From Candidatus Omnitrophota bacterium (GTDB lineage: Bacteria > Omnitrophota > Gorgyraeia > Gygaellales > Profunditerraquicolaceae), in NCBI GenBank assembly GCA_043814315.1, contig JBDRKE010000033.1, positions 10,422 through 74,421 on the forward strand: a stretch of DNA of 64,000 bases, written 5' to 3'. Position numbers and translations under genes: made by a program. How positions within the stretch are numbered: the first letter of the stretch is position 1; every line of letters begins with the position of its first letter. Below, piece by piece: positions 1 to 64,000 of this stretch. The notes beneath the pieces were generated by a model. The model was not told the DNA's origin and did no database searches. It saw nothing but the letters and a program-made list of their open reading frames with translations.

Positions 1-18
1 AATTTAAAAGGAGATTTT

Positions 19-1275
19 ATGAACTATGATATCAAGGACATCAAGTTAGCCAAGAGGGGAGCGTTAAGAATCGAATGGGCACGTAACAATATGCCCGTGT
101 TAGGGCTGATTGGCGCGCGTTTTAAGAAAGAGAAACCTTTGACAGGGTTAAAGGTGAGTTGCTGCCTGCATGTGACGACAGAAACGGCTGTTTTAGCAGA
201 GGTATTAAAAGGAGGAGGGGCTCGTTTAGTTGTTTGCGCCTCCAACCCTTTGTCAACGCAGGATGACGTGGCCGCTTCATTAGTCAAAGATCTTAAGATA
301 TCTGTTTTTGCGATTAAAGGTGAGGGCACCAAGATTTATTATCAGCACCTGAAATCCGCCTTAGCGATTCAGCCCGATATCACCATGGATGACGGCGCGG
401 ATTTAGTAAGCACTATTCATCAGCGCCAGAGCTCGCTGCATGTCAATATTATCGGCGGTACGGAAGAGACAACTACGGGGGTCATCCGATTGCGCGCTTT
501 GGCCAAACAGGGGAAGCTTCGCTATCCCATTATCGCGGTGAATGACGCTTCCACCAAGCATTTATTTGATAATCGTTACGGCACAGGCCAGTCTACGGTG
601 GATGGTATTATCCGGGCCACGAATAAATTATTGGCAGGAGCCACGTTTGTGGTTTGCGGTTACGGTTGGTGCGGTAAAGGCGTGGCTATGCGGGCCAAGG
701 GTATGGCCAGTAATGTGGTTGTGGTTGAGGTGGACCCCTTGCGCGCCTTAGAAGCGAGTATGGACGGTTTTCAGGTCATGCCGATGAAAAAGGCAGCCGA
801 ATTAGGGGATGTGTTTGTGACCACGACCGGAGATACCAGCGTGATCCGCAAAGAACATTTCAACGTTATGAAAGACGCTGCGATCGTTTCCAATGCCGGG
901 CATTTTAATGTCGAAATAGATATACCGGCCCTGAAAAAATTAAGCAAATCCAGAAGACGCATACGCGATTTTGTCGATGAGTATACATTAAAAGACGGCC
1001 GTAAGGTCTATTTGTTGGGAGAGGGGCGCCTCATTAATCTGGCGGCTGCCGAAGGGCACCCTGCGCAGGTTATGGATATGTCTTTTGCCAACCAGGCGTT
1101 AAGTGCTGAGTACATATCCAGGCATCACGCCCGGCTGAAAAAGGAGGTCTATAAGGTACCCGAGGAGCTCGATAAAGACATTGCCCGGTTAAAACTGAAA
1201 TCCATGGGGATTAAAATAGATAATTTGACCAGGCAGCAGAAGTTGTATCTATCCAGCTGGGAAATGGGAACGTAG
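19..1275 (+). CDS. ahcY: adenosylhomocysteinase (SAH hydrolase)
   Basis: 418-aa ORF that looks like the family over its full length ([20 protein letters not shown] site, HFNVEID). SD aaaggag precedes the ATG. Confidence 0.92.
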
Positions 1276-1276
1276 G

Positions 1277-1361
1277 CACCGGCCAGAGGCCGGCGCAATT
1301 GTATCCGCCAGCAGTTTTCAGAGAAAACTGCGAAAGCTGCCAAAACACCAGAGGTTGGCAG
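1277..1361 (+). repeat. three consecutive hairpins with CAGAG(G) apical loops
   Basis: caccggcCAGAGgccggcg (1277-1295), gcagttttCAGAGaaaactgc (1311-1331) and ctgccaaaacacCAGAGgttggcag (1337-1361). The stems differ while the loop is conserved. Confidence 0.6.
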
Positions 1362-1397
1362 ATTTCGAGGCTGGCTGATTTCAGGAGAGGGCAAATC

Positions 1398-1814
1398 ATG
1401 GAGAAGATACTCTATGCGGATGATGATGTGGAAATACAGGGGCTCATCAAAGATATCCTGAACAAGGAAGGCTATGATATCACGATCGCTAAAGACGGCC
1501 AGGAGGCGCTTAACTTAGCAAAATCCGAAAAGTTCGATTTGATTATCTTGGATTTCCTGATGCCCGGCTTAACAGGAAATGAGGTTTGTGCAGGGTTAAA
1601 AAAGGATACCGAAACAAAACACATTCCTGTTATCATGGTGACGGCCTATTCGAATGAAAAAGAAAAAGCCCTCGCCGCGGGGGCCGTTGATTTTATTAAT
1701 AAGCCGATTGAAAAAACGGATCTCCTGCTGCGTATCCGGTCGGTCATGAAAGTCAGGCACATCAAGAACGAATTGCAGAAGATCATTGCCTATATAGCGG
1801 AATTGGAAAAGTAG
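1398..1814 (+). CDS. single-domain response regulator (CheY-like receiver)
   Basis: Receiver signature: DDD near the N-terminus, phospho-acceptor context LIILDFLMPG, VIMVTA, K in NKP. Start set at ATG 1398 after the ggagagg SD; the ORF track begins at 1299. Confidence 0.8.
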   Translation: MEKILYADDDVEIQGLIKDILNKEGYDITIAKDGQEALNLAKSEKFDLIILDFLMPGLTGNEVCAGLKKDTETKHIPVIMVTAYSNEKEKALAAGAVDFINKPIEKTDLLLRIRSVMKVRHIKNELQKIIAYIAELEK

Positions 1815-1978
1815 ATTGTGTTAAAAGGATTACGGAAGCGTTATGCGAATCGGCTAACGTATAACGTCTGACGTACGCGTGACGCCCAACGCATAACGAT
1901 TCCTGCCTGCCGGCAGGCAGGGAAGGCAGGGCGGGCAGGCGCGCTACGGATCCGATGACCGAATAATATCTAATCAAA

Positions 1979-2944
1979 ATGGCCATCAAGAAAATCGCGG
2001 TTTTGACGACAGGAGGAGACTCCCCCGGCATGAATGCGGCGATACGCGCCGTGGTGCGATATGCTACCTTTCACAAATTAGAGGTAATAGGGGTTTTTCG
2101 CGGGTTCCGGGGCCTCATTAACGAAGAAATAAAACCGTTTGACCACCGTTCTGTTTCGGGGATCATCAACCAGGGGGGCACGATCTTGAAGACCGCGCGC
2201 TGTCCTGAGTTTAAGACCCAAGACGGGCAAGACAGGGCCTACGCAACATTAAAGAAGAACGGTATTGACGCGATGGTTGTCATCGGCGGTAACGGCAGTT
2301 TTACGGCGGCGCATGAATTCGGTACAAAATATAAAGTTCCCTGTATCGGTATCCCGGCTTCCATCGATAATGATATTAACGGGATTGACGTCACCATAGG
2401 CGTGGATACCGCTATCAATACGGCGCTGACGGCCATAGATAATATCCGTGATACGGCAACCTCCATGGAACGGATTTTTGTGGTTGAGGTTATGGGTAGA
2501 GGCTCAGGGTTCATTGCTTTGTCTGTGGCTTTAGCTGCCGGCTGCGAAGACGTCATCATCCCTGAGGTAAAATTAGATTTGGACAATATCTGTCATAATA
2601 TTGTCAACGGAAACTTACGGGGTAAGATAAGCTGGATTATTGTGGTAGCCGAGGGGGCGGGAAGCGCTGCGGATATCGCAAAAAAAATCTCGCAGATAAC
2701 CAGCCTGGAAGCGCGTGCCGTGATTTTAGGGCATATTCAAAGAGGGGGACGGCCCACGGCTGCCAGCCGAGAGATGGCCTTGAATCTGGGGTGTGCGGCT
2801 GTGGAGTGTTTATTAAAAGGCGAACAGGATAAGGCGGTGGCGATAAGGTGCGGGGAAATATACACCGTTGATTTGGCGTACGCGATCAAGCATAAGGAAT
2901 TGAAGGTGGATAAGTGGTATGATTTGATAAAGGTATTAACTTAA
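1979..2944 (+). CDS. pfkA: ATP-dependent 6-phosphofructokinase
   Basis: 321 aa with TTGGDSPGMNAAIR, GGNGS, PASIDND and MGRGSG motifs. Confidence 0.92.
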   Translation: MAIKKIAVLTTGGDSPGMNAAIRAVVRYATFHKLEVIGVFRGFRGLINEEIKPFDHRSVSGIINQGGTILKTARCPEFKTQDGQDRAYATLKKNGIDAMVVIGGNGSFTAAHEFGTKYKVPCIGIPASIDNDINGIDVTIGVDTAINTALTAIDNIRDTATSMERIFVVEVMGRGSGFIALSVALAAGCEDVIIPEVKLDLDNICHNIVNGNLRGKISWIIVVAEGAGSAADIAKKISQITSLEARAVILGHIQRGGRPTAASREMALNLGCAAVECLLKGEQDKAVAIRCGEIYTVDLAYAIKHKELKVDKWYDLIKVLT

Positions 2945-2947
2945 ATG

Positions 2948-3060
2948 AAAAATCCCAAATCCCAATATTGCCAAATCCCAAATCCAAAACTATTTGGGTT
3001 TTGGATTTTGACATTTGGATTTATTTGGTAGTATTGGTATTATTTGGATTTTGGATTTCT
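2948..3060. repeat. word-repeat long imperfect hairpin (aaatccc / gggattt words)
   Basis: The left arm is built of aaatcccaaat words and the right arm of ggattttggattt words. It shares tttggtagtattggtattatttg with 36216-36300 and ggattttgacatttggattta with 52333-52452. Confidence 0.7.
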
Positions 3061-3085
3061 CGCGTTAATTAAGGGAGGAAAAGCG

Positions 3086-4411
3086 ATGGGAAGAAGGCCG
3101 TTAGATATTGAAAAAATTGCGATGGAATTGATCATGAGCGATGATTTGGCTGCGAAAAAAAAACTTTCCAAAAAGATTTTTGACATCGCTTATAAAAAAG
3201 GAATTTATCCTTCAAGTATACATGATTTTTACATGGCCCGCGGCAGAGGCGAATTCTTTGGGTTCACGGTGCCAGCCATCAACTTAAGAAGCATGACGTA
3301 TGATCTGGCAAAGGCGATTTTTAGGGTTGCTCAAAAGAATAATTCCGGTGCTTTTATCTTTGAGATTGCCAAGTCCGAGATGGGTTACACCGCTCAAGCC
3401 CCCCTAGAATACGCAAGCGCCGTCCTGGCAGCTGCGGTCAAGGAGGGATACGCGGGCCCTGTGTTCATCCAGGCGGACCATACCCAGGCCAATGCCAAGA
3501 AATATTTGCAAAACCCCGAGAAAGAAATGGAGGGTTTGCAGACTTTAATCAGCGAAGCGATAGACGCCCACTTTTATAATATCGACATCGATTCATCCAC
3601 GCTCGTGGATTTGTCCCATAAGGATATCAAGAAACAGCAGCATCTGAATTTCGAAGTCTGCGCAAAACTTACCCAGTTTATCAGGCGCATCGAGCCGCGC
3701 GGGGTGACGATTTCCGTGGGAGGAGAAATCGGGGAGGTGGGCCATCAGAATTCTACTCCCGAGGACCTGAGGGCCTTTATGGCAGGTTTTAAAGAGAGAT
3801 TGCGCAAGGGGTTAATCGGAATCAGCAAGATTTCCGTGCAAACGGGAACCTCGCACGGAGGCGTGGTTCTGCCGGATGGCTCCATTGCCCAGGTTAAACT
3901 TGATTTCGATACCTTGAAGAATCTTTCCCAGATAGCCAAGTCTGAGTTCGGTTTAGCGGGCGCTGTGCAGCATGGAGCATCCACTTTACCGGCTGAGGCC
4001 TTTCATAAATTCGCCGAGTGTGATGCCGCAGAAGTACATTTAGCCACGGAATTCCAGAACATGATCTACGAAAGCAAGCACTTTTCCGCAGAATTAAGGA
4101 CAAGGATGTATGAATGGTTGAAAGTCAATGCCGCCGCAGAGAAAAAAGAGGGAGAGACCGAGGAGCAGTTTATTTATAAGACGCGTAAAAAAGCCCTGGG
4201 CCCCTTTAAAAGAGAGATTATGGGCCTTCCTCAAGAGACAAGGGATGCCATAGCCGGGGAGATAGAAGAAAGATTTGATTTCTTGTTTAAGCAACTCAAT
4301 ACGGTTAATAACAAACAGCTGGTAGATAAATATATCACTTTAAAACGCGTGATTGTGCGAAAGCGAAAAGCAGCCAAGCACGCGGTGCATAATGGAGAAG
4401 GAGCGGATTAA
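3086..4411 (+). CDS. class II fructose-bisphosphate aldolase family protein (long form)
   Basis: PAINLRS, FIQADH and QTGTSHGG motifs are typical of class II aldolases. Start set at ATG 3086 after the gggagg SD; the upstream part of the ORF lies in the repeat. Confidence 0.72.
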   Translation: MGRRPLDIEKIAMELIMSDDLAAKKKLSKKIFDIAYKKGIYPSSIHDFYMARGRGEFFGFTVPAINLRSMTYDLAKAIFRVAQKNNSGAFIFEIAKSEMGYTAQAPLEYASAVLAAAVKEGYAGPVFIQADHTQANAKKYLQNPEKEMEGLQTLISEAIDAHFYNIDIDSSTLVDLSHKDIKKQQHLNFEVCAKLTQFIRRIEPRGVTISVGGEIGEVGHQNSTPEDLRAFMAGFKERLRKGLIGISKISVQTGTSHGGVVLPDGSIAQVKLDFDTLKNLSQIAKSEFGLAGAVQHGASTLPAEAFHKFAECDAAEVHLATEFQNMIYESKHFSAELRTRMYEWLKVNAAAEKKEGETEEQFIYKTRKKALGPFKREIMGLPQETRDAIAGEIEERFDFLFKQLNTVNNKQLVDKYITLKRVIVRKRKAAKHAVHNGEGAD

Positions 4412-4541
4412 ATGAGGCCACAACTTAGCGAGCGTCAGTGAAGCTAAGATGTATGGCCGAATTTATCCCGACGAATGTGGAAGAATTTAGAATAAATTTT
4501 TCCACAGTTTATGAGTCGGGATTAAGAAGGAAGGGGTAATC

Positions 4542-6194
4542 ATGCGTTCCGATAAGATTAAAAAAGGATTAGAGAGGGTTCCGCACCGCGCTCTTTTGCA
4601 TGCTACGGGTTTGAGCAGAAAAGATCTGAAAAGGCCCTTTATCGGGGTGGCAACCTCTTTTACGGACCTCATCCCCGGCCATATCGGTATGCGAGACTTA
4701 GAGCGCTTCATTGAGCGCGGGATTTGTTACGGCCAGGGCGTGCCGTTTTTCTTCGGCGTGCCCGGGATCTGCGACGGCATCGCCATGGGGCATTTAGGGA
4801 TGTGTTACCCGTTAGCCTTAAGAGAGATCGTGGCGGATACGATTGAGACGGTTTGTAATGCCCATAGCCTCGACGGGATCGTGTGCCTGACGAATTGCGA
4901 TAAGATCACGCCGGGCATGCTGATGGGTGTGGCACGCCTTAATATCCCCGCGATTATCTTGACGGCAGGCCCTATGATGTCTGGCCGTTTTCGACAGAAA
5001 AAGTTAGCTTTTGTGCATGACACCTATGAAGCCCTGGCCAGGGCAAAAAAAGGAGAAATATCTTCGCAAGAATTATCTTGTTTAGAAATGGAGGCTTGTC
5101 CCGGGGCAGGTTCCTGCCAGGGCCTCTACACGGCGAATACCATGGCCTGTTTAACCGAAACCTTAGGGATGTCTTTGCCGGGATGCGCAACGGCCTTAGC
5201 GGTTTCAGCTAAGAAGCGTAGAATCGCCCAAGCCAGCGGTGAGCGTATCGTGGAATTGGCGAAAAAAAATATTAAACCTTTGGATATCATCAATCAAAGG
5301 TCTTTGGAAAATGCCATTACCGTGGATATGGCCCTGGGCGGCTCAAGCAACACGGTTTTGCACCTTATGGCCATCGCCCATGAGACGGGAATAGAATTGG
5401 ATCTTAAAACATTTGATAAAATCAGCAAGCATACCCCGCACATCACAAACCTAGAACCCGCCGGGCCTCACTTTATGGAAGATTTAGAATATGCCGGAGG
5501 AATCCCTGCCGTGCTTAGAAGACTAAAGAGCAGATTAAACAACGCGATGACTCTTAGCGGTAAAAGAATATTTGATATCGCGGATGATGCCGTGATCTCT
5601 GACGAGGAAGTGATTCGTTCCTTTGAGCGCGCTTATCATAAGCAGGGCGGTATTGCCGTGTTGTTTGGGAATCTTGCGCCTGATGGAGCCGTGGTCAAGC
5701 AGGCGGCCGTCAGTCCCAAGATGATGCGATCCAGCGGCAAGGCTAAAGTTTTTAACCGCGAAGAAGAAGCCATGCAGGCGATTTTGAATAAGAAGATAAA
5801 AGCAGGGGATGTGGTTGTTATCCGCTACGAAGGCCCCAGCGGAGGCCCGGGCATGAGGGAAATGCTGGCTCCCACCTCTGCGATTGTGGGGATGGGCTTG
5901 GCTGAATCCGTGGCCCTGATTACCGACGGAAGGTTCTCCGGCGGCACCCAAGGCCCCTGCATCGGGCATATTTCCCCTGAGGCTTCCAGCCGCGGCCCCC
6001 TTGCGATTTTGAAGGACGGTGATATAATCAGCATAGATATACCGAATAGAAAAATAGAGGTTAAACTAAATAAAACCGAAATTGAAAAAAGATTTAAAAA
6101 TTGGAAACCTGTTTTGCCGAAGATTAAATCAGGGTATCTGGGAAGGTATTCTAAACTGGTCAGTTCGGCGGATAAAGGAGCCATTTTAGAATGA
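4542..6194 (+). CDS. ilvD: dihydroxy-acid dehydratase
   Basis: 550 aa with [19 protein letters not shown] and GRFSGGT motifs. The TGA stop overlaps the ilvB ATG. Confidence 0.95.
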
Positions 6195-7453
6195 CAGGCG
6201 CACAAATCTTAATAGAGTGTTTGAAGCGCGAAGGGGTCAAGGTCATGTTCGGCTATCCCGGAGGCCAGGTCCTGCCTATTTTTGATAATCTTTATGATTC
6301 GGATATAAAGTTTATCCTCACCCGTCATGAGCAGGGCGCTGCCCATGCCGCTGAGGGATATTCTCGGGCCACGGGTAAGGTGGGGGTGTGCATTGCCACA
6401 TCCGGCCCGGGGGCTACAAATCTGACGACAGGATTGGCGAATGCCTTTATGGACTCCATAGCCATGGTGGCCATTACAGGACAAGTCAAATCTTTTTTGA
6501 TCGGCAACGATGCTTTTCAGGAAGCCGATGTCACGGGTATCACCCGGCCCGTAACCAAGCATAATTATCTGGTGAAGGATGCCAAAGATTTGGCCAGGAT
6601 CGTGCGGGAGGCTTTTTATATCGCCTCAAGCGGAAGGCCCGGCCCTGTGTTAATCGATATTCCTTCCGATATCCAGATGCAGGATATTGAATTCATCTGG
6701 CCTGAGAAGATTCAGATACGTAGCTATAAGCCCACTTATTTCGGACACCCCGGCCAGATCAAAAAAGCAGCTAAGCTTATTGCCAGCGCTAAAAAACCGG
6801 TTATTTATGCCGGAGGCGGAGTTATCAGTTCAGGCGCGCACCTTGTGCTTCGGGAGCTTGCCGAAAAAATCCAGACGCCGGTGACAACCACGCTTATGGG
6901 GATGGGCGGGTTTCCTGACACGCATAAGCTTTCCCTGCAGATGCTGGGCATGCACGGCACTGCCTATGCCAATCATGCGATTATGGAGGCAGATTTGATT
7001 ATTTCGGTGGGCGCGCGTTTTGATGACCGCGTGACCGGCAGGCTCGATTCCTTTGCGCCGGGAGCCAAGATCATCCATATCGATATCGACCCTTCCTCCA
7101 TAAGTAAGAACGTCAAAGTGGATGTGCCTATCGTAGGAGATGCGAAGAATATCGTGGGCGAATTATTGGAGCAGATCAAGAAGGTGCCTGATACCTCGGA
7201 GTGGTTAAAGACGGTTGAGGGATGGAAGAAAAAATATCCCATGAAATATCTGGATGACGATAAACTTCGGCCTCAATATGTAGTGGAACAGCTTTATGAG
7301 GTAACCAAGGGAAAGGCTGTCATCACCACCGAAGTCGGCCAAAACCAGATGTGGGCAGCGCAGTGGTATAAGTATACCTTGCCCCGTACTTTTATTTCCT
7401 CAGGGGGGGCTCGGTACGATGGGGTTTGGTTTTCCTGCGGCCATGGGTGCTAA
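6191..7453 (+). CDS. ilvB: acetolactate synthase large subunit, N-terminal fragment (frame lost in G7 run at 7403-7409)
   Basis: Family-typical sequence up to FISSGG, after which the frame breaks. The reading continues in the next ORF. Confidence 0.85.
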
Positions 7454-7853
7454 AATCGGCTGTCCGGATAAACACGTAATTGATATCGCAGGTGACGGTT
7501 CCATACAGATGAATATTCAGGAGCTGGCGACCTGCGTCTGCAATAAAATTAACGTCAAGGTGGTCATTTTGAATAACGGTTATTTAGGGATGGTGCGTCA
7601 GTGGCAGGAACTTTTTTATAAAAAACGTTATTCGCATGTCTGTATCAGCGGGCCTGATTTTGTGAAGCTTGCAGACAGTTACGGAGCCGTTGGGATTCAG
7701 GTAACCAGGAAACAGGACGTGCGCGCGGCGCTTGAGAAGGCCCTGGCTATTGATAATACGGTATTCATTGATTTTCGCGTTGAACAGGAAGAGAATGTGT
7801 TTCCCATGGTGCCGGCGGGGGAAGCTATTAACAGGATGATGGGGTTGGCATAG
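7419..7853 (+). CDS. ilvB: acetolactate synthase large subunit, C-terminal fragment (TPP-binding region)
   Basis: [12 protein letters not shown]...GDGS...NNGYLGMVRQWQ. Removing one G from the 7403-7409 run restores [14 protein letters not shown]. Confidence 0.85.
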   Translation: MGFGFPAAMGAKIGCPDKHVIDIAGDGSIQMNIQELATCVCNKINVKVVILNNGYLGMVRQWQELFYKKRYSHVCISGPDFVKLADSYGAVGIQVTRKQDVRAALEKALAIDNTVFIDFRVEQEENVFPMVPAGEAINRMMGLA

Positions 7854-7858
7854 AGTTT

Positions 7859-7887
7859 ATCCCTCGCCGCTAATGGCGGCTCGGGAT
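7859..7887. repeat. ATCCCTCGC...GCTCGGGAT hairpin (family copy 1)
   Basis: atccc-tc-gccgc taat ggcggc-tc-gggat. The same outer stem and TC/TC mismatch recur at 27181-27220 and 63772-63811 with different inner stems. Confidence 0.6.
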
Positions 7888-7918
7888 CAATTTACTGACA
7901 TAAGGGCGAGCGGGCAAA

Positions 7919-8392
7919 TTGATGAAACACACCATTTCAGTATTAGTTGAAAATAAATTTGGCGTACTGGCTCGAATTGCCGGATTATTCAGCGCGCGCG
8001 GATATAATATCGCTTCTTTGGCGGTTTCCGAAACACTGGACCCCACCATCTCTTATATGACGATTGTGGTAGAAGCCAAAGATGAAAATGTTCTCGAGCA
8101 GATCAAAAAACAACTAAATAAACTCATCGATGTCATCAGCGTTACGGACTTCACTAAAAAAGAGCATGTGGAGCGGGAGCTTGTTCTCATCAAGGTGGAT
8201 TGTTCCGCTAAGGAAAAGGCAAAGATAGAGGGCGTTCTTCATAAATATGTCGGTAAGATCATCCAGCATAAACAGGATATAGCTATCATTGAAGCGGCCG
8301 GGGACCAGCATCAGATTAAAAATCTGCTTACGGATCTGGAGCCGTTCGGGATCAAGGAACTTATCCGGACAGGCAGGATCGCCATGGCCTGA
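7919..8392 (+). CDS. ilvN: acetolactate synthase small (regulatory) subunit
   Basis: 157 aa with an ACT-domain start HTISVLVENKFGVLARIAGLFSARGYNI. An ATG at 7922 is the alternative start. Confidence 0.9.
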   Translation: MMKHTISVLVENKFGVLARIAGLFSARGYNIASLAVSETLDPTISYMTIVVEAKDENVLEQIKKQLNKLIDVISVTDFTKKEHVERELVLIKVDCSAKEKAKIEGVLHKYVGKIIQHKQDIAIIEAAGDQHQIKNLLTDLEPFGIKELIRTGRIAMA

Positions 8393-8403
8393 AAGAAAAA
8401 TAG

Positions 8404-8441
8404 CGTCAAAATCCTCTTAGGAGGATTTTGACGTCATTTTT
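8404..8441 (+). terminator. stem-loop with weak T tract between ilvN and ilvC
   Basis: Perfect 13-bp stem cgtcaaaatcctc/gaggattttgacg with loop ttag, followed by tcattttt. Confidence 0.45.
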
Positions 8442-8483
8442 CCGATTAGTAAAAAACTATAGAAAAATGAAGGAGGGTTGATA

Positions 8484-9476
8484 ATGGCAAAGATTTATTA
8501 TGATAATGATGCAGACTTAAACTTATTGAAAGGTAAGACCATTGCCATCATCGGTTATGGCATTCAGGGCCGCGGCCAGTCGCTTTGTCTTCGGGATTCA
8601 GGCTGCAGCGTGATTGTTTCGGAGGTGGAAGGCACGGCAAATTATGAGCAGGCAAAAAAAGACGGATTCAACCCTGTCTCTGCAGGTGAGGCAGCCAAAG
8701 CCGCCGATATCATCCAGATTTTGACCCAGGACCACGTCCAAGCCAAAGTCTATAAGGAGAGCATCAAGCCGAATCTAAAGAAAAAGAAAGCCCTTTGTTT
8801 TTCACACGGTTTCAATATCCGTTTTAAACAGATCAAGCCGCCTAAAAATGTGGATGTGTTTATGGTGGCGCCCAAAGGTCCGGGGGCTCTGGTGAGACGC
8901 ATGTACGAAGAAGGCAAAGGCGTCCCCTCGCTGATTGCAGTTTTTCAGGACGCAACAGGCCAGGCCAAACAGCTGGCTTTGGCTTATGCCAAGGCACTAA
9001 AAGCGACCACGGCAGGTGTTATTGAGACAACCTTTGAAGAAGAGACAGAAACAGACTTATTCGGTGAGCAAGCCGTGCTTTGCGGCGGGGTGACGGAACT
9101 TATCAAGGCAGGCTTTGATACGTTGATGGAAGCAGGTTATCAGCCCGAGATCGCGTACTTCGAGGTGCTCCATGAGCTTAAGCTTATCACGGATCTTATC
9201 CAGGAAAGAGGGGTTTCAGGGATGCGCCGGGGTGTTTCCAATACAGCCTGCTACGGAGATTTGACCCGCGGGCCGCGGGTTATCACCCAGAGAACACGCA
9301 AGGAAATGAAAAAAATGCTCAAAGAAATAAAAAGCGGAAAGTTCGCCCGCGAATGGATTAAAGAGAATGAAGCTGGCCGGCCGAATTTTAACAGGTTATT
9401 AGCTGAGGGAGATAATCATAAGATAGAGGAAGTAGGGAAGAGGCTAAGAGAGATGATGCCTTGGATGAAACATTAG
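8484..9476 (+). CDS. ilvC: ketol-acid reductoisomerase
   Basis: [17 protein letters not shown] and class-I KARI length. ATG 8484 lies 7 nt after the aggaggg SD; the ORF track starts at TTG 8478. Confidence 0.93.
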
Positions 9477-9800
9477 CGCGCAACAAGGGTTATGTCCTTC
9501 GCAGAGCTCAGGATGATTTTGCTGTAACCGCCAGAGGCACAGCAAAATCAATGCCGTGGATGAAACACTAAGGGATATGCACTTTGCAGAGCTCAGGATG
9601 ATTTTGCGCCTAACCCCGAGCATGGCTCGGGATAAAATTAAGCCTAATCACCAGAGGTAGGCTTAATTTTAACCGCCAGAGGCACAGCAAAATCAATGCC
9701 TTGGATGAGGAAGTAAAGGAGATATGCACCTCGCAGGGCGAGGTGCGATTTTGGCATAGGCACCAGAGGTATGCCAAAATCGTGCCTTGGATGAAGAAAG
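9456..9800 (+). repeat. tandem iteration of the ilvC 3' end plus hairpin units
   Basis: ATGCC(T/G)TGGATGA... plus a stop occurs at 9456, 9551, 9696 and 9782. Each unit carries gcagagctcaggatgatttt-like sequence and a CCAGAGG-loop hairpin. Confidence 0.8.
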
Positions 9801-9897
9801 CGTAAAGTGTAAAGCGAAAAGCGTAAAGTTAAAGTGTAAAACTAAAAGTTTTGAATTTTAAGTTTTAGTTTGGCGCATTGCGCTTTGAGTTTTGAGC
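9797..9897. repeat. word-repeat long hairpin (gtaaag / cttt.. words)
   Basis: gcgtaaagtgtaaagcgaaaagcgtaaagttaaagtgtaaaac on the left faces gttttgaattttaagttttagtttgg...ctttgagttttgag on the right. Confidence 0.55.
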
Positions 9898-9904
9898 TAA
9901 CAAC

Positions 9905-11413
9905 ATGGACAAAATAATCATATTTGATACGACATTAAGAGATGGCGAGCAGGCGCCGGGCGCAAGCCTGAATGCGGCGGAAAAACTGGAGATCGCGCAT
10001 GCGCTCGCGGATATGGGCGTAGATGTCATTGAAGCAGGTTTTCCCATATCCAGCAAAGGGGATCTGGCCTCTGTTAAGCAAATCGCCAGAGCCATTAAGG
10101 GGCCGACGATCTGCGGCCTGGCCCGTGCCGTTAAACAGGATATTGATGCCAGCGCTGAGGCTGTCAAGGTTGCCAAGAGGCCCCGTATCCACGTATTCCT
10201 GGCCACTTCCAAGATCCATATGCAGTATAAATTAAAGAAGGCAGAGGAGGAGATCTTAAGGCTTGCCGTAGAATCCGTAAAATACGCTAAAAAATTTTGC
10301 GAGGACATAGAATTTTCACCTGAGGACGCCTCGCGAAGCGAGCGTGAATTTCTTTTTAAGGTTGTTCAGGCGGTTATCGAGGCAGGGGCAACCACGGTCA
10401 ATATTCCCGATACGGTCGGTTACGCAGAACCGCAAGAATACGCGGCTCTGATAAAAGCGATTAAAGAGAATGTCCCGAATATTGACAAGGCCGTTATCTC
10501 CGTACATTGCCATAATGATTTAGGTTTAGCTGTAGCGAATTCCCTGGAAGCGGTAAGAAGCGGTGCCCGCCAGGTGGAGTGTACTGTTAACGGTATAGGG
10601 GAGCGCGCCGGCAATGCCTCGATGGAAGAGATTGTCATGGCCATAAAGACACGCAGGGATATCTTCGGGGATGTTGAAAGTCAGATCCGCACAACGCAAA
10701 TCCATAAGGTCTCTCGCCTCGTAAGCAAACTCACCGGCTTTATCGTAGCCCCGAACAAGGCTATTGTGGGCGCTAACGCTTTCAGGCATGAGTCCGGCAT
10801 TCATCAAGACGGCATTTTAAAGGAGCGCTCAACTTATGAGATTATAAAACCCGAGGATGTAGGATTCGTCGGTTCCGGTATTGTCCTGGGAAAGCATTCC
10901 GGAAGACACGCGCTGGGAGAGCGGTTAAAGGAACTGGGTTTCGATTTGACGGCCGGAGCAGTGGATAAGATTAATATACGCTTCAAAGAGCTTGCCGACA
11001 AAAAGAAAAATGTCTTTGACGAAGACCTGATTGCCGTGGTTGAAGATGAAATCAAGCTGATTAAGCCTTTGTGGAAACTGGAAGGCTTTGAAGTCAATTC
11101 GGGAACGAAAATCACTCCTTCGGCAACGGTTACGTTGAAATACCGTAACAAGCCTCTTTCGGCAAAATCTTCCGGCGATGGCCCGGTGGATGCCTGTTTT
11201 AAAGCCATTGATAAGATCACCGGCATGAAAGCCGAGCTTCAGGATTACCGTATCGAGGCGGTCACGAAAGGCAAGGACGCTTTAGGGGAAGTCGGCCTTA
11301 AACTGAAAGCCAAGGGTAAGGTGGTTACCAGCCGAGGCTCAAGCACGGATATTATCGAAGCCTCTGTCAGGGCCTATGTAAATGCCCTGAATAAGATAGA
11401 GAGTCTTTGGTAG
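9905..11413 (+). CDS. leuA: 2-isopropylmalate synthase
   Basis: 502 aa with [17 protein letters not shown] and HESGIHQDG motifs plus the C-terminal LeuA dimerisation/regulatory domain. Confidence 0.95.
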
Positions 11414-11479
11414 CATTTGATAGTGTTTAAGGTAATTAGAGAGTAGAGAAAAGTCCTAAAAGCATTCATAGCTACTTTA

Positions 11480-12331
11480 ATGGATAAAAAGTCCATTACC
11501 ACGATTTATGGCGTTTTAGGTTATCCTGCCCAGCACAGCTTATCCCCTCTTATGCATAATGCGGCATTCCGAGCCCTGAAAATAAACGCGGAATATAGAA
11601 TCTTTGAGGTTAAGCCAGAGGATTTGGATCATTTTCTGGACAACATGGATGCCAACATTTACGGCTTGAATGTCACGATTCCCTATAAAGAGAAAATCTT
11701 GGAGTTTGTTTCTCTTGATGCCGAATCATTTTTCTTGAAGAAGATTGGGGCTGTGAACACGATCGTTAAGAAGGATAATGCCTGGATGGGTTTTAATACG
11801 GATATTCCCGGATTTTCAAAGCATTTAAAAGAGGTCCTTGATCCTTACGATAAGAAAGCCGCTGTTCTGGGAGCCGGAGGTGCGGCCAGGGCTGTTTGTT
11901 ATGCTTTGGTTAAATCCGGGGCAAAGGAAATAGCGATTTTCGATATCGAAAGAACCAAGTCGCAAGGGACCGCCGAAATGATAAAGAACCTATTTCCCCA
12001 TTTTCCCATATCTGCCGTAGGCAGCATCGAAGAATTAAATATAAAAAGCAGGGATTTGCTTATCAATGCGACTCCTGTAGGGATGAAAGAGTCCGATCCT
12101 TGTCTTGTGCCCCAAGAGTTGTTGAGTGAAAACCTTTTTGTGTATGATTTGATTTATAATCCTAAGCAAACGAAGTTATTAGCGCAAGCCCAAAAGGCAG
12201 GCGCCCATACGGAGAACGGCTTGGGGACGCTTCTGTGTCAGGGGGCGCTTTCCTTTGAGCATTTTACAGGCAAGTCTGCGCCTCTGGAAATCATGAAGCA
12301 GGCGCTTAGCCAAGGAGTAAAAAGCTTATGA
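11480..12331 (+). CDS. aroE: shikimate dehydrogenase
   Basis: YGVLGYPAQHSLSPLMHNAAF, NVTIPYK and GAGGAARA motifs. Confidence 0.9.
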   Translation: MDKKSITTIYGVLGYPAQHSLSPLMHNAAFRALKINAEYRIFEVKPEDLDHFLDNMDANIYGLNVTIPYKEKILEFVSLDAESFFLKKIGAVNTIVKKDNAWMGFNTDIPGFSKHLKEVLDPYDKKAAVLGAGGAARAVCYALVKSGAKEIAIFDIERTKSQGTAEMIKNLFPHFPISAVGSIEELNIKSRDLLINATPVGMKESDPCLVPQELLSENLFVYDLIYNPKQTKLLAQAQKAGAHTENGLGTLLCQGALSFEHFTGKSAPLEIMKQALSQGVKSL

Positions 12332-13140
12332 TGGAAAAATCAATCGTGTTTATTTTTGGCTCTATCGTCGGCAGTTTCCTGAATACCTGCATCCACCGGA
12401 TGCCGGGGGGCGAGTCCGTGGTCTGGCCGCGCTCTTATTGCCCCAAATGCAAGAAGAAGATACGCGGATACGATAATATCCCGATTGCAAGTTACATCAT
12501 CTTAAGGGGACGATGCCGTTTCTGCAAAGAAAGGATATCTTTGAGGTATTTTATCGTTGAGTTATTGACGGCGGCTATGTTCCTGGTTGTTTTTAACCAT
12601 TTTGGCCTAAGTTATGATTTTTTCTTCTATATGGTGTTGGTTTGCAGCCTGATAGTAGCGACATTCGTTGATATCGCGCACCGTATTATCCCCGATGAGA
12701 TTTCTGTCGGCGGCTTGATTCTCGGTTTTATCCTAAGTTCCGTTAGGGGGATCACCTTGGGCCCGTTCGCGTTCAACTACAGGCCGTTGTTGAATTCTTT
12801 TCTGGGCATTATCGCCGGCGGTGGGATTTTGTATCTGACGGGATTCGTCTTTGATCTTGTTTATTTCAAGCTCCTCAAAAAACCCCCCATCCAGGGAGAA
12901 ACGCAATCGATGGGCGGAGGGGACATAAAGCTGCTGGCGATGATCGGTGCCTTTTTAGGCTGGCAAAAGGCATTGCTGGTTTTCTTCCTTTCTCCGTTCC
13001 TGGGCGCCTGCGTCGGTATCATAAACCTTCTGGTTAAAAAAGACCACACCATACCCTACGGGCCTTTCTTGTCGTTATCGGCCATTCTCGTCCTATTCTG
13101 GGCAGATAAGATCCTGCAGTTGTTATTCTTTGTGCCGTGA
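12328..13140 (+). CDS. pilD: type IV prepilin peptidase (A24 family)
   Basis: CPKC...CRFC zinc motif, multiple TM helices, and GGGDIKLLA with the catalytic Asp. Confidence 0.88.
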   Translation: MMEKSIVFIFGSIVGSFLNTCIHRMPGGESVVWPRSYCPKCKKKIRGYDNIPIASYIILRGRCRFCKERISLRYFIVELLTAAMFLVVFNHFGLSYDFFFYMVLVCSLIVATFVDIAHRIIPDEISVGGLILGFILSSVRGITLGPFAFNYRPLLNSFLGIIAGGGILYLTGFVFDLVYFKLLKKPPIQGETQSMGGGDIKLLAMIGAFLGWQKALLVFFLSPFLGACVGIINLLVKKDHTIPYGPFLSLSAILVLFWADKILQLLFFVP

Positions 13141-13147
13141 GGACACC

Positions 13148-14956
13148 ATGGTAACCCGCCCTTCCTTAGATGATGATTTGCTGCGTACACTCTCCCATGC
13201 CAAATGGAAATGGATCGGTTCGCAAAAAAAGGCAGGGATACTGGTGCCTTTATTTTCTGTATACTCCAGGCAAAGTCAGGCAATCGGTGATTTAGCTGAT
13301 TTGAAGCTCTTGGTGGATTGGGCGCATTTAACGGCAAACTCCATCATTCAGCTTCTGCCCATGAATGACATGGGGCCTTTATTCTGTCCTTATGATTCCA
13401 ATAGTTCCTTTGCCCTGGAGCCCGCCACTATTTCACTTAAGGACTTTGATATCGATACCAAAGATTTAAAAAGAAACTTTCCTGCAGGCAAGAGCCACAT
13501 CCATTATTCTATCAAAGAAGAGAAAATGAGGTTGCTTTGGGAAGTTTACCTTCGGGAGAAAAAAAGCAGCCCGGCGTTTGAGAAGTTCCAGGAAGAAAAC
13601 GCCTATTGGCTTTCGGATTTCGCCCTCTACAAGGTGCTCAAAGAGGTGCATGCGGGAAGCCCTTGGTACGATTGGCCGCAACCCTTGAAAAATCGATGTG
13701 CCGCAGCCCTGGAGGAGTTTAAAAGAGAACATGCCGTAAAAGTTGCCTTTCACATGTGGGTGCAGTGGGTAGCTTACCGGCAGTTTAAAGAGATTAAGAG
13801 TTATGCGCACTCAAAAAAGGTGTTACTTAAGGGAGACCTTCCCATCTTAGTTTCCAGGGACAGCGCCGATGTCTGGCAGCACCCGGGATATTTTAAACTG
13901 GAGTTTTCCGCCGGAGCACCGCCGGATATGTATTGCGCTAAGGGCCAACGCTGGGGCATGCCGCCGAATAATTGGGAGAAGATTTCAGACGACAGTTTTC
14001 AATATGTAAAAGAAAAACTTAAGTTCGCCCAGCAATTCTATGACATTTTAAGGATAGACCATGTGGTGGGATTATTTCGCATATGGAGCATTCCTTATCA
14101 GGAACCCCAGGAAAATAAAGGCCTCAATGGTTTTTTTGACCCGAGGGAAGAGTCTGTCTGGAAAGAACATGGCAGAAGAATCCTTAAGGTCATTCTGGAC
14201 AGTACGTCCATGCTGTTATGCGCCGAGGATTTAGGGACTATACCCTCGGCCTGTCCGCAGGCCTTAAAAGAGTTTGGCATTCCCGGCAATGATGTGCAGC
14301 GCTGGGCCAAGGATTGGTGGCACAGGCATGATTTTTTAGATCCCCATGAGTACCGCGGTCTTTGCGTGGCGATGTTATCCACGCATGACACGACGAACTG
14401 GCCTGCCTGGTGGGAGAATGAGGCAGGCACGGTGGACGAGGAGCTTTTCATCAGGAAATGCTCTGACCATCGGCAGATAAACTTTAGCCACGTCAGGAAT
14501 AAATTATTTGATTCCTCTCGTTCCCATCATGGGAGGCTGCGCTGGCAGGAGAAGGTTGATTCAGTGGATAAACTGGTGGCGGTTCTAGGGAAGAGAAAAG
14601 AAGAGCTGGCGGATTTTATAGATTTGTACGAAAATACCTATCGCGAAAAAGAAAAACTGTGGAAGCATCTAAAGCTGCCCGGGCCCATGCGGGAGAAATC
14701 CGATGCCAAGATTGTTGCCCGGGCCTTGCGGATAAGCCTGGATTCCAGCGCCCTATTCTGTATCAATACGTTAGTGGATTGGCTGTATATTGCTGATGTG
14801 CATAAGGGGGACGCTTATCAAAACAGGATTAATACGCCTGGCACCATCAGCGACAAGAACTGGTCCCTCACGGTCCCGCTTTCCCTGGAAGAGCTCCTCA
14901 AGCATAAAATCAACAAGACCATCCGCAAGATGATTGAGTCTTCGGGAAGAGTATAA
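13148..14956 (+). CDS. malQ: 4-alpha-glucanotransferase (amylomaltase, GH77)
   Basis: LLPMND, SPYDSNSSFA-like, QRWGMPP, LRIDHVVG and EDLGTIP motifs. Start set at ATG 13148. Confidence 0.85.
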   Translation: MVTRPSLDDDLLRTLSHAKWKWIGSQKKAGILVPLFSVYSRQSQAIGDLADLKLLVDWAHLTANSIIQLLPMNDMGPLFCPYDSNSSFALEPATISLKDFDIDTKDLKRNFPAGKSHIHYSIKEEKMRLLWEVYLREKKSSPAFEKFQEENAYWLSDFALYKVLKEVHAGSPWYDWPQPLKNRCAAALEEFKREHAVKVAFHMWVQWVAYRQFKEIKSYAHSKKVLLKGDLPILVSRDSADVWQHPGYFKLEFSAGAPPDMYCAKGQRWGMPPNNWEKISDDSFQYVKEKLKFAQQFYDILRIDHVVGLFRIWSIPYQEPQENKGLNGFFDPREESVWKEHGRRILKVILDSTSMLLCAEDLGTIPSACPQALKEFGIPGNDVQRWAKDWWHRHDFLDPHEYRGLCVAMLSTHDTTNWPAWWENEAGTVDEELFIRKCSDHRQINFSHVRNKLFDSSRSHHGRLRWQEKVDSVDKLVAVLGKRKEELADFIDLYENTYREKEKLWKHLKLPGPMREKSDAKIVARALRISLDSSALFCINTLVDWLYIADVHKGDAYQNRINTPGTISDKNWSLTVPLSLEELLKHKINKTIRKMIESSGRV

Positions 14957-15090
14957 TGGGCTATATGTTTTTCCCTGCTTCGGGGTGTGTGCTCGTCAAA
15001 TTTTCCTCGCACACGCCCCTCACGGGGACTTCTTCAACTCCTCATCAATATATAGAAGTATAAGATAATATAAATAAATATAAAGAAGTA

Positions 15091-15119
15091 TTGACATCTT
15101 CCTGCTTTTGAGGTATACT
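15091..15119 (+). promoter_or_regulatory. sigma70-type promoter of the toxin-antitoxin pair
   Basis: TTGACA (15091-15096), 17-nt spacer, TATACT (15114-15119), about 25 nt upstream of the aaggagg SD and ATG 15145. Confidence 0.6.
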
Positions 15120-15144
15120 TGTAGCAAAAAGGAGGGAATATACC

Positions 15145-15429
15145 ATGATTCAAGAGGTTATGACCACAGAGCAGTTAGCCAAATATTTGCAATTGGATGA
15201 ACAGACCATTTACCGCAAGGCACGTGCGGGCCAGATTCCGGCAGTACATATCGGAAAGACTTTAAGGTTTAAGAAAGAAGTAATCGACGGCTGGCTGAGG
15301 ATTTCTTCTCTAAGGTGGACAGCCAAGAAAAGGCAGTCCTTAAGGGGCTGGGCAGAGGAATTTGCCAAGGAAAAGGGACTTAAGGAAGAAGATTTAGAGA
15401 AGGCAATCTCCAAGAGAAGATATCATTGA
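15145..15429 (+). CDS. excisionase-family HTH DNA-binding protein (putative antitoxin)
   Basis: MTTEQLAKYLQLDEQTIYRKARAGQIPAVHIGKTLRF is the excisionase/MerR-like HTH pattern. It overlaps the PIN gene by 4 nt. Confidence 0.75.
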   Translation: MIQEVMTTEQLAKYLQLDEQTIYRKARAGQIPAVHIGKTLRFKKEVIDGWLRISSLRWTAKKRQSLRGWAEEFAKEKGLKEEDLEKAISKRRYH

Positions 15430-15833
15430 TGATAAAAGTCATCCTTGATACTAATGTTCTAATCTCTAGTCTTTTCTGGAAAGGTTCTTCCCGCCATATC
15501 GTAGATTTAGCCATCGCCAGTAAGATCAAATCCGTAACTTCCCCTGAAATAATGGAAGAGGTGGAGGCGGTTTTATACGAAGACTTTCCGCAGGTGCCTT
15601 ATGAGAAAATTGAATGGATCATCAGAGACATTTTAAGTTATTCTCAGTTGATCATACCGCGCCGGGTTACGGTGAAAAGATTAAGGGATTCCAAGGACAC
15701 GAAAATCATTGCCTGTGCTTTAAACGCGAAAGCGGAATATATCGTTACAGGAGACAAAGACCTTCTTGCGTTGGAGAAATATGCAGAAGTAAGGATACTA
15801 ACCCCCAAAACCTTCTTAGATTTATTCAAATAG
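15426..15833 (+). CDS. PIN-domain toxin (putative ribonuclease)
   Basis: VILDTNVLISS at the N-terminus and YIVTGDKDLL near the C-terminus, the conserved acidic PIN residues. Confidence 0.78.
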   Translation: MMIKVILDTNVLISSLFWKGSSRHIVDLAIASKIKSVTSPEIMEEVEAVLYEDFPQVPYEKIEWIIRDILSYSQLIIPRRVTVKRLRDSKDTKIIACALNAKAEYIVTGDKDLLALEKYAEVRILTPKTFLDLFK

Positions 15834-16203
15834 ATTTACCAAGCCCTGCTTTCAGCAAAGGCCCCACTGCTTTAACTTAGCTCTTATCGGATTAAATGAA
15901 TACTCCTCGGGCTTTAGCCCGAGGTTTCCTAGACAGCCCCCGACTCGGCTAAATTCACCAAGAAATCTCGCTATAATTTTTGTGCTCGTCGGGGTAATCG
16001 TAACGCATTCATCCCCGGCTTGAAAACCGCGGATTTCTGCGTTACGATTAAAAGAAAAAGGGGCATCTGTTTGGACTGGCCTTTTTGGCTGAGAAACCGC
16101 TAAGGCTGGAGACGCCCCCTTAATTTACCCGCTACCCGATTATCGGTAAATTACGTCAAGATTATCGCAGATAATCTTGACGTTTCTTACGAGCCGGAGT
16201 AAA

Positions 16204-19200
16204 TTATCCCTTCCCTAAAAATACCTCCCTTAATTCCTGCGCGCTTCCCATGGATTCTAACACTACCAGGATGTCTCTGAGTGTGGCGTCAGTTGAGCAG
16301 CAGCTTTCTTCCTCTGACCTTAAGATATCCGATATGCAAAAAAGAATTTTATCCCTATCCTGCGTTATGCTCTCTTGAGCGCAGGATGTCTGTATATATT
16401 CCTTTATTCTCTCCGAAGAGGGAGTAATCCCTGAACTTGCCATCCTTGCAATCTGCCGCCACTCCTCATCAAGGTTAGTGCTAACCAAATTCCGAATAGC
16501 CGAAGAACTAATATTTACGCTTAAGTTAGTCATCGCCTGGGTGACGATGGGGAGAGAGCGGAAATCGATTCCTCCAAATCTTTGTTCCATCGCCGAGCTG
16601 GCGGTCTCTGGCTCAAGCGGCGAGCCGGAGACGGGATTATTTCCCAATGGAGGAGAATTTTTGATAGAACCGTCTCCTTTTTCTCTCGCAAGAACCTCCG
16701 TCATCCTCATAAAAAGCAGCATTTTTTCAAGCTGAGAGATTGCTACTTTAAGTTTCTCGCCCTCCAGAGGTTTGCTTTTAAAAATCTCATCAAGTTTATA
16801 TGTAAAAGTGCTGAAAAATACATTTACGGCAAAACGATAATCACTGCAGATACTCTCCGGAGTTCCACTCCTTTGAAATTCCTTTTCTGCTCTATCTAAA
16901 ACTTCCCCTGCCTTCATTCTTTTCATGGTATCCTGTAAGGCATTGACGGCATCCGCGTTCCAGGTTAGTGCCGCCTCGTAAATCTTGATTGCCTGCTGCC
17001 AGAATAAATATGAACCCCGGGTATGATAATAAATATCCCTCATGACCGGATTATCAGCGAAAGGAAGCCTATACAGCCTGGTTTCCTGACGCGAAAGAAG
17101 AGACGGCACATAATACAGGCGATAACTAATAGTTTTCCCGTCTTTTTGAGGGATTCCAATACCAGCCCACTCAAAGCCGTTCTCTAACCAATCCCTAAAA
17201 TCACTGTCACTAAATTCAAGCCCTCCGTCGGGATGATAATGAAAATAAAAAACCGGGGTTGCTTTTTTTTGTTCCACTTCTTTTTGTACGCGCATTTGAT
17301 ATCTCATTGTCCGTGCATGAGAATAATCCGTTATAATCAGATCCCAGTCGTTTTCTAAACTTAATCCTCCCCTTTCCGTTATTATGCGCTGAACAGCTAC
17401 GATATTTTCTGGCAAAGTTATGGGTGCCAGTTTTGAAATTATAGCTACAGCTTCCCCCCAGTCATATTGGTCAGAGAAAATAATAGAATCGCCTTCTTTG
17501 TCCGATATCAGTGTAAGCCTACCTTGAGAATTAACTTCTAAGCGTAAATCATATGACTCTGCTATAGCACGCAAAACCTTTTCTTTAAATCCTCCGATCA
17601 TATACCGTTCGACCAATTTTGTCTCTACATAAAGAATTTTATTTCTTCTGGGTAAAATCAGATCCACCAGTATATCCTTATTGCCCTCTTTTCTAACCAA
17701 GCCCACAGTCGATAATTCAGCATCTCTATATATATCCAAATAGCGCCGATGGAATTCATTCATTTGTTCTATAACTTGAGCTTCCGCATATAACAGCTCA
17801 TCTTCATATATTCCAAAAACCGAAATCAAAGGTCTTGCTGCTGTTGACCCCATTGCCGAAGAGGCTTTAACAGGCCCACTCTCCATCACCGAGCTGGCGG
17901 ACTCTGGCTCAAGCGGCGAGCCGGAGGTTTCCTTGGAAAAATCAGAACCGTCCCTATTTCCTGCAAGATCAATCTCGCTAGTTTCTACATTAACTTGAAC
18001 TGCTATCATTCTTGCCTTATTACGTTTGTCAAAAAGAGTTATCGTTATTGTAGGGGCATAAATCTCCTCTTTCGTGACAGGCTTGACGATGCCACTGTAA
18101 GACAGATAAATAAAATCATCAACGGAAATCCCAAAAAGATCAACAACTTCATGGCGCTTGCTTTCGCTCACCAAAACACCAAAAGCTTCATAAGCTTTTT
18201 TTTCATTTTCTACTGTATCCTTGTTTGGCTCCATGGCTTTAGCAGCTTTATAACTTGCCTCCTGAGCCAAATATTCGTCCATCAAAGGAGCAAGACCTGG
18301 ATTTTCTTTGTGATTTTTTATATGTGTTGCTTCATGAGCTATCATCCGGGCTAACCAAGCATCTCTAGCTTCTTGTGAGGGTAACGCCTCTGAATTATTA
18401 TAGTAGTCATACCCTACAACAATCAATTCCAAGTCCCCAAAAATCGCCATACCCCAGTCATCATTCATGCCCTTCAAAAAGAACAACACCGGCACAAAAG
18501 AAGTACTACTGGAAAGAATATTCTCCGCCATCAAGTAATCATAAGCTTGCCTGACCAGTGTTTCGTTCTGATTAGAAAGATTAATGGATGTCTTTAAATC
18601 CTCTTCAGAAACTGAACCGAGTCTGTTGCTTACCGCATCTTGAAGTTCTTTTAAAGAAAATTCCACGCCTTGTAAAATGCTATCCTTTTTATTTTCACCG
18701 CTTTTCTCATAACTACCTCCACAGCCTAAAAAACCGAATGTCGCCCCTACTGCCAAAGCCTTTATTAATGTCCGTGTCTGTTTAAGAAATTCTCGCCTTG
18801 AAAGATCTGACGATTCTCCCACCGCCGAAGAAGCTATGGACGTCTGTTCTTGGGGGCGCAACTCTACTTTATCTATTTCGCTCGACATGGTTGTAGCACC
18901 CACTTTAATTTCTATAACATTATGATTTAAACTCTGAGGAAGGCGACTTGCTATCGAAGACGATACAGCTCCTGTTTTAGGATTATGCACTACTTCACCT
19001 AATCCAGGCATACGTCCTAAGTCAAATATTTCTCCTCCACTAAAATAACTCCTTATTGTCTGACCATAGGGTGTATAAACTGGCTCCTTGATATTATATT
19101 CTCCATCTTTAAATGACTTCTGGTATTCTTTAAAATAGGGAGTCTTTGACCAGTTTTCTTTGGAGGTAAGGTTAGTTAAGTCTTTTCTATCTATGAGATG

Positions 19201-19539
19201 GGAATAAAGGCCATCTTTACTGTAGTAGCGTGCCTTAAACCACTGGGCCATAATCAAAGAATAATAAACCTGCCTTAAGGAAGCGTAGCGCTTGGAGGAG
19301 TTTACTTCTTTGGTAAGTTTGGGGATGATGAGCTCGCGGATGAGCTGTGTAGAATATTCGTTCAGGATTTTGGAGCGTTCATCCTTAAACTCATAGTTCC
19401 CTGCACCCTGCACCATCCACCCTGCACCCTGGCCACTCTCCTGTCCCCTCAAATAATCCTGCTCTAACATGACCTTTAAAGTGGCTTTATAAATATAGGC
19501 CGAGTCCGTCGTCTCGCGGATAATGATCTCTCCCGGCAC
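16204..19539 (-). CDS. giant modular secreted protein paralog, main fragment (downstream of in-frame TGA)
   Basis: The first ~170 aa and last ~125 aa align to the 38398-43587 product. Internally it has SRREFLK...FLGC, HEATH, HYHx7SxxD and two 44-nt SGSPLEPE junctions. Confidence 0.75.
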   Translation of the reverse strand: MPGEIIIRETTDSAYIYKATLKVMLEQDYLRGQESGQGAGWMVQGAGNYEFKDERSKILNEYSTQLIRELIIPKLTKEVNSSKRYASLRQVYYSLIMAQWFKARYYSKDGLYSHLIDRKDLTNLTSKENWSKTPYFKEYQKSFKDGEYNIKEPVYTPYGQTIRSYFSGGEIFDLGRMPGLGEVVHNPKTGAVSSSIASRLPQSLNHNVIEIKVGATTMSSEIDKVELRPQEQTSIASSAVGESSDLSRREFLKQTRTLIKALAVGATFGFLGCGGSYEKSGENKKDSILQGVEFSLKELQDAVSNRLGSVSEEDLKTSINLSNQNETLVRQAYDYLMAENILSSSTSFVPVLFFLKGMNDDWGMAIFGDLELIVVGYDYYNNSEALPSQEARDAWLARMIAHEATHIKNHKENPGLAPLMDEYLAQEASYKAAKAMEPNKDTVENEKKAYEAFGVLVSESKRHEVVDLFGISVDDFIYLSYSGIVKPVTKEEIYAPTITITLFDKRNKARMIAVQVNVETSEIDLAGNRDGSDFSKETSGSPLEPESASSVMESGPVKASSAMGSTAARPLISVFGIYEDELLYAEAQVIEQMNEFHRRYLDIYRDAELSTVGLVRKEGNKDILVDLILPRRNKILYVETKLVERYMIGGFKEKVLRAIAESYDLRLEVNSQGRLTLISDKEGDSIIFSDQYDWGEAVAIISKLAPITLPENIVAVQRIITERGGLSLENDWDLIITDYSHARTMRYQMRVQKEVEQKKATPVFYFHYHPDGGLEFSDSDFRDWLENGFEWAGIGIPQKDGKTISYRLYYVPSLLSRQETRLYRLPFADNPVMRDIYYHTRGSYLFWQQAIKIYEAALTWNADAVNALQDTMKRMKAGEVLDRAEKEFQRSGTPESICSDYRFAVNVFFSTFTYKLDEIFKSKPLEGEKLKVAISQLEKMLLFMRMTEVLAREKGDGSIKNSPPLGNNPVSGSPLEPETASSAMEQRFGGIDFRSLPIVTQAMTNLSVNISSSAIRNLVSTNLDEEWRQIARMASSGITPSSERIKEYIQTSCAQESITQDRDKILFCISDILRSEEESCCSTDATLRDILVVLESMGSAQELREVFLGKG

Positions 19540-19542
19540 AAT

Positions 19543-20088
19543 TCAGGGCCGGGTGAGAGTGGGAATGGTTATATTCTCATAGCCGTAGATTTCCTCTGCC
19601 TTTTTATAGAGTTTATTCCAGTATTCTTTTCCTTCTGCGGTTTCAGGTGAAGTGAACTTGGCGGTGTCTTTCTTGAGTTGCAGGTCGGTTTCCAGCATGA
19701 TCCTGCCGACATCCGTCCGTTCCAAGAGAGGGTCTATGATATTATCAGGAGAATCAGGCCGTAAGTTCACCCAGAAGAAGTCGTTGGGCAGAGTGAGGCC
19801 GATAAGGAAATAGTTTAGGAGCGTCTTGGTTGTATCCTCAATTTCCCGGGGCTGGGGGTTCTTGAGGCTGCCTTTGTCTAGAAAAAATTGGAAGCTGTTA
19901 TTGAGATTATCGTATTGAAGGTACCTTAAATGCAGGGGGCGAAAGGTGTCCGGAACTAAGGAATTATGCAGTGCTGCTAAGTGGCCGGCAATATTCAACT
20001 GGCCTGCAACCTGGGCAAAGCCGGATTGCTGGAAGATGAGCAGAAGGCACAATAATAGAGATAATAATTTTGTTATTTTCCCTGACAT
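19543..20088 (-). CDS. giant modular secreted protein paralog, N-terminal fragment (signal peptide + conserved domain), ends at TGA replacing conserved Trp
   Basis: 181 aa colinear with residues 1-187 of the 38398 product. ...LTRP-TGA-IVPGEIIIRE here corresponds to ...LTRPWIVPGEIIIRE in the paralog. Confidence 0.75.
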   Translation of the reverse strand: MSGKITKLLSLLLCLLLIFQQSGFAQVAGQLNIAGHLAALHNSLVPDTFRPLHLRYLQYDNLNNSFQFFLDKGSLKNPQPREIEDTTKTLLNYFLIGLTLPNDFFWVNLRPDSPDNIIDPLLERTDVGRIMLETDLQLKKDTAKFTSPETAEGKEYWNKLYKKAEEIYGYENITIPTLTRP

Positions 20089-20135
20089 TTATTGCGGTTT
20101 TAAGAGATTTTGGTTTCTCAGCCTTTATTAATAAT

Positions 20136-20164
20136 AGTATACACATTTAGGTAAGGGGATTCAA
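20136..20164 (-). promoter_or_regulatory. candidate sigma70 promoter for the minus-strand giant paralog
   Basis: On the minus strand: TTGAAT, 17-nt spacer, TATACT, about 45 nt upstream of ATG 20088. Confidence 0.4.
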
Positions 20165-20396
20165 TATAAAATAGGAAACCTAAGAAAGGGTTTTCTCTTA
20201 AGAAGACAAGGAAAGCTAACTACGCGAAATAACGCTTGGCGAAATATTATCTACGCCTTATACTTACTATTGAAGAATGACTGGCGGCTTAGAGTTTTAG
20301 ATTTTTATCCAGTCAAGATTATTCTTGTAACTCATTGTTTAGCAAGCTATTTCAAGACCCGATCTTGAAAATTTTAAAAAACGTTACCTTATTCAA

Positions 20397-20651
20397 TTAA
20401 AACCTAGGATTTTCTGGGGCAGGGGGCTGATCTTTGCCTTTCGTTTTTTCAAGTGTTGTTTGGAGTAGAAGCATGAATCTTTCTATGCCGATACGGTCCA
20501 TGGCAACTCTAGCAACTGTTTTAATTGGCCCTGGTTGGCCATGTTCGCTTGGTGGCTCTTGAAAGCGGAAGTCAAGAATAAAAGTTACGCCATTATTTGT
20601 ACCTACTCCGAAATTGTTACAACAAACCGGAATCATTTTTTCTTCTTCCAT
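20397..20651 (-). CDS. small conserved protein, DUF3467-like
   Basis: 84 aa; the aggagg SD precedes the ATG. The N-terminal segment ...NNFGVGTNNGVTFILDFRF... resembles DUF3467. This is from memory, not a search. Confidence 0.45.
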   Translation of the reverse strand: MEEEKMIPVCCNNFGVGTNNGVTFILDFRFQEPPSEHGQPGPIKTVARVAMDRIGIERFMLLLQTTLEKTKGKDQPPAPENPRF

Positions 20652-20731
20652 GATTCACCTCCTGACAAAAGTATACAGTACGAAAAAGACCTCTTGCGTC
20701 CCCGGAGCTTTGTGAAAGCGGCGGGGAAAAG

Positions 20732-20752
20732 CGACAGGTTCATTTAAACTAA
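20732..20752 (+). repeat. 21-bp direct repeat, left copy (cassette boundary)
   Basis: cgacaggttcatttaaactaa is identical to 22418-22438. Confidence 0.9.
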
Positions 20753-20835
20753 TCATTTGGCAAAGATTGCAGAAATTGAGCATTAAGACCTTTGTTCCGA
20801 GTCTATGTAGAGCACCAGGTTCTTCAAGAAGTTGA

Positions 20836-22407
20836 TTGATCAACGGTCCGATTTCTTATATAAAGATGAAAGAGGAATATAATAATCTTTTATGCAAAAT
20901 AGGTCATTCACATTTTTCTGAGAAGAGCATTATTTTGATTATTCTATTCTCAAGTTTTCTAGTCTATGCACCAATCCTCGATAATTATTTTTCAATGGAT
21001 GACTTTCTCTATCTTTCATTTGCCCGTGAAAATGGGCTAGCCTTAAAAAGCTTTTTTACACCTGAAAGATGCCATATTCCTGTTATCGCGAGATTTCTAT
21101 TCGTACTTCAATTCAAACTTTTTGGTACTAATCCTTTTCCTTATCATTTAGTTAGCGTATCTTTACATTTGTTGTCTATTTTTCTTTGTATTAATTTCTT
21201 TTCGAAGTTAACATCCAGAAAAGATATTGGATTGTTATCAGGTTTGCTTTTTGCTTTGTCCGCATCGCATTGTAATACAGTCATGTGGATTATACTACAA
21301 GCTCAGATAATGACTTCTGTGTGGTTTCTTATCTGTGGGATCTATTTTTTAAAATATATGGAGACAAAAAAGCTTTCATTTCTGTTCCTATCCTTTTTCT
21401 TTCATCTTCTTATGCTATTTTCATTTACGAGCGGCTTTAGCGTACCGTTGTTATTCATATCTTTATATTTTATTTTTTATAGTTTTCAAGAAAATAGGTA
21501 TCAAAAAATAAGAAAAGGTTTTTTTATAGTCATTCCTTTCATTGCTAACATTGTTTTATTTTTTGTGCTCAACACTATTCTTTTGTCTGGCCAAGATACT
21601 CTTATAGGAAATATGGGCGGTTTAAGCGGGTTTTTAGTGAATCTGCCTCAGGCTGTTTGGTACTTAATGGGAGGAATTTGGTATGGTTACGTCCGAACAT
21701 TTATGGGTATATTTGTTCGTAATGCGTGGGGGAATATTTTCGCATATATTATTGTTTTAAGTATATTCGTGCTATCATTTTCCGGGCTTAAAAAAAATAA
21801 AAAATTAATTTTTTGGCTTATAGCTGGTTTGGTATTAACGTATTTTCCGTCTGCGATCCCAAGGAAATCGTGTTATCGTGATTATTTTTGGTTTGTGACG
21901 CGTTTCCGTTATCGGTATTTACCTTGTGTTTTTGCTTCGGCTTTAGTATCAACTGTTTTTTTTAATTTACGTCTACCTAAGAAAAGGTTGCTTAAGAATA
22001 TTTTTTGCCTCTTATTATTTATCGCTTCAGGGTTTGTGATCACTCAAAATTATTATGCCATAAGAAAACGTGAATCATATATGCATAATCAATCACGTAA
22101 CTTAGAAATTTTTTTAAAAAAATTCTTGGATAATTTAAATGGTTTTCTTTTAAGTAAAGACACTGTTTATATTATCAATCAAGCCTTTTTTGACGAAAAT
22201 AGTCGATCATATAGGTTTTGTGGTTATGCTTATGCAGGTTGGTACGTGCACCCAAGTCAGGTTTGCAGTATGTATCTTTCTGATGACAATTTTAGTCGAA
22301 TAATATTTTTAGAGGAGGATAATTGGCAAAAGTTTATACACGAATCTGTTACAGTGTATCGAATTCAGCCAATAACAGGAAATCTAATTCCTGCAGTCAA
22401 ACACTAA
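20836..22407 (+). CDS. polytopic membrane protein, GT-C/ArnT-PMT-like glycosyltransferase candidate
   Basis: 523 aa with more than 10 predicted hydrophobic helices. It has a YFSMDDF loop after TM1 as in GT39/GT83-type enzymes, and markedly AT-rich codons. Confidence 0.45.
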   Translation: MINGPISYIKMKEEYNNLLCKIGHSHFSEKSIILIILFSSFLVYAPILDNYFSMDDFLYLSFARENGLALKSFFTPERCHIPVIARFLFVLQFKLFGTNPFPYHLVSVSLHLLSIFLCINFFSKLTSRKDIGLLSGLLFALSASHCNTVMWIILQAQIMTSVWFLICGIYFLKYMETKKLSFLFLSFFFHLLMLFSFTSGFSVPLLFISLYFIFYSFQENRYQKIRKGFFIVIPFIANIVLFFVLNTILLSGQDTLIGNMGGLSGFLVNLPQAVWYLMGGIWYGYVRTFMGIFVRNAWGNIFAYIIVLSIFVLSFSGLKKNKKLIFWLIAGLVLTYFPSAIPRKSCYRDYFWFVTRFRYRYLPCVFASALVSTVFFNLRLPKKRLLKNIFCLLLFIASGFVITQNYYAIRKRESYMHNQSRNLEIFLKKFLDNLNGFLLSKDTVYIINQAFFDENSRSYRFCGYAYAGWYVHPSQVCSMYLSDDNFSRIIFLEEDNWQKFIHESVTVYRIQPITGNLIPAVKH

Positions 22408-22417
22408 AATAAAAAAA

Positions 22418-22438
22418 CGACAGGTTCATTTAAACTAA
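22418..22438 (+). repeat. 21-bp direct repeat, right copy (cassette boundary)
   Basis: cgacaggttcatttaaactaa, 10 nt upstream of the ttcA ATG. Confidence 0.9.
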
Positions 22439-22448
22439 GAGAAATTAT

Positions 22449-23168
22449 ATGGCATTATTACAGGGCACGGAGTTTTACATATCGAAGCGCGTCGGACGGG
22501 CGATGGTGGATTATGAGATGCTTTCCGAAGGGGACAAAATCGCGGTGGCAGTCTCCGGCGGCAAGGACAGCCTGACCCTGCTTAAAGTTTTAGCTGACCG
22601 CCAGAGGTTTGTGCCTATCAAATACGAACTCCTGGCTGTCCATATTGATTTAGGGTATCCGCGCTCCCTGGCCAAGACCCTGGAAAAATACTTCAAAAAA
22701 ATCAAAGTCAAATATCATATTGAAAAAGTGGATACCCTCAGGAAGACGAAGCCCAAAGACATCAGTTGCTTCTGGTGTTCCTGGAACAGGCGAAAGGCCT
22801 TGTTTGAGACGGCAAACAGATTTGGCTGCACGAAAGTGGCCTTTGGCCACCATAAGGACGATATCGTGGAGACCCTCCTGCTGAATTTATTCTTTCACGG
22901 CGAGTTTTCCGCCATGTCCCCTAAGCAGCCCTTGTTTGAGGGTAAGATCGTTATCATCAGGCCCCTGGCCTATGTAGAGGAAGATAGGATCAGGAAATTT
23001 GCCAGGGAGGCCGGCTTTCCCCACGAGAAATGCTCCTGCCCCAACTCCCTGACTTCTAACCGCACGAAGATGGCTCGCATCATTAAGGAATTGGAAAAAG
23101 TCTGCCCCGAGATAAAGACCAACATTTTCAAAAGCGCCAAAAGGGTCAAGCAGGATTATTTGCTTTAA
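22449..23168 (+). CDS. ttcA: tRNA 2-thiocytidine biosynthesis protein TtcA-family PP-loop ATPase
   Basis: SGGKDS PP-loop, CFWCSWNRR and CSCP cysteine motifs, about 240 aa. Confidence 0.8.
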   Translation: MALLQGTEFYISKRVGRAMVDYEMLSEGDKIAVAVSGGKDSLTLLKVLADRQRFVPIKYELLAVHIDLGYPRSLAKTLEKYFKKIKVKYHIEKVDTLRKTKPKDISCFWCSWNRRKALFETANRFGCTKVAFGHHKDDIVETLLLNLFFHGEFSAMSPKQPLFEGKIVIIRPLAYVEEDRIRKFAREAGFPHEKCSCPNSLTSNRTKMARIIKELEKVCPEIKTNIFKSAKRVKQDYLL

Positions 23169-23198
23169 TGGGCTTGCGGATAGTGGTATAATAAATCT

Positions 23199-24131
23199 AT
23201 GAATTGGGTAATCGCAATACTATTCTTGGGATTTGCTTTGGCCGTGATCCTTATCGTTCTGAGGATTTCATCCCAGATGAATGAGCGCCTCAGCTCAATG
23301 AATCAGGCCCTTCAGGCAGCGCATCAGACGATCGGCCAAAACCTAAGCAGTTTTGGCAGCGTCAAGGAGCAACTCGGTAAGCTAGAGGCCACCAATGCCC
23401 AGATACTTGAGGTGAGCAAAAATCTGGCCAGTTTTCAGGAGCTTTTACGCGCGCCTAAATTCAGAGGCCAGATGGGAGAAACGCTCCTCGAAAATTTATT
23501 GGCACAGGTCTTGCCCAGAGAGCACTTCCATATCCAGTATCGGTTTAAGTCCGGCGATACTGTGGATGCCGTCATCCACTTAGGCGAACGCCTTGTTCCC
23601 ATTGATGCGAAGTTTAGCCTGGAGAATTTTCAGAAGATGCTGGATGCCCAGGAGGAGCCCTTGAAGGCTTCATTCCGAAGAAAATTTATCCAGGATGTTA
23701 AAAACCGCGTCAATGAAATCTCAGAAAAGTATATTCTGCCCCAGGAGAACACCTATGATTTTTCCCTGATGTACATACCTGCGGAGAATGTCTATTATGA
23801 GGTCATCATCAAAGAAGACCTTTTTTCTTATTGCATGTCCAAGAAGGTTATCCCGGTTTCACCCAATACGTTCTATGCCTATCTTCAGGTTATCTGTTTA
23901 GGGCTCAAAGGGTTAAAGATTGAGGAAAATGCCAAGGTCATATTAAAAAATCTTAGTATGCTGACCATAGAAATCAATAAGTTCAAGGAAGATTTTGACA
24001 CTTTAGGCATTCATCTTGGTAATGCCAGGAACAAATACGAAGACAGCCAAAAGAGGCTGGATAGGTTCTCGGACAGATTGACGGGTATTCAGGATGCCGA
24101 GCAGATAGAGGGAGGCCAAGGAAAGGCATGA
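23199..24131 (+). CDS. rmuC: DNA recombination protein RmuC
   Basis: N-terminal TM/coiled coil, LRAPKFRGQMGE, PIDAKF and YIPAENVYYE motifs. Confidence 0.85.
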   Translation: MNWVIAILFLGFALAVILIVLRISSQMNERLSSMNQALQAAHQTIGQNLSSFGSVKEQLGKLEATNAQILEVSKNLASFQELLRAPKFRGQMGETLLENLLAQVLPREHFHIQYRFKSGDTVDAVIHLGERLVPIDAKFSLENFQKMLDAQEEPLKASFRRKFIQDVKNRVNEISEKYILPQENTYDFSLMYIPAENVYYEVIIKEDLFSYCMSKKVIPVSPNTFYAYLQVICLGLKGLKIEENAKVILKNLSMLTIEINKFKEDFDTLGIHLGNARNKYEDSQKRLDRFSDRLTGIQDAEQIEGGQGKA

Positions 24132-24427
24132 ATACGAATAGCTTTCATCCGGGGACCGCAGCTATTCTTTCCTTTATATTTAACGGCCTCGGCCAGCTCT
24201 ACAACGGCCAGCTCTTTAAAGGATTGGCGGTTATTTTCATCTCTTTTGTCAATATACTCGTATTCCTCGTCGGAAGCATTTTAATCGCGTTTTGGTTATT
24301 AGGAAAAACTGTCTCCGCCAATGCCCTGTGTTGGGGCCTTTCCCTCTTTTTTATCGGGTTGATTTCCATAGCCCTTTTAGGTATCTACAGCATTGTGGAC
24401 GCCTACCGGACCGCCGCCAAGAAATGA
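24128..24427 (+). CDS. small integral membrane protein
   Basis: 99 aa with three hydrophobic helices, translationally coupled on both sides (ATGA overlaps). Confidence 0.55.
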   Translation: MNTNSFHPGTAAILSFIFNGLGQLYNGQLFKGLAVIFISFVNILVFLVGSILIAFWLLGKTVSANALCWGLSLFFIGLISIALLGIYSIVDAYRTAAKK

Positions 24428-24642
24428 TTCTAGATGTTCGCGTTATCCCCAAAGCCAGCCGCAGCCTCGTTGTTAAAAAAGACAATTCTTTAAAGGTTTA
24501 TTTGACCAAGCCCGCTACCGGGGGCCTTGCGAACAGAGAGCTCATTTGCCTGTTATCCGAATATCTCAACATAAAAAAATACCAGATAAAAATTATTAAA
24601 GGTGAGAAATCAAGAGATAAACTCATTCAGGTTGATGGCTGA
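24424..24642 (+). CDS. DUF167 (YggU) family protein
   Basis: MILDVRVIPKASRS...GGLANRELICLLSEYL...IKGEKSRDK. ATG 24424 overlaps the upstream TGA. Confidence 0.75.
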   Translation: MILDVRVIPKASRSLVVKKDNSLKVYLTKPATGGLANRELICLLSEYLNIKKYQIKIIKGEKSRDKLIQVDG

Positions 24643-25342
24643 TGGCTCAAACTTAACCTGCGCTTTCAGCCATCGCCAACTCGGTAACATGTCTTTATTC
24701 TATGGGGACACGGAAGGCGCGTTTATCCATCGCAGGAGATTTCTGGAGCCTTTAGGTATGGATTATCGGGATTTAGTCTGCGCAGGGCAAATCCATTCTG
24801 ACCGCATCCACTATGTTACAGAGCAGGATAAAGGCAAAGGAGCTTCTTCGCATGAGGCCTCTATTACGGATACGGATGCCCTGATTACCGATAAGAAAGA
24901 TTTGCCTTTGGCTATATTTACGGCAGATTGCTTATCCGTCTTTTTATATGATCCTGTAAGGCCGGCTATCGGCTTGATTCATGCGGGCTGGCGCGGCTCC
25001 AAAGAGAATATTACGCTTAAGGCCCTGCAGCGCATGCAGGAGGTTTTTCAGACAGACCCTGCCTGTTTACGCGCGGGTTTCGGACCGGCTATAGGGGCCT
25101 GTTGCTATGAGGTCCGTCAAGACGTGCGCGCGAATTTCAGCGCGGGTTTTAAGGAAGAAGACAACCGTTATTATCTGGATCTGGCCTCCATCAACGAAAA
25201 ACAACTTTTGGATTTAGGGGTCAAGGCGGAAAATGTGATTCATGATTTTATTTGTACTTCCTGCCGCAATGATGATTTTTTTTCCTACCGCAAAGAGGGA
25301 AAAGGTTGCGGTAGAATCATGTCTGTGATGATGTTAAAATGA
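24635..25342 (+). CDS. pgeF: YfiH/PgeF-family purine nucleoside phosphorylase/laccase-domain protein
   Basis: TADCLSV, IHAGWRG and CCYEV motifs. The start is uncertain (24602 or 24635). Confidence 0.82.
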   Translation: MADGSNLTCAFSHRQLGNMSLFYGDTEGAFIHRRRFLEPLGMDYRDLVCAGQIHSDRIHYVTEQDKGKGASSHEASITDTDALITDKKDLPLAIFTADCLSVFLYDPVRPAIGLIHAGWRGSKENITLKALQRMQEVFQTDPACLRAGFGPAIGACCYEVRQDVRANFSAGFKEEDNRYYLDLASINEKQLLDLGVKAENVIHDFICTSCRNDDFFSYRKEGKGCGRIMSVMMLK

Positions 25343-26151
25343 TCCCTGAAAAACTCAAAGAAGTTATAAAAAAAAGCTGTAAAAAAGATTCTGTCGTATG
25401 CCTGAGTGGTGCGGGGATATCTGCAGAAAGCGGTATCCCGACATTTAGAGGCAAGGCAGGCTTATGGGAGAAATATGACCCTCAGATTTACGCTTATAGC
25501 GAGGGCCTCATCTCTCTCTTAAGGGAAAAACCGGAAGAGTTAGCCAATTTTATTGTAGATTTTTATTCTGTTCTTCTTCGGGCCCGGTTTAATCCTGCTC
25601 ATGCAGCTCTCTCGGCACTGGAAAAAAAGGGGATATTAAGATGCGTTATTACCCAAAACATCGACGATCTTCATAGATTGTCGGGCCAACGTCATATTAT
25701 CGAGCTGCACGGTAATGCCTTTAGAGCTAAATGCGGAGGTTGCTGTAAAGAAACGGTTCTGGAGAAAGAGGACATCGGGGAATTCATCCAATCCCTAAAA
25801 AAAAGCCGTCCGTCGCGCACAGCGCTGCTGAAGATTCTTAGCCAATATTTCCCGCGCTGTTCTTGCGGCTCCCGATTCAGAATCGATATTGTTTTGTTTG
25901 GAGAGATGCTTCCCCGGGAAGCTTTGTCCAACGCCTTAAGATCTTTGGATAACTGTCGCCTTCTTTTACTGATAGGCACTTCTTTGGAGGTTTATCCTGC
26001 GGCAAGTTTACCTCTGTACGCTAAAGAAAGAGGAGCGATACTCGTTGAAATCAATAGCAGCCCAGGTGCTTTATCGCCCATCTGCGATTACAGAATTCAA
26101 GGCTCGGCTTGCCAGGTTTTGCCAGAGATATTAAGCGTATTCGAGGAATAG
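25339..26151 (+). CDS. cobB: NAD-dependent protein deacylase (Sir2 family)
   Basis: GAGISAESGIPTFRG, QNIDDLH and CxxC...CxC zinc motifs. Confidence 0.88.
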   Translation: MIPEKLKEVIKKSCKKDSVVCLSGAGISAESGIPTFRGKAGLWEKYDPQIYAYSEGLISLLREKPEELANFIVDFYSVLLRARFNPAHAALSALEKKGILRCVITQNIDDLHRLSGQRHIIELHGNAFRAKCGGCCKETVLEKEDIGEFIQSLKKSRPSRTALLKILSQYFPRCSCGSRFRIDIVLFGEMLPREALSNALRSLDNCRLLLLIGTSLEVYPAASLPLYAKERGAILVEINSSPGALSPICDYRIQGSACQVLPEILSVFEE

Positions 26152-26156
26152 CCTCC

Positions 26157-26399
26157 ATGCCGCAGAAGTTTTCTCTTGAGTTTATATTGCACGTGCACGG
26201 CCCCGCGGGAGAGTCGATTAAGAGTGCGCTTTCGGAATTCGGCGATCATTTAGAGATTACGGATGACACGCAAGGCTCAGGAGAGGCCCGGGATTTTAAA
26301 ATTCGAATCCATACGGAAGATCCGACACTCGTATTTGACGTCTGCTCGCAGTTCGGAAGGATAAAGTCAGTTAAGATTAACGAAGAAGGGGGGCTTTAA
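26157..26399 (+). CDS. hypothetical small protein
   Basis: 80-aa ORF in operon context. No family recognised. Confidence 0.4.
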   Translation: MPQKFSLEFILHVHGPAGESIKSALSEFGDHLEITDDTQGSGEARDFKIRIHTEDPTLVFDVCSQFGRIKSVKINEEGGL

Positions 26400-26876
26400 A
26401 TGGCAAAGGCATTGGTTATCTATCATTCCAGGTCGGGAAACACCAAAAAGATGGCGCAGTTTGTTGCGCAGGGGATTGAGAAAGAAGGCTGCGGAGCTGT
26501 TTTAAAAGACGCCAAAGATGTCGCTGTCGATGAATTACTTAAGTACGATTGTCTCGTGATCGGCTCGCCCACTTACTACGGCACTATGGCAGCTGAGATT
26601 AAACAACTTTTGGATGAGTCAGTAAAATTCCATGGTAAACTGGAGGGAAAAGTCGGTGCGGCCTTTGCCTCCAGTGCCAATGTGGCCGGAGGTAATGAAA
26701 CCACGGTCTTAGATATATTGAACGCCATGCTGATTCATGGTATGATAATTCAAGGCGACCCGCAGGGAGACCATTACGGAGCCGTGGCTATCGGAGCGCC
26801 TGACGACAGGGCCACGAAGGAGTGCCTCAGGATGGGCTCGCGCGTCGCGAAATTAATAAAGAAAATTGCAGGTTGA
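26400..26876 (+). CDS. flavodoxin-fold FMN protein
   Basis: The VIYHSRSGNTKKMA phosphate-binding loop is typical of flavodoxin/WrbA-like proteins. Confidence 0.75.
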   Translation: MAKALVIYHSRSGNTKKMAQFVAQGIEKEGCGAVLKDAKDVAVDELLKYDCLVIGSPTYYGTMAAEIKQLLDESVKFHGKLEGKVGAAFASSANVAGGNETTVLDILNAMLIHGMIIQGDPQGDHYGAVAIGAPDDRATKECLRMGSRVAKLIKKIAG

Positions 26877-26881
26877 TTTCA

Positions 26882-27205
26882 ATGTACATCGTTATCTTAA
26901 TAACTGTTTCGAACAAAGAAGAATCAGAGCGAATTGCTCATGAGCTTATAAAAAATAAGCTTGTAGCCTGCGTGAATATGCTGGAGGGTGTGACGTCTCT
27001 GTTTTGGTGGGAGGGTAAAATCGATAAAGCCAAAGAAGTGCTCCTGGTGGCCAAGTCCAAGAAGGAGAAACTGGCCAAGATTATCAGATGCGTTAAATCC
27101 CTGCACAGTTACGAGGTGCCCGAGATTATTGCCCTGCCGATTATAGGGGGTAATAGAGCTTATTTAAAATGGATTGATATATCCCTCGCAGCAACTAGTA
27201 AATAG
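26882..27205 (+). CDS. cutA: divalent-cation tolerance protein CutA
   Basis: LVACVNM...S.FWWEGKI...E..L..K...HSYEVPEIIALP pattern. Start set at ATG 26882. Confidence 0.82.
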   Translation: MYIVILITVSNKEESERIAHELIKNKLVACVNMLEGVTSLFWWEGKIDKAKEVLLVAKSKKEKLAKIIRCVKSLHSYEVPEIIALPIIGGNRAYLKWIDISLAATSK

Positions 27206-27220
27206 AGGGGTGCTCGGGAT
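27181..27220. repeat. ATCCCTCGC...GCTCGGGAT hairpin (family copy 2), overlapping cutA stop
   Basis: atccc-tc-gca ... tgc-tc-gggat. Confidence 0.55.
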
Positions 27221-27271
27221 CATATCCATGAATTCTAAGGCCCAAGCTAATTCGATAGTCGGAGGCGAGGA

Positions 27272-27940
27272 ATGAATCTTTCAGGAACACCTCTTGATTA
27301 CCTTATAGCGTTTTTTGGGGGAGTGCTCGTCAGCTTTACTCCTTGCGTCTACCCCCTTATTCCGATAACCGTCGGTTATATCGGGGTCAAGGCCGGTAGC
27401 TCTAAGTCCCGGGGTTTCTTTTTGAGCGCCAGCTATGTGACGGGGATTGCCGTGACATATTCTTTGTTAGGGCTCCTGGCATCCCTGACGGGAACGATTT
27501 TTGGAAGCATCAGCTCAAGCCCCATAGCCTACTTTTTTGTGGGAGCCGTTATTATCCTGTTCGGGCTCTCGATGCTGGATTTATTTATCATTCCTGTTCC
27601 CCGCTTCATTAAACTGCCCTCCCTTAAGAAACAAAATACTTTTTCGGCATTTATATTAGGTTTGAGTTCCGGCCTGATAGCCGCACCCTGCCTGACTCCT
27701 GTGCTCGGTTCGATTCTCGTTTATTTAACGACGAAAAGAAATTTACTTTACGGGATCACTCTCTTGTTCAGCTTTGCTTACGGAATGGGTTCTGTTTTGA
27801 TTCTCCTGGGGACTTTTAGCGGCGTGTTAGTCAATCTTCCCAAATCCGGCAAATGGATGGGAATCATCAAGAGGCTTGCGGCGTTTGTTCTCATACTCTT
27901 GGGGGCCTATTTTATTGTTACAGCCATAAGGAGGTTATAA
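27272..27940 (+). CDS. ccdA: cytochrome c biogenesis/thiol-disulfide transporter CcdA (DsbD core)
   Basis: Six TM helices with conserved Cys in FTPCVYPLIP and APCLTPVLG. Confidence 0.85.
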   Translation: MNLSGTPLDYLIAFFGGVLVSFTPCVYPLIPITVGYIGVKAGSSKSRGFFLSASYVTGIAVTYSLLGLLASLTGTIFGSISSSPIAYFFVGAVIILFGLSMLDLFIIPVPRFIKLPSLKKQNTFSAFILGLSSGLIAAPCLTPVLGSILVYLTTKRNLLYGITLLFSFAYGMGSVLILLGTFSGVLVNLPKSGKWMGIIKRLAAFVLILLGAYFIVTAIRRL

Positions 27941-27941
27941 C

Positions 27942-28442
27942 TTGAATAAACATTTCGTTAAAGTTACTGTTTTTTTGGTTTTGCTTGTTTTTTGCGGCAT
28001 CGGGTGCAGTTGCGCTAAAGAGCAGGAAGCGGCGGATCTTTCCAGCGCCCCGGATTTCCAGTTGCAGGATTTAAGCCAGGCCACGTATACGCTCTCCAGT
28101 TATAAGGACAAACAGCAGCCGGTTATTTTATTTTTCTGGACCACATGGTGCCCTTATTGCCGTGAAGAATTGGCGGTGTTGAAGGAGAAATATGCCAAAC
28201 TATTGACGGATGGCTGGGAGCTTTTTGCTGTCAACATAGGAGAGCAGGGGAGTCGAATAGATAATTTCGTCAAAAGCTCCTCCCTGCCTTTTAAGGTCCT
28301 TCTGGATAAGACCACATCCGTAGCAAAATCCTTTGGAGTCTTCGGTGTCCCCACCTATGTCTTCATCGGGAAAGACGGGAATATTACCGCCAAGGAGCAT
28401 TATTTCCCGCAAGACACAATCAAAGAACTTATGGAACTATAG
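27942..28442 (+). CDS. TlpA/ResA-like thiol:disulfide oxidoreductase
   Basis: Signal/anchor sequence plus a thioredoxin fold with WCPYC. TTG start. Confidence 0.8.
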   Translation: MNKHFVKVTVFLVLLVFCGIGCSCAKEQEAADLSSAPDFQLQDLSQATYTLSSYKDKQQPVILFFWTTWCPYCREELAVLKEKYAKLLTDGWELFAVNIGEQGSRIDNFVKSSSLPFKVLLDKTTSVAKSFGVFGVPTYVFIGKDGNITAKEHYFPQDTIKELMEL

Positions 28443-28454
28443 GCAGAGTCTCTT

Positions 28455-29816
28455 ATGAATAACGCCTTATTGATGGATCTTTATGAGCTGACGATGGCCC
28501 AGAGCTATCTTGTGTATAAGAAAGAGGCTCGCGCCACCTTTGATTTATTCGTCAGGAAATTGCCAAGAAACCGAGCGTACCTGGTCTTCTGCGGGCTCGA
28601 CGATATCTTGCATTACATAAGAACCTTAAGATTCAATAAAGATGATTTAGCATATCTTAAGAGTACAAAGTTATTATCTTCGGATTTTCTGGGATATTTA
28701 AAGCAGTTTAGATTTACAGGCGATATTTGGGGGATGCGCGAAGGCCAGGTTTTCTTTGCCAACGAACCTGTCCTGCGAGTTACCGCCCCCATCATAGAAG
28801 CTCAGATCATTGAAAGTTTCCTGCTCAACACCGTCAATTTGCAGACCATGATTGCCAGTAAAGCCAGCCGCGTGGTTTCGGCGGCGGGTAAGAGAAACGT
28901 CTATGATTTCTCTCTCAGGAGGACCCACGGCCAGGATGCGGGAGTCAAGGTAGCGCGCTCCTCTTACATCGCAGGTTTTTCCGGCACTTCCTGTGTCCTG
29001 GCAGGCAAATTGTACGGCCTGCCTATAGTAGGGACTATGGCGCATTCTTTTGTCATGTCCTTTAAACAGGAGATCGACAGCTTCATGGCTTACGCCCGCG
29101 TTTTCCCCGAGCGTACCATACTGCTCGTAGATACTTACGAAACACAGAAGGGCATTGCCAATGCCATTGCCGTGGGATTGTATCTGAAAGACAGAGGCTA
29201 TCAGTTACAAGGTATACGATTGGACAGCCCGGATATTGCTTCTTTGTCGAAGATGGCACGAAGGTCCCTCGATAAGGCAGGGCTTAAGAAAGTCAAGATT
29301 TTTGCCAGCGGCAATCTGGATGAGTTTAAGATAAAAAACCTGCTGGATCAGAAGGCCTGCGTTGACAGTTTCGGGGTGGGCACCCATATGGGAGTCAGTA
29401 TCGACGCGCCCAGCCTGGATGTTATTTATAAAATCAGCGAAGTGACGCACGATTCACGGGAGTTTTTGCCCACGATGAAATTAAGTAAAGGCAAGGTGAC
29501 CTATCCGGGGAGAAAGCAGGCCTATAGAGTTGTGAACGCAAAAGGAAAATACGTAAAAGACATATTGGGCCTTGAGAATGAAAGGATCAAGGCAGATAAG
29601 CTGTTGATAAAAGTGGTTGACGGCGGGAGAATCATTTACAAGACTCCCGCGTTAGATAAAATCAGGGATTACGTGGCGACTTGTCTTTTAAAAATTCCTC
29701 CGGAGCTAAAACAGGCGGCTACTCAATATTCCTATCCTGTTGTTGTTAGCGATGGCCTTAAAAAGTTAAGAAGCGCTTTAGAGCGCCAGATACAGAAGAG
29801 GCAGTGCGTTGGATAA
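28455..29816 (+). CDS. pncB: nicotinate phosphoribosyltransferase
   Basis: DLYELTMA, GTMAHSF and RLDSPD motifs; 453 aa. Confidence 0.88.
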   Translation: MNNALLMDLYELTMAQSYLVYKKEARATFDLFVRKLPRNRAYLVFCGLDDILHYIRTLRFNKDDLAYLKSTKLLSSDFLGYLKQFRFTGDIWGMREGQVFFANEPVLRVTAPIIEAQIIESFLLNTVNLQTMIASKASRVVSAAGKRNVYDFSLRRTHGQDAGVKVARSSYIAGFSGTSCVLAGKLYGLPIVGTMAHSFVMSFKQEIDSFMAYARVFPERTILLVDTYETQKGIANAIAVGLYLKDRGYQLQGIRLDSPDIASLSKMARRSLDKAGLKKVKIFASGNLDEFKIKNLLDQKACVDSFGVGTHMGVSIDAPSLDVIYKISEVTHDSREFLPTMKLSKGKVTYPGRKQAYRVVNAKGKYVKDILGLENERIKADKLLIKVVDGGRIIYKTPALDKIRDYVATCLLKIPPELKQAATQYSYPVVVSDGLKKLRSALERQIQKRQCVG

Positions 29817-30435
29817 AAAAATCGAATCCTTGATCAAAAACTGGAAGAAGAGAAATATAGAGGGATTGTATTGCCGCGATAAAAAGGAAGCGGCGGATAA
29901 AATACTGGAACTTATTCCAGTGCCTGTGACCGTGGGTTTTTCCGGTTCAAAAACCCTGGAACAATTAGGTATTGTAAAGTTATTGGAGTCGAGAGGAAAT
30001 AAAGTGTTCAATCCGTATCAACCGAAGATAACCCGGCAGGAGAGCCTGGAATTAAGAAAGCGGGGGGCTGGAGCCGACTGCTATCTTGCCAGTGCCAATG
30101 CTATCTCCGAGAAGGCTGAGATAGTGTTTTTTAGTGCTTATGGAAACAGGACGGCAGGCATCTCTTATGCTAAAAAGGTCATTGTGGTCTGCGGAACAAA
30201 TAAACTTGCCCCTAATTTAGAACAAGCCTTAAAGCGGGCAAGGGAGTTTGCAACGCCCCTAAATTGTAAACGGCTGGAGTGGAATACGCCTTGCGTTAAA
30301 GACGGGGTCTGTCGTAGCGATATTTGTCTGTGGCCTGATTATAAGCGAATGTGCTGCCAGGTCCTCGTGATAGAAGCTGAAATCGATTCCCAGCGCTTGA
30401 AAGTGATTCTGGTAGATGAAAGCCTGGGTTTTTAG
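29809..30435 (+). CDS. LUD-domain (lactate-utilisation/YkgG-like) protein
   Basis: Length and layout resemble the DUF162/LUD family. C-terminal Cys-rich stretch. Start uncertain (TTG). Confidence 0.45.
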   Translation: MDKKIESLIKNWKKRNIEGLYCRDKKEAADKILELIPVPVTVGFSGSKTLEQLGIVKLLESRGNKVFNPYQPKITRQESLELRKRGAGADCYLASANAISEKAEIVFFSAYGNRTAGISYAKKVIVVCGTNKLAPNLEQALKRAREFATPLNCKRLEWNTPCVKDGVCRSDICLWPDYKRMCCQVLVIEAEIDSQRLKVILVDESLGF

Positions 30436-30485
30436 AAAAATAAGCCACCTTGAAAAAACATAAAACAAGACTATAATAGAACTCT

Positions 30486-30872
30486 ATGGAAAGACGTGTG
30501 AATTTTTATCAGGCGGTTGAAGAGATCTGCGCTGCGGATACGCGTTATAAGCCGGATAGCTACGAGTTCCTGATGCAGGCTTTGCATTTTACGCAGGAGA
30601 GGCTTAACTGTAAAACCCACGTCTCGGGCCGCCAGCTGTTAGAAGGAATCCGCAAGTTCGTCATTGAGCAATACGGCCCTATGGCCAAGACAGTTTTAAA
30701 GCATTGGGGGATAACGCGCACGGAGGATTTCGGGAATATTGTCTTCAATATGGTCCATGAACGCCTGCTCTCCAGGACAGAAGAAGATTCCATCGATGAT
30801 TTCAAGGATGTCTATGATTTTGAGGTTGTTTTCGGGAATATCCTGCGTAACAGCGTGATCAAAGATACGTGA
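30486..30872 (+). CDS. conserved hypothetical protein
   Basis: 128-aa ORF with good coding texture. It resembles a small family seen in PVC-group genomes (recollection only). Confidence 0.4.
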   Translation: MERRVNFYQAVEEICAADTRYKPDSYEFLMQALHFTQERLNCKTHVSGRQLLEGIRKFVIEQYGPMAKTVLKHWGITRTEDFGNIVFNMVHERLLSRTEEDSIDDFKDVYDFEVVFGNILRNSVIKDT

Positions 30873-30891
30873 AGGAGCAAAAGGAAAGAAT

Positions 30892-31935
30892 ATGGGCGGT
30901 TTGAAAGGTTTGGCTACGGGAATCGGAAGCCTTCCGTATACCGATATTAACGCCGCTTTGGACCTGGTTTTCAAATATTTCCCTGAGATTCCCTTCTGGC
31001 CGCAGCTGCCAAAGCTCAATGCGAGAGAAGGGATGGTGGCTCAGTTTAGCGAGAACCTTCCTTTCATGAGCATGGATGAAAACGGCCTGAGGTTTTCCAC
31101 GCTTGAGACGCCGGATAAGGATAAAGTCTTAGAATCGTATTATGAGCATATCATCGCCCACGATATAGATTATTTCCAAATCAGCGAAAATTTTGCTTTA
31201 GGTTTGCATAAATTTTATCAAAGACTCGAAGAGGAGGATTTAAAGAACGTCATTTTTATCAAAGGCCATACCATCGGCCCCTTCACATTTTGCGCCAGCC
31301 TCGCTGATGATAAAGGGGGGGTACTCTTGCATGATACGATACTGATGCAGGCGGTGTTAAAGGGCCTCTCCATGAAGGCCGCCTGGCAGATAAACTCGCT
31401 CAGGAAATTCGGCAAGAAGATTATCCTGTTTATTGATGAACCGTATCTGGGGTGCTTTGGCTCTGCTTACACGCCTATCAACAGGGAAGAGGTGGTGAAG
31501 AAATTGACGGAATTTACAGAGCCTCTGAAATCAGATGACGTTTTGTTAGGGGTGCACTGCTGCGGCAATACGGATTGGTCGATGTTAATGGAAGTGCGGC
31601 ATCTGGATATCATCAGTTTTGATGCCTTTGATTTTCTGGACCGGATGGTCCTTTATGCGGATTATCTTAAGGCCTTTTTTGGCCGCCAAGGGATATTGTG
31701 CTGGGGGATTGTGCCTACGCAGTTATTCTCGGGCCTTGAGACCGCGGAAGTTTTAATCAGAAAGTTAAAAGGGGGCGTCAATAGCCTGGTTCAGAAGGGC
31801 CTGGAAGAAAACGTATTATTTGAAAACATGCTGATCAGCCCCAGTTGCGGGCTCGGTACTTTCACTCCGGAAAAAGCGCAGAAAATTTTAACCCTGCTTT
31901 CCGAAGTCTCTTTTTTGATTAAGAAATACTACTAA
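30892..31935 (+). CDS. MetE-C-terminal/URO-D-like (cobalamin-independent methyltransferase fold) protein
   Basis: 347 aa; GIGSLPY...FWPQLP N-terminus and HCCGNTDW metal-site-like motif. Confidence 0.45.
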   Translation: MGGLKGLATGIGSLPYTDINAALDLVFKYFPEIPFWPQLPKLNAREGMVAQFSENLPFMSMDENGLRFSTLETPDKDKVLESYYEHIIAHDIDYFQISENFALGLHKFYQRLEEEDLKNVIFIKGHTIGPFTFCASLADDKGGVLLHDTILMQAVLKGLSMKAAWQINSLRKFGKKIILFIDEPYLGCFGSAYTPINREEVVKKLTEFTEPLKSDDVLLGVHCCGNTDWSMLMEVRHLDIISFDAFDFLDRMVLYADYLKAFFGRQGILCWGIVPTQLFSGLETAEVLIRKLKGGVNSLVQKGLEENVLFENMLISPSCGLGTFTPEKAQKILTLLSEVSFLIKKYY

Positions 31936-32012
31936 AAATAATTTATTTGACAAACCTGCCCAAAAATACTATCATAGATAAATCTTTTGTTATTTATAAG
32001 GAGCCTTAAGGA

Positions 32013-32555
32013 ATGAAAGAGATACGCATCCATGCCCGTGCCGGCCAGGGAGCTATCACCACTGCAGCGCTGCTTGGGCTTACCTACTTTAAAGAAGGGA
32101 TGTATCCTTATGCCTTCCCGCATTTCGGAGCGGCAAGGATGGGCGCTCCTATGAATGCGTTTGTGCGCATAGACTCTAAGCCGGTCAGGACCCGCAGCCA
32201 GATCTACAAACCGGATTATGTGCTTATTGTGGACTCCACCTTAATGAGGGGATACAACTGTTTTTCCGGATTAAAAGAGGAGGGGGTGGCTTTAATTGAT
32301 GGGAAGCCCGACCTTGAAATCCCTAAGCTCAATGCAAAACAAAAGGCTTTTGTGGTGCCTGCTACTGAAATTGCCCTTAAAACGATAGGCAGGCCTCTGG
32401 GCAATACGACTCTGGTCGGAGCGTTTGCTGCGGCAACCGGTGAAATAAAGCTGGAAACGCTTATAGAAGTCATTAAAGCGAGATTTTCAGGCAAGGTCCA
32501 GGAAGGCAACATCCAGGCAGCGCAACAGGGGTATGAGTTTATAAAAAAGCAATAA
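32013..32555 (+). CDS. porG: pyruvate/2-oxoacid:ferredoxin oxidoreductase gamma subunit
   Basis: IRIHARAGQGAITTA... is typical of the gamma subunit. It is first of a four-gene por cluster. Confidence 0.88.
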   Translation: MKEIRIHARAGQGAITTAALLGLTYFKEGMYPYAFPHFGAARMGAPMNAFVRIDSKPVRTRSQIYKPDYVLIVDSTLMRGYNCFSGLKEEGVALIDGKPDLEIPKLNAKQKAFVVPATEIALKTIGRPLGNTTLVGAFAAATGEIKLETLIEVIKARFSGKVQEGNIQAAQQGYEFIKKQ

Positions 32556-32612
32556 AATGATTACACAGATTTTTAAAAGCAGATTACACAGATTAAATCT
32601 ACGTAAAGAAAA

Positions 32613-32885
32613 ATGTTTGGGCCGTTGATTGTTAAGCCGCAAAAAAGCAAAGGGGATAAAACCGGAGCCTGGAGGGTGCAGTTAAGGCCCGATTACTTAA
32701 GAAAGAACTGCATCGCCTGCAGGATGTGCGTGCAGGTGTGCCCCGAAGGCTGCGTGCAGGGCAAAGAGAAGAATAGTTTTATGTGCGATTATAATTATTG
32801 TAAAGGCTGCGGCCTTTGCTCCCTTATCTGCCCTAAAAACGATATCGTCATGGTAGAAGAGGGTTCAGGAGAAGAAAAGAAGTGA
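32613..32885 (+). CDS. porD: 2-oxoacid:ferredoxin oxidoreductase delta subunit (2x[4Fe-4S])
   Basis: CIACRMCVQVCPE and CKGCGLCSLICP motifs. Confidence 0.85.
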   Translation: MFGPLIVKPQKSKGDKTGAWRVQLRPDYLRKNCIACRMCVQVCPEGCVQGKEKNSFMCDYNYCKGCGLCSLICPKNDIVMVEEGSGEEKK

Positions 32886-32937
32886 ATCCCGTTAGAAATT
32901 GGAATTTTAACGGGGACAAGAAGGGATTTCTAACGGG

Positions 32938-34125
32938 ATGAAAGATTTCTTAGAGGGTTCTCGGGCGGTTGCCGAGACCGTGAAACTTTGTAAGCCGGGG
33001 GTGATTTCCGCTTACCCCATTACGCCCCAGACGCACATCGTCGAAGAATTAGCCAAGATGGTGGCTAACGGCGAATTAGGCTCTTCGTTTGTCAATGTGG
33101 AGAGCGAGCATTCCGCTGCCTCCGTGGTCCTGGGAGGGGTAGCTGCAGGCGTGCGTTCTTACACGGCGACCAGCTCACAAGGCCTGCTTTATATGGGAGA
33201 GGTGATTTTTAATATCGCGGGGATGCGCCTGCCGCTCGTTCTGACTTGTGCCAACAGGGCTATCTCAGCCCCCATCAATATTTGGAACGACCAGCAGGAT
33301 TCCGTATCGCTGCGGGATGCCGGATGGATACAGTTGTATGCGGAGAATATCCAGGAAACAGTTGACCTTCATCTTATGGCCTATCGCATCAGCGAAGACA
33401 AGTCTATGATGCTTCCGGTGATGGTGTGCATGGATGGTTTCATTTTAACGCATGGCATGGAGGCCGTGGATATTCCTGAACAGGATAAGGCGGATAAGTT
33501 CCTGCCTGCTTACAAACCTCTCTATAAGCTTGATCCTGCCGCGCCTTTGACTATGGGGTTGCTGGCAGACCCTGATTATTACATGGAAACACGTTTTGCC
33601 ATTCAGGAGACCCTGAAGGCAGCCTTAAATTTTATCCCTAAGGTCAGCCAGGAATTTAAAAGCGTTTTCGGCCGGGATTATAAAGATTGTTTAATAGAAG
33701 AGTATGGCACCAGGGATGCCCAGAAGGTGATTGTGGCCATGGGTTCTGTCTGCGGCACCATCAAGGAAGTGGTGGACCAGATGCGGCAGAAAGGTAAAAA
33801 GGTCGGTTTGTTAAAGATTGTCTCTTACCGGCCGTTTCCTTACGCGCAGGTTTATCAGGCACTCAAGAATGTGCCGCAGGTTGCGGTATTAGATAAAGCC
33901 GTTTCTTTGGGGGCATGGCCTCCTTTAGCCGTGGAGATCAAGGCCGCCTTCTGCGGAAAAAAGAAGGCGCCTAAGGCCGTTGGTTCTTTTGTCGCAGGTT
34001 TAGGCGGCAGGGATATAACGCTTGATTCGATAAGGGAGATATTCAGAAGGCTCACGCAAAAAGAAATCAACTGGGAGTTTATCGATTTAAAACCCGAGTT
34101 GCTCAGGGAGGAATATGGAGAATAG
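32938..34125 (+). CDS. porA: 2-oxoacid:ferredoxin oxidoreductase alpha subunit
   Basis: 395 aa with GSRAVAE...AYPITPQT...ESEHSA motifs. Confidence 0.9.
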   Translation: MKDFLEGSRAVAETVKLCKPGVISAYPITPQTHIVEELAKMVANGELGSSFVNVESEHSAASVVLGGVAAGVRSYTATSSQGLLYMGEVIFNIAGMRLPLVLTCANRAISAPINIWNDQQDSVSLRDAGWIQLYAENIQETVDLHLMAYRISEDKSMMLPVMVCMDGFILTHGMEAVDIPEQDKADKFLPAYKPLYKLDPAAPLTMGLLADPDYYMETRFAIQETLKAALNFIPKVSQEFKSVFGRDYKDCLIEEYGTRDAQKVIVAMGSVCGTIKEVVDQMRQKGKKVGLLKIVSYRPFPYAQVYQALKNVPQVAVLDKAVSLGAWPPLAVEIKAAFCGKKKAPKAVGSFVAGLGGRDITLDSIREIFRRLTQKEINWEFIDLKPELLREEYGE

Positions 34126-35611
34126 AGTTTTGTTTAAACCGGGCCATACCGCATGTGCGGGTTGCGGCCAGTCTTTGGCTGCCCGTTTAGTCTTAGAAGC
34201 AGCCGGCCCCAATACCATCGTGGTGAATAATACGGGCTGCCTGGAGGTGTTTTCCACAAAATATCCGGAATCCGCATGGGGCGTGCCCTGGATTCACTCT
34301 CTGTTCGAGAATGCCGCGGCTGTGGCTTCGGGAGTTGAATCCGCCTTGATTTATTTAGGTAAGAAAGAGGGGATTAATGTTATTGCCCAGGCAGGTGACG
34401 GTGGTACTGCGGACATAGGCCTGCAGGCTTTATCCGGCATGTTGGAGCGGGGGCATGATATTTTATACGTCTGTTACGACAATGAGGCCTATATGAATTG
34501 TTTAAGCATATCCTCTTCAGTCATGACAAAAGAGGGTCTTAAAAGAATAACAGAAATAAAAATTGGTGACGAAATTTGTGCTTTTGACCAAAATAACCAT
34601 CAGATGGTCATAAAGAAATGTAGTGGAGTATTTGATAATGGTAGAAAAGAAGTATTTGAGCTCAAGACCCTCTATTATTCTATAAAGGCAACAGCCAATC
34701 ATCCCTTTTTGGTTTTACAGAGAAATGAAAAAGGAGGGCATAGCAGTTTAGTTTGGAAGATGCTTAAGGATGTGGATATAGCGACTGGTGATAGAGTTGT
34801 AACATTAAAAAGCATGAATGACGATACTCCTTTTCGTTTCCTAGACTTGCATAAAAGAATGTCCGTCAGTAAAATATCCACTTTTCTTCCACAGGAACAA
34901 AAAGAGAAATTTGTTGGAGGTTTGATGCTGGCTGAAGAAGAGTTCTTGCCAGATAATAAATTTTTCCAGACTGAAGAAGTATTAAGCATAAAGTCAAAAG
35001 GAGTGGAGCCAACTTTAGATTTAAGGATAGAAGAGGAGCATAATTTTATTGCCGATGGCATCGTCGTTCATAACACGGGCATTCAACGCAGCGGCCTCAC
35101 CCCTTTTCATTCCGCGACAACGACAAGCCCCTTTGGCCGTCAATCCTTTGGAAACATCCGGCCTAAAAAACCTATGCCTGAAATTGCCCTGGCGCACGGC
35201 ATCCCTTATGTGGCCACGACCTCTGCGGGCTTCATGCAGGATTTGCAGAGAAAAGTCAAAAAGGCCCTTTCTATCAAAGGCCCCAAATACCTGCAGATTC
35301 ATGTCCCTTGTCCTTTGGGCTGGAGGCATGAGCCAAATCTAACGCTGGCCGTGGCAAAATGTGCGGTTGAGACGGGCCTTTATCCTTTAATTGAATATGA
35401 AGGAGGCGCCCTTGTGTCCCGTCGGCAGATAACACCGAAACCCGTTCAGGAGTATCTGAAAGTTCAGGGCAGATTCAAGCACCTCTTGAATGCGCCCGAG
35501 GAGATCAGGAAGATCCAGGAAATAGCGGATCATAATATCGAGAAGTACGGACTAAGTGAAAAATCACAAATTCCAAATTCCAAATCACAAACAAATCCTA
35601 ATACCCAATGA
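34115..35611 (+). CDS. porB: 2-oxoacid:ferredoxin oxidoreductase beta subunit (TPP-binding), interrupted by an intein
   Basis: CAGCG, GDGG and YDNEAYMN|TGIQRSG extein motifs. 498 aa, versus about 300 aa once the insert is removed. Confidence 0.9.
   Translation: MENRVLFKPGHTACAGCGQSLAARLVLEAAGPNTIVVNNTGCLEVFSTKYPESAWGVPWIHSLFENAAAVASGVESALIYLGKKEGINVIAQAGDGGTADIGLQALSGMLERGHDILYVCYDNEAYMNCLSISSSVMTKEGLKRITEIKIGDEICAFDQNNHQMVIKKCSGVFDNGRKEVFELKTLYYSIKATANHPFLVLQRNEKGGHSSLVWKMLKDVDIATGDRVVTLKSMNDDTPFRFLDLHKRMSVSKISTFLPQEQKEKFVGGLMLAEEEFLPDNKFFQTEEVLSIKSKGVEPTLDLRIEEEHNFIADGIVVHNTGIQRSGLTPFHSATTTSPFGRQSFGNIRPKKPMPEIALAHGIPYVATTSAGFMQDLQRKVKKALSIKGPKYLQIHVPCPLGWRHEPNLTLAVAKCAVETGLYPLIEYEGGALVSRRQITPKPVQEYLKVQGRFKHLLNAPEEIRKIQEIADHNIEKYGLSEKSQIPNSKSQTNPNTQ
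34499..35074 (+). mobile_element. mini-intein (192 aa) in PorB
   Basis: It starts CLSISSSVMT, has block B TANHPF, and ends EHNFIADGIVVHN followed by +1 Thr. The flanks join to the conserved YDNEAYMN-TGIQRSG. The insert is AT-richer than the exteins. Confidence 0.88.
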
Positions 35612-35712
35612 CCAAAATTCCAAACTTAAAGTCAAAAACAAATAAATTTGGGCATTGTAATTTTGGTATTGTTTATTGTTTGTAATTTGTGTATTGTGAT
35701 TTGTGGTTTGAC
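35558..35712. repeat. word-repeat long hairpin (aaatcacaaa / tttgtgattt words)
   Basis: The left arm overlaps the last ~17 codons of porB. The right arm is ttgtttattgtttgtaatttgtgtattgtgatttgtggtttg. Related to 53332-53482. Confidence 0.7.
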
Positions 35713-35731
35713 TTAAAGGAGGTGTTGAAAA

Positions 35732-36211
35732 ATGGGTAAACAAGCAAGAGCCATAGTGGACTTGAGCCTCAAAGACCTGGTCAAAGACCTGAATAAGGCC
35801 TATTGCGATGAATGGTTGGCGTTTTACCTCTATTGGCATATGGCCCAAACCGTTTCCGGGCGCGCCTATGAGGATATATCAGAGATGCTGAACAAAATCG
35901 CCAAGGACGAATTAGAGCATGCCGGGGAACTGGCGGATTTAATCACTAAGCTGGGGGATGTGCCTATCGCTAACCCCATGGATTTAGAGAAAGGCGCTAA
36001 CTCTCCTTATCTTATGCCGCCCAAGAATACCGCAGATATCAACAGGATTATCCGCATCGTGACCGAAGCCGAAGCCGGGGCCATCGAAGTCTACAATAAG
36101 ATCGCTAAAAAAACGTTAGGCAAGGACAATGTTACGTATCAGCTCGTCACGCATATACTCTCCGAGGAAGTCAGCCACGAAGAGATGTTTGAGAATTTGA
36201 TGGAAAGATAA
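35732..36211 (+). CDS. ferritin-like/Dps-like (DPSL/bacterioferritin-related) protein
   Basis: Four-helix ferritin pattern with E...ELEH...E..H ligand spacing. Confidence 0.65.
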   Translation: MGKQARAIVDLSLKDLVKDLNKAYCDEWLAFYLYWHMAQTVSGRAYEDISEMLNKIAKDELEHAGELADLITKLGDVPIANPMDLEKGANSPYLMPPKNTADINRIIRIVTEAEAGAIEVYNKIAKKTLGKDNVTYQLVTHILSEEVSHEEMFENLMER

Positions 36212-36215
36212 TACG

Positions 36216-36300
36216 GAAAAATCCAAAATCCAAAACTATTTGAGATTTTGAAATTAGGATTTGTTTGGTAGTATTGGTATTATTTGAAATTGGGATTTCT
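36216..36300. repeat. word-repeat hairpin, homolog of 2948-3060
   Basis: aaatccaaaatccaaaactatttgagattttg...tttggtagtattggtattatttgaaattgggatttct. Confidence 0.7.
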
Positions 36301-36326
36301 CAGTTGAAAAAGGAGGTTTAACAGAG

Positions 36327-36509
36327 ATGTCTAAGGTAACAGTGGATGCTTCTGCCTGTGTGGGTTGCGGCCTGTGCGAGCAATCATGCCCTGAGGTCTT
36401 TGAGGTTCAGGGGGATGGTATCGCCCATGTGAAATCGCAAACCTGTGCCACCTGTAATCTGAAGGAAATAGCCGAGCAATGCCCGGTGAATTGCATAAAG
36501 GTAAGTTGA
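36327..36509 (+). CDS. small [4Fe-4S]/[3Fe-4S] ferredoxin
   Basis: 60 aa with CVGCGLCEQSCP and a C-terminal CP motif. Confidence 0.8.
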   Translation: MSKVTVDASACVGCGLCEQSCPEVFEVQGDGIAHVKSQTCATCNLKEIAEQCPVNCIKVS

Positions 36510-36515
36510 GCTTTA

Positions 36516-37901
36516 TCAGAAGGCTTTTCTTTTTAATTCAGCTACGAATTGAGCAAAGAATATCTGCTTCTTCTGCAAGAGTAATGTCTGGCTGAATTCT
36601 TCCTTTTCGCTCTCAAATTTTTTCTCGTCAATCGGGGTCCTGCTTTTAGTCTTAATGATAAAAAAGCCCATGGGCAAGCTCAGAATCTCACTGAATTCTT
36701 CCTCTTTCAAGGGTTTTGCCGCCATCCAGAGTTGATCCGAAGCCCCTATCCCTTCGATGTAGCTTCCGTATTTGAAGTTATCGGTAGAGCCGCTTTTGAG
36801 CCCGCATTCCTTAGCGGTTTCTTCAAAATTGGCCTGATTTTTTAACTTCTCCAGGCACTCTTGCGCCTTGTTTCTGGCTATTTTTGTGGATTCATCTTTA
36901 ATGTATAATTCTTTGGCTTTTTCCTTGGCCTCCCTAAAATCAGGAATAAAGGTTTCCTTTCTCTCCTTGAGTTCTAATATATAATAGTTTTTGTCCATGC
37001 GAATGGGAGGCGAGAACTGCCCTACTTTTAACTTTGAAATAAGGGAGAGGATCTCGGTTGACCAGCCGATGCCGGGGATAGGGTCGGTTTGAGCGAACAT
37101 CCCCGTTTCTTTTACGGAAGTTCCTAAATCCTGCGCTATTTTTTGCAGGCCCTCTTTCTTCTGAAGGCGCTTTGCGGCCTGGTTTATTTTTTCTTCCGTT
37201 TCAACCTCTATATAGTCCATGTTAAAGGAAACCGGCTGTTTGAAGCGCAAGGGGTTTTTCGTAAAATAATCTTTACTATTATCTTCTGTGGCGGATACGT
37301 CTTGGGCGAAATCTTCCGGCTTTGCGGCTATATAAGAAATACTGACTTCTTCATTGCTTCTTTCGTACTCTTTTTTTACCTCTTCGTCGGTAACGCTGAT
37401 TTTATCCGTCACTTGTTTATAGAGTTTAGAGAGGATGATATTCTGGCGGGCCTGTTCTTCAAAAACACGGGGTTGCGTGCGAAAGACATACTGGAGGATT
37501 TCCTCATAGGTTTTTTTATCGAATTTCCCGTTGTGCTGAAAAAAAGGCAAGTTTTGTAAGAATTTCACGACCTCTTTGTCACCGGCGGTGATTTTACGCC
37601 TTTTGGCCTCGTAGAGCAGAAGAAGCCTTTCCCAGGCCGAAGCCTCGAGATTAAGCTGTTGCTCTACCTCGGGAAACTTATCTCCTAATTGCATGATGAC
37701 CGAGGCCTTTTCCGCTTGATAGGCATCCCGGAATTCTGAAAAAGAAACCTTTTTGCCGAACATCCTGCCTGCGAACGCTTCTTCTTCTTTGTTGCGTATG
37801 AGGCTGCCTGAGCCCCAGAGCACAAACGCGGGCACGATGATGGCGGCGAGGCCAATCCATATTTTCTTCGCGGTTTTCCTGTTTCGCAATACTTTAAGCA
37901 T
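36516..37901 (-). CDS. PpiD/SurA-like periplasmic chaperone (parvulin-type PPIase family)
   Basis: N-terminal membrane anchor, SurA-N-like region and a degenerate parvulin segment. Confidence 0.6.
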   Translation of the reverse strand: MLKVLRNRKTAKKIWIGLAAIIVPAFVLWGSGSLIRNKEEEAFAGRMFGKKVSFSEFRDAYQAEKASVIMQLGDKFPEVEQQLNLEASAWERLLLLYEAKRRKITAGDKEVVKFLQNLPFFQHNGKFDKKTYEEILQYVFRTQPRVFEEQARQNIILSKLYKQVTDKISVTDEEVKKEYERSNEEVSISYIAAKPEDFAQDVSATEDNSKDYFTKNPLRFKQPVSFNMDYIEVETEEKINQAAKRLQKKEGLQKIAQDLGTSVKETGMFAQTDPIPGIGWSTEILSLISKLKVGQFSPPIRMDKNYYILELKERKETFIPDFREAKEKAKELYIKDESTKIARNKAQECLEKLKNQANFEETAKECGLKSGSTDNFKYGSYIEGIGASDQLWMAAKPLKEEEFSEILSLPMGFFIIKTKSRTPIDEKKFESEKEEFSQTLLLQKKQIFFAQFVAELKRKAF

Positions 37902-37978
37902 ATACCCACTCCTTTTTAAGCCATTATAGTTTAAAATTTGAATAATGCAATTATTTTCATAGCCACGTTACGCTATAT

Positions 37979-38107
37979 GCACAGATGATCACTGATGAAG
38001 AGATACAGATGATCGCAGATATCCCTCTAAAGCGGATTTTATCTGAGATCATCTGCCGGTTTTAAAGGAAGGTTGTACGCGGATCTTTATCTGTGGCCAT
38101 CTGTGTT
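37979..38107. repeat. word-repeat long hairpin (cacagat / atctgtg words)
   Basis: cacagatgatcactgatgaagagatacagatgatcgcagat faces atctgagatcatctgcc...atctttatctgtggccatctgtg. It uses the same words as 51521-51614. Confidence 0.65.
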
Positions 38108-38141
38108 TATTGTATATTCTAGTAGTTAATGCAAATTTTCC

Positions 38142-38170
38142 TTGCAAATTGCTTAATTATATGTTATATT
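38142..38170 (+). promoter_or_regulatory. candidate sigma70 promoter with flanking GCAAATT/AAATTGC repeats
   Basis: TTGCAA (38142-38147), 17-nt spacer, TATATT (38165-38170). tgcaaatt occurs at ~38130 and ~38143, and its inverted copy aaattgca at ~38177. Confidence 0.5.
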
Positions 38171-38253
38171 TACTTAAATTGCACATTGTAGACAATTAGG
38201 AATCCGGTGGTCCTGAGGTAAGTGGAGGAACTCAGGCTTGCCACGAAAGTTAG

Positions 38254-38287
38254 TCCGGATTGACTTTGGGTCAGTCCGGATTTTTTT
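38254..38287 (+). terminator. intrinsic terminator inside the leader of the giant gene (or end of a ~110-nt sRNA)
   Basis: tccggattgac / gtcagtccgga forms an 11-bp stem with one G-U pair and loop tttgg, followed by T7. It lies 110 nt upstream of ATG 38398. Confidence 0.65.
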
Positions 38288-38397
38288 ATTTGCCCTCGCC
38301 CAACGTAGTTGGTTTTGGCAAATAACCCTACGAAGCCACACTATTTATTACTGATTGAATGGCGAAGTAGGGTAAAAGGTATAGGGAGGACAGAAAA

Positions 38398-41300
38398 ATG
38401 TTACGCAAAACAACCTCATTAGTTTTAACTCTTGGTTTATTCTTCCAACAATTAAGCTTTGCGCAGGTAGCTGTGGACCTTAATATCGCCGGGCACCTTT
38501 CCAGGATGGCTTCTGGGATGGCCGTAGAAAAATTCAGGCCTGTGCACCTGCGCTATTTTTCCTACGACAGCCTAAGTGATAATTTCAAGGTGCTCCTGGA
38601 TAAAGGAGACCTCAAGCAGTTGGATCCTCTTAAGGCCGAAGAATCAGCCAGGCAGCTTTTGAGTTACTTTTTGATAGGGGTCACTATGCCGGATGAGGCG
38701 TTTTGGGTGAACCTTAGGCCTGATTCAGAGAACCAGATTATAGACCCTTACCTGGAAAAGACAGATGTAGGTAAGATTATGCTTAAGGCGGACCTTCAGC
38801 TTAAGAAGGATACCGCAGCCCTCACTTCTCCCAAGACTCCCGAAGGCAGGGAATATTGGAACCGGCTCTATAAAAAAGCAGAGGAGCTCTATGGTTATGA
38901 GGCGGTTAATATACCTGCCTTAACCAGGCCCTGGATAGTCCCCGGTGAAATCATCATCAGGGAATCCCAGGAGAGCGCCTATATCTATAAGGCGACTCTT
39001 AAGGTGATGCTGGAGCAGGATTATTTAAAGGGGCAGGGGAGTGGCCAGGGTGCAGGGTGGATGGTACAGGGTGCAGGGAATTATGAGTTTAAGGATGAGC
39101 GCTCCAGGATTCTGAATGAATACTCAACCCAGCTTGTACGCGAACTCATCGTTCCGAAACTCACCAAAGAGGTCAATAGCGCCAAGCGCTATGCCGCAGT
39201 CAGGCAGGTGTATTATTCACTCATCCTTTCCCGCTGGTTCAAGCAGCGTTTTTCCGGAAAAAGCGGCACCTATGCTTCTCTCATCAATACCGAAGACCTC
39301 ACGAACCTGCTTTCCAGGGAACCCTGGTCAAAGACCGATTATTTCAAGCAATACCAGAAGTCATTCGCAGAAGGGGAATATAACATCCAAGAGCCGGTTT
39401 ACACTCCCACAGGCCAAACGATACGGAGTTATTTCAGCGGAGGGATGGCACTGCAAGCTATCAATACAGGTAATCGTTTTACAGTTGAACCTAACCTGGC
39501 CTTGTTTAAAACAGGGTTTCCTTTGCAAGGTGATGCTAAAGGAATTATTAGCGCCGGCTCGCCGGTGACGGAAGCGCAGGCATTAGCGAAAGAGTTTGCT
39601 GAATCAATGGCAGCTAATGACATTATTAATTCTGACCTTAAGGCGCAGGAGGAGGTAATCTCTATCTTGCTGCCCCTCATAGAAGAGTTCTCCCTTCAGT
39701 TCGGGCGCGTTTCTGTTACAGAGGAAGCATTTGATTATTATAGATGGATTCAAGGTCTTCAGGCTGACCCTAAATATGTGATGGAATTACAAAATCCGGC
39801 ATTTTATTCAAAGAAAGCCAGGGAGTTTGTCAATGAAAGGTTTGATAATATCCCCACTGTTGTTGAGAATAAATTATCAAGGTTGGCCCTTGAGGAACCG
39901 GAGCTGGTCCAATTCAAAGATGAGTTAATATTTTGGCTGCAGCAGGTTATAAGTGACGGCGTGCGCAGCGACCTTCCTGATGATTCCAAAAAAGTGAGGA
40001 TATCGGCAATATTGAGCCTACCTAACTATATCGAAGCTTCCCCCCAGAAATACCCTCCTGAGATGAATTCCCTAATAAATTCTTTTCTGGATACGCATAG
40101 TGTGGAGAAGATAAGGGCAATTGAGTCAACAAACAATAAGGAATTGGGCGAGATACTAAACATACTTACATCCAGCGTGCTTGATACCAGCCTCGTAGCT
40201 TCCGCCGGATCGCCGGTGGAATCGGAAGCTGCTTTAGTGCAACAGATAAAGGACCGGTTGTGGCGTGTAATTAAGGAAACCGAGGATTCGCTACTGTTTA
40301 ATGGTACAAAATATTTGCCTAAAAAATTAAATCAAGCTGCAAGTTTGAAAGAATTAGGCAATTTTCGTGGTGAGTTTTTTGGAGCAATCGATGAACTAAT
40401 AGCATGGAATAAAGAGAATTCCACGGTATTAAAATCTTCTGAATACAACATTGGCAGGTTGAATCAGCTAAAGAACTCTATAGTTGATATCTTACCCCAA
40501 CTCTTTGCGCAGGAAATAAATAATCTATTTAACGAAAATGTGAAATTTGAGATCTATAAAGGCGAAAGTGACGGCAATTATTATTTTAAAATGTGGGACA
40601 GAATAATAAATCAGCCCAATGTTTCCAGCGCCACAGACGGAGGTTTTTATTCCGGTAAACCCAACCTGCATAGATTGTTTATAGCCCTACTAGAATCCGG
40701 CTTTGCCCTAGATCCTAAAACCAATACGATTACCTTTAGTAACAGCCAGGCAGTCGATGAGATTAAAACCCAGATTAAAGCTCATATGCCTGAATCCGCC
40801 GCCGGCCCTTCGACTCGCTCCGCTCGCTCAGGGTCAGCGCAGCCCGATGAAGACAAAGCCGCCGGCTCGCCGGTTCAAACGGAAACTGAAGATCTGAGAA
40901 AGCTTAAGAACCTTCTTCTTTTGAAGATGGAAGACCTGACGCCTGAACATCGAAAAATCATAGGAGACTCATCTCTTGAATTGCCTTTAGGCGGAACGAC
41001 TTCATTAAAAGAATTTAATGAATCCCTTATTAAGTCTATTAAAGAAGTCGACGGCTTGATAACACGAAGCGAAGAGATTATCAAACATTATAAAGATATC
41101 CTCTCCTACAGGTGGTTAGAAAACTCAGCGAAAGATAATTTAGAGGCGTGGGGTTCATTAAAAAATATCTTAGAAGAGATATCAAAAGAATTATCAAAAT
41201 ACGCATCAATCTATCCGGCCATATTCGTGAAGGGCTTTTTAACAACTGGCTTAATGGATCAGGCCCAGGCGCCGGACGAAGGTGCCGCCGGCTCGCCGGT

Positions 41301-43587
41301 GGTTTACCCCTGGGGCAGGCAATTGTCGCCTTTGCCCAGATCTGGTGAAAACATCGTGAGCGCATTAAAAAGGTTGATGGAAAATCCCGTAACCAAAATG
41401 ATTACATTGAAAGTAGAGAATAGTTTGTATCAGAGAATAGAGCTCAACATAGAAAGCATCACAAGCGAAAAAGATAAGAGCACAATAGCGGTTTCGCCGC
41501 GCGATTTAAATGAAATATTGAACAACCTTAAAGCATCTGGTGAATTTGAGTTATCACAAGTAGGAAAAGGTTATGATACCTATATAACGGCAACTCGCAA
41601 GGCCGCCTACCTTTTGCGCTTTGTTCTTGAAAGACTCGAAAGAGTAAAGAGAGCAGAAGAAATCTTGAAAAATGAGTTGAAGAACTTTAATCATGATACG
41701 GGCTTGTCACGTTTTCCGTGGCGAAGTATATCTTACTTATCGGGATATGAAATCAATATGAATTATAATGATAAAATCAGAGAAGCAAGGGTTTATTTGC
41801 TGGGTAAAGGAGGAGAGGAGTTGTTTCAACTTGTTTATCCTGAAACAAAATTGGACGAGTTGGATAGAAAAGTAATCAAGCTGGATTTAACAGATGCAGT
41901 CAATGCAGAGCTTTGGGCCTTAAAGCAGTTAGAATCAGAATTGGAAGAAGCGAAGGCTTTGCAGGGGCGCGCAACGACCCTCGCGACGCAGGCTTCTGCC
42001 GCCGGCTCGCCGGTGAGGGAGAGTAACCATAACCATTTCACCGTGTCGTATGAGGTCACTAATGGTCAGTTTTCAGATAAGGATTTACGAGAAGATATCC
42101 AAAACTTGAAAGAACATCTTCGTAGTCAAGATACAGGCACGATAACATTTGCAAGAGAATGGATCGAAGGGGTTGTTCATCTTGAGGGGGGTCTATTCGC
42201 TCCTTATAATGCCGACGCAGAACTAGGTTTGTTTATTCAATTCCTGGCTTCTTTTATCCCTGGAACAAATATCCATAGCGCTTTAGGCGACAGTGATAAT
42301 TTAGACCTGGTTCGTAGCTTAAAATTAAGCCTTGTTCATAAAGAAGGCAAGGCGCCCAAAGGGGCAACTGTCGCTATCTCAGCTCTTAGCAAACAGATCG
42401 AGCAAGGAGTGGTAACCTTTAGCTTTAATGGCGCCGACTATTTGACGCAGGCAAAGGACAAATATATCTTTGATATAAAAGATATTCCTACTATGGTTGA
42501 AGAAGAATTAACTGCTAACGGCTCTTATGTTACATTAAAAAATCTGTTAGTTACGCATCTGCAGAAGGTTGTAGCATTGCATCAAGAAGGCCGAGCAACC
42601 GCTCAGAATGTTATATCTGCCATAAAAGCTCTTGCGGAATATATTCGCCTAGTAAGAAGCACGGGCATTGATTTAGGGGCGTGGAATAAAGTTACCGCTG
42701 GTCAAATTAACTGGCCTTTAAATCAAGTGCCGGAATTGGATTTTATTCTGTCTGAGTTAGTTAGCAGAATGCGGGGAAACTATAATGATAGAGGGCAAGA
42801 GCTGGACAAAATATTAAATTCACTTGAGAATGTTATTAAGGAAGCTGCCGCCGGCTCGCCGGTGCAGGAGTCAAACGCTATGATTATGGAACGGGCATTA
42901 AATGTTTTTCAAGACCCTCAAAAATTAAGTGAATGTTATGTAGATAATCAAATAATGGGAAAGGGTGAGGGGAAAGAAAGAAGAATACGTTACCTCTCAG
43001 GTATTGCTGAAGGTTATAAGATTTCTTTGCGCTTTGATGCAGACCACAACCACACCATGATTACATTAGTGAATCCTGAAAGTAGAATTGTAATAGCGCG
43101 ACCTTCTGTCAGTGACGCTGTTTATTATTTCGAAGTCGATAGAGACGTTATACTGTATCGATTAATTAACGAGATGAAAGATAAACTGGGCATTTCTTCT
43201 TCGCCGGTACAGGCGGTGTCTACAGATATTGCAGATGAAGGGGTAGGAGGAATTGATTTTCGTGCCCTGCCTATGACCATCCAGCCCATGGGGAGCTTCC
43301 AGGGGTTGAATTTCAGCTTACCGAAGTTAAGCCAGGCAGAGCTGGAGAGGATAAATGTGGATACGGAGCTGCGCCAGATAGAGCAAATGGTAGACTCCGG
43401 TATTACGCCTTCCGGAGCAAGGATTAAAGAGCTTATCGCTGCCTGCGCGCAAAAAGGCAAAATTAGCGCTTACGCCGACCATTTATTGCTTTGCCTCGTA
43501 GATATATGTAAACTGCAGGAGGAGGAGGCGAGCGAGACTTCGGCGGAGTTGAGGGAAGCGCTGGTTATAGTTGATGCGGTGAGCTAG
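38398..43587 (+). CDS. giant modular secreted protein (1729 aa), family unrecognised
   Basis: Signal peptide (LVLTLGLFFQQLSFAQV), then a ~350-aa conserved N-domain, six unrelated modules separated by AAGSPV junctions, and a conserved ~125-aa C-domain (GGIDFRALP...SGITPS...). SD gggagg. Confidence 0.85.
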   Translation: MLRKTTSLVLTLGLFFQQLSFAQVAVDLNIAGHLSRMASGMAVEKFRPVHLRYFSYDSLSDNFKVLLDKGDLKQLDPLKAEESARQLLSYFLIGVTMPDEAFWVNLRPDSENQIIDPYLEKTDVGKIMLKADLQLKKDTAALTSPKTPEGREYWNRLYKKAEELYGYEAVNIPALTRPWIVPGEIIIRESQESAYIYKATLKVMLEQDYLKGQGSGQGAGWMVQGAGNYEFKDERSRILNEYSTQLVRELIVPKLTKEVNSAKRYAAVRQVYYSLILSRWFKQRFSGKSGTYASLINTEDLTNLLSREPWSKTDYFKQYQKSFAEGEYNIQEPVYTPTGQTIRSYFSGGMALQAINTGNRFTVEPNLALFKTGFPLQGDAKGIISAGSPVTEAQALAKEFAESMAANDIINSDLKAQEEVISILLPLIEEFSLQFGRVSVTEEAFDYYRWIQGLQADPKYVMELQNPAFYSKKAREFVNERFDNIPTVVENKLSRLALEEPELVQFKDELIFWLQQVISDGVRSDLPDDSKKVRISAILSLPNYIEASPQKYPPEMNSLINSFLDTHSVEKIRAIESTNNKELGEILNILTSSVLDTSLVASAGSPVESEAALVQQIKDRLWRVIKETEDSLLFNGTKYLPKKLNQAASLKELGNFRGEFFGAIDELIAWNKENSTVLKSSEYNIGRLNQLKNSIVDILPQLFAQEINNLFNENVKFEIYKGESDGNYYFKMWDRIINQPNVSSATDGGFYSGKPNLHRLFIALLESGFALDPKTNTITFSNSQAVDEIKTQIKAHMPESAAGPSTRSARSGSAQPDEDKAAGSPVQTETEDLRKLKNLLLLKMEDLTPEHRKIIGDSSLELPLGGTTSLKEFNESLIKSIKEVDGLITRSEEIIKHYKDILSYRWLENSAKDNLEAWGSLKNILEEISKELSKYASIYPAIFVKGFLTTGLMDQAQAPDEGAAGSPVVYPWGRQLSPLPRSGENIVSALKRLMENPVTKMITLKVENSLYQRIELNIESITSEKDKSTIAVSPRDLNEILNNLKASGEFELSQVGKGYDTYITATRKAAYLLRFVLERLERVKRAEEILKNELKNFNHDTGLSRFPWRSISYLSGYEINMNYNDKIREARVYLLGKGGEELFQLVYPETKLDELDRKVIKLDLTDAVNAELWALKQLESELEEAKALQGRATTLATQASAAGSPVRESNHNHFTVSYEVTNGQFSDKDLREDIQNLKEHLRSQDTGTITFAREWIEGVVHLEGGLFAPYNADAELGLFIQFLASFIPGTNIHSALGDSDNLDLVRSLKLSLVHKEGKAPKGATVAISALSKQIEQGVVTFSFNGADYLTQAKDKYIFDIKDIPTMVEEELTANGSYVTLKNLLVTHLQKVVALHQEGRATAQNVISAIKALAEYIRLVRSTGIDLGAWNKVTAGQINWPLNQVPELDFILSELVSRMRGNYNDRGQELDKILNSLENVIKEAAAGSPVQESNAMIMERALNVFQDPQKLSECYVDNQIMGKGEGKERRIRYLSGIAEGYKISLRFDADHNHTMITLVNPESRIVIARPSVSDAVYYFEVDRDVILYRLINEMKDKLGISSSPVQAVSTDIADEGVGGIDFRALPMTIQPMGSFQGLNFSLPKLSQAELERINVDTELRQIEQMVDSGITPSGARIKELIAACAQKGKISAYADHLLLCLVDICKLQEEEASETSAELREALVIVDAVS
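39550..43212 (+). repeat. interspersed in-frame junction repeat GCCGCCGGCTCGCCGGTG (7 sites)
   Basis: Exact 18/18 at 41284, 41998 and 42847; 17/18 at 40858; 16/18 at 39550 and 40201; core tcgccggt at ~43201. Confidence 0.9.
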
Positions 43588-43626
43588 CGCAAAAATTGAA
43601 TCGTTAAGGACAAAGATTAGAAAAAA

Positions 43627-43656
43627 GGGCAGACCTCTCAGGGTCTGCCCTTTTTT
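43627..43656 (+). terminator. intrinsic terminator after the giant gene
   Basis: gggcagacc / ggtctgccc forms a 9-bp stem followed by T6, with an A-run upstream. Confidence 0.8.
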
Positions 43657-43820
43657 CTCCTTTACAAAATATTATTATGCAGTATAATAAATTCTCGCGT
43701 CAAAGGAGAAGATTAAGGTAAGAAGGGCCTGGGCCATTAATCCCAGGACGCGCGTCAAAAAAAGCAAAAAGACGTATTCGCGCCGGAAGGCCAAGCGCGA
43801 GACGCGAAAGGCCATTAAAA

Positions 43821-44699
43821 ATGAAGAATAAAGTGTTGAAATTGGGCGTTCCCAAGGGAAGCCTGCAGGAGTCGACCTTTAAGATGTTTAAGAAGGCTGG
43901 GTTTAATATCTCCGTTTCAGAGCGCTCCTATTTTCCCTCCATCGATGATCCGGAAATAGAACCGGTGCTTTTGCGCGCCCAGGAGATGTCCCGCTACGTT
44001 GAAACAGACCTGGACTGCGGGATCACCGGAGAGGACTGGATCCAGGAGAATAGCTCTCAAGTCGTAAGAATTACGGAATTAGTGTACGCGAAACAATCCT
44101 TAAGGCCGGTGCGCTGGGTGGTTGCCGTGCCCGAGGACTCCTGTGTCAAGAGCATCAAAGACCTTGAAGGCAAGCAGATTGCCACCGAGCTGGTCAATGT
44201 CACTAAAAAATTCCTGAAAGAGAACGGAATAAAAGCGGACGTGGAATTCAGCTGGGGCGCTACGGAGGTTAAAGTCGCGCAAGGCCTGGTTGAGGCTATC
44301 GTGGAGCTTACCGAGACCGGCAGGAGCCTTGAGGCGAACAAGCTTAAAATCATTGCCACGGTCTGCCAATCCACCACCCAGTTTATCGCCAATAAGGATT
44401 CCTATAAAGATGCCTGGAAAAAGGCCAAGATGGAGCAGGTTGCCCTTCTCTTAAAAGGCGCCATCGCTGCCGAAGAGAAGGTCGGCCTTAAAATGAACGT
44501 CAGCAAAAAAGACCTTAAAAAGGTCCTTGCGCTTTTGCCGGCCTTAAAAAGGCCGACCATTTCGGGCCTTTCCGATGACGGCTGGTTTGCCATCGAGACG
44601 GTCATCGACGAGAAAGTGGTGCGGGAATTGATACCCGGCCTCAAAAATGCAGGGGCCCAGGGGATTATAGAGTATCCGTTGAATAAGGTTATCTATTAA
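43821..44699 (+). CDS. hisG: ATP phosphoribosyltransferase (long form)
   Basis: 292 aa; LGVPKGSL and TGRSL motifs plus a C-terminal regulatory domain. Confidence 0.88.
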
Positions 44700-44784
44700 G
44701 TAACCAGTAACCAGAAACCAGAAGAATATTTTTCTGTACTCTGTCATCTGTAATCTGGTTTTTCCCGAACGCAGTGAGGGCAAA

Positions 44785-44886
44785 ATGCCTTGCGGAAAAA
44801 AGAGAAAACGTAGAAAGATCAAGACCCACAAGAGAAAGAAAGCGCGCCGCCGCCTTCGTCACCTGAAGAAGAGAGCCTGGGGTTAA
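44785..44886 (+). CDS. 33-aa highly basic protein, bS22-like (AURKAIP1/COX24-type) candidate
   Basis: ATG after a gaggg SD. Product MPCGKKRKRRKIKTHKRKKARRRLRHLKKRAWG. It is below the ORF-track length cutoff. Confidence 0.5.
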   Translation: MPCGKKRKRRKIKTHKRKKARRRLRHLKKRAWG

Positions 44887-44894
44887 TCTTTTAC

Positions 44895-45866
44895 ATGGTT
44901 TCTTTTATTAAAAAGATTGGCGTGGGCCTAGGCTTGTGCCTTGCCCTGCTTGTGCTGGTAAGTACAAAAGCCGACGGCCTGGATAAAAAGGCCTCTTTTG
45001 CGCTCAGCCACTATATTATGGGCGTTTACCATGAGGACCTGGGCCAAATCGATGAGGCTATAGAGGAATACAAAAAGGCCTTAAGGGCAGACGATATGAA
45101 TTTGGTTATCCATCTGAACCTGGCCTCTAGTTATATCAAGAAAGACGATGCGGCTAAGGCCATCGAAGAGTTAAACCTGGCCAGCCGTATTGACCCCGAA
45201 GCGATAGAGCCGCATGCGCTCTTAGCGCTTCTTTATTCCTCCCAAGGCGAGTTGGGCCTGGCTACCCGCGAATATGAATCCGCGCTTGAGAATGCCTCTA
45301 AATTAGAACCCCAGAACATCGATATCTATAAAAATTTAGGCTTAATCTATTTGCAGCAGAAGAAATTTAAAGAGGCCGAAGAAACTTACCGTTTGATAAC
45401 CCAGTTGTCTCCCGAAGATGCGCGGCCCTATTTTTATTTGGCTAGCGTCTACAACGAATTAAAAAAAAATGATTTGGCTGAAACCCAGCTGCGGCGCGCC
45501 CTGGAATTAAAGCCCGATTATCACGAAGCGCTCAATTTCTTAGGATATCTTTATGTGGAGCAGGATAAGAATTTGGATGAAGCGCACGCGTTGATCAAGA
45601 AGGCCTTGGAATTTGATCCCAATAACGGCGCCTACATCGATAGCCTGGGCTGGTTTTATTTTAAAAGAGGGGATTTTGACCGGGCGCTGCAGGAACTGGA
45701 AAAAGCAAGCGCTCTTTTGGAGGATCCGGTTATTTATGACCATCTCGGCGATACCTATTTTAAGCTCAAGGATGCAGAAAGAGCAAAAAACAACTGGGAG
45801 AAATCACTGGAACTGAAGCCGCAACAGGATGAGGTCAAAGAGAAGATAGAGAAATTGAATTTGTAA
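44895..45866 (+). CDS. TPR-repeat protein with signal peptide
   Basis: N-terminal hydrophobic signal and repeated 34-aa A..Y...L...P motifs. Confidence 0.8.
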   Translation: MVSFIKKIGVGLGLCLALLVLVSTKADGLDKKASFALSHYIMGVYHEDLGQIDEAIEEYKKALRADDMNLVIHLNLASSYIKKDDAAKAIEELNLASRIDPEAIEPHALLALLYSSQGELGLATREYESALENASKLEPQNIDIYKNLGLIYLQQKKFKEAEETYRLITQLSPEDARPYFYLASVYNELKKNDLAETQLRRALELKPDYHEALNFLGYLYVEQDKNLDEAHALIKKALEFDPNNGAYIDSLGWFYFKRGDFDRALQELEKASALLEDPVIYDHLGDTYFKLKDAERAKNNWEKSLELKPQQDEVKEKIEKLNL

Positions 45867-45875
45867 GATTTCCAT

Positions 45876-46688
45876 ATGGATTCTCAAATAAAGAAACTTG
45901 AGGAGAAAGCCAAAAAGATACGCCGCCTCATCATCCGGATGCTGGCTGAGGCGGGTTCAGGGCATCCCGGAGGAAGCCTTTCCGCTACGGATTTAATCAC
46001 TGCCCTGTTTTTTTCAGTGTTAAGGCACAATCCCAAAGAGCCCTTTTGGCCTGAGCGTGACAGGTTCCATATGTCTAAAGGGCATTGTTGCCCTCTTTGG
46101 TATGCGGTTTTAGCGGAATCAGGTTATTTTCCGATAGATAAGCTTTGGACCTTGCGCCGGCTAGGCTCGATTCTTCAGGGGCATCCGGACAGGCGCACGC
46201 CCGGCGTAGAGGTGGCTTCGGGGTCTCTGGGCCAGGGCCTATCCGTTGGTTTAGGTATGTGTTTGGCCGCAAAGATAGATAAGAGGGATTACCGCGTCTA
46301 TGTCCTTTTGGGAGACGGAGAGATTCAGGAAGGCAATGTCTGGGAAGCGGCAATGGCCTCAAGTCACTATAAATGCGATAACCTCTGCGCTATCCTTGAC
46401 TACAACGGCTTCCAGATCGACGGAAAAACCAAAGATATTATGGAGATTGAGCCTGTAATAGCCAAATGGCAGGCCTTTGGCTGGCATACATTTGAGATCG
46501 ACGGGCACAATATGAGCCAGGCCTTATCCGCCTATCAAGAGGCAGCGAGTATCAAGGATAAGCCCAGCATTATCATTGCCCACACCATAAAAGGCAAGGG
46601 CGTTTCTTTTATGGAGAACGTAGTTGATTTTCATGGCCGCGCTCCCACAAAAGAAGAGGCCGAGAAGGCGTTAAAGGAACTAGAATAA
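45876..46688 (+). CDS. tkt: transketolase, N-terminal (TPP-binding) subunit
   Basis: GHPGGSLS, GSLGQGL and GDGEIQEG motifs; split-type tkt. Confidence 0.9.
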   Translation: MDSQIKKLEEKAKKIRRLIIRMLAEAGSGHPGGSLSATDLITALFFSVLRHNPKEPFWPERDRFHMSKGHCCPLWYAVLAESGYFPIDKLWTLRRLGSILQGHPDRRTPGVEVASGSLGQGLSVGLGMCLAAKIDKRDYRVYVLLGDGEIQEGNVWEAAMASSHYKCDNLCAILDYNGFQIDGKTKDIMEIEPVIAKWQAFGWHTFEIDGHNMSQALSAYQEAASIKDKPSIIIAHTIKGKGVSFMENVVDFHGRAPTKEEAEKALKELE

Positions 46689-46691
46689 AAT

Positions 46692-46801
46692 TGTGTAATG
46701 TGTAATGTGTAATGATGGTGTTATGCATCAAAGTGTAATGGAGCGCATTCGCCTTCCATTTACACAAAATAACATTAAACCCGCATTACACTTTACACAT
46801 T
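46692..46801. repeat. word-repeat long hairpin (gtgtaatg / cattacac words)
   Basis: tgtgtaatgtgtaatgtgtaatg ... cattacactttacacatt, with a nested gtgtaatgga/tccatttacac hairpin. Confidence 0.7.
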
Positions 46802-46819
46802 CAGCAAATATTAATAATT

Positions 46820-47749
46820 ATGGAATCTTTATATCAGCGTGACGTATACGGTCAAACCTTAGTCGAGTTAGGCAGACAAAACAAGGATATCGTTGTTTTG
46901 GATGCGGACCTGTCCAGTTCCACCCGTACCGGCTTATTCGCGAAGGAGTTTCCCGGGAGATTTTTTAATTTTGGCGTCGCTGAACAGAACATGATGTCCG
47001 CCGCTGCCGGGCTAGCCAGCTGCGGTAAGACCGTGTTTCTTTCAACCTTTGCGGTCTTTGCTACCGGCAGGGCCTGGGACCAGGTGAGGAATTCCGTGGC
47101 TTACAACAGTTTTAACATCAAGATTGTGGCCTCCCATGCCGGCATCACCGTGGGGCCTGACGGCGCCAGCCATCAGGCGCTGGAAGATATAACACTGATG
47201 CGCGTTATCCCCAACATCAATATTATTGTTCCCTGTGATGCCCCTCAAACCCGCGAGGCGGTAGAGGCGGCAGCGCAGACCCCGGGGCCTTTTTATATAC
47301 GCCTTGGAAGGCCTAAGGTCCCTACCATTGAAAATAAAGGGGAATTTAAATTAGGCAAGGCCCAGGTGTTAACCGAAGGAAACGATATAGCGATTATTGC
47401 CTGCGGTGTTTTGGTTTGCGAGGCATTGGCAGCCGCGAAAAATCTTCTCGGCAAAGGCATAAAGGCGCGCGTGATTAATATCCACACGCTTAGGCCTCTG
47501 GATGCAGCAACGATTATTAAAGCGGCCCAAGAGACACGCGGCATCGTTGTATGCGAGGAGCATACTGTCATCGGAGGTTTAGCCTCAAGCGTTCAGGAGG
47601 TTGTTGCGGAGAATGCGCCGGTGAAAGTCATGTGCCTGGGTATTAAAAACAGATTTGGCCAATCGGGTGAGCCAGCCGAGCTTCTCAAAGTTTATAACCT
47701 GACAAGTTCGGATATAGAAAAGGCTGGTTCAGGCCTGTGTCCAAGTTAA
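46820..47749 (+). CDS. tkt: transketolase, C-terminal (pyrimidine-binding) subunit
   Basis: FNFGVAEQNM, HAGITVGPDGASHQ motifs. Confidence 0.9.
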   Translation: MESLYQRDVYGQTLVELGRQNKDIVVLDADLSSSTRTGLFAKEFPGRFFNFGVAEQNMMSAAAGLASCGKTVFLSTFAVFATGRAWDQVRNSVAYNSFNIKIVASHAGITVGPDGASHQALEDITLMRVIPNINIIVPCDAPQTREAVEAAAQTPGPFYIRLGRPKVPTIENKGEFKLGKAQVLTEGNDIAIIACGVLVCEALAAAKNLLGKGIKARVINIHTLRPLDAATIIKAAQETRGIVVCEEHTVIGGLASSVQEVVAENAPVKVMCLGIKNRFGQSGEPAELLKVYNLTSSDIEKAGSGLCPS

Positions 47750-48666
47750 TCCTTAAATCCTACGCCAAGTTAAACCTGTTTCTTGAAGTCCTTCGTAAGC
47801 GCCCCGACAATTACCACGATATAAATACCTTATTTGAAAGAATAGACCTCTTTGATATCATAACCTTAAAGCCCCGCCCGGATAAAAAAATACAAGTTAG
47901 ATGCCCCAACCCTCTCGTGCCAAAAGGCCACACGAATCTTTGTTATCGCAGCGCAAAGCTGCTGCAGGATAAATTTAAGAAGGCTAGCGGCGTGGATATC
48001 GCGATAAAAAAACGCATCCCCGTAGGGGCAGGTTTAGGAGGAGGTTCCGGTAATGCCGCCAGCGTATTCCTGGGCTTAAACAGGCTTTGGAAACTTAATG
48101 CCTCCAGGAATAGGCTTGCGGCCTTGGCCAAAGAGATAGGCTGTGACATCCCTTTTTTTATTCATGAGGTCCCGTTTGCCCTGGGAAGCAGCCGCGGGGA
48201 TAGGATAAGGCCTTTGAAGGCATTAAAAAGGGTGAGGCTGTGGCACATCATCGTTGTTCCCGGAATACATGTTTCTACGCCCTTTATTTACAAGAAATGG
48301 GACACGCATTCTACATTAACCCCGCACTTTCAACAATCTTCGCGGGCTAAAAGGGTAGAAAGTGCGGGGTTGACAAAAACGCAAGTTAATGTTAACATAT
48401 TGCTTTCAGCCCTAAAGAAAAACGGCTTTCCCGCAGCAGGGAAGTTTTTATGGAACAGCTTAGCGCCGCTTACGCTTCAGCTTTATCCTGAGGTAAACCG
48501 CATCAAGGAGAAGCTGGCTGCGTTAGGTTTAAAATCAATCTTGATGTCCGGAAGCGGCCCGGCAGTATTTGGCGTTGTTTCTTCAAGAAAGGAGGCCGTA
48601 TCCCTAGGGTGCGAACTGAGGAAAAGAAATAAATCCTGGAAAGTTTTTGCGGCAAGGACATTTTAA
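47737..48666 (+). CDS. ispE: 4-diphosphocytidyl-2-C-methyl-D-erythritol kinase
   Basis: AKLNLFL, the GHMP motif PVGAGLGGGSGNAA and MSGSGPAVFG. Confidence 0.88.
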   Translation: MSKLILKSYAKLNLFLEVLRKRPDNYHDINTLFERIDLFDIITLKPRPDKKIQVRCPNPLVPKGHTNLCYRSAKLLQDKFKKASGVDIAIKKRIPVGAGLGGGSGNAASVFLGLNRLWKLNASRNRLAALAKEIGCDIPFFIHEVPFALGSSRGDRIRPLKALKRVRLWHIIVVPGIHVSTPFIYKKWDTHSTLTPHFQQSSRAKRVESAGLTKTQVNVNILLSALKKNGFPAAGKFLWNSLAPLTLQLYPEVNRIKEKLAALGLKSILMSGSGPAVFGVVSSRKEAVSLGCELRKRNKSWKVFAARTF

Positions 48667-48714
48667 GGAAAGACAGCAGGCCTGTTCCTTTCGGCAGGCC
48701 GGGGGAGAAGACCG

Positions 48715-49125
48715 ATGGAAATCACGGAAGTCAGGGTCGTTTTAAAAGATTCACCGGATAAGAAATTAAAAGCATATGCCACTGTCACTTTTGATAACGC
48801 ATTTGTGGTCAGAAACGTAAAAGTCATAGAAGGCACAAGCGGCTTATTTATTGCCATGCCTTCCAGAAAGATAAAGCAGCCCTGCCCGAAATGCGGATTT
48901 AAAAACGAGCTGCGCAGCAAATACTGCAATCAGTGCGCAGCGCAATTGCCTTTAGTGTCTCGGCCCACGACCCAGGATACGGCGGCAGGAGCCCAATTGG
49001 AGCATAAGGACATCGCCCATCCCATCACGCAATCTTTTAGAGAATACTTGCAGAAAAGGGTCTTGGAGGCGTACGAGCAGGAGAAGGCAAAGGGCCCCTC
49101 AAGTTCGAGTTCATTTATAGCGTAG
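48715..49125 (+). CDS. spoVG: SpoVG-family protein with inserted zinc ribbon
   Basis: MEITEVRV...LKAYATVTFDNAFVVRNVKVIEG..GLFIAMPSRK, then CPKC...CNQC, then DIAHPI. Confidence 0.82.
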   Translation: MEITEVRVVLKDSPDKKLKAYATVTFDNAFVVRNVKVIEGTSGLFIAMPSRKIKQPCPKCGFKNELRSKYCNQCAAQLPLVSRPTTQDTAAGAQLEHKDIAHPITQSFREYLQKRVLEAYEQEKAKGPSSSSSFIA

Positions 49126-49153
49126 GGATAATCGGCAAGCTCAAGCCTAAATC

Positions 49154-49224
49154 TGCCCGGTAGTGTAATGGTAGCACTTCAGAATTTGGGTCTGACTGTT
49201 GAGGTTCGAGTCCTCACCGGGCAA
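49154..49224 (+). tRNA. tRNA-Gln (anticodon UUG)
   Basis: Manual cloverleaf: acceptor tgcccgg/ccgggca, D stem gtgt/gcac, anticodon stem tcaga/tctga with loop atTTGgg, T arm tgagg-ttcgagt-cctca. No encoded CCA. Confidence 0.85.
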
Positions 49225-49275
49225 TGTTTCACCCCCCACACGTTCCAGTTCTATAATGCAAGTCTATGATACTTT

Positions 49276-50532
49276 ATGATAAAAAATAATCTAGCTGTTA
49301 TAATCTTGGCCGCAGGTAAAAGCACGCGGATGAAATCAGAGACCCCTAAGGTGCTGCATCCTATTTGCGGCAGGCCGATGATCGGGTTCGTACTGGATTT
49401 GGTGCGCGAACTCAAGATAAGGCCCGTTATTGTGGTTTTGGGCCATAAACATAAGGAAGTCGGGAAGCACCTGCCTGACGGAATAAAGATAGCTGTTCAA
49501 AAAAAACTCTTGGGCACGGCTGACGCCGTCAGGACAGCCTTGCCGCACCTTAAGAATTTTAAAGGCAGCGTGCTTGTGCTTTACGCCGATAACCCGCTGC
49601 TTAAGAAAGAGACGATCTCTAAACTCTTAAGGCACCATACGGAAAATAAACTGGACGCTACGCTTTTGACCGCGCATCTGGAGAAGCCCTTCGGTTACGG
49701 CAGGGTCCTACGGGACAAATATGCCAGCGTGTCGGGCATCGTGGAAGAAAAGGATGCCGATGTCGTTCAGAAAGACATCCGGGAGATCAATACAGGCATT
49801 ATGTGTTTTAAACAGAAGAGCCTTGCGGATGCCTTAAAGCACGTAACGCGCAACAATCTCAAGAAAGAATATTATCTTACGGATATCATAGGCCTACTTT
49901 ATAAAAAGGGCCTGTTAGTGGATGCGTTGAAGTTGCAAGATGTTCAGGAGGCGCTGGGGATCAATTCCCGTTCTGAGCTGGCCTGTGCCAACGCGATTAT
50001 GCAAAAGCGCCTTAACGAGGAATTCATGCAAAAAGGCGTTACGATCCTGGACCCGGCTTCTACCTCCATTAGTTATGGCACAAAAATAGGCAGGGATACC
50101 GCGATTTATCCCTTTACAGTTATCGAAAGGAATGTTAAAATTGGAAGCCGTTGCAGAGTTGGCCCCTTTGCCCATTTGCGGCCGGGCACCGAGCTTAAAG
50201 ACGACGTCGGAGTAGGCAATTTTATAGAGATTGTCCGCTCTAAAATCTCTTTCAAATCAAAAGCAAAACATTTTGGATATATCGGAGATGCGGATATAGG
50301 CCGTTTCGTCAATATCGGCGCCGGGACCGTAACCGCTAATTATGACGGGAAGTCAAAGAACAAAACCATCATCAAGGACCATGCCTTTATCGGTTCGGAT
50401 ACCGTGATCGTGGCACCTGTCAAAATAGGAAAAAGAGCGGCCACGGGAGCAGGCAGCGTCGTGGTCAAGCGCAGAAACGTTGCGAATGGGGCCGTCGTGG
50501 CCGGCGTCCCGGCCAGGCCTTTGAAAAAATAA
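49276..50532 (+). CDS. glmU: bifunctional GlcNAc-1-P uridyltransferase/GlcN-1-P acetyltransferase
   Basis: ILAAGKSTRMKS N-terminus plus a C-terminal left-handed beta-helix hexapeptide region. Confidence 0.85.
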   Translation: MIKNNLAVIILAAGKSTRMKSETPKVLHPICGRPMIGFVLDLVRELKIRPVIVVLGHKHKEVGKHLPDGIKIAVQKKLLGTADAVRTALPHLKNFKGSVLVLYADNPLLKKETISKLLRHHTENKLDATLLTAHLEKPFGYGRVLRDKYASVSGIVEEKDADVVQKDIREINTGIMCFKQKSLADALKHVTRNNLKKEYYLTDIIGLLYKKGLLVDALKLQDVQEALGINSRSELACANAIMQKRLNEEFMQKGVTILDPASTSISYGTKIGRDTAIYPFTVIERNVKIGSRCRVGPFAHLRPGTELKDDVGVGNFIEIVRSKISFKSKAKHFGYIGDADIGRFVNIGAGTVTANYDGKSKNKTIIKDHAFIGSDTVIVAPVKIGKRAATGAGSVVVKRRNVANGAVVAGVPARPLKK

Positions 50533-50580
50533 AGGTTGAGTTTATAGTTTACTGTAAACTTACGAGCGAAGCGAGGAGAA

Positions 50581-51519
50581 ATGGACAAATTAGCTGTTTT
50601 AAGCGGCAACGCAAATCCGAAATTAGCCCAAGACATCTGCAAATATCTTAAAACCCGGTTATCCGATTGCATGGTAAACAGGTTTAGCGAAGGGGAGGTG
50701 CGTGTTAAGATTAATGAGAATGTCCGCGGCAAAGACGTGTTCGTCGTCCAACCCACCTGCCCTGCGCCTAACGATAATTTAATGGAACTGTTGATTATGA
50801 TCGACGCTTTAAAAAGGGCGTCGGCCCAGCGCATCACGGCGGTGATTCCCTATTTTGGTTATGCCCGCCAGGATCGCAAGGACCAGCCGCGCGTCCCCAT
50901 TACCGCCAAATTGGTGGCCAATCTTTTGACGGTTGCCGGAGCCAATCGCATTTTAACCATGGACCTGCATGCCGGCCAAATCCAGGGTTTTTTTGATATC
51001 CCGGTAGACCATCTTTTTGCCGTCAACGTATTTATAGATTGCCTTGAGAAATTAAAGAATAAAAATATTGTCGTCGTTTCTCCGGATGTAGGCAGTATCA
51101 AGATGGCCAGGGCTTATGCAAAAAGAATGATGGGCAGCCTCGCCATCATTGACAAGAGGCGGATTTCACCTGAAAAAGCCGAGGTGGTGCATATTCTGGG
51201 TGAAGTGGAGGGCAAAGACTGCTTAATCGTGGATGACTTAATCGCCACGGGAGGTTCCGTTATTGAGGCTGCCGAGACCCTCAAGAAGGCCAAGGCGGAA
51301 AATGTCTGGGCGGCTATTACCCACGGCGTCTTATCAGGGCCGGCGATAGAGCGCATAGATAAATGTAAGGCCTTAACGACATTATTCATCAGCGACACCA
51401 TTCCTTTGATGGGTGTGATGAAGCACCCCAAGATTAAGGTCTTATCGGTGGCAAGCCTCTTAGGTGAAGCCATTAAAAGGATACATAACGAAGAGTCGGT
51501 GAGTTGTTTGTTTGATTAA
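50581..51519 (+). CDS. prs: ribose-phosphate pyrophosphokinase
   Basis: YARQDRK, DLHA and DDLIATGGS motifs. Confidence 0.93.
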   Translation: MDKLAVLSGNANPKLAQDICKYLKTRLSDCMVNRFSEGEVRVKINENVRGKDVFVVQPTCPAPNDNLMELLIMIDALKRASAQRITAVIPYFGYARQDRKDQPRVPITAKLVANLLTVAGANRILTMDLHAGQIQGFFDIPVDHLFAVNVFIDCLEKLKNKNIVVVSPDVGSIKMARAYAKRMMGSLAIIDKRRISPEKAEVVHILGEVEGKDCLIVDDLIATGGSVIEAAETLKKAKAENVWAAITHGVLSGPAIERIDKCKALTTLFISDTIPLMGVMKHPKIKVLSVASLLGEAIKRIHNEESVSCLFD

Positions 51520-51520
51520 T

Positions 51521-51614
51521 GTAGCACAGATTAGCACAGATGAAAAGCGCACAAGATGAACACAGATAAAATCTGTGATTATCTGTTTCATTCAATCTGC
51601 GAGCATCTGTGTTC
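51521..51614. repeat. word-repeat long hairpin (cacagat / atctgtg words)
   Basis: gcacagattagcacagatgaaaagcgcacaagatgaacacagat faces atctgtgattatctgtttcattcaatctgcgagcatctgtg. Confidence 0.7.
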
Positions 51615-51632
51615 TAAGGAGCGATAGAGACG

Positions 51633-52325
51633 ATGGAAGAAATATTTTTGGATGTAGAACTCAGGCAGGATGGTGGAAGGGCAAAGGTTAAAGATTTAAG
51701 AGGCCATGGGTTTGTCCCGGCGGTTGTCTATGCCGAAGGCAAAGAATCCATTCCTGTTAAGGTCTCTCATAGCGCACTAATAAAACTGATTCATCAGCAT
51801 AGAATCGAGGGCGTATTGATCAATGTTAAGGTCAAAGACGATAAAAAGGATAGCGTCCGGTCGTGCGTGATAAAAGAAATTCAGTATGAGCCGGTTCACG
51901 GCGAGATTCTCCATGTTGACTTTAATGAGATTTCCCTGACGAAGGCCATCAAGGTTAACGTGCCTATCGCAGTCAAAGGCGAGTCGATTGGCGTAAAGCA
52001 GGAGGGGGGATCTCTGGAGCATATACTTTGGGAAGTCGAGGTGGAGTGTTTACCCACCCAGATTCCCAAGGATATCCAGGTGGATGTGAGCCTGTTGAAG
52101 CTTGGGGATTCCATCCACGTAAAAGATTTAAATATTCCTTCCGGCATCAAAATCTTAAATGACCCCACCGCCATTGTGCTTTCTGTGGCGGCTCCCATGA
52201 AAGAAGAAGTGGCAGCACCCGTTGAGGGAGAGGAGACGCAGGAACCGGAGGTCATAAAAGAAAAGAAAGAAGCCCCCGCTGCTGAGGGCGAAGAGGCTGA
52301 AGAAAAAGAAAAGAAGGAGAAATAA
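51633..52325 (+). CDS. rplY: 50S ribosomal protein L25/general stress protein Ctc
   Basis: R...GK...LR..G.VPAVVYG-like N-terminus, two-domain Ctc form, acidic/lysine-rich tail. Confidence 0.88.
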   Translation: MEEIFLDVELRQDGGRAKVKDLRGHGFVPAVVYAEGKESIPVKVSHSALIKLIHQHRIEGVLINVKVKDDKKDSVRSCVIKEIQYEPVHGEILHVDFNEISLTKAIKVNVPIAVKGESIGVKQEGGSLEHILWEVEVECLPTQIPKDIQVDVSLLKLGDSIHVKDLNIPSGIKILNDPTAIVLSVAAPMKEEVAAPVEGEETQEPEVIKEKKEAPAAEGEEAEEKEKKEK

Positions 52326-52332
52326 AGCAAGT

Positions 52333-52452
52333 AAAATTCAAATGACAAAGCACAAAATTCAAAATAAGCCCCCATTTCCAAATCCCAAACTTACTTTTTG
52401 GATTTGGGATTTTGGATTTGTTTTGGATTTTGGATTTTGACATTTGGATTTA
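52333..52452. repeat. word-repeat long hairpin (aaattc/aaatccc vs ggattt words)
   Basis: ...ccaaatcccaaac ttac tttttggatttgggattttggatttgttttggattttggattttgacatttggattt. Confidence 0.7.
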
Positions 52453-52465
52453 GTAAAGTCTGTAC

Positions 52466-53044
52466 ATGAAATTAATCGTGGGTTTGGGTAACCCCGGAGA
52501 TATTTACGCTCAGTCAAGACATAACATCGGCTTTTCTGTAGTCAAGGCCTTAGCAAAAAACCATAAAGGGGTTTTTAAAAAAGAGCGCAACATTCAGGGC
52601 TTAGCCGCCAGGGTTCGTATCCGCGCTCAACGGGTTATCCTGGCTATGCCTTTGACCTTTATGAATTTATCGGGACGTTGCGTCGTCCAGCTGATTAGGA
52701 AACACAAGTTAGATTTAGAAGATTTGCTGGTCGTCTGCGATGACCTGGATTTAGAGATGGGAAGGTTAAAATTAAGGGCCCGTGGCTCATCGGGCGGCCA
52801 CAGGGGGCTTGAGTCGATTGCCGCTCATTTAGAAAGTCAGGAGTTTGCGCGGCTGCGTGTCGGTATCGGAAGGCCTTTACCGGGCCTGGATGCCGCAGAA
52901 TTTGTCTTATCCTGTTTCACCAGGGAGGAAGCAAGGCGGGTGAAGCAGGCGGTGGATAAGGCCTGTGCGTGTTGCGTCTCCTGGCCGAGCGCGGGGGTAA
53001 CAAAGACGATGAATATTTTTAATAAGAGGAGTGAAAAAGAATGA
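52466..53044 (+). CDS. pth: peptidyl-tRNA hydrolase
   Basis: LIVGLGNPG, HNIGF and GHRGLES motifs. Confidence 0.92.
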   Translation: MKLIVGLGNPGDIYAQSRHNIGFSVVKALAKNHKGVFKKERNIQGLAARVRIRAQRVILAMPLTFMNLSGRCVVQLIRKHKLDLEDLLVVCDDLDLEMGRLKLRARGSSGGHRGLESIAAHLESQEFARLRVGIGRPLPGLDAAEFVLSCFTREEARRVKQAVDKACACCVSWPSAGVTKTMNIFNKRSEKE

Positions 53045-53328
53045 ATAAATATGAAGCTATGTTAATCTTCAAACCGGATTTATCCGACGAGGAAAAAAAG
53101 ACTCTATTCCAGCAGATTCATGACGCCGTCACAAAGAATAAAGGGGAAGTTTACGACGGTTCCATATGGGCGGAGAAAAGAAAACTGCATTTTCCTCTTA
53201 AAAAGCATCGGGAGGGTTCTTATTATCTAATGAATTTTAATCTCGACCCTCTCTCGATTGGGCTCGTCCATCAGGCGTATAAGTTGAATGAGAATATATT
53301 AAGAGTCCTCATTACGAAGGCAGAATAA
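53041..53328 (+). CDS. rpsF: 30S ribosomal protein S6
   Basis: YE.M.I..P...EE, EKRKLHFPLKK and GSYYLMNF patterns. It lies in an rpsF-ssb-rpsR-rplI cluster. Confidence 0.9.
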   Translation: MNKYEAMLIFKPDLSDEEKKTLFQQIHDAVTKNKGEVYDGSIWAEKRKLHFPLKKHREGSYYLMNFNLDPLSIGLVHQAYKLNENILRVLITKAE

Positions 53329-53331
53329 TGT

Positions 53332-53482
53332 TAAATCCCAAATCACAAATACCAATATACAAACAAATCATAAAACCCTGCCTGCCGGCAGGCAGGCAAA
53401 ACCATAATACACAATGTTTTTTATGATTTGAATATTTGGTATTGTGGTTTGTTTGTGATTTGTGGTTTGTGATTTGGAATTT
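53332..53482. repeat. word-repeat long hairpin with 20-nt perfect palindrome at the apex
   Basis: aaatcccaaatcacaaataccaatatacaaacaaatca ... CCTGCCTGCCGGCAGGCAGG (53377-53396) ... tgatttgaatatttggtattgtggtttgtttgtgatttgtggtttgtgatttgg. Confidence 0.75.
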
Positions 53483-53516
53483 AAAAGTGTTGTTTAGTTA
53501 AGCGAAGGAGCGAAGG

Positions 53517-53960
53517 ATGGCTAATCTGAATAAAGTATTTCTTATAGGGAATCTGACGAAGGATCCCGAATTGCGCTATACGCCGCAGGGGACAGCCGTG
53601 GCGAATCTGCGCCTGGCGGTCAATAGAAGGTTCCGGAATAAAAATCAGGAATTAAAAGAAGAAGTCTGTTTTATAACCGTCGTGGTGTGGAGCCGGCAGG
53701 CTGAAACGTGCAACCAGTATTTACATAAAGGCAGTGCCTGTTTCATCGAAGGCAGGCTTCAGTCCCGCAGCTGGGAAGATAACGCCGGACAGAAACGCAA
53801 CGTTATCGAAGTCCAGGCCGAGCGCGTGCAATTTCTGGGGAAAGGCCCTGGCAAGGAGGGCACAGAGGAATCCAAGGGAGAATCTCTAGAGGGTCCGGAA
53901 GTTCCATCGACGGAAACAGCATGGTTAGGGGAAAGCGAGGAAGATGCCAATGAAAGTTAA
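53517..53960 (+). CDS. ssb: single-stranded DNA-binding protein
   Basis: [23 protein letters not shown]-fold start with an acidic C-terminus. Confidence 0.9.
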
Positions 53961-54222
53961 GACGAGGACATTTACGAAGACCAGAAAAGACAAGAAAAAA
54001 CGCGATTTCGGCTTAGCTTCCAGAAAGAAATTTTGCCGATTCTGTGTGGATAGAGTCAAGGCCATCGATTATAAAGATATGAAGAGGCTGGAGACTTTTA
54101 TTACAGAGAGAGGCAAGATTCTCGCCAGCCGCGTTTCCGGAAATTGCGCCAAGCATCAACGATGGATTGCCGAGGCCATCAAGAAGGCGCGGTTTATGTC
54201 GTTTTTGCCTTATATACGCTAA
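53944..54222 (+). CDS. rpsR: 30S ribosomal protein S18
   Basis: CRFC....IDYKD...L..FI.ERGKI...R.SG.CAKHQR pattern. Confidence 0.9.
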
Positions 54223-54254
54223 AACTGTACACTTGCGAGCGAAGCGAGGGAAAA

Positions 54255-54698
54255 ATGGATGTTATCCTTAAACAAGATGTGGATAAGTTGGGAAAGGCAG
54301 GCTCCATCGTTAAGGTCAAAGACGGTTTTGGGAGGAATTTCCTTATACCGAATGGCCTGGCATTATCTGTGACCTCCAGCAATCTGAAAAAACTGGAACA
54401 GGAAAAACAGAGAAAGATTGCGCAATCGGAGAAAATCAAACAGGAGGCCCTTGAACTTAAAGCAAGACTCGACGGGTTCTCTTTAACTATACCCGCTCTG
54501 GCCCAGGAGGAAGACAGGCTCTACGGAAGCATAGCAAACCAGGATGTGACGCAAGCCCTGGAAGAAGAAGGGTTCACTATTGACAAGAATGCCATTGTTT
54601 TGGAACAAACAATAAAATCTCTGGGCATTTACGAGATTCCTGTCAAGCTTCATCCTGAAGTAACCGCTACGATAAAAGTGTGGATTGTAAAGAAATAA
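54255..54698 (+). CDS. rplI: 50S ribosomal protein L9
   Basis: MDVILKQDVDKLGKAGSIVKVKDGFGRNFLIP. Start set at ATG 54255. Confidence 0.9.
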   Translation: MDVILKQDVDKLGKAGSIVKVKDGFGRNFLIPNGLALSVTSSNLKKLEQEKQRKIAQSEKIKQEALELKARLDGFSLTIPALAQEEDRLYGSIANQDVTQALEEEGFTIDKNAIVLEQTIKSLGIYEIPVKLHPEVTATIKVWIVKK

Positions 54699-54725
54699 GC
54701 GAGGACATAAGTTAAGTGTTCATAA

Positions 54726-56060
54726 ATGGCAGAAATAGCTCTCGATAAGATTCCTCCGCAGAATCTGGACGCCGAGATGGCGGTGCTCGGTTCTATGTTG
54801 CTGGACCAGGATGCTATCAGTGTATCCTGCGAGTCGCTGGATAAAGACTCCTTCTATAAAGACAGCCACAGGAAAATATTTGAGGCCATCCTGGCTTTAT
54901 ACAATGCCAATAAAGCGGTGGACCTGATCACCCTGACCAATGAGCTGAAGAAGGCCAGCCTGTTAGAAGAGATCGGCGGAGTGAGTTTTCTGACGGCCCT
55001 GGCGAATGCCGTTCCCACGGCGGCCAACATCAACCACTACGTCCATATCGTTAAAGAAAAAAGCACCCTACGCACCCTTATCAACAATGCCACTCGTATC
55101 GTCTCTATGTGCTATGAAAGCGAAGGCAATATCGATGAGGTGGTGGATAACGCAGAGAGATTTATATTTGAGGTCAGCGACCGAAGAATCCACGGTACCT
55201 ACCTGCATCTTAAAGAAATCGTCAAGGATAGCATCGAGACAATAGACAGGCTTTATCAGAAAAAAGCGCATGTGACCGGTATTCCCACCGGGTACATCGA
55301 TTTTGATACTAAGACCTCGGGGCTCCAGCCGTCGGATTTAATCGTCATTGCCGGCAGGCCCTCGATGGGAAAAAGCGCTCTGGCCATAGGGATGGCCGAG
55401 TATGCCGGGGTCGTCGAGAAAATACCGCTTGCCATTTTTAGCCTGGAGATGTCTAAAGAGCAACTTGTCCAGAGGATGCTTTGCTCTCATGCCAAAGTGG
55501 ATGCCCATAAAGTGAGAACCGGTTACCTTGCGACTTCGGATTGGCCCCGCCTGACAGCTGCCGCAGGAAAACTTTCCGAGACCTCTATCTTTATCGATGA
55601 CTCACCGGCGATCTCCGTGATGGAACTAAGGGCCAAGGCTCGAAGATTAAAAGCCCACCATGGCATAGAGTTGATTATATTAGATTATATGCAGTTGATG
55701 CGCGGCTCCATGGGTTCGGAGAACAGGCAGCAGGAGATTTCCGAGATTTCGCGTTCCCTCAAGGCTTTGGCGCGGGAATTGAGTGTTCCGGTTGTGGCGA
55801 TAAGCCAATTGTCGCGTGCCGTGGAATCGCGCCAGGACCATCGGCCGCAACTTTCCGATTTGAGAGAATCCGGCGCCATAGAGCAGGACGCGGATGTCGT
55901 CGTTTTAATCCTCAGAGAAGAGTATTATAATCCTAGCCCCGACAATCAGGGCGTAGCCGAGGTGATTATTGCCAAACAGCGCAACGGCCCCGTGGGCTCT
56001 TTAAAGCTGGCTTTCATCAAGGAATACACCAGGTTTGAGAATATCGCGCGTATCGAGTGA
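54726..56060 (+). CDS. dnaB: replicative DNA helicase DnaB (intein-free)
   Basis: PPQNLDAE..VLGS, Walker A GRPSMGKS and SQLSR motifs; 444 aa. Confidence 0.95.
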   Translation: MAEIALDKIPPQNLDAEMAVLGSMLLDQDAISVSCESLDKDSFYKDSHRKIFEAILALYNANKAVDLITLTNELKKASLLEEIGGVSFLTALANAVPTAANINHYVHIVKEKSTLRTLINNATRIVSMCYESEGNIDEVVDNAERFIFEVSDRRIHGTYLHLKEIVKDSIETIDRLYQKKAHVTGIPTGYIDFDTKTSGLQPSDLIVIAGRPSMGKSALAIGMAEYAGVVEKIPLAIFSLEMSKEQLVQRMLCSHAKVDAHKVRTGYLATSDWPRLTAAAGKLSETSIFIDDSPAISVMELRAKARRLKAHHGIELIILDYMQLMRGSMGSENRQQEISEISRSLKALARELSVPVVAISQLSRAVESRQDHRPQLSDLRESGAIEQDADVVVLILREEYYNPSPDNQGVAEVIIAKQRNGPVGSLKLAFIKEYTRFENIARIE

Positions 56061-56112
56061 GTGAGGCAAAAAAATATTGATTTTTAATTGAAGTTCATAT
56101 TATAATAATTGC

Positions 56113-58482
56113 ATGCGAAGAATATCCCTTGTCGTTTTTTTTATTTTGTGCGCGAGCTTAATATTTACGCCTTTTTCTTTTTTATCTGCCCAATCTGAAT
56201 CCGAACAAAACCCTCCTGCCTCAGGCTCCACAACTCCTTTCGTCACAGCCATCGAAGTCCAGGGCAATAAAACCATAAGCTCCAATACGGTTATATCTAA
56301 AATGAAGACCAGGGTCGGCAGCCCTTACCAGGAGAACGTCATTAGCGACGATTTGAAGCGGCTTTACCTGCTGGGGTTTTTTAGCGATATCAAAATCGAT
56401 ACGACGGATTACAAGGACGGCCTTAAAGTCGTTATAAACGTTGTGGAAAGGCCCATCATCGAGAAAATAACCTTTTCAGAATTGAGGCGCTTACGGACCA
56501 CTTCGGAAAAACTCAAGAAAGATCTGAAGTCTAAAGAAACGCAGTATTTGGATTATCCGGATCTTGCCGAAGATGTCCGCACCCTGCAGAAGAGGTACGA
56601 AAAAATCGGCTACAGCCAGGCCAAGGTTGATTATGAGGTCGATATCGACGAAAAGACGAATAAGGCCAAGGTGCGGTTTAACATAGAAGAGAGCAGGAAG
56701 GTGCGTATCAAAGATATCTTTACAAAAGGTAACTACGCTTTTTCCAGGAATCGCATCCTGCGGTTGATAAAGACGAAAAGGGCATGGATATTTAATCCGG
56801 GCGTCTTAAAGGAAGACGTGCTTAAAGAGGATATGGAGCGTATAAAATCTTTCTACCATAAGGCCGGTTTTACCGACGTAGCATTAGATTATGAAGTCAC
56901 CCCAGATCCCTTGAGGCCCTACCTGTTGCATATCCGCATCAAGATTGAAGAGGGGAAAAGATATTTGGTAGGCAATATCAATGTCCAGGGCCATAAGGAT
57001 ATCGAACTCAGCGAGATTTTAGATAGCCTAAAAGAATGTGTGCCGGTAAAGGTCTTTAGTAAAGAAGCCTTGCAGATGGACGTCGCCAATATCAAGAGCC
57101 TGTATTTTGACCGCGGCTATATATCCTGTCAGGTCCAGGAAACGACTTCCGTCAATACGTATACGGGGCGGGTGGACATCCTTTACACTATCGCCGAGCA
57201 TGAAATAGCCTATATAGATAAGATCAAGATCAGAGGGAATGTTAAGACCAGGGATGTGGTCATCCGCAGGGAATTAAGGATACTTCCCGGGGACAGGTTC
57301 GATGGGGAGAAGCTCAGGCGCAGCCGTGAAAGACTTCAGAACCTGGGGTTTTTCGAACAGGTAGGTTACGATACCGAAGATGCGGATGCGGCTGACAGAA
57401 AGAATCTCGTGGTGGATGTGAAAGAGACCAAGACAGGGGCCTTTAGTTTTGGCGGCGGCTACAGCACGGTCGACAAATTTATAGGTTTTATTGAGGTGGA
57501 ACAGAAGAATTTCGACTGGAAGAATTTCCCTTATTTTACCGGTGCGGGCCAGGACTTGAGATTGCGGGCTTCCTTCGGGACGATCAGCAGCGGTTTTGAT
57601 TTAAGTTACACGAATCCGTGGGTATTTGATTATCCGGTGAGTTTTGGTTTTGATGCCTATCGGCATACCCGCGAACGCGAGGAAGACGTGGGCTATGCCT
57701 ACGATGAGAAGATAACCGGGGGAGACCTGAGGCTCGGCAAAGAGATATCAGAATACGTCAGGGGCAATATCATGTATCGCCATGACGTTATAGATATTTC
57801 CAACGTTGACCCGGCGGCCTCAAATGCGCTGCACAAGGAAGCCGGCACCAATACGGTCAGCAGCCTGACGCCGGGGCTTACTTTTGACAATCGCGATAAT
57901 GTCTTTAGCCCCCGAAAGGGAGATTTGATAAGCGGTTCTTTTGAGTTAGCCGGCGGGCCCTTTGCAGGGAACAAGGATTTCTGGAAATTCAATAGCCGTT
58001 TTTCGCATTACTTCCCTTTACCTAAAGATTCTGCCCTTGAGATGCGCGCGAGGGTGGGCGCAGGTGAACCTTACGGCGATTCTGAGGAGATTCCGATATA
58101 CGAAAGATTCTTTTCCGGCGGTGCTTATACCATTAGAGGTTATGAGGAAAGGTCCATAGGGCCGGTGGATCCTTTGACCTATGACCCCTTAGGCGGGCAG
58201 GCGTTTTTGGTGGGGAATCTTGAGTACACCTTGCCGCTGTATCAGGCCACCGACAAAAGCTTTAAGATCAGCATGGCGGCATTTTATGACACGGGAAACG
58301 TTTGGGCAAAGTTAAGCAATATTGGGTCCGGAAGTTTTTACTCCGGTATGGGATTCGGCGTCCGGCTCAAGACGCCTATCGGCCCGATTATGGTTGATTA
58401 CGGGATACCTTTAAATAAAGCGCCTGGAGAACAGGATAAGGGTAGCGGCAGGCTGCATTTCAGCGCAGGGCACGCGTTCTAA
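56113..58482 (+). CDS. bamA: outer membrane protein assembly factor BamA
   Basis: Signal peptide, POTRA repeats (I.V.GN......I), and a C-terminal Omp85 barrel ending ..HFSAGHAF. Confidence 0.9.
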   Translation: MRRISLVVFFILCASLIFTPFSFLSAQSESEQNPPASGSTTPFVTAIEVQGNKTISSNTVISKMKTRVGSPYQENVISDDLKRLYLLGFFSDIKIDTTDYKDGLKVVINVVERPIIEKITFSELRRLRTTSEKLKKDLKSKETQYLDYPDLAEDVRTLQKRYEKIGYSQAKVDYEVDIDEKTNKAKVRFNIEESRKVRIKDIFTKGNYAFSRNRILRLIKTKRAWIFNPGVLKEDVLKEDMERIKSFYHKAGFTDVALDYEVTPDPLRPYLLHIRIKIEEGKRYLVGNINVQGHKDIELSEILDSLKECVPVKVFSKEALQMDVANIKSLYFDRGYISCQVQETTSVNTYTGRVDILYTIAEHEIAYIDKIKIRGNVKTRDVVIRRELRILPGDRFDGEKLRRSRERLQNLGFFEQVGYDTEDADAADRKNLVVDVKETKTGAFSFGGGYSTVDKFIGFIEVEQKNFDWKNFPYFTGAGQDLRLRASFGTISSGFDLSYTNPWVFDYPVSFGFDAYRHTREREEDVGYAYDEKITGGDLRLGKEISEYVRGNIMYRHDVIDISNVDPAASNALHKEAGTNTVSSLTPGLTFDNRDNVFSPRKGDLISGSFELAGGPFAGNKDFWKFNSRFSHYFPLPKDSALEMRARVGAGEPYGDSEEIPIYERFFSGGAYTIRGYEERSIGPVDPLTYDPLGGQAFLVGNLEYTLPLYQATDKSFKISMAAFYDTGNVWAKLSNIGSGSFYSGMGFGVRLKTPIGPIMVDYGIPLNKAPGEQDKGSGRLHFSAGHAF

Positions 58483-58490
58483 GCGAGGGT

Positions 58491-58661
58491 GAACTTACCC
58501 CCCCACCACTTTTTGTAACAAGCGCGTGATTTACTAAATAGGGGGCGAGGGGTAGCTATACCGAAGGATCTTATTTCAAGTGTATTCTCAAAAAGTGGTG
58601 GGGGGTTAATTCGCGCATTAACTTACGTCGTGCTTCGCACTCCGTAAGTTAAGCGCTCATT
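58491..58661 (+). repeat. two-hairpin 5'-UTR element, copy E1 (upstream of skp)
   Basis: ccccccaccactttttg/caaaaagtggtgggggg forms a 17-bp stem, then TTAATTCG, then the hairpin cgcattaacttacg...cgtaagttaagcg, then CTCATTAAA and the SD. Confidence 0.7.
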
Positions 58662-58677
58662 AAAAGGAGGAGGAAAG

Positions 58678-59187
58678 ATGAGAAAGGCTTCAGCAGCTTT
58701 TTGGGTAACGCTTTTTTGTTTAACCTTATTGGTAAAACCGGCCTTTGCGGCCGATAAATTTGCCTATGTTGATTTAAGCCGCATTTTCAGCGAATACGGC
58801 AAGACAAAAGATTACGATAAGATTTTGACGGATAAAGAGAATGTCTATAGCACGGACAGAGAGAAGAAGGTCAATGAGATAAAGCAATTTCAGGATAAAT
58901 TGAATCTATTAAGCGAGAAAGAAAAAGAAACAAAGAAAGGAGACCTGGAGACGAGAATCAAGACCCTTCAGGAGTTTGACCGGGAGAAGCAGACAGATCT
59001 ACGCAAAGAGCAAGACGAAAGAATGAAAGAAATCCTTAAGGATATCGAAGAGGTCGTTAAGCAGTATTCCGAAAAAGAGGGCTACACCTTGGTTTTTAAT
59101 GACCGTGTTTTAGTCTATCAGAATAAGACGATGGATATCACAGACAAGGTCATAGAGATTTTAAGCAAAGGATACAAGAAGCAATGA
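58678..59187 (+). CDS. skp: OmpH/Skp periplasmic chaperone
   Basis: Signal peptide, K/E-rich coiled-coil body, position between bamA and lpxD. Confidence 0.85.
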   Translation: MRKASAAFWVTLFCLTLLVKPAFAADKFAYVDLSRIFSEYGKTKDYDKILTDKENVYSTDREKKVNEIKQFQDKLNLLSEKEKETKKGDLETRIKTLQEFDREKQTDLRKEQDERMKEILKDIEEVVKQYSEKEGYTLVFNDRVLVYQNKTMDITDKVIEILSKGYKKQ

Positions 59188-59279
59188 TGCCATCATAGCC
59201 TGCGATGTGCGAGTTCATCATCTAGGCAAACGTTCCATTCAAACAACCCCTGGTCTTCGGGGTTGTTTGCTCATCTGAT

Positions 59280-60317
59280 ATGCGTAAAACCTTAAGAGAG
59301 ATTGCCAAGATTATCGAGGGAGAGGTTGTGGGAGACCCCGACGTGCTGATTACGGGAATCTCGGGGATAAAAGAGGCCCGCGAAGGAGATATCACATTTC
59401 TGGCGAACCCCAAGTATGCAACGCTCGCGGAGACGACGCGCGCCTCAGCCATCATCACCTCCGAAGACGAGCGGGGCTTATCCAAACCCGTTATCCGTAC
59501 GGCAAATCCTTCTTTGGCGTTCGTCAAGATCGTTGAGGCCTTTTTGCCTTCCGAGGTCAATCGCCCGCAAGGAATACATCCTACGGCTGTTATAGGCAAA
59601 GGCGTAACTTTTGGCGAGGACGTCGCTGTCGGGCCGTATACCGTCATCGAAGAGGGCGTGTCTATCGGCGACAAAACAATCATTTACTCAGGCTGTTTTG
59701 TGGGGTATTCCAGCAGGATAGGCCCTAGCGCCTTGATATATCCCCATGTCTCCATCCGTGAACAGACGCATATTGGAAGCCGCGTTATCATACATAGTGG
59801 TGCGGTTATCGGTTCTGACGGGTTCGGTTTTGTAACCATTAAGGGCGTGCATCATAAAATCCCGCAGGTTGGCAGCGTCGAAATAGGGGATGATGTAGAG
59901 ATCGGAGCTAATGTCACTATCGACCGCGCCCGGTTCGATAAGACCGTGATTGCAAGCGGCACAAAAATTGACAATCTGGTCCAGATCGCCCATAATGTGG
60001 TGATCGGAGAAAATTCCATTATTGTGTCGCAGGCAGGTATTGCCGGAAGCGCGACCATCGGCCGGGGCGTTACCCTGGCAGGCCAAGTGGGGATCGTTGG
60101 GCATATCACTATCGGAGACAGGGCCGTAGTCATGGGGCAGTCGGGGGTGACAAAGTCTATTGCTGCCGATACGATTGTTTGGGGGATGCCGGCAAAGCCG
60201 CATGCTTTCGCGAAACGCGTCAATGCCTGCATGCAGAATCTGCCTAAATTGTTTGAAACCGTAACACAGCTGAAGAAGAAAATAGAGGCATTAGAGGCTA
60301 AGTTAAGAGAAAGATAG
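59280..60317 (+). CDS. lpxD: UDP-3-O-acylglucosamine N-acyltransferase
   Basis: N-terminal LpxD domain plus hexapeptide repeats and a C-terminal helix; 345 aa. Confidence 0.92.
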
Positions 60318-60380
60318 AAAGAGTAACCAGAAACTAGAGCACAGAAACCAGAAGGGTAAAAGAGGGAGATTGCGAAATAA

Positions 60381-61697
60381 ATGGAGAAACAAAGGACGAT
60401 TACTAAAGAATTAGCCTTAAGCGGTATAGGATTGCACACGGCCAAGAAGGTGAACATGGCCTTTAAGCCGGCCGAAGAGGACAGCGGCATCCAGTTTATC
60501 CGCGTGGACCTGCCCCGCAAGCCGGTGATCAGGGCTTGCGTAGAGAACCTGCTTTCTTCCACCCTTACGCCCCGACGCACCTCTATCGGCACGCAAGGTG
60601 TTGAAATACAGACCATCGAACATCTCATGGCATCCCTGGCAGGCTTAAGCATCGACAATATTGCTATCGAGCTGGATAATGACGAGGTCCCGGGATTGGA
60701 CGGCAGCAGTCTTAATTTCTTAGAGATCCTTTATGATGCCGGCATAAAAGAACAGAAAAAAGAGCGCCAGTATTATTCTATTAAAGAACCGATTTATGCC
60801 GAAGAGGAAGATTCGACCATCATTGCCCTGCCGTCATCTGAATTCAAGATTTCTTATACGCTCAATTACAACCACCCAATGCTTAAGACAGATTTTATGG
60901 AGTTGATGATTACTCCCGATGTATTTAAAAACGAAATCTGCCGTGCCAGGACTTTCTGCCTTGAGAACGAAGTCAACGAATTACAGCGCCAGGGCCTGGG
61001 CCGCGGAGCCAACTACAATAATACTCTTGTCTTAGGCGAGGAAGGGGTCATCAAGAATAAATTACGTTACGAAGACGAATTCATCCGCCATAAGATATTG
61101 GACCTCATGGGAGACCTGTATCTGGCGGGTTCTCCATTAAAGGCGCATATTATTGCCTTAAGAAGCGGCCACTCCTTGAATCTGAAATTAATCAGGAAGA
61201 TAGGCCAACAGAGGCAAAGGTCTTTTGCGGGGGGCGTAGGCTCAAGTTACCAGCCTAAGCAGGAAGAAGAATTGGGTTTAACGATGATTAAGAAGATTCT
61301 GCCGCATCGGGAGCCCTTTTTGTTCGTCGACAAAATAATTCATTTAGAACAGGGGAAGCACTGCGTGGGCATTAAGAACGTAACGATCAATGATTATTTT
61401 TTTAAAGGGCATTTTCCCGGTAGGCCCGTCATGCCGGGTGTCTTAATCGTGGAAGCCCTGGCTCAGGTGGGAGGCGTGATGATGCTTTCTCCGGAAGCCA
61501 ACCGCGGGAAGCTCGCCTATTTTATGTCCGCTAATAACATAAAATTCAGAAAAACGGTTATTCCCGGAGACCAGTTGGTGCTTGACGTAGAGGCGGGTAA
61601 AATCAAGGCAAGGACCGGCCAAGTCCGCGGCAAGGCCCTTGTGGATGGCAGGGTCGTGGCCGAAGCGGACCTCATGTTCGTGCTGGCCGATTCCTAA
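60381..61697 (+). CDS. lpxC: bifunctional UDP-3-O-acyl-GlcNAc deacetylase / 3-hydroxyacyl-ACP dehydratase (LpxC-FabZ fusion)
   Basis: SGIGLHT, TIEHLMA and HKILDLMGDL (LpxC) are followed by LPHREPFLFVD...HFPGRPVMPGVL (FabZ). Confidence 0.92.
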   Translation: MEKQRTITKELALSGIGLHTAKKVNMAFKPAEEDSGIQFIRVDLPRKPVIRACVENLLSSTLTPRRTSIGTQGVEIQTIEHLMASLAGLSIDNIAIELDNDEVPGLDGSSLNFLEILYDAGIKEQKKERQYYSIKEPIYAEEEDSTIIALPSSEFKISYTLNYNHPMLKTDFMELMITPDVFKNEICRARTFCLENEVNELQRQGLGRGANYNNTLVLGEEGVIKNKLRYEDEFIRHKILDLMGDLYLAGSPLKAHIIALRSGHSLNLKLIRKIGQQRQRSFAGGVGSSYQPKQEEELGLTMIKKILPHREPFLFVDKIIHLEQGKHCVGIKNVTINDYFFKGHFPGRPVMPGVLIVEALAQVGGVMMLSPEANRGKLAYFMSANNIKFRKTVIPGDQLVLDVEAGKIKARTGQVRGKALVDGRVVAEADLMFVLADS

Positions 61698-61779
61698 TGG
61701 GACATCGGGTGATCAGGATATCAGGATTTGGAGATCAGGTCCCCTGATATCCAAATCTCCTGAAAAGCTTAAACGTTAG

Positions 61780-62562
61780 ATGATTCACCCTACAGCGATT
61801 GTTTCTAAAAAAGCGAAATTAGATACCGATGTCACCGTCGGACCGTTTGCGGTTATCGGAGACGATGTGGCCATCGGCAAGGGAACTTTCATCGCAGCGC
61901 ATTGCGTCATTGAGGGTTATACGACAATCGGAAAGAACTGCCAGATTTTCTCCGGCGCTGTGGTAGGAAGCAGGCCTCAGGACCTCAAATATAAAGGCGA
62001 AAAGGTATACCTTGAGATAGGAGACGAAAATATCATCCGGGAATACTGCACGTTTAATCCCGGAACCCAGCAGGGCGCAAAGACCGTTATCGGCCACAAT
62101 AATCTCTTTATGGCTTATTCCCACATTGCCCACGATTGCGTTATAGGCCATCATTGCGTCATCGCCAATAACGGGACTTGCGCCGGATACGTTACGATCG
62201 AAGACAAAGCCATTATAGGCGGAATAGTAGCCATTCACCAGTTCGTCAGAATCGGCACCCTTTCCATCATCGGCGGATGTTCCAAGGTTGTTTCGGATAT
62301 CCCTCCGTTTTCAACCTGTGACGGACATCCGGCAGCCGTGTACGGCCTTAACATGGTGGGTTGTAAACGCAATAATGTCCCTAAAGAATCCATCGATCAG
62401 CTTCACCGCGCTTTTAAGATACTTTTTAATCAGGGCCTCACTCTTAAACACGGATTAGATAAGGTTCAAAAAGAAGTCAAACAGACCAAGGAAGTTATCT
62501 ACCTGGTTAATTTTATAAAGAACTCCCAGCGAGGCATCGCTCATTCCTGTCGAAAGAAGTAA
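61780..62562 (+). CDS. lpxA: acyl-ACP:UDP-GlcNAc O-acyltransferase
   Basis: IHPTAIV start, hexapeptide repeats and a C-terminal helical domain; 260 aa. Confidence 0.92.
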   Translation: MIHPTAIVSKKAKLDTDVTVGPFAVIGDDVAIGKGTFIAAHCVIEGYTTIGKNCQIFSGAVVGSRPQDLKYKGEKVYLEIGDENIIREYCTFNPGTQQGAKTVIGHNNLFMAYSHIAHDCVIGHHCVIANNGTCAGYVTIEDKAIIGGIVAIHQFVRIGTLSIIGGCSKVVSDIPPFSTCDGHPAAVYGLNMVGCKRNNVPKESIDQLHRAFKILFNQGLTLKHGLDKVQKEVKQTKEVIYLVNFIKNSQRGIAHSCRKK

Positions 62563-62741
62563 GTGAGGCCTAAACTTATGGAGCGCGCACCCGGCTTTAT
62601 ACCCACTCCACCATATCGGAGTGGTGGGTACGCCGCCTTCTGCGGCGGGATCAGCGGCACCCGGCCTTAAATGATAGGCTTAGTGTCTTGCCTCCTGCAA
62701 GATGTGCCGCTTCTGCGGCAAGCGAACATAAGTTTATGGCC

Positions 62742-62857
62742 GAACTTACCCCCCACCACCTTCAATATAGCATAGGCTATAGCGAAAGTGGTGGGGGGTC
62801 AATTCGCGCAGATAACTTACGTCGCGCCTTCAGCGCTTTGTAAGTTATGCGCTCATT
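62742..62857 (+). repeat. two-hairpin 5'-UTR element, copy E2 (upstream of lpxI)
   Basis: gaacttaccccccaccac...gtggtggggggTCAATTCGcgcagataacttac...gtaagttatgcgCTCATTGAA-ATG. Confidence 0.7.
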
Positions 62858-62859
62858 GA

Positions 62860-63663
62860 ATGGAAAAAATAGGCCTTATCGCAGGCAACAAAAAGTTTCC
62901 TCTGATTGTCGCGCAGGCGGCTAAGAAAAACAATTTTCATATTGTCGCAGTAGCCATCCGGCAAGATACATCGCGGCAGCTTGAGAAGTTTGTCGATAAG
63001 ATTTACTGGATAGGGCTGGATGAATTTATGCGGATGTGCGAGATATTTAAACGGGAAGGCATCCGTAAGGTTATGATGGCAGGCCAGATCAGTCCTGCCA
63101 GGCTTTTCAGCAAGGAAGTCGAGAGAAGCGAAGACTTAAAAAATCTACTGGCCAGCTTGAAAGACAAAAAAGCTGATACGATATTTGTTGCCGTCGCAGA
63201 GAAATTAAAAGAGTTTCAGATTGAATTATTGGACTCTACGGCTTTTGTAAAAGAACTCCTGCCCAAAAAAGGAACACTCACCAGGCGCGAACCCGATTCT
63301 TGGCAATGGGAGGATATTCATTTCGGATTCGATTTGGCTAAGGAGATTGCGCGTCTTGATATCGGCCAGACAGTAGCGGTGAAATCAAAAGCCGTGGTTG
63401 CGGTTGAAGCTCTGGAAGGGACGGATAACCTGATTCGCCGAGCCGCGAAAATTAGCCGCGGCGGTTTTTTGTTAGTCAAGGTCAGCAAACCCAGGCAGGA
63501 TATGCGTTTTGATATACCGGTCGTCGGCCTGAATACCGTAAAGAATCTGCTCAAAGCCAAGGCCAAGGGGTTGGCCATTGAAGCAGAAAAAACCCTTTTC
63601 ATAGATTTTGAGGAAAGCGTTAACTTAGCGGATAGAAAAGGGTTAGTTATTGTAGCCCTTTAG
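62860..63663 (+). CDS. lpxI: UDP-2,3-diacylglucosamine diphosphatase LpxI (DUF1009)
   Basis: IGLIAGNKKFP start, EALEGTD motif, and position after lpxA. Confidence 0.82.
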   Translation: MEKIGLIAGNKKFPLIVAQAAKKNNFHIVAVAIRQDTSRQLEKFVDKIYWIGLDEFMRMCEIFKREGIRKVMMAGQISPARLFSKEVERSEDLKNLLASLKDKKADTIFVAVAEKLKEFQIELLDSTAFVKELLPKKGTLTRREPDSWQWEDIHFGFDLAKEIARLDIGQTVAVKSKAVVAVEALEGTDNLIRRAAKISRGGFLLVKVSKPRQDMRFDIPVVGLNTVKNLLKAKAKGLAIEAEKTLFIDFEESVNLADRKGLVIVAL

Positions 63664-63726
63664 GCTAAGGCCAGCGTCTTGTCCTGTTTTGTCCCGGACA
63701 CAGATAGAAAGAGGCAGAAATTTCTC

Positions 63727-63755
63727 TTGACACAGCTTTAGTTGTTGTGTATAAC
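63727..63755 (+). promoter_or_regulatory. candidate sigma70 promoter
   Basis: TTGACA (63727-63732), 17-nt spacer, TATAAC (63750-63755). Confidence 0.5.
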
Positions 63756-63771
63756 TAAAACATCAAAGTTT

Positions 63772-63866
63772 ATCCCTCGCACCCAGCAGGAAATAGCCGG
63801 GTGCTCGGGATCAATTCGTCCCGCTTCTTGCAGTCTTGCGAATGCAAGAATGCAGCGGGGCTCATT
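63772..63866 (+). repeat. two-hairpin 5'-UTR element, copy E3 (also ATCCCTCGC...GGGAT family copy 3)
   Basis: atccc-tc-gcaccc...gggtgc-tc-gggat, TCAATTCG, the hairpin cccgct-tcttgca...tgcaaga-..agcggg, then CTCATTGAAGGAGG. Confidence 0.65.
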
Positions 63867-63879
63867 GAAGGAGGAACCC

Positions 63880-64000
63880 ATGGTAGTGGCGAGGGTAAAG
63901 ACGGCAGAATTCAAATTATATGCACCCCAGGCAAAAAAAGTCAGTATTGCCGGGACTTTTAATAATTGGGATACCAAGGCGCTTAGCGCAAAAAAGGATT
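63880..64000 (+). CDS. 5' end of a glycogen-binding (CBM48/AMPK-beta GBD-like) domain protein, truncated by window
   Basis: ATG after a gaaggagg SD. MVVARVKTAEFKLYAPQAKKVSIAGTFNNWD matches the F.L.AP.A..V.L.G.FN.W pattern of CBM48/E-set N-terminal domains. Confidence 0.55.
   Translation, partial: MVVARVKTAEFKLYAPQAKKVSIAGTFNNWDTKALSAKKD

Follow-up and report, generated by a model that had tools for sequence, protein, structure and literature searches.

Among the described systems closest to the leader RNA reported here are riboswitch expression platforms, such as that of the pbuE adenine ON switch, which it resembles in being a promoter-proximal structured leader with a terminator directly before the ribosome-binding site (RBS), and in having a 5' segment complementary to the terminator 5' arm that is competitive in the nascent transcript only. 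It has in common with the BglG/LicT (RAT), ANTAR and LoaP leaders a short conserved hairpin or motif beside, or overlapping, an intrinsic terminator and, as in protein-dependent antitermination generally, one regulator would act on the many target leaders of a genome; LoaP-type systems, too, act on very long transcription units. With pyrBI attenuation it shares a possible short ORF whose translation would cover the terminator hairpin, a mode of control for which no stable antiterminator is needed and which would suit one of the two leader variants described below (variant B). Finally, STAB-SD, a 5' mRNA stabiliser of Bacillus thuringiensis cryIIIA, likewise consists of a Shine-Dalgarno (SD)-like GGAGG far 5' of the real RBS of a large secreted or toxin-type gene.

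The leader precedes a gene encoding a protein of 1729 amino acids (5.2 kb, 38398-43587 on the plus strand; ORF list) in the window, by which we mean the whole 64-kb stretch of Omnitrophota DNA that was analysed. Our preferred reading, held with moderate confidence, is that the region 38142-38398, as the 5' leader of this giant gene, attenuates its transcription in cis, read-through being set by a common trans-acting factor. On sequence grounds the leader is a new, uncatalogued RNA family, of a mechanistic kind that is already known. The features of the locus are collected in Table 1.

Table 1. Features of the leader and of the giant gene, with positions in the window.
Feature	Coordinates	Strand	Details and basis
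Sigma-70-like promoter	38142-38170	+	Consensus scan; -35 TTGCAA 38142-38147, 17-nt spacer, -10 TATATT 38165-38170
Conserved leader RNA core, variant A	38195-38288	+	Leave-one-out covariance model; spans 5' conserved segment to U-tract
5' conserved segment AAUCCGG	38201-38207	+	Candidate antiterminator strand; complementary to CCGGAUU 38255-38261
P2 hairpin	38207-38244	+	Minimum free energy (MFE) folds; lower stem GUGGU/GCCAC, upper stem CCUGAG 38212-38217/CUCAGG 38231-38236
Conserved block UUGCCACG	38238-38245	+	Alignments and motif counts; GCCAC is the 3' strand of the lower P2 stem
Predicted intrinsic terminator	38252-38287	+	5' arm 38252-38265, loop 38266-38268, 3' arm 38269-38282, U-tract to 38287
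Two spacer stem-loops	38286-38373	+	Inverted repeats I7 and I5 plus fold; UUAUUUGCC/GGCAAAUAA 38286-38325, ACCCUACGAAGCCA/UGGCGAAGUAGGGU 38325-38373
RBS and start codon	38384-38400	+	Sequence and ORF list; SD GGGAGG 38384-38389, ATG 38398
Bidirectional hairpin terminator	43626-43651	both	Own hairpin plus T-run scan; -21.3 and -20.2 kcal/mol on the two strands

The fold of 38170-38400 exceeded shuffled sequences in stability (z = -3.3, 0 of 200 shuffles). Several of the elements proposed in a sequence-only reading of this region were recovered, including the SD and the ATG at 38398. Its hairpin cctgag...ctcagg proved to be the upper part of the conserved, covarying P2, the 13-nt loop of which holds an SD-like GGAGG (38224-38228). 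Its strong intrinsic terminator, described as an 11-bp stem with T7 at 38254-38287, was measured at 14 pairs (6 G-C) with a loop of 3, T7 and -20.3 kcal/mol, and contains the conserved GGGUC at 38268-38272; as a stem-loop followed by a U-tract it fits a Rho-independent terminator, and it ranked among the three strongest hairpin plus T-run sites of the 64 kb, the other two being at gene ends. A likeness of GGGUCGAUUCC to a tRNA T-arm or B-box was set aside, as this sequence lies within the terminator stem and ARAGORN shows no tRNA there. The two further stem-loops that the reading had placed downstream are present in the window, but they are not part of the element: homologous leaders have unrelated palindromes or nothing in their place, and neither is followed by a T-run.

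When a covariance model (R3) was trained on 27 related leaders, that of the window being left out, it gave a single match on the two strands of the 64 kb, at 38195-38288 (64.1 bits, E 3.5e-13), and BLASTN matched the leader core to regions upstream of homologous genes (for example locus L003, E 1.6e-9). Conservation of the structure upstream of homologous genes, which had been proposed as a check, was found with covarying stems at 62 of 108 loci of the same N-terminal-domain protein family, where the leader lies upstream of and co-oriented with the gene (38 of variant A, 24 of variant B); all of these loci originate from Omnitrophota-type metagenome-assembled genomes (MAGs) or metagenomes, and lake and groundwater were the habitats sampled for the homologous contigs. 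Counts given below refer to the 55 distinct leaders (33 of variant A and 22 of variant B). A model built from variant B only retrieved variant A leaders at E-values down to 6e-8, and the two variants are therefore regarded as one family, although the window copy was not reached by this model at E<=0.01. Both variants occur in the MAG JAPLLX01, which carries L001 and L002 (B) along with L010 (A).

All 55 distinct leaders are adjacent to, and co-oriented with, genes of one family. Significant matches in approximately 0.85 Mb of flanking sequence were exclusively on the gene strand, and neither that sequence nor the window contained further copies. The distance from leader to start codon was nearly always 19-160 nt, with outliers of about 250 nt (L046) and 420 nt (L015). 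No leader lies upstream of the minus-strand paralog in the window, which has a 'class C' promoter architecture instead, and none was found for two viral-contig relatives of the protein with the variant A model R1 (E<=1, run alone) or the variant B model R2 (E<=0.01, run together with 31 other loci).

The stems of P2 and of the terminator covary. In the 33 variant A leaders their score was 0.351 against 0.178 for shuffles (reached by 0 of 500) and at most 0.155 for slid controls, with pairs in P2 such as GC14/AU8/CG5 and AU15/GC10; in variant B, 89% of cells were paired, 17 of 23 pairs had double-sided changes, and the score was 0.379 against 0.178. RNAalifold independently gave the same P2 stem and agreed on that of the terminator. 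Three short motifs accompany these helices, together with a T-run of at least 4 following the hairpin in 54 of the 55 leaders: GGAGG (47/55), situated in P2 loops of 5-13 nt, GCCAC (46/55) and GGGUC. AAUCCGG is additionally kept in most variant A leaders. The terminator loop of variant B contains UGCCACG and GGGUC, and a variable linker of 12-35 nt sets P2 apart, such that the conserved blocks are permuted, with different structural contexts in the two variants. An all-against-all search for covarying columns in variant A, conducted with pseudoknots in mind, found that the P2 pairs alone stand out, the remainder resembling subfamily signal. Kissing of the P2 loop with the terminator 3' arm or with a downstream CCUC was dropped, being judged by eye as not conserved.

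The near-consensus promoter TTGCAA-17-TATATT of the sequence-only reading, which also has an extended -10 TG (38162-38163), would start transcription near 38177, and the site has equivalents (of the TTGAAA/TTGACA plus TATACT type) no more than 70 nt upstream of 52 of the 55 leaders. The GCAAATT/AAATTGC repeats that were said to form an operator around it did not hold up, as they are neither enriched, nor inverted, nor conserved in other loci: the window has 9 copies of GCAAATT where 22.8 would be expected, the two found here, 13 nt apart, form a direct repeat of which one copy coincides with the -35 region (family consensus CTTGAAATT), and AAATTGC is the mirror of GCAAATT rather than its reverse complement.

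The same reading had left it open whether this is an independent sRNA of about 110 nt or an attenuation or antitermination leader. As an sRNA gene, the terminated RNA would itself be the product, for example a protein sponge or a base-pairing RNA displaying GGAGG, and the giant gene would be transcribed separately. Its own promoter and strong terminator would suit such a gene, as would the conserved hairpin with an exposed GGAGG/GGA-type loop and the high dose expected from many copies per genome; terminated leader RNAs can, moreover, also have activity in trans. Against this, no copy was found away from the 5' side of one gene family in about 0.85 Mb of flanking sequence or in the window, and a promoter was detected between terminator and start codon in only four of the 55 leaders, in which this spacer has a median length of 63 nt and can be as short as 19-40 nt; in the window a consensus scan revealed no promoter-like site at 38288-38398. 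Given that the promoter lies upstream of the leader in 52 cases and in the spacer in four, a cis-acting attenuator is favoured over a free-standing sRNA, which we regard as very unlikely.

Screening of Rfam 15 (4227 models, including all riboswitch classes, T-box, PyrR, ykkC, c-di-GMP, preQ1, ZTP and thiS) left the leader unmatched at gathering scores, the only such match in the window being a tRNA-Gln at 49154. With permissive filters and E<=10, all that the region 37900-38500 gave was noise from snoRNA and lncRNA models, at 12-19 bits where the thresholds are 45-97, and 15 homologous loci gave no match, in agreement with the sequence-only reading, which had not matched the leader to a riboswitch class. 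Literature searches on riboswitches or RNA motifs in Omnitrophota/Omnitrophica, and on the protein family, returned nothing relevant.

A riboswitch of a new class, sensing a metabolite or second messenger, would account for this lack of a match, for the restriction of the element to one lineage, and for a covarying stem with invariant loop and junction nucleotides (GGAGG, GCCAC, GGGUC) beside an intrinsic terminator. Its aptamer would be a three-way junction of P1 (AAUCC/GGAUU), P2 and a short P3 (GGU/GCC), a fold predicted in many variant A nascent transcripts; a ligand could either hold the terminator 5' arm, giving read-through, or have the P2 loop dock on the terminator loop, stabilising termination. 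Variable linkers such as that of variant B join sub-domains in genuine riboswitches, ZTP being an example. Of the 33 nascent transcripts of variant A, 19 have the AAUCCGG/CCGGAUU pairing in their MFE structure. This pairing is missing from the nascent MFE structure of the window copy, where the forced alternative fold has -21.3 kcal/mol against -22.6 (a gap of 1.3 kcal/mol) and becomes 13 kcal/mol worse once the terminator 3' arm is present; competitiveness in the nascent RNA only is usual in kinetically controlled switches. However, P1 and P3 are without covariation, scoring 0.086 against 0.111 for shuffles (a score reached by 466 of 500), and the share of paired cells was 70.8%, compared with 69.8%. 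The AAUCCGG segment is absent from sub-variant A2 and from variant B, and a possible variant B counterpart, the hairpin ACGGUU/AACCG, is weak and inconsistently present as judged by eye. The antiterminator or three-way-junction pairing, being a matter of complementarity alone, was accordingly not accepted as an established structure. In these respects the leader is unlike pbuE-type platforms, and two further differences concern the ligand itself: the permutation of blocks between A and B is unusual for one binding pocket, and the targets are paralogous secreted proteins with unrelated cargo, which point to no biosynthetic or transport pathway from which a ligand could be guessed. A new riboswitch class thus appears unlikely.

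Translation offers another means of controlling the terminator. The GGAGG of the P2 loop would here serve as an SD and NUG-CCA-CGN as the start of a mini-ORF, whose ribosome would cover the 5' arm or cross the terminator, so that prompt translation blocks the hairpin in a pyrBI-type coupling. In variant A, GGAGG lies 8-13 nt ahead of a UUG, CUG, AUG or GUG in 27 of 33 leaders, and these ORFs either stop no more than about 10 nt from the terminator stem (MPR-stop in 11 leaders) or enter or cross it; the mini-ORF of the window begins with UUG-CCA-CGA at 38238 and continues for 38 codons through the terminator. In 15 of 22 variant B leaders an AUG or UUG lies in the terminator 5' arm, and 14 of these 15 ORFs cross the hairpin. 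The octamer AUGCCACGG (MPRK) begins several leaderless 'class C' genes of the family that have A-rich, SD-less 5' UTRs, and three of the four differences among MPRNKIIKPN-type ORFs are, in our own reading, synonymous. Other observations speak against a translated ORF. The wobble base of CCA is invariant in all 42 leaders that have the CCACRN block, which points to a constraint at the RNA level, and the U or C that precedes UG is accounted for by its base pair in the lower stem of P2. The start codon or motif is missing from 13 of the 55 leaders (6 of 33 A and 7 of 22 B), GGAGG lies 16-46 nt from the AUG in variant B with no closer SD, and no peptide is conserved past MPR(K/N), GGGUC being read in different frames. 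All three frames of one variant B leader (L031, own reading) are free of stops, which makes ORF length uninformative. By the missing starts, the SD-less variant B and the lack of a conserved peptide the leader departs from pyrBI, and this ribosome-mediated attenuator, with its SD and mini-ORF, is considered distinctly unlikely.

The terminator may alternatively be bypassed constitutively, with P2 and UGCCACG forming a processive antitermination site of the nut/put/EAR or LoaP type, or the GGAGG loop protecting the transcript as a STAB-SD that binds 30S. The target genes are unusually long (3-9 kb), a hairpin and single-stranded box between promoter and terminator recall the nut/put layout, and the GGAGG loop is kept even in variant B, where it serves no nearby start codon. 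A terminator that is always bypassed nevertheless gives no reason for its covarying conservation in 55 leaders, Rfam returned no match to boxA/boxB, put or EAR, and inspection of the neighbouring genes revealed no NusG paralog. The RfaH ops element GGCGGTAGnnTG was ruled out, since only an ops-like core, CGGTAG, is present, and that in a subset of variant A; the position reads CGGTGG in the window and CGTATG in the L012 group and is absent from A2 and B. Unlike the STAB-SD of cryIIIA, moreover, the GGAGG of the leader belongs to a hairpin loop, with an intrinsic terminator downstream. Constitutive bypass, in either form, is highly improbable.

Known protein-binding leaders also differ from the element. 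It contains no RAT-like sequence as recognised by BglG/LicT, and the ANTAR arrangement, in which two hexaloop hairpins (A first and G fourth in the loop) stand in tandem and the downstream one overlaps the terminator, was rejected, given that there is one hairpin with a 5-13-nt GGAGG loop and that the alignments show no second one with a hexaloop. CsrA-type GGA sites were dropped by eye, variant A having CACGGU and not GGA.

Returning to the cis-acting attenuator, the genes that carry the leader are most likely switched by controlled read-through of the terminator. The conservation of the element, its two helices, its fixed position and orientation and the placement of the promoter are shown by the data, from which we infer that the terminator works as such, that read-through is regulated, in which direction the switch operates and what kind of effector it has. 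Transcription would begin at about 38177 at the conserved promoter, and the nascent RNA would form P2, displaying the SD-like GGAGG loop. Without intervention the terminator at 38252-38287 would then fold and free an RNA of about 110 nt, making the default state off, and the giant gene, having no promoter of its own, would be expressed only when RNA polymerase reads through. Read-through would be controlled by one trans-acting factor common to all copies in a genome, recognising the P2 GGAGG loop, UGCCACG and GGGUC; in variant A it would favour pairing of AAUCC(GG) with CCGGAUU of the terminator 5' arm, a pairing within energetic reach in the nascent RNA but without covariation. The coexistence of A and B in JAPLLX01 suggests one shared trans-acting input, and the permutation of the conserved blocks between the variants favours recognition of short motifs, by a protein or the ribosome, over a single ligand pocket. 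An RNA-binding protein or the translation machinery is hence ranked as a likelier factor than a small-molecule ligand. If the factor instead stabilises the terminator, as could be read from its large conserved loops (above all those of variant B), the element would be an off switch. No regulator candidate was seen among the window neighbours, which are housekeeping genes.

The unit under this proposed control is monocistronic, bracketed by the leader and by the bidirectional terminator, which begins 39 nt past the stop codon of the giant gene. The N-terminal domain of the protein has 60-74% identity to more than 100 homologs and starts at an equivalent position in them; it belongs to no Pfam or NCBIfam family and has no PDB sequence match, and its AlphaFold model (pLDDT 72) had no match in a Foldseek search of the PDB. 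The family proteins are giant and have a signal peptide, and their conserved N- and C-terminal domains, of unknown fold, flank variable middles that hold whole enzymes (PGK, enolase, GAPDH and others) as cargo. There are at least several paralogs per genome; databases list more than 1000 homologs, and the metagenomic loci number more than 524.

The Omnitrophota, nearly all of them uncultured, occur widely, and to our knowledge nothing is known of gene regulation in them. A speculative reading, to which we give a limited chance, is that the leader is an orphan regulatory RNA class through which a single signal governs a regulon of giant secreted 'cargo' proteins, either as a new riboswitch for a small molecule or second messenger derived from a host or from contact, or as an SD-mimic hairpin by which the ribosome licenses very long genes. 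If so, this largely uncultured and possibly host-dependent phylum would have its first described regulatory RNA. As an RNA of about 95 nt with two covariation-backed helices and three conserved motifs, the leader is an easily testable handle and a good candidate for a new Rfam family. The giant proteins whose genes it marks, and probably gates, form a very large family specific to the lineage, and the conserved, predicted default-off terminator at 62 of 108 sampled members implies that their expression is coordinated and conditional.

The leader of the giant gene has a divergent SurA-like gene as its upstream neighbour, and the promoter, the hairpin and the intrinsic terminator with seven T residues proposed in the sequence-only reading were all present (see table). 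The 231-nt leader fold was more stable than 200 of 200 dinucleotide shuffles (z = -3.3), and a scan of the whole window returned just three hairpin and T-run sites at or below -19 kcal/mol, namely the leader terminator and two bidirectional gene-end terminators, one of them 39 nt past the giant gene stop. The giant gene is therefore framed as a monocistronic unit, bracketed by two strong terminators of which one lies within its own leader. A sequence scan detected no promoter-like site in 38288-38397. The GCAAATT repeats that had been taken for an operator did not withstand inspection: there are two direct copies, one being the -35 region itself, the supposed inverted copy AAATTGC is a mirror and not a reverse complement, the heptamer shows no enrichment across the window (9 copies against 22.8 expected), and the repeats are absent from other family promoters. 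Separately, direct and inverted repeats of the (C)ACAGATGATC type cluster in two intergenic regions, one with four copies between the promoter of the leader and the SurA-like gene, the other with a comparable array ahead of an ORF at 51633; the repeats may be REP-like or mark a recurring site of regulation, and are not conserved in homologous leaders.

Features of the giant gene leader and of other loci in the window
Feature	Position	Strand	Details
Bidirectional gene-end terminator	8400-8437		whole-window scan
Family paralog	20088-16204	minus	in-frame TGA at 19543-19545
Class C region of paralog	~20110-20230	minus	AGAAAACCCTTTCT box, GTATACT, AAGGCTGAGAAACC
Intein	34115-35611		Intein_splicing and Hint domains within TPP_enzyme_C
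Divergent SurA-like gene	36516-37901	minus	upstream neighbour of leader region
(C)ACAGATGATC repeats	37975-38111		intergenic
Sigma-70-like promoter	38142-38170	plus	TTGCAA-17-TATATT, extended -10 TG; sequence scan
Hairpin, upper stem CCUGAG/CUCAGG	38212-38217 / 38231-38236	plus	
GGAGG in hairpin loop	38224-38228	plus	
Block UUGCCACG	38238-38245	plus	
Terminator	38252-38287	plus	14-pair hairpin and T7; -20.3 kcal/mol
Two extra stem-loops	38286-38373	plus	between terminator and ribosome-binding site
Ribosome-binding site and start		plus	GGGAGG-N8-ATG, in front of giant gene
Giant gene	38398-43587	plus	1729-aa ORF
Bidirectional gene-end terminator	43626-43651		whole-window scan
(C)ACAGATGATC repeats	51520-51612		intergenic

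The protein encoded by the giant gene carries a signal peptide, gives no Pfam, NCBIfam or PDB match, and has six A(A/S)GSPV linker-like repeats that suggest a modular or polyprotein-like architecture; no identical database record was found. Its database relatives number more than 1000, essentially all labelled Candidatus Omnitrophota or Omnitrophica, and have only the first ~350-380 residues in common, at about 50-73% identity among the best 120 matches; the window paralog additionally matches over the C-terminal ~130 residues (GGIDFRxLP...). Family members thus combine a conserved signal peptide with an N domain of ~350 aa that bears the motifs FWVNLRPD and RPWIVPGE, and a Foldseek search of an AlphaFold model of this domain (pLDDT 72) against the PDB gave no match. 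The middle parts differ between homologues, many containing complete cytosolic enzymes (PGK, enolase, GAPDH, TPI, phosphomannomutase, PGM, PPDK, transaldolase, guanylate kinase and others). The neighbouring genes have ordinary housekeeping roles; in a 2-oxoacid:ferredoxin oxidoreductase cluster, the TPP-binding subunit contains an intein.

At gathering thresholds, Rfam 15 returned tRNA-Gln as the sole match in the whole window, a permissive scan of 37900-38500 yielded nothing besides snoRNA and lncRNA noise, and 15 homologous loci gave no match, bearing out the earlier failure to recognise a riboswitch class. A full-text literature search retrieved no paper on Omnitrophota regulatory RNAs or on this protein family. 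BLASTN with the window leader did find matches directly upstream of a family gene in eight loci (e.g. L003, E 1.6e-9). A total of 108 loci encoding the N domain were fetched, 28 from species-representative genomes and 80 from metagenomes, and reading of their upstream regions revealed a recurrent leader in two architectures, variants A and B. Covariance models of variant A (R1) and variant B (R2), run over ~0.85 Mb of loci and the window, gave 33 and 24 significant plus-strand matches, respectively, one weak minus-strand R2 match being discarded. Every significant match was on the strand of the family gene and preceded its start codon, by 19-160 nt in nearly all cases and by ~250 and ~420 nt in two outliers, with none elsewhere. 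A model trained on 27 variant A leaders with the window copy left out (R3) produced a single match in the window at E<=10 (38195-38288, 64.1 bits, E 3.5e-13), hence the leader first noticed from sequence is real and well above chance. The B-only model also retrieved variant A leaders (E down to 6e-8), and the two variants therefore form one family. The 108 loci comprised 38 of variant A, 24 of variant B, 36 of a terminator-less class C, eight others, including tandem family genes, and two truncated.

Variant A, the window type, consists of a 5' AAUCCGG, the P2 hairpin with a (U)GGAGG loop, YUGCCACG, a ~10-nt linker, a terminator with arms GCCGGAUUGAC / GUCAAUUCCGGC and an A-rich loop ending GG(GUC), and a U-tract. 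In variant B, P2 (5' arm GAAAGCGYUUUC, loop GGAGG) is followed by a 12-35-nt linker, a terminator with arms AACCNNAAUGCC / GGCUUNNGGUU and a large loop holding (C)ACGG, an A-rich tract and GGGUC, and the U-tract. Among 55 distinct leaders, the non-helical blocks GGAGG, GCCAC and GGGUC were present in 47, 46 and 44, and a T-run of at least four in 54. The structural context of these three invariant blocks differs between the variants, UGCCACG belonging to the terminator in B, where it lies in the arm and loop, but supplying the 3' strand of the lower P2 stem in A; both variants occur in one MAG, JAPLLX01 (B at L001 and L002, A at L010).

Both helices covaried upstream of the homologous genes, in a comparison of the kind that the sequence-only reading had proposed. 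Variant A (33 sequences) scored 0.351 against a shuffle mean of 0.178, reached by 0/500 shuffles, with slid controls at <=0.155 and double-sided changes in P2 pairs (e.g. GC14/AU8/CG5, AU15/GC10). Variant B (23 distinct sequences) scored 0.379 (shuffle mean 0.178, slid controls <=0.123, 89% of cells paired), with double-sided changes in 17/23 pairs, among them pairs of the terminator stem (AU11/GC9, GC14/CG7) and of a three-pair apical helix GCC/GGC. An independent RNAalifold run also predicted the P2 upper stem and the terminator. On these results the two helices are features of the RNA. The two stem-loops noted further downstream in the window do exist, but are locus-specific and outside the conserved element. 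Lineage-specific G+C-rich palindromes of unrelated sequence (e.g. GGGGACAC...GTGTCCCC; GGGACTGTCCCCGCAGGGGACTGTCCC) occupy the same place, between terminator and ribosome-binding site, in L006, L009, L013 and L016, and may be REP-like insertions. Upstream of the family gene, two loci contain insertions of ~25-nt tandem repeats (CAGTAGTCATCCCGCGGTTTGAT): those at L015:665-1086 separate terminator and gene and stretch the spacer to 420 nt, and those at L027:~150-300 are in a locus where no leader was detected.

Class C (L017, L019-L025, L071-L075, L086, L087, L091-L104, L107) is a second 5' architecture, in which a palindromic box GAAAGCGCTTTC lies ~35 nt upstream of a CTTGAAA -35, followed by a TATAGCATACTT-type -10, a conserved 5'-UTR motif GGCUGAUAAAC and an A-rich, often SD-less leader; AUGCCACGG (MPRK) is a frequent start of the gene. 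The palindromic box resembles a transcription-factor operator controlling a family regulon. The window paralog has this promoter type and lacks the terminator leader. An in-frame TGA splits it precisely where the family has an invariant Trp codon (TRP*IVPGE versus TRPWIVPGE); the gene may be a pseudogene or carry a nonsense mutation, the sequence may be in error at this point, or TGA may encode Trp. The GAAAGCGYTTTC box found ahead of class C promoters lies within the transcript in variant B leaders (L001, L031-L034, L038 and others), where it forms the P2 5' arm and covaries with the 3' arm, therefore being under RNA-level selection there; in L067 it sits immediately 5' of P2. It may have both DNA and RNA functions or be a trace of leader evolution. 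At L014:2250-2501 a family gene directly follows another without a leader, and tandem or operon arrangements therefore exist.

The leader had been read as either an independent sRNA or an attenuator. A sigma-70-like site (TTGAAA/TTGACA and TATACT/TATATT) lies within 70 nt upstream in 52/55 distinct leaders, and between terminator and ATG in only 4/55; all 55 adjoin and are co-oriented with a family gene, the terminator-to-ATG spacer having a median of 63 nt (minimum 19). This placement argues for transcription of the gene through the terminator, with the leader as a cis-acting attenuator, and leaves an independent sRNA very improbable, although a terminated ~110-nt product may exist and could carry a function of its own.

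As to read-through, AAUCC(GG) at 38201-38207 is complementary to (CC)GGAUU at 38255-38261 in the variant A terminator 5' arm, and this pairing occurs in the nascent-RNA MFE, before the 3' arm is made, of 19/33 variant A leaders, often within a compact three-way junction to which P2 and a three-pair GGU/GCC helix also belong. For the copy in the window, forcing the alternative costs 1.3 kcal/mol relative to the nascent MFE (-21.3 versus -22.6); in the full leader the penalty relative to the terminator fold is 13 kcal/mol (-24.7 versus -37.8). An antiterminator role is plausible but unproven, because the pairing lacks covariation (0.086 versus 0.111 in shuffles; 70.8% of cells paired versus 69.8%) and is absent from sub-variant A2 and variant B.

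Since the invariant blocks change context between variants that share a MAG, a shared trans-acting reader of short motifs, protein or ribosome, is favoured over one ligand pocket, and a metabolite riboswitch is an unlikely reading. Slightly less likely again is ribosome-mediated attenuation, for which GGAGG lies 8-13 nt ahead of NUG-CCA-CGN in 27/33 variant A leaders, the mini-ORF stops beside or passes through the terminator, and several class C genes also begin with AUGCCACGG; however, the CCA wobble base is invariant, 13/55 leaders lack a start codon or the motif, variant B lacks an SD close to its AUG, and no peptide is conserved. At L056:2840-2935 the reading frame of the leader AUG continues across the terminator into the main ORF, and gene callers may thus annotate an N-terminally extended protein. 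Taken as a whole, the leader is probably, with modest confidence, an attenuator acting in cis and read by one trans-acting factor that the leaders share, and within that reading a protein effector is a tentative proposal. Such a factor could bring about either read-through or termination. The leader is an uncatalogued Omnitrophota-specific family, the probable mechanism of which is of a known kind, a promoter-proximal intrinsic terminator, and the conserved SD-like hairpin loop of which is an unusual feature.

Follow-up and report, generated by a model that had tools for sequence, protein, structure and literature searches.

The structured segments that precede skp, lpxI and a CBM48-domain gene (E1, E2 and E3) in the 64,000-nucleotide stretch of an Omnitrophota contig analysed here (the window), together with a fourth copy (W4) and two modules made of hairpin 1 only, are probably copies or fragments, without an open reading frame (ORF), of a mosaic family of intercistronic palindromes of Omnitrophota that is REPIN- or MITE-like and associated with a GIY-YIG nuclease gene. 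The first-pass annotation described a conserved two-hairpin 5'-UTR architecture; a recurrent structured module at start codons is indeed present, and what had been flagged—hairpin 1 (H1) plus a right arm—constitutes the right-hand two thirds of a larger, symmetric three-hairpin unit. Ten longer copies carry a tiny GIY-YIG gene, so that the element looks like a mobile one and not like a regulator of envelope genes. This reading is carried by the anatomy and abundance of the units, the pairing of their linkers, the turnover of their modules, their placement on stop and start codons and their association with the nuclease gene, all of which were observed directly.

Elements in the window

The motif YAATTCG followed after 15–120 nt by CTCATTRAA has three matches in the 64 kb window, always on the + strand, and these are E1, E2 and E3, each at the position and before the start codon (3/3) given in the first-pass annotation. 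Neither half of the motif is enriched by itself, with four occurrences of CTCATTRAA (2.0 expected) and 17 of YAATTCG (24.9 expected) in the window; from these single-motif rates about 0.04 joint occurrences are estimated to arise by chance, against the three seen. Each element folds far more stably than shuffled sequences do, with z = −5.3 for E1, −8.9 for E2 and −3.8 for E3.

The identities of the neighbouring genes are backed by Pfam and place E1 between bamA and skp and E2 between lpxA and lpxI; E3 has a promoter-like sequence on one side and the CBM48-domain gene on the other. A start codon lies 0–14 nt past the end of each element (Table 1). The second linker, reported to hold a constant position relative to both the Shine-Dalgarno sequence (SD) and the ATG, does end before the ATG in each case, but E2 has no SD and its helix is directly adjoined by the lpxI start codon.

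E2 is a complete unit, in which the TAA stop codon of lpxA (62560–62562) continues straight into the left-arm sequence GTGAGGCC. The loop of its left arm contains a nested insert of ~135 nt that is also found at locus L066, and the arm is matched weakly by the covariance model described below (62664–62752 on the − strand, 15 bits). The TNAATTC linker is mirrored by GAACTTA, the 5' flank common to E1 and E2. Collapsed left arms of the form seen in E1 also occur at L074 and L156, and the stem family of its H1 at L097, L146, L045 and L076; the long loop of this H1 is homologous by alignment to the loops of the latter two. The E3 type of H1 is shared with the modules at 7861–7885 and 27183–27218, and the promoter-like arrangement before E3 is also present in relative L001.

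The W4 arm match spans 4405–4469 on the − strand and was confirmed with search filters off; the outer end of this arm overlaps the TAA stop codon of a + strand gene (3044–4411). The window thus holds four arms and two H1-only modules in 64 kb. Searching Rfam 15 with the whole window at the gathering score returned a single tRNA only, and nothing relevant was found in 58400–64000 at E ≤ 10. Hammerhead cores, bulge-helix-bulge introns and group I or II intron boundaries were considered and set aside, as their core sequences are absent on inspection of the sequence by eye.

Table 1. Positions of unit modules and of the promoter-like sequence in the window. CM R1, covariance model of the arm.
Feature	Positions	Strand	Sequence or structure	Basis or remark
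E1 left end	58480..58497	+	bamA stop TAA, collapsed left-arm remnant TAAGCGAGGGT, mirrored linker GAACTTA	fits canonical left end TAAGTGAGG...GAACTTA
E1 H1	58498..58605	+	stem CCCCCCACCACTTTTT / AAAAAGTGGTGGGGGG, loop ~75 nt	fold
E1 right arm	58606..58663	+	TTAAT-TC-GCGC-a-TAACTTACG..CGTAAGTTA-a-GCGC-TC-ATTAA, then AAGGAGGAGG, skp ATG 58678	fold; CM R1 77.3 bits, E = 9e-16
E2 left arm	62560..62748	+	lpxA stop codon first (TAAGTGAGGCC TAAACTTATGG .. CATAAGTTTATGGCC), GAACTTA last	sequence
E2 H1	62749..62798	+	CCCCCCACCAC .. GTGGTGGGGGG	
E2 right arm	62799..62859	+	TCAAT-TC-GCGCA..TGCGC-TC-ATTGA, lpxI ATG 62860 adjoining	fold; CM R1 73 bits, E = 9e-15
Promoter-like sequence upstream of E3	63727..63755	+	TTGACA-17 nt-TATAAC	read from sequence; not listed by consensus scan
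E3 H1	63774..63809	+	CCC-TCG-CACCC .. GGGTG-CTC-GGG	fold
E3 right arm, divergent stems	63811..63868	+	TCAAT-TC-GTCCCGC..GCGGGGC-TC-ATTGA, AGGAGG, CBM48-gene ATG 63880	CM R1 41 bits, E = 2e-7
W4, fourth H1 + arm copy	4409..4520	−	H1 CCCGAC..GTCGGG, arm TAAAT-TC-GGCC..GGCC-TC-ATTTA	CM R1 60.6 bits, E = 7e-12
H1-only module	7861..7893	+	CCCTCGCCGC..GCGGCTCGGG A TCAATTT	between ORF 7419-7853 and next gene; weak CM match 7883-7926
H1-only module	27183..27218	+	CCCTCGCAGC..GGTGCTCGGG	upstream of gene starting at 27272

Anatomy of the three-hairpin unit

Read on the gene strand, the order of the unit is [stop codon] TAAGTGAGGxx–left arm–GAAyTTA–H1–TnAATTC–right arm–GCGCTCATTnA–[SD or ATG]. The left arm is an inverted repeat of the right one, and the same covariance model and HMM match them on opposite strands. 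Each arm is built from a basal helix of five A/T pairs, a conserved TC/TC internal loop, a GC helix of 4 bp, an inner stem of 9–10 bp and a tip that is hypervariable yet self-complementary throughout; on the gene strand left arms read TAAGTGAGG…, and right arms end with GCGCTCATT[A/T/G]A. The central H1 falls into several recurrent sequence families.

In the predicted fold of each of E1, E2 and E3, UYAAU pairs with AUURA to close the base of hairpin 2, with a symmetric UC/UC loop and then a GC-rich helix above it, so the linkers that the first-pass annotation took to be single-stranded are the basal helix of hairpin 2. A compensatory change is seen among the three copies themselves, with U..A in E1 and C..G in E2 and E3. 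Pairing extends to 91% of cells in 11 seed arms and to 98.4% of cells in 141 distinct arms, where 251 cells change on both sides and the pairing is far above that of every shuffle and every slid register. Across the 141 arms the Y/R position is occupied by UA 63 times, AU 50 times, CG seven times and GC twice.

Mismatch types and folding energies were compared for the two strands. Arm stems contain 1,889 Watson–Crick, 12 G·U and 14 A·C combinations, H1 stems have 22 G·U versus 17 A·C, and the folding energies of sense and antisense strands do not differ (p = 0.42); selection acting on an RNA strand was rejected on these counts and energies. The TC/TC loop is kept in the orientation of the element in 101 of 108 right arms and 22 of 24 left arms, is never compensated, and is mirrored about the centre of the unit, so that the arms show different motifs in the mRNA, UC/UC in one and GA/GA in the other. 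With no excess of G·U over A·C and a mirrored TC/TC, the constraint looks to be at the DNA level, and the symmetry of the loop points to folded DNA—a protein recognition site, for example—as its object, and not to one RNA strand.

Abundance and gene context

R1, the covariance model of hairpin 2 (the arm), finds copies in relatives L001, L002, L005, L011, L013 and L027, and a strict DNA pattern for the H1/arm junction matched at least 120 metagenome contigs. The R1 scan finds 201 arms in 666 kb of metagenome loci. All of the sampling is biased, the GTDB loci being centred on lpxA and the metagenome loci chosen by a right-arm pattern. A covariance scan for additional copies, proposed in the first-pass annotation as a check, thus yields hundreds of them, placed non-randomly at start codons. 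Fourteen matches of a loose arm pattern in viral contigs were all due to chance, none (0) being confirmed by the covariance model.

Neighbouring arms are mostly paired as convergent doublets (77/89) whose inner gap of 19–133 nt holds H1; 5/89 pairs are divergent, and alternating arrays of arms are present at L092, L108 and L099. A long ORF starts within 30 nt after the right arm in 118 of 168 cases, and the offsets are bimodal: in 71 cases an ATG without an SD lies at −1 to +2, and a second group is SD-spaced at +9 to +16. At the other end of the unit, the left arm begins exactly on the TAA stop codon of the upstream gene in 28 of 55 cases. A left arm was detected for 28 of the right arms that lead directly into an ATG and for none of the other 43, many of which retain collapsed remnants. 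A minority of copies are reversed or antisense to the flanking genes, as W4 is, or adjoin the 3' ends of tRNA genes.

The genes downstream of units are diverse and include tig (trigger factor), tpiA (TIM), dxr, a TPP enzyme gene, hisF, dnaA, dnaB, ruvC and rplB (L2), and this diversity marks the association with skp and lpxI in the window as a sampling effect. The proposal in the first-pass annotation that the segments form a cis-regulatory module of envelope genes is therefore not sustained.

Gain and loss between relatives

By its LpxA, compared with species genomes, the window falls within Omnitrophota; identity to this LpxA is 88% for L001, the closest relative, ~70% for about ten loci and 50–60% for others. 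Each of the three sites in L001 differs from that in the window: the bamA–skp spacer is 66 nt long and holds a right arm only, the lpxA–lpxI spacer is 6 nt and lacks E2, and in the CBM48 leader, where the promoter is present, H1 runs straight into AGGAGG, so that the right arm of E3 is a clean 51-nt indel. L001 holds a full unit elsewhere. In these orthologous spacers of L001, a place where the first-pass annotation asked for conserved linkers, E2 is missing, and E1 and E3 are represented by half each.

Empty lpxA–lpxI junctions of 1–6 nt (for example TAGCGATGG, TAACCATGG and TAAAATG) are found in nine closer relatives (L001–L009 and L019), and it follows that the units occupy the precise gap between the stop codon of one gene and the start codon of the next, in gene pairs that were once tightly coupled. 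Four distant relatives (L012–L014 and L027) have long spacers that are free of the element. The lpxA–lpxI junction was filled independently in the window and in L011, and an element precedes skp in L001 and L027 as well.

No target-site duplication was found at the E2 flanks, in the comparison of E3 with L001 or in the covariation of 141 arms. The left flank of E2 is TAA and its right flank TGA, the boundaries of the indel between E3 and L001 are unique and without a repeat, and within an arm covariation ties the terminal N of ATTNA to the inner TNAAT. Neither a transposition event nor an excision product was seen.

A linked GIY-YIG nuclease gene

At 10 independent loci (L011, L100 and the loci of P0040, P0058, P0025, P0010, P0051, P0019, P0060 and P0048), an ORF encoding a GIY-YIG nuclease lies within the H1 loop, flanked by left and right arms. 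These ORFs are 76–93 aa in length, or about 85–100 aa at L100, and that in the lpxA–lpxI unit of L011 has 79 aa. A protein search identified 71 homologues, mostly of 74–104 aa, all of which (71/71) have a precomputed PF01541 assignment and three of which are named Omnitrophica. The PF01541 score is 39.4 bits against a cut-off of 22.6, and the protein is a bare catalytic domain whose nearest solved relatives are UPF0213 proteins (1ZG2, E = 0.003).

The contigs of eight of the 71 homologues were examined. In each, a left arm lies just upstream and a right arm just downstream of the nuclease gene, the right arm at the P0010 locus being a weak match to the covariance model (17.6 bits, E = 0.026). 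The nuclease gene is co-oriented with the downstream gene in 8/8, and with both neighbours except at L196; the occupied junctions include nuoB/nuoC, trpE-like/rpsP and mnmE/folE. H1 stems of the form ACCCAGCACTAATTT…AAATTAGTGCTGGGT closely flank the ORF in 7/8, with the 3' stem only at the P0019 locus (L193). A second nuclease lineage (35% identity), at L100, resides in a different H1 family, CCCTTGACAT…ATGTCAAGGG, and both H1 families are also common as hairpins without an ORF. Wherever an arm pair has a long inner gap, the gap contains a GIY-YIG gene and nothing else (7/7 distinct cases), and no other kind of ORF was found between arms.

There is no GIY-YIG gene in the 64 kb window, whose H1 families (CCCCCCACCAC, CCCTCGC and CCCGAC) yielded no nuclease partner. 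The 75-nt loop of the E1 H1 was tried as a decayed GIY-YIG gene and rejected, as its alignment scores equal those of shuffled sequences (z ~ 0). A distant homologue, P0067, has no arms and lies outside the family.

Origin and possible functions

We propose that the short units would stand to the nuclease-bearing units as MITEs or REPINs stand to an autonomous or helper partner, and that the GIY-YIG nuclease may recognise the hairpins or cruciforms into which H1 and arm DNA would fold and would thereby drive the spread of the family. Since the units are co-transcribed in operons, their hairpins would be passengers of the mRNA and would need to permit translation of the gene downstream; they may also assist it, since an SD is often absent there. 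Events may also have run the other way, with a GIY-YIG homing gene invading the H1 loops of repeats that were already there. A host-level function, in RNA or translation, could be at work as well, given that arms are conserved across lineages whose LpxA proteins are ~60–70% identical and that the precision of right arms at start codons goes beyond an easy fit to random insertion followed by selection.

A bolder version of this proposal is tentative and, in our judgement, has appreciably less than an even chance of being correct. The family would represent a new class of mobile element, a unit of ~450–500 bp in which a catalytic-domain-only GIY-YIG gene (about 77–79 aa) is nested in a hairpin between two arms; the nuclease would recognise folded DNA (hairpin or cruciform) and insert the unit precisely where stop and start codon meet in translationally coupled genes, the folded transcript or its removal would keep the SD-less downstream gene translated, and ORF-less derivatives would have become abundant in Omnitrophota operons.

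The strongest rival is one that we consider unlikely. The unit would be a host-maintained intercistronic RNA device whose folded transcript joins stop and start codons, or switches with upstream translation, and which preserves coupling or access to the start codon for SD-less genes or sets the stability of the mRNA cistron by cistron. Its strict polarity with gene direction, ends flush with stop and start codons, ancestral junctions coupled over 1–6 nt and arms kept across distant lineages all speak for such a device, as do the 71 right arms followed by an ATG without an SD 0–2 nt past the helix, essential genes included; moreover, the strands of left and right arms are complementary as read from their sequences, so alternative pairings exist. 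An RNA function is, however, at odds with the absence of both a G·U excess over A·C and a sense/antisense energy bias, with the mirrored TC/TC that gives the two arms different RNA motifs (GA/GA and UC/UC), with modules that come and go between close relatives, with copies antisense to flanking genes or adjoining tRNA-gene 3' ends, and with the linkage of a nuclease gene.

Less probable again is that the units are REP- or REPIN-type elements moved by a different enzyme, for instance a RAYT or an IS200-like Y1 transposase, with the GIY-YIG genes as secondary homing invaders that target the H1 loop. The exclusive occupancy of long-gap arm pairs by GIY-YIG genes (7/7 distinct cases) and the match of two nuclease lineages to two H1 families both argue against secondary invasion; against these must be set the many H1 families that have no known GIY-YIG partner, and the doublets, alternating arrays (L092, L108 and L099) and extragenic location, which recall REPINs and BIMEs. 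Many right arms also have a CGTC-like tag before the variable tip (cf. PMC3733652), but the stem and tail features of CGTC-tagged REPs are absent.

A dedicated cis-regulatory leader RNA for outer-membrane and LPS genes, either a riboswitch or a protein-binding leader, was suggested by the copies before skp, lpxI and the CBM48 gene and is in keeping with further copies upstream of skp (L001 and L027) and of lpxI (L011). We regard it as very improbable: the loci were sampled around lpxA, which makes the association an artefact of sampling, unbiased matches precede unrelated housekeeping genes, most relatives lack the element at these sites, nothing in Rfam matches it, and its linkers are paired and not free. 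Lowest of all we place intrinsic terminators or attenuators, possibly bidirectional, which GC-rich intergenic hairpins with A/T-rich flanks might bring to mind; as the first-pass annotation recognised, these are hardly terminators, the tails (UYAAUUCG and CUCAUURA) having no U-tract after either hairpin, the terminator scan being silent, and the hairpins lying inside operons directly before essential genes and, for E3, just downstream of a promoter.

For annotation, the structured spacers before many Omnitrophota genes are to be treated as a repeat family and not as gene-specific riboregulators, and the arm covariance model is a ready metagenome marker for the Omnitrophota lineage. If the GIY-YIG link is true, it would add a new enzyme class to the few proteins tied to REP- or MITE-like repeats and provide a compact, possibly structure-specific nuclease for characterization. 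How an essential, SD-less gene that was once coupled to its neighbour is translated across a structured unit of ~100–300 nt, placed between the two codons, is a further question; it keeps a role in RNA or translation as the main rival and also underlies the bolder version of our proposal. In the literature, of which our coverage is incomplete, we found no account of a palindromic repeat of Omnitrophota or of a REP, MITE or palindromic family linked to GIY-YIG, and we regard the novelty as provisional.

Comparison with known repeat and mobile systems

The REP/BIME and REPIN–RAYT systems of E. coli and Pseudomonas are similar in that they are short, extragenic, imperfect palindromes present in high copy number and inside operons, with inverted doublets separated by a spacer, alternating mosaic arrays and a helper gene flanked by repeats. 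They differ in the linked gene, which here is a domain-only GIY-YIG nuclease and not a Y1 (HUH) transposase, and in the architecture of the unit, which in Omnitrophota has three hairpins with a distinct central H1, is strictly polar and ends on stop and start codons. The Omnitrophota arm consensus also has no GTAG tag, and an internal CGTC-like motif only.

CGTC-tagged REPs have a CGTC or TGTC tag, an 8–9 bp stem starting with A/T pairs, a 4–5 nt loop and a CCA tail (Di Nocera et al. 2013, PMC3733652). As in the Omnitrophota arms, CGTC/TGTC immediately precedes a small, variable, GC-rich palindrome, most dimers are head-to-head, and no dedicated Y1 transposase is known (PMC3733652). The tip stems of the arms, however, are 4–6 bp long and GC-first, with a 3' flank of TCCG and no CCA tail; their tag is CGTC/CGTT, and the tip is embedded in a much larger conserved hairpin.

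Several bacterial MITEs that are carried in operon mRNAs—Correia/CREE of Neisseria, ERIC/IRU of enterobacteria and BOX of pneumococci (see also PMC10969869)—share terminal inverted repeats, a length of ~150–300 bp, intergenic location, co-transcription, stable RNA hairpins, modularity and presence or absence between strains. The counterpart of the autonomous partner of MITEs would be the longer units with the same arms and H1 stems and a GIY-YIG gene at 10 loci, for which a mobilising role is putative; unlike the partners of MITEs, this ORF is no known transposase. In further contrast to MITEs, no target-site duplication was detected, the bases at each end covary with inner bases of their own arm, and insertion is exactly between stop and start codons.

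Free-standing GIY-YIG homing genes such as seg and mob of phage T4 (PMC2988022) are likewise small ORFs between conserved, co-oriented genes, transcribed by the host and present or absent between relatives. The Omnitrophota protein differs from these in having the catalytic domain only and no DNA-binding domain, and its ORF lies inside a hairpin, with a conserved hairpin arm on either side, and is accompanied by abundant ORF-less derivatives at many chromosomal sites of a cellular genome.

The double-hairpin elements of fungal mitochondrial DNA (Allomyces) are small, mobile, intergenic pairs of adjacent hairpins in genomes that also have GIY-YIG endonuclease ORFs. Their host and their sequence are different, and we know of no description of such elements placed flush with stop and start codons.

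Integron attC sites, including the VCRs of Vibrio, flank cassettes, whereas the genes flanking the Omnitrophota units are core housekeeping genes (bamA, skp, lpx, ribosomal and replication genes); the arm consensus has no R'/R'' core sites (GTTRRRY), and there is no integrase context. The likeness lies in their form, as both are polar imperfect palindromes between co-oriented ORFs, often touching the stop codon, and attC sites are recognised in a folded, single-stranded form in which conserved bases stay unpaired.

Nuclease genes in the central hairpin

In the longer copies of the intercistronic repeat, which carry a small GIY-YIG nuclease gene between the left and right arms, the gene sits in the loop of the central hairpin, H1. 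At the GIY-YIG starts of three comparison loci (L170 3001, L185 1501 and L196 601) the ORF lacks a Shine–Dalgarno sequence of its own, its ATG lies 0–4 nt after the H1 5′ stem, and the H1 3′ stem follows directly after its stop codon. Since the ends of the ORF thus adjoin the two stems, the predicted long-range H1 helix would sequester the nuclease start. Omnitrophota contigs contain further small GIY-YIG genes near which no arms are detectable (see table), and the nuclease family therefore exceeds the arm-flanked set. The GIY-YIG unit of L176–L178 is flanked by giant called genes (in L177 and L178), with gene-caller products of 19,857 and 23,706 residues; in the window itself, a 1729-aa ORF spans 38398–43587.

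Loops and arms

Long H1 loops also occur in other copies. That of E1, the copy upstream of skp (~75 nt, window 58510–58589), has homologues on two further contigs, in loops belonging to its own H1 family. The ACCCAGCAC family of H1 stems (L072, L075, L127 and L162) has an insert of similar length, TTTGTA..TATAG..TTTTCAAA; similarity between this type of insert and the GIY-YIG gene is not significant.

The endpoint of several arms coincides precisely with the 3′ terminus of a tRNA gene that lies on the other strand (..TCATTTA, then TGGGCCATGTAGG.., with the boundary between the two). Both L158 and L160 have a tRNA gene, then a unit of H1 plus right arm, then a glmS-like start. Small GC-rich modules, e.g. 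CACCCGGCTTTAT.. and GCCGCTTCTGCGGC, are nested in arm loops, and a right arm in L072 contains four tandem copies of a ~45-nt unit (GTTGCCGCAGAAGGCGGCATACCGAGCTTTCCGATRAGCTCGGGT).

Features of the window and of comparison loci (L-numbers)
Feature	Location
Arms abutting opposite-strand tRNA 3′ ends	L002 ~9050–9140; L005 ~14540–14586; L136; L124
Loops homologous to E1 H1 loop	L045 395–470; L076 10771–10842
Small GIY-YIG genes, no detectable arms nearby	L163 4934–5191; L063 559–780; L139 6371–6607
Nested GC-rich modules	window 62585–62725; L066; L072 ~2000–2260; L094 ~5150–5300
CCAAATC/AAATCCCAAATCC repeats	window 2950–3058, 35561–35704, 36219–36298, 52396–52451, 53333–53482
~140-nt unit (..GCAGAGCTCAGGATGATTTTGC..AACCGCCAGAGGCACAGCAAAATCAATGCC.TGGATGA..), three copies	window 9477–9904 (428-nt spacer)
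Repeats rich in CACAGAT/ACAGATGA, several spacers	window 37980–38060, 51520–51632, 32556–32600
GTGTAATG repeats	window 46689–46819

Other intergenic repeats of the window

A second intergenic repeat family consists of heptad-like runs of CCAAATC/AAATCCCAAATCC that form long palindromes (16 matches, 4.1 expected). Each of the three ~140-nt units in the 9477–9904 spacer contains a strong hairpin, and a short tandem AAAGCGTAAAGTGT lies downstream of them. The CACAGAT/ACAGATGA and GTGTAATG repeats are additional intergenic repeat families in the genome that carries E1–E3, three of the window's copies of the three-hairpin repeat.
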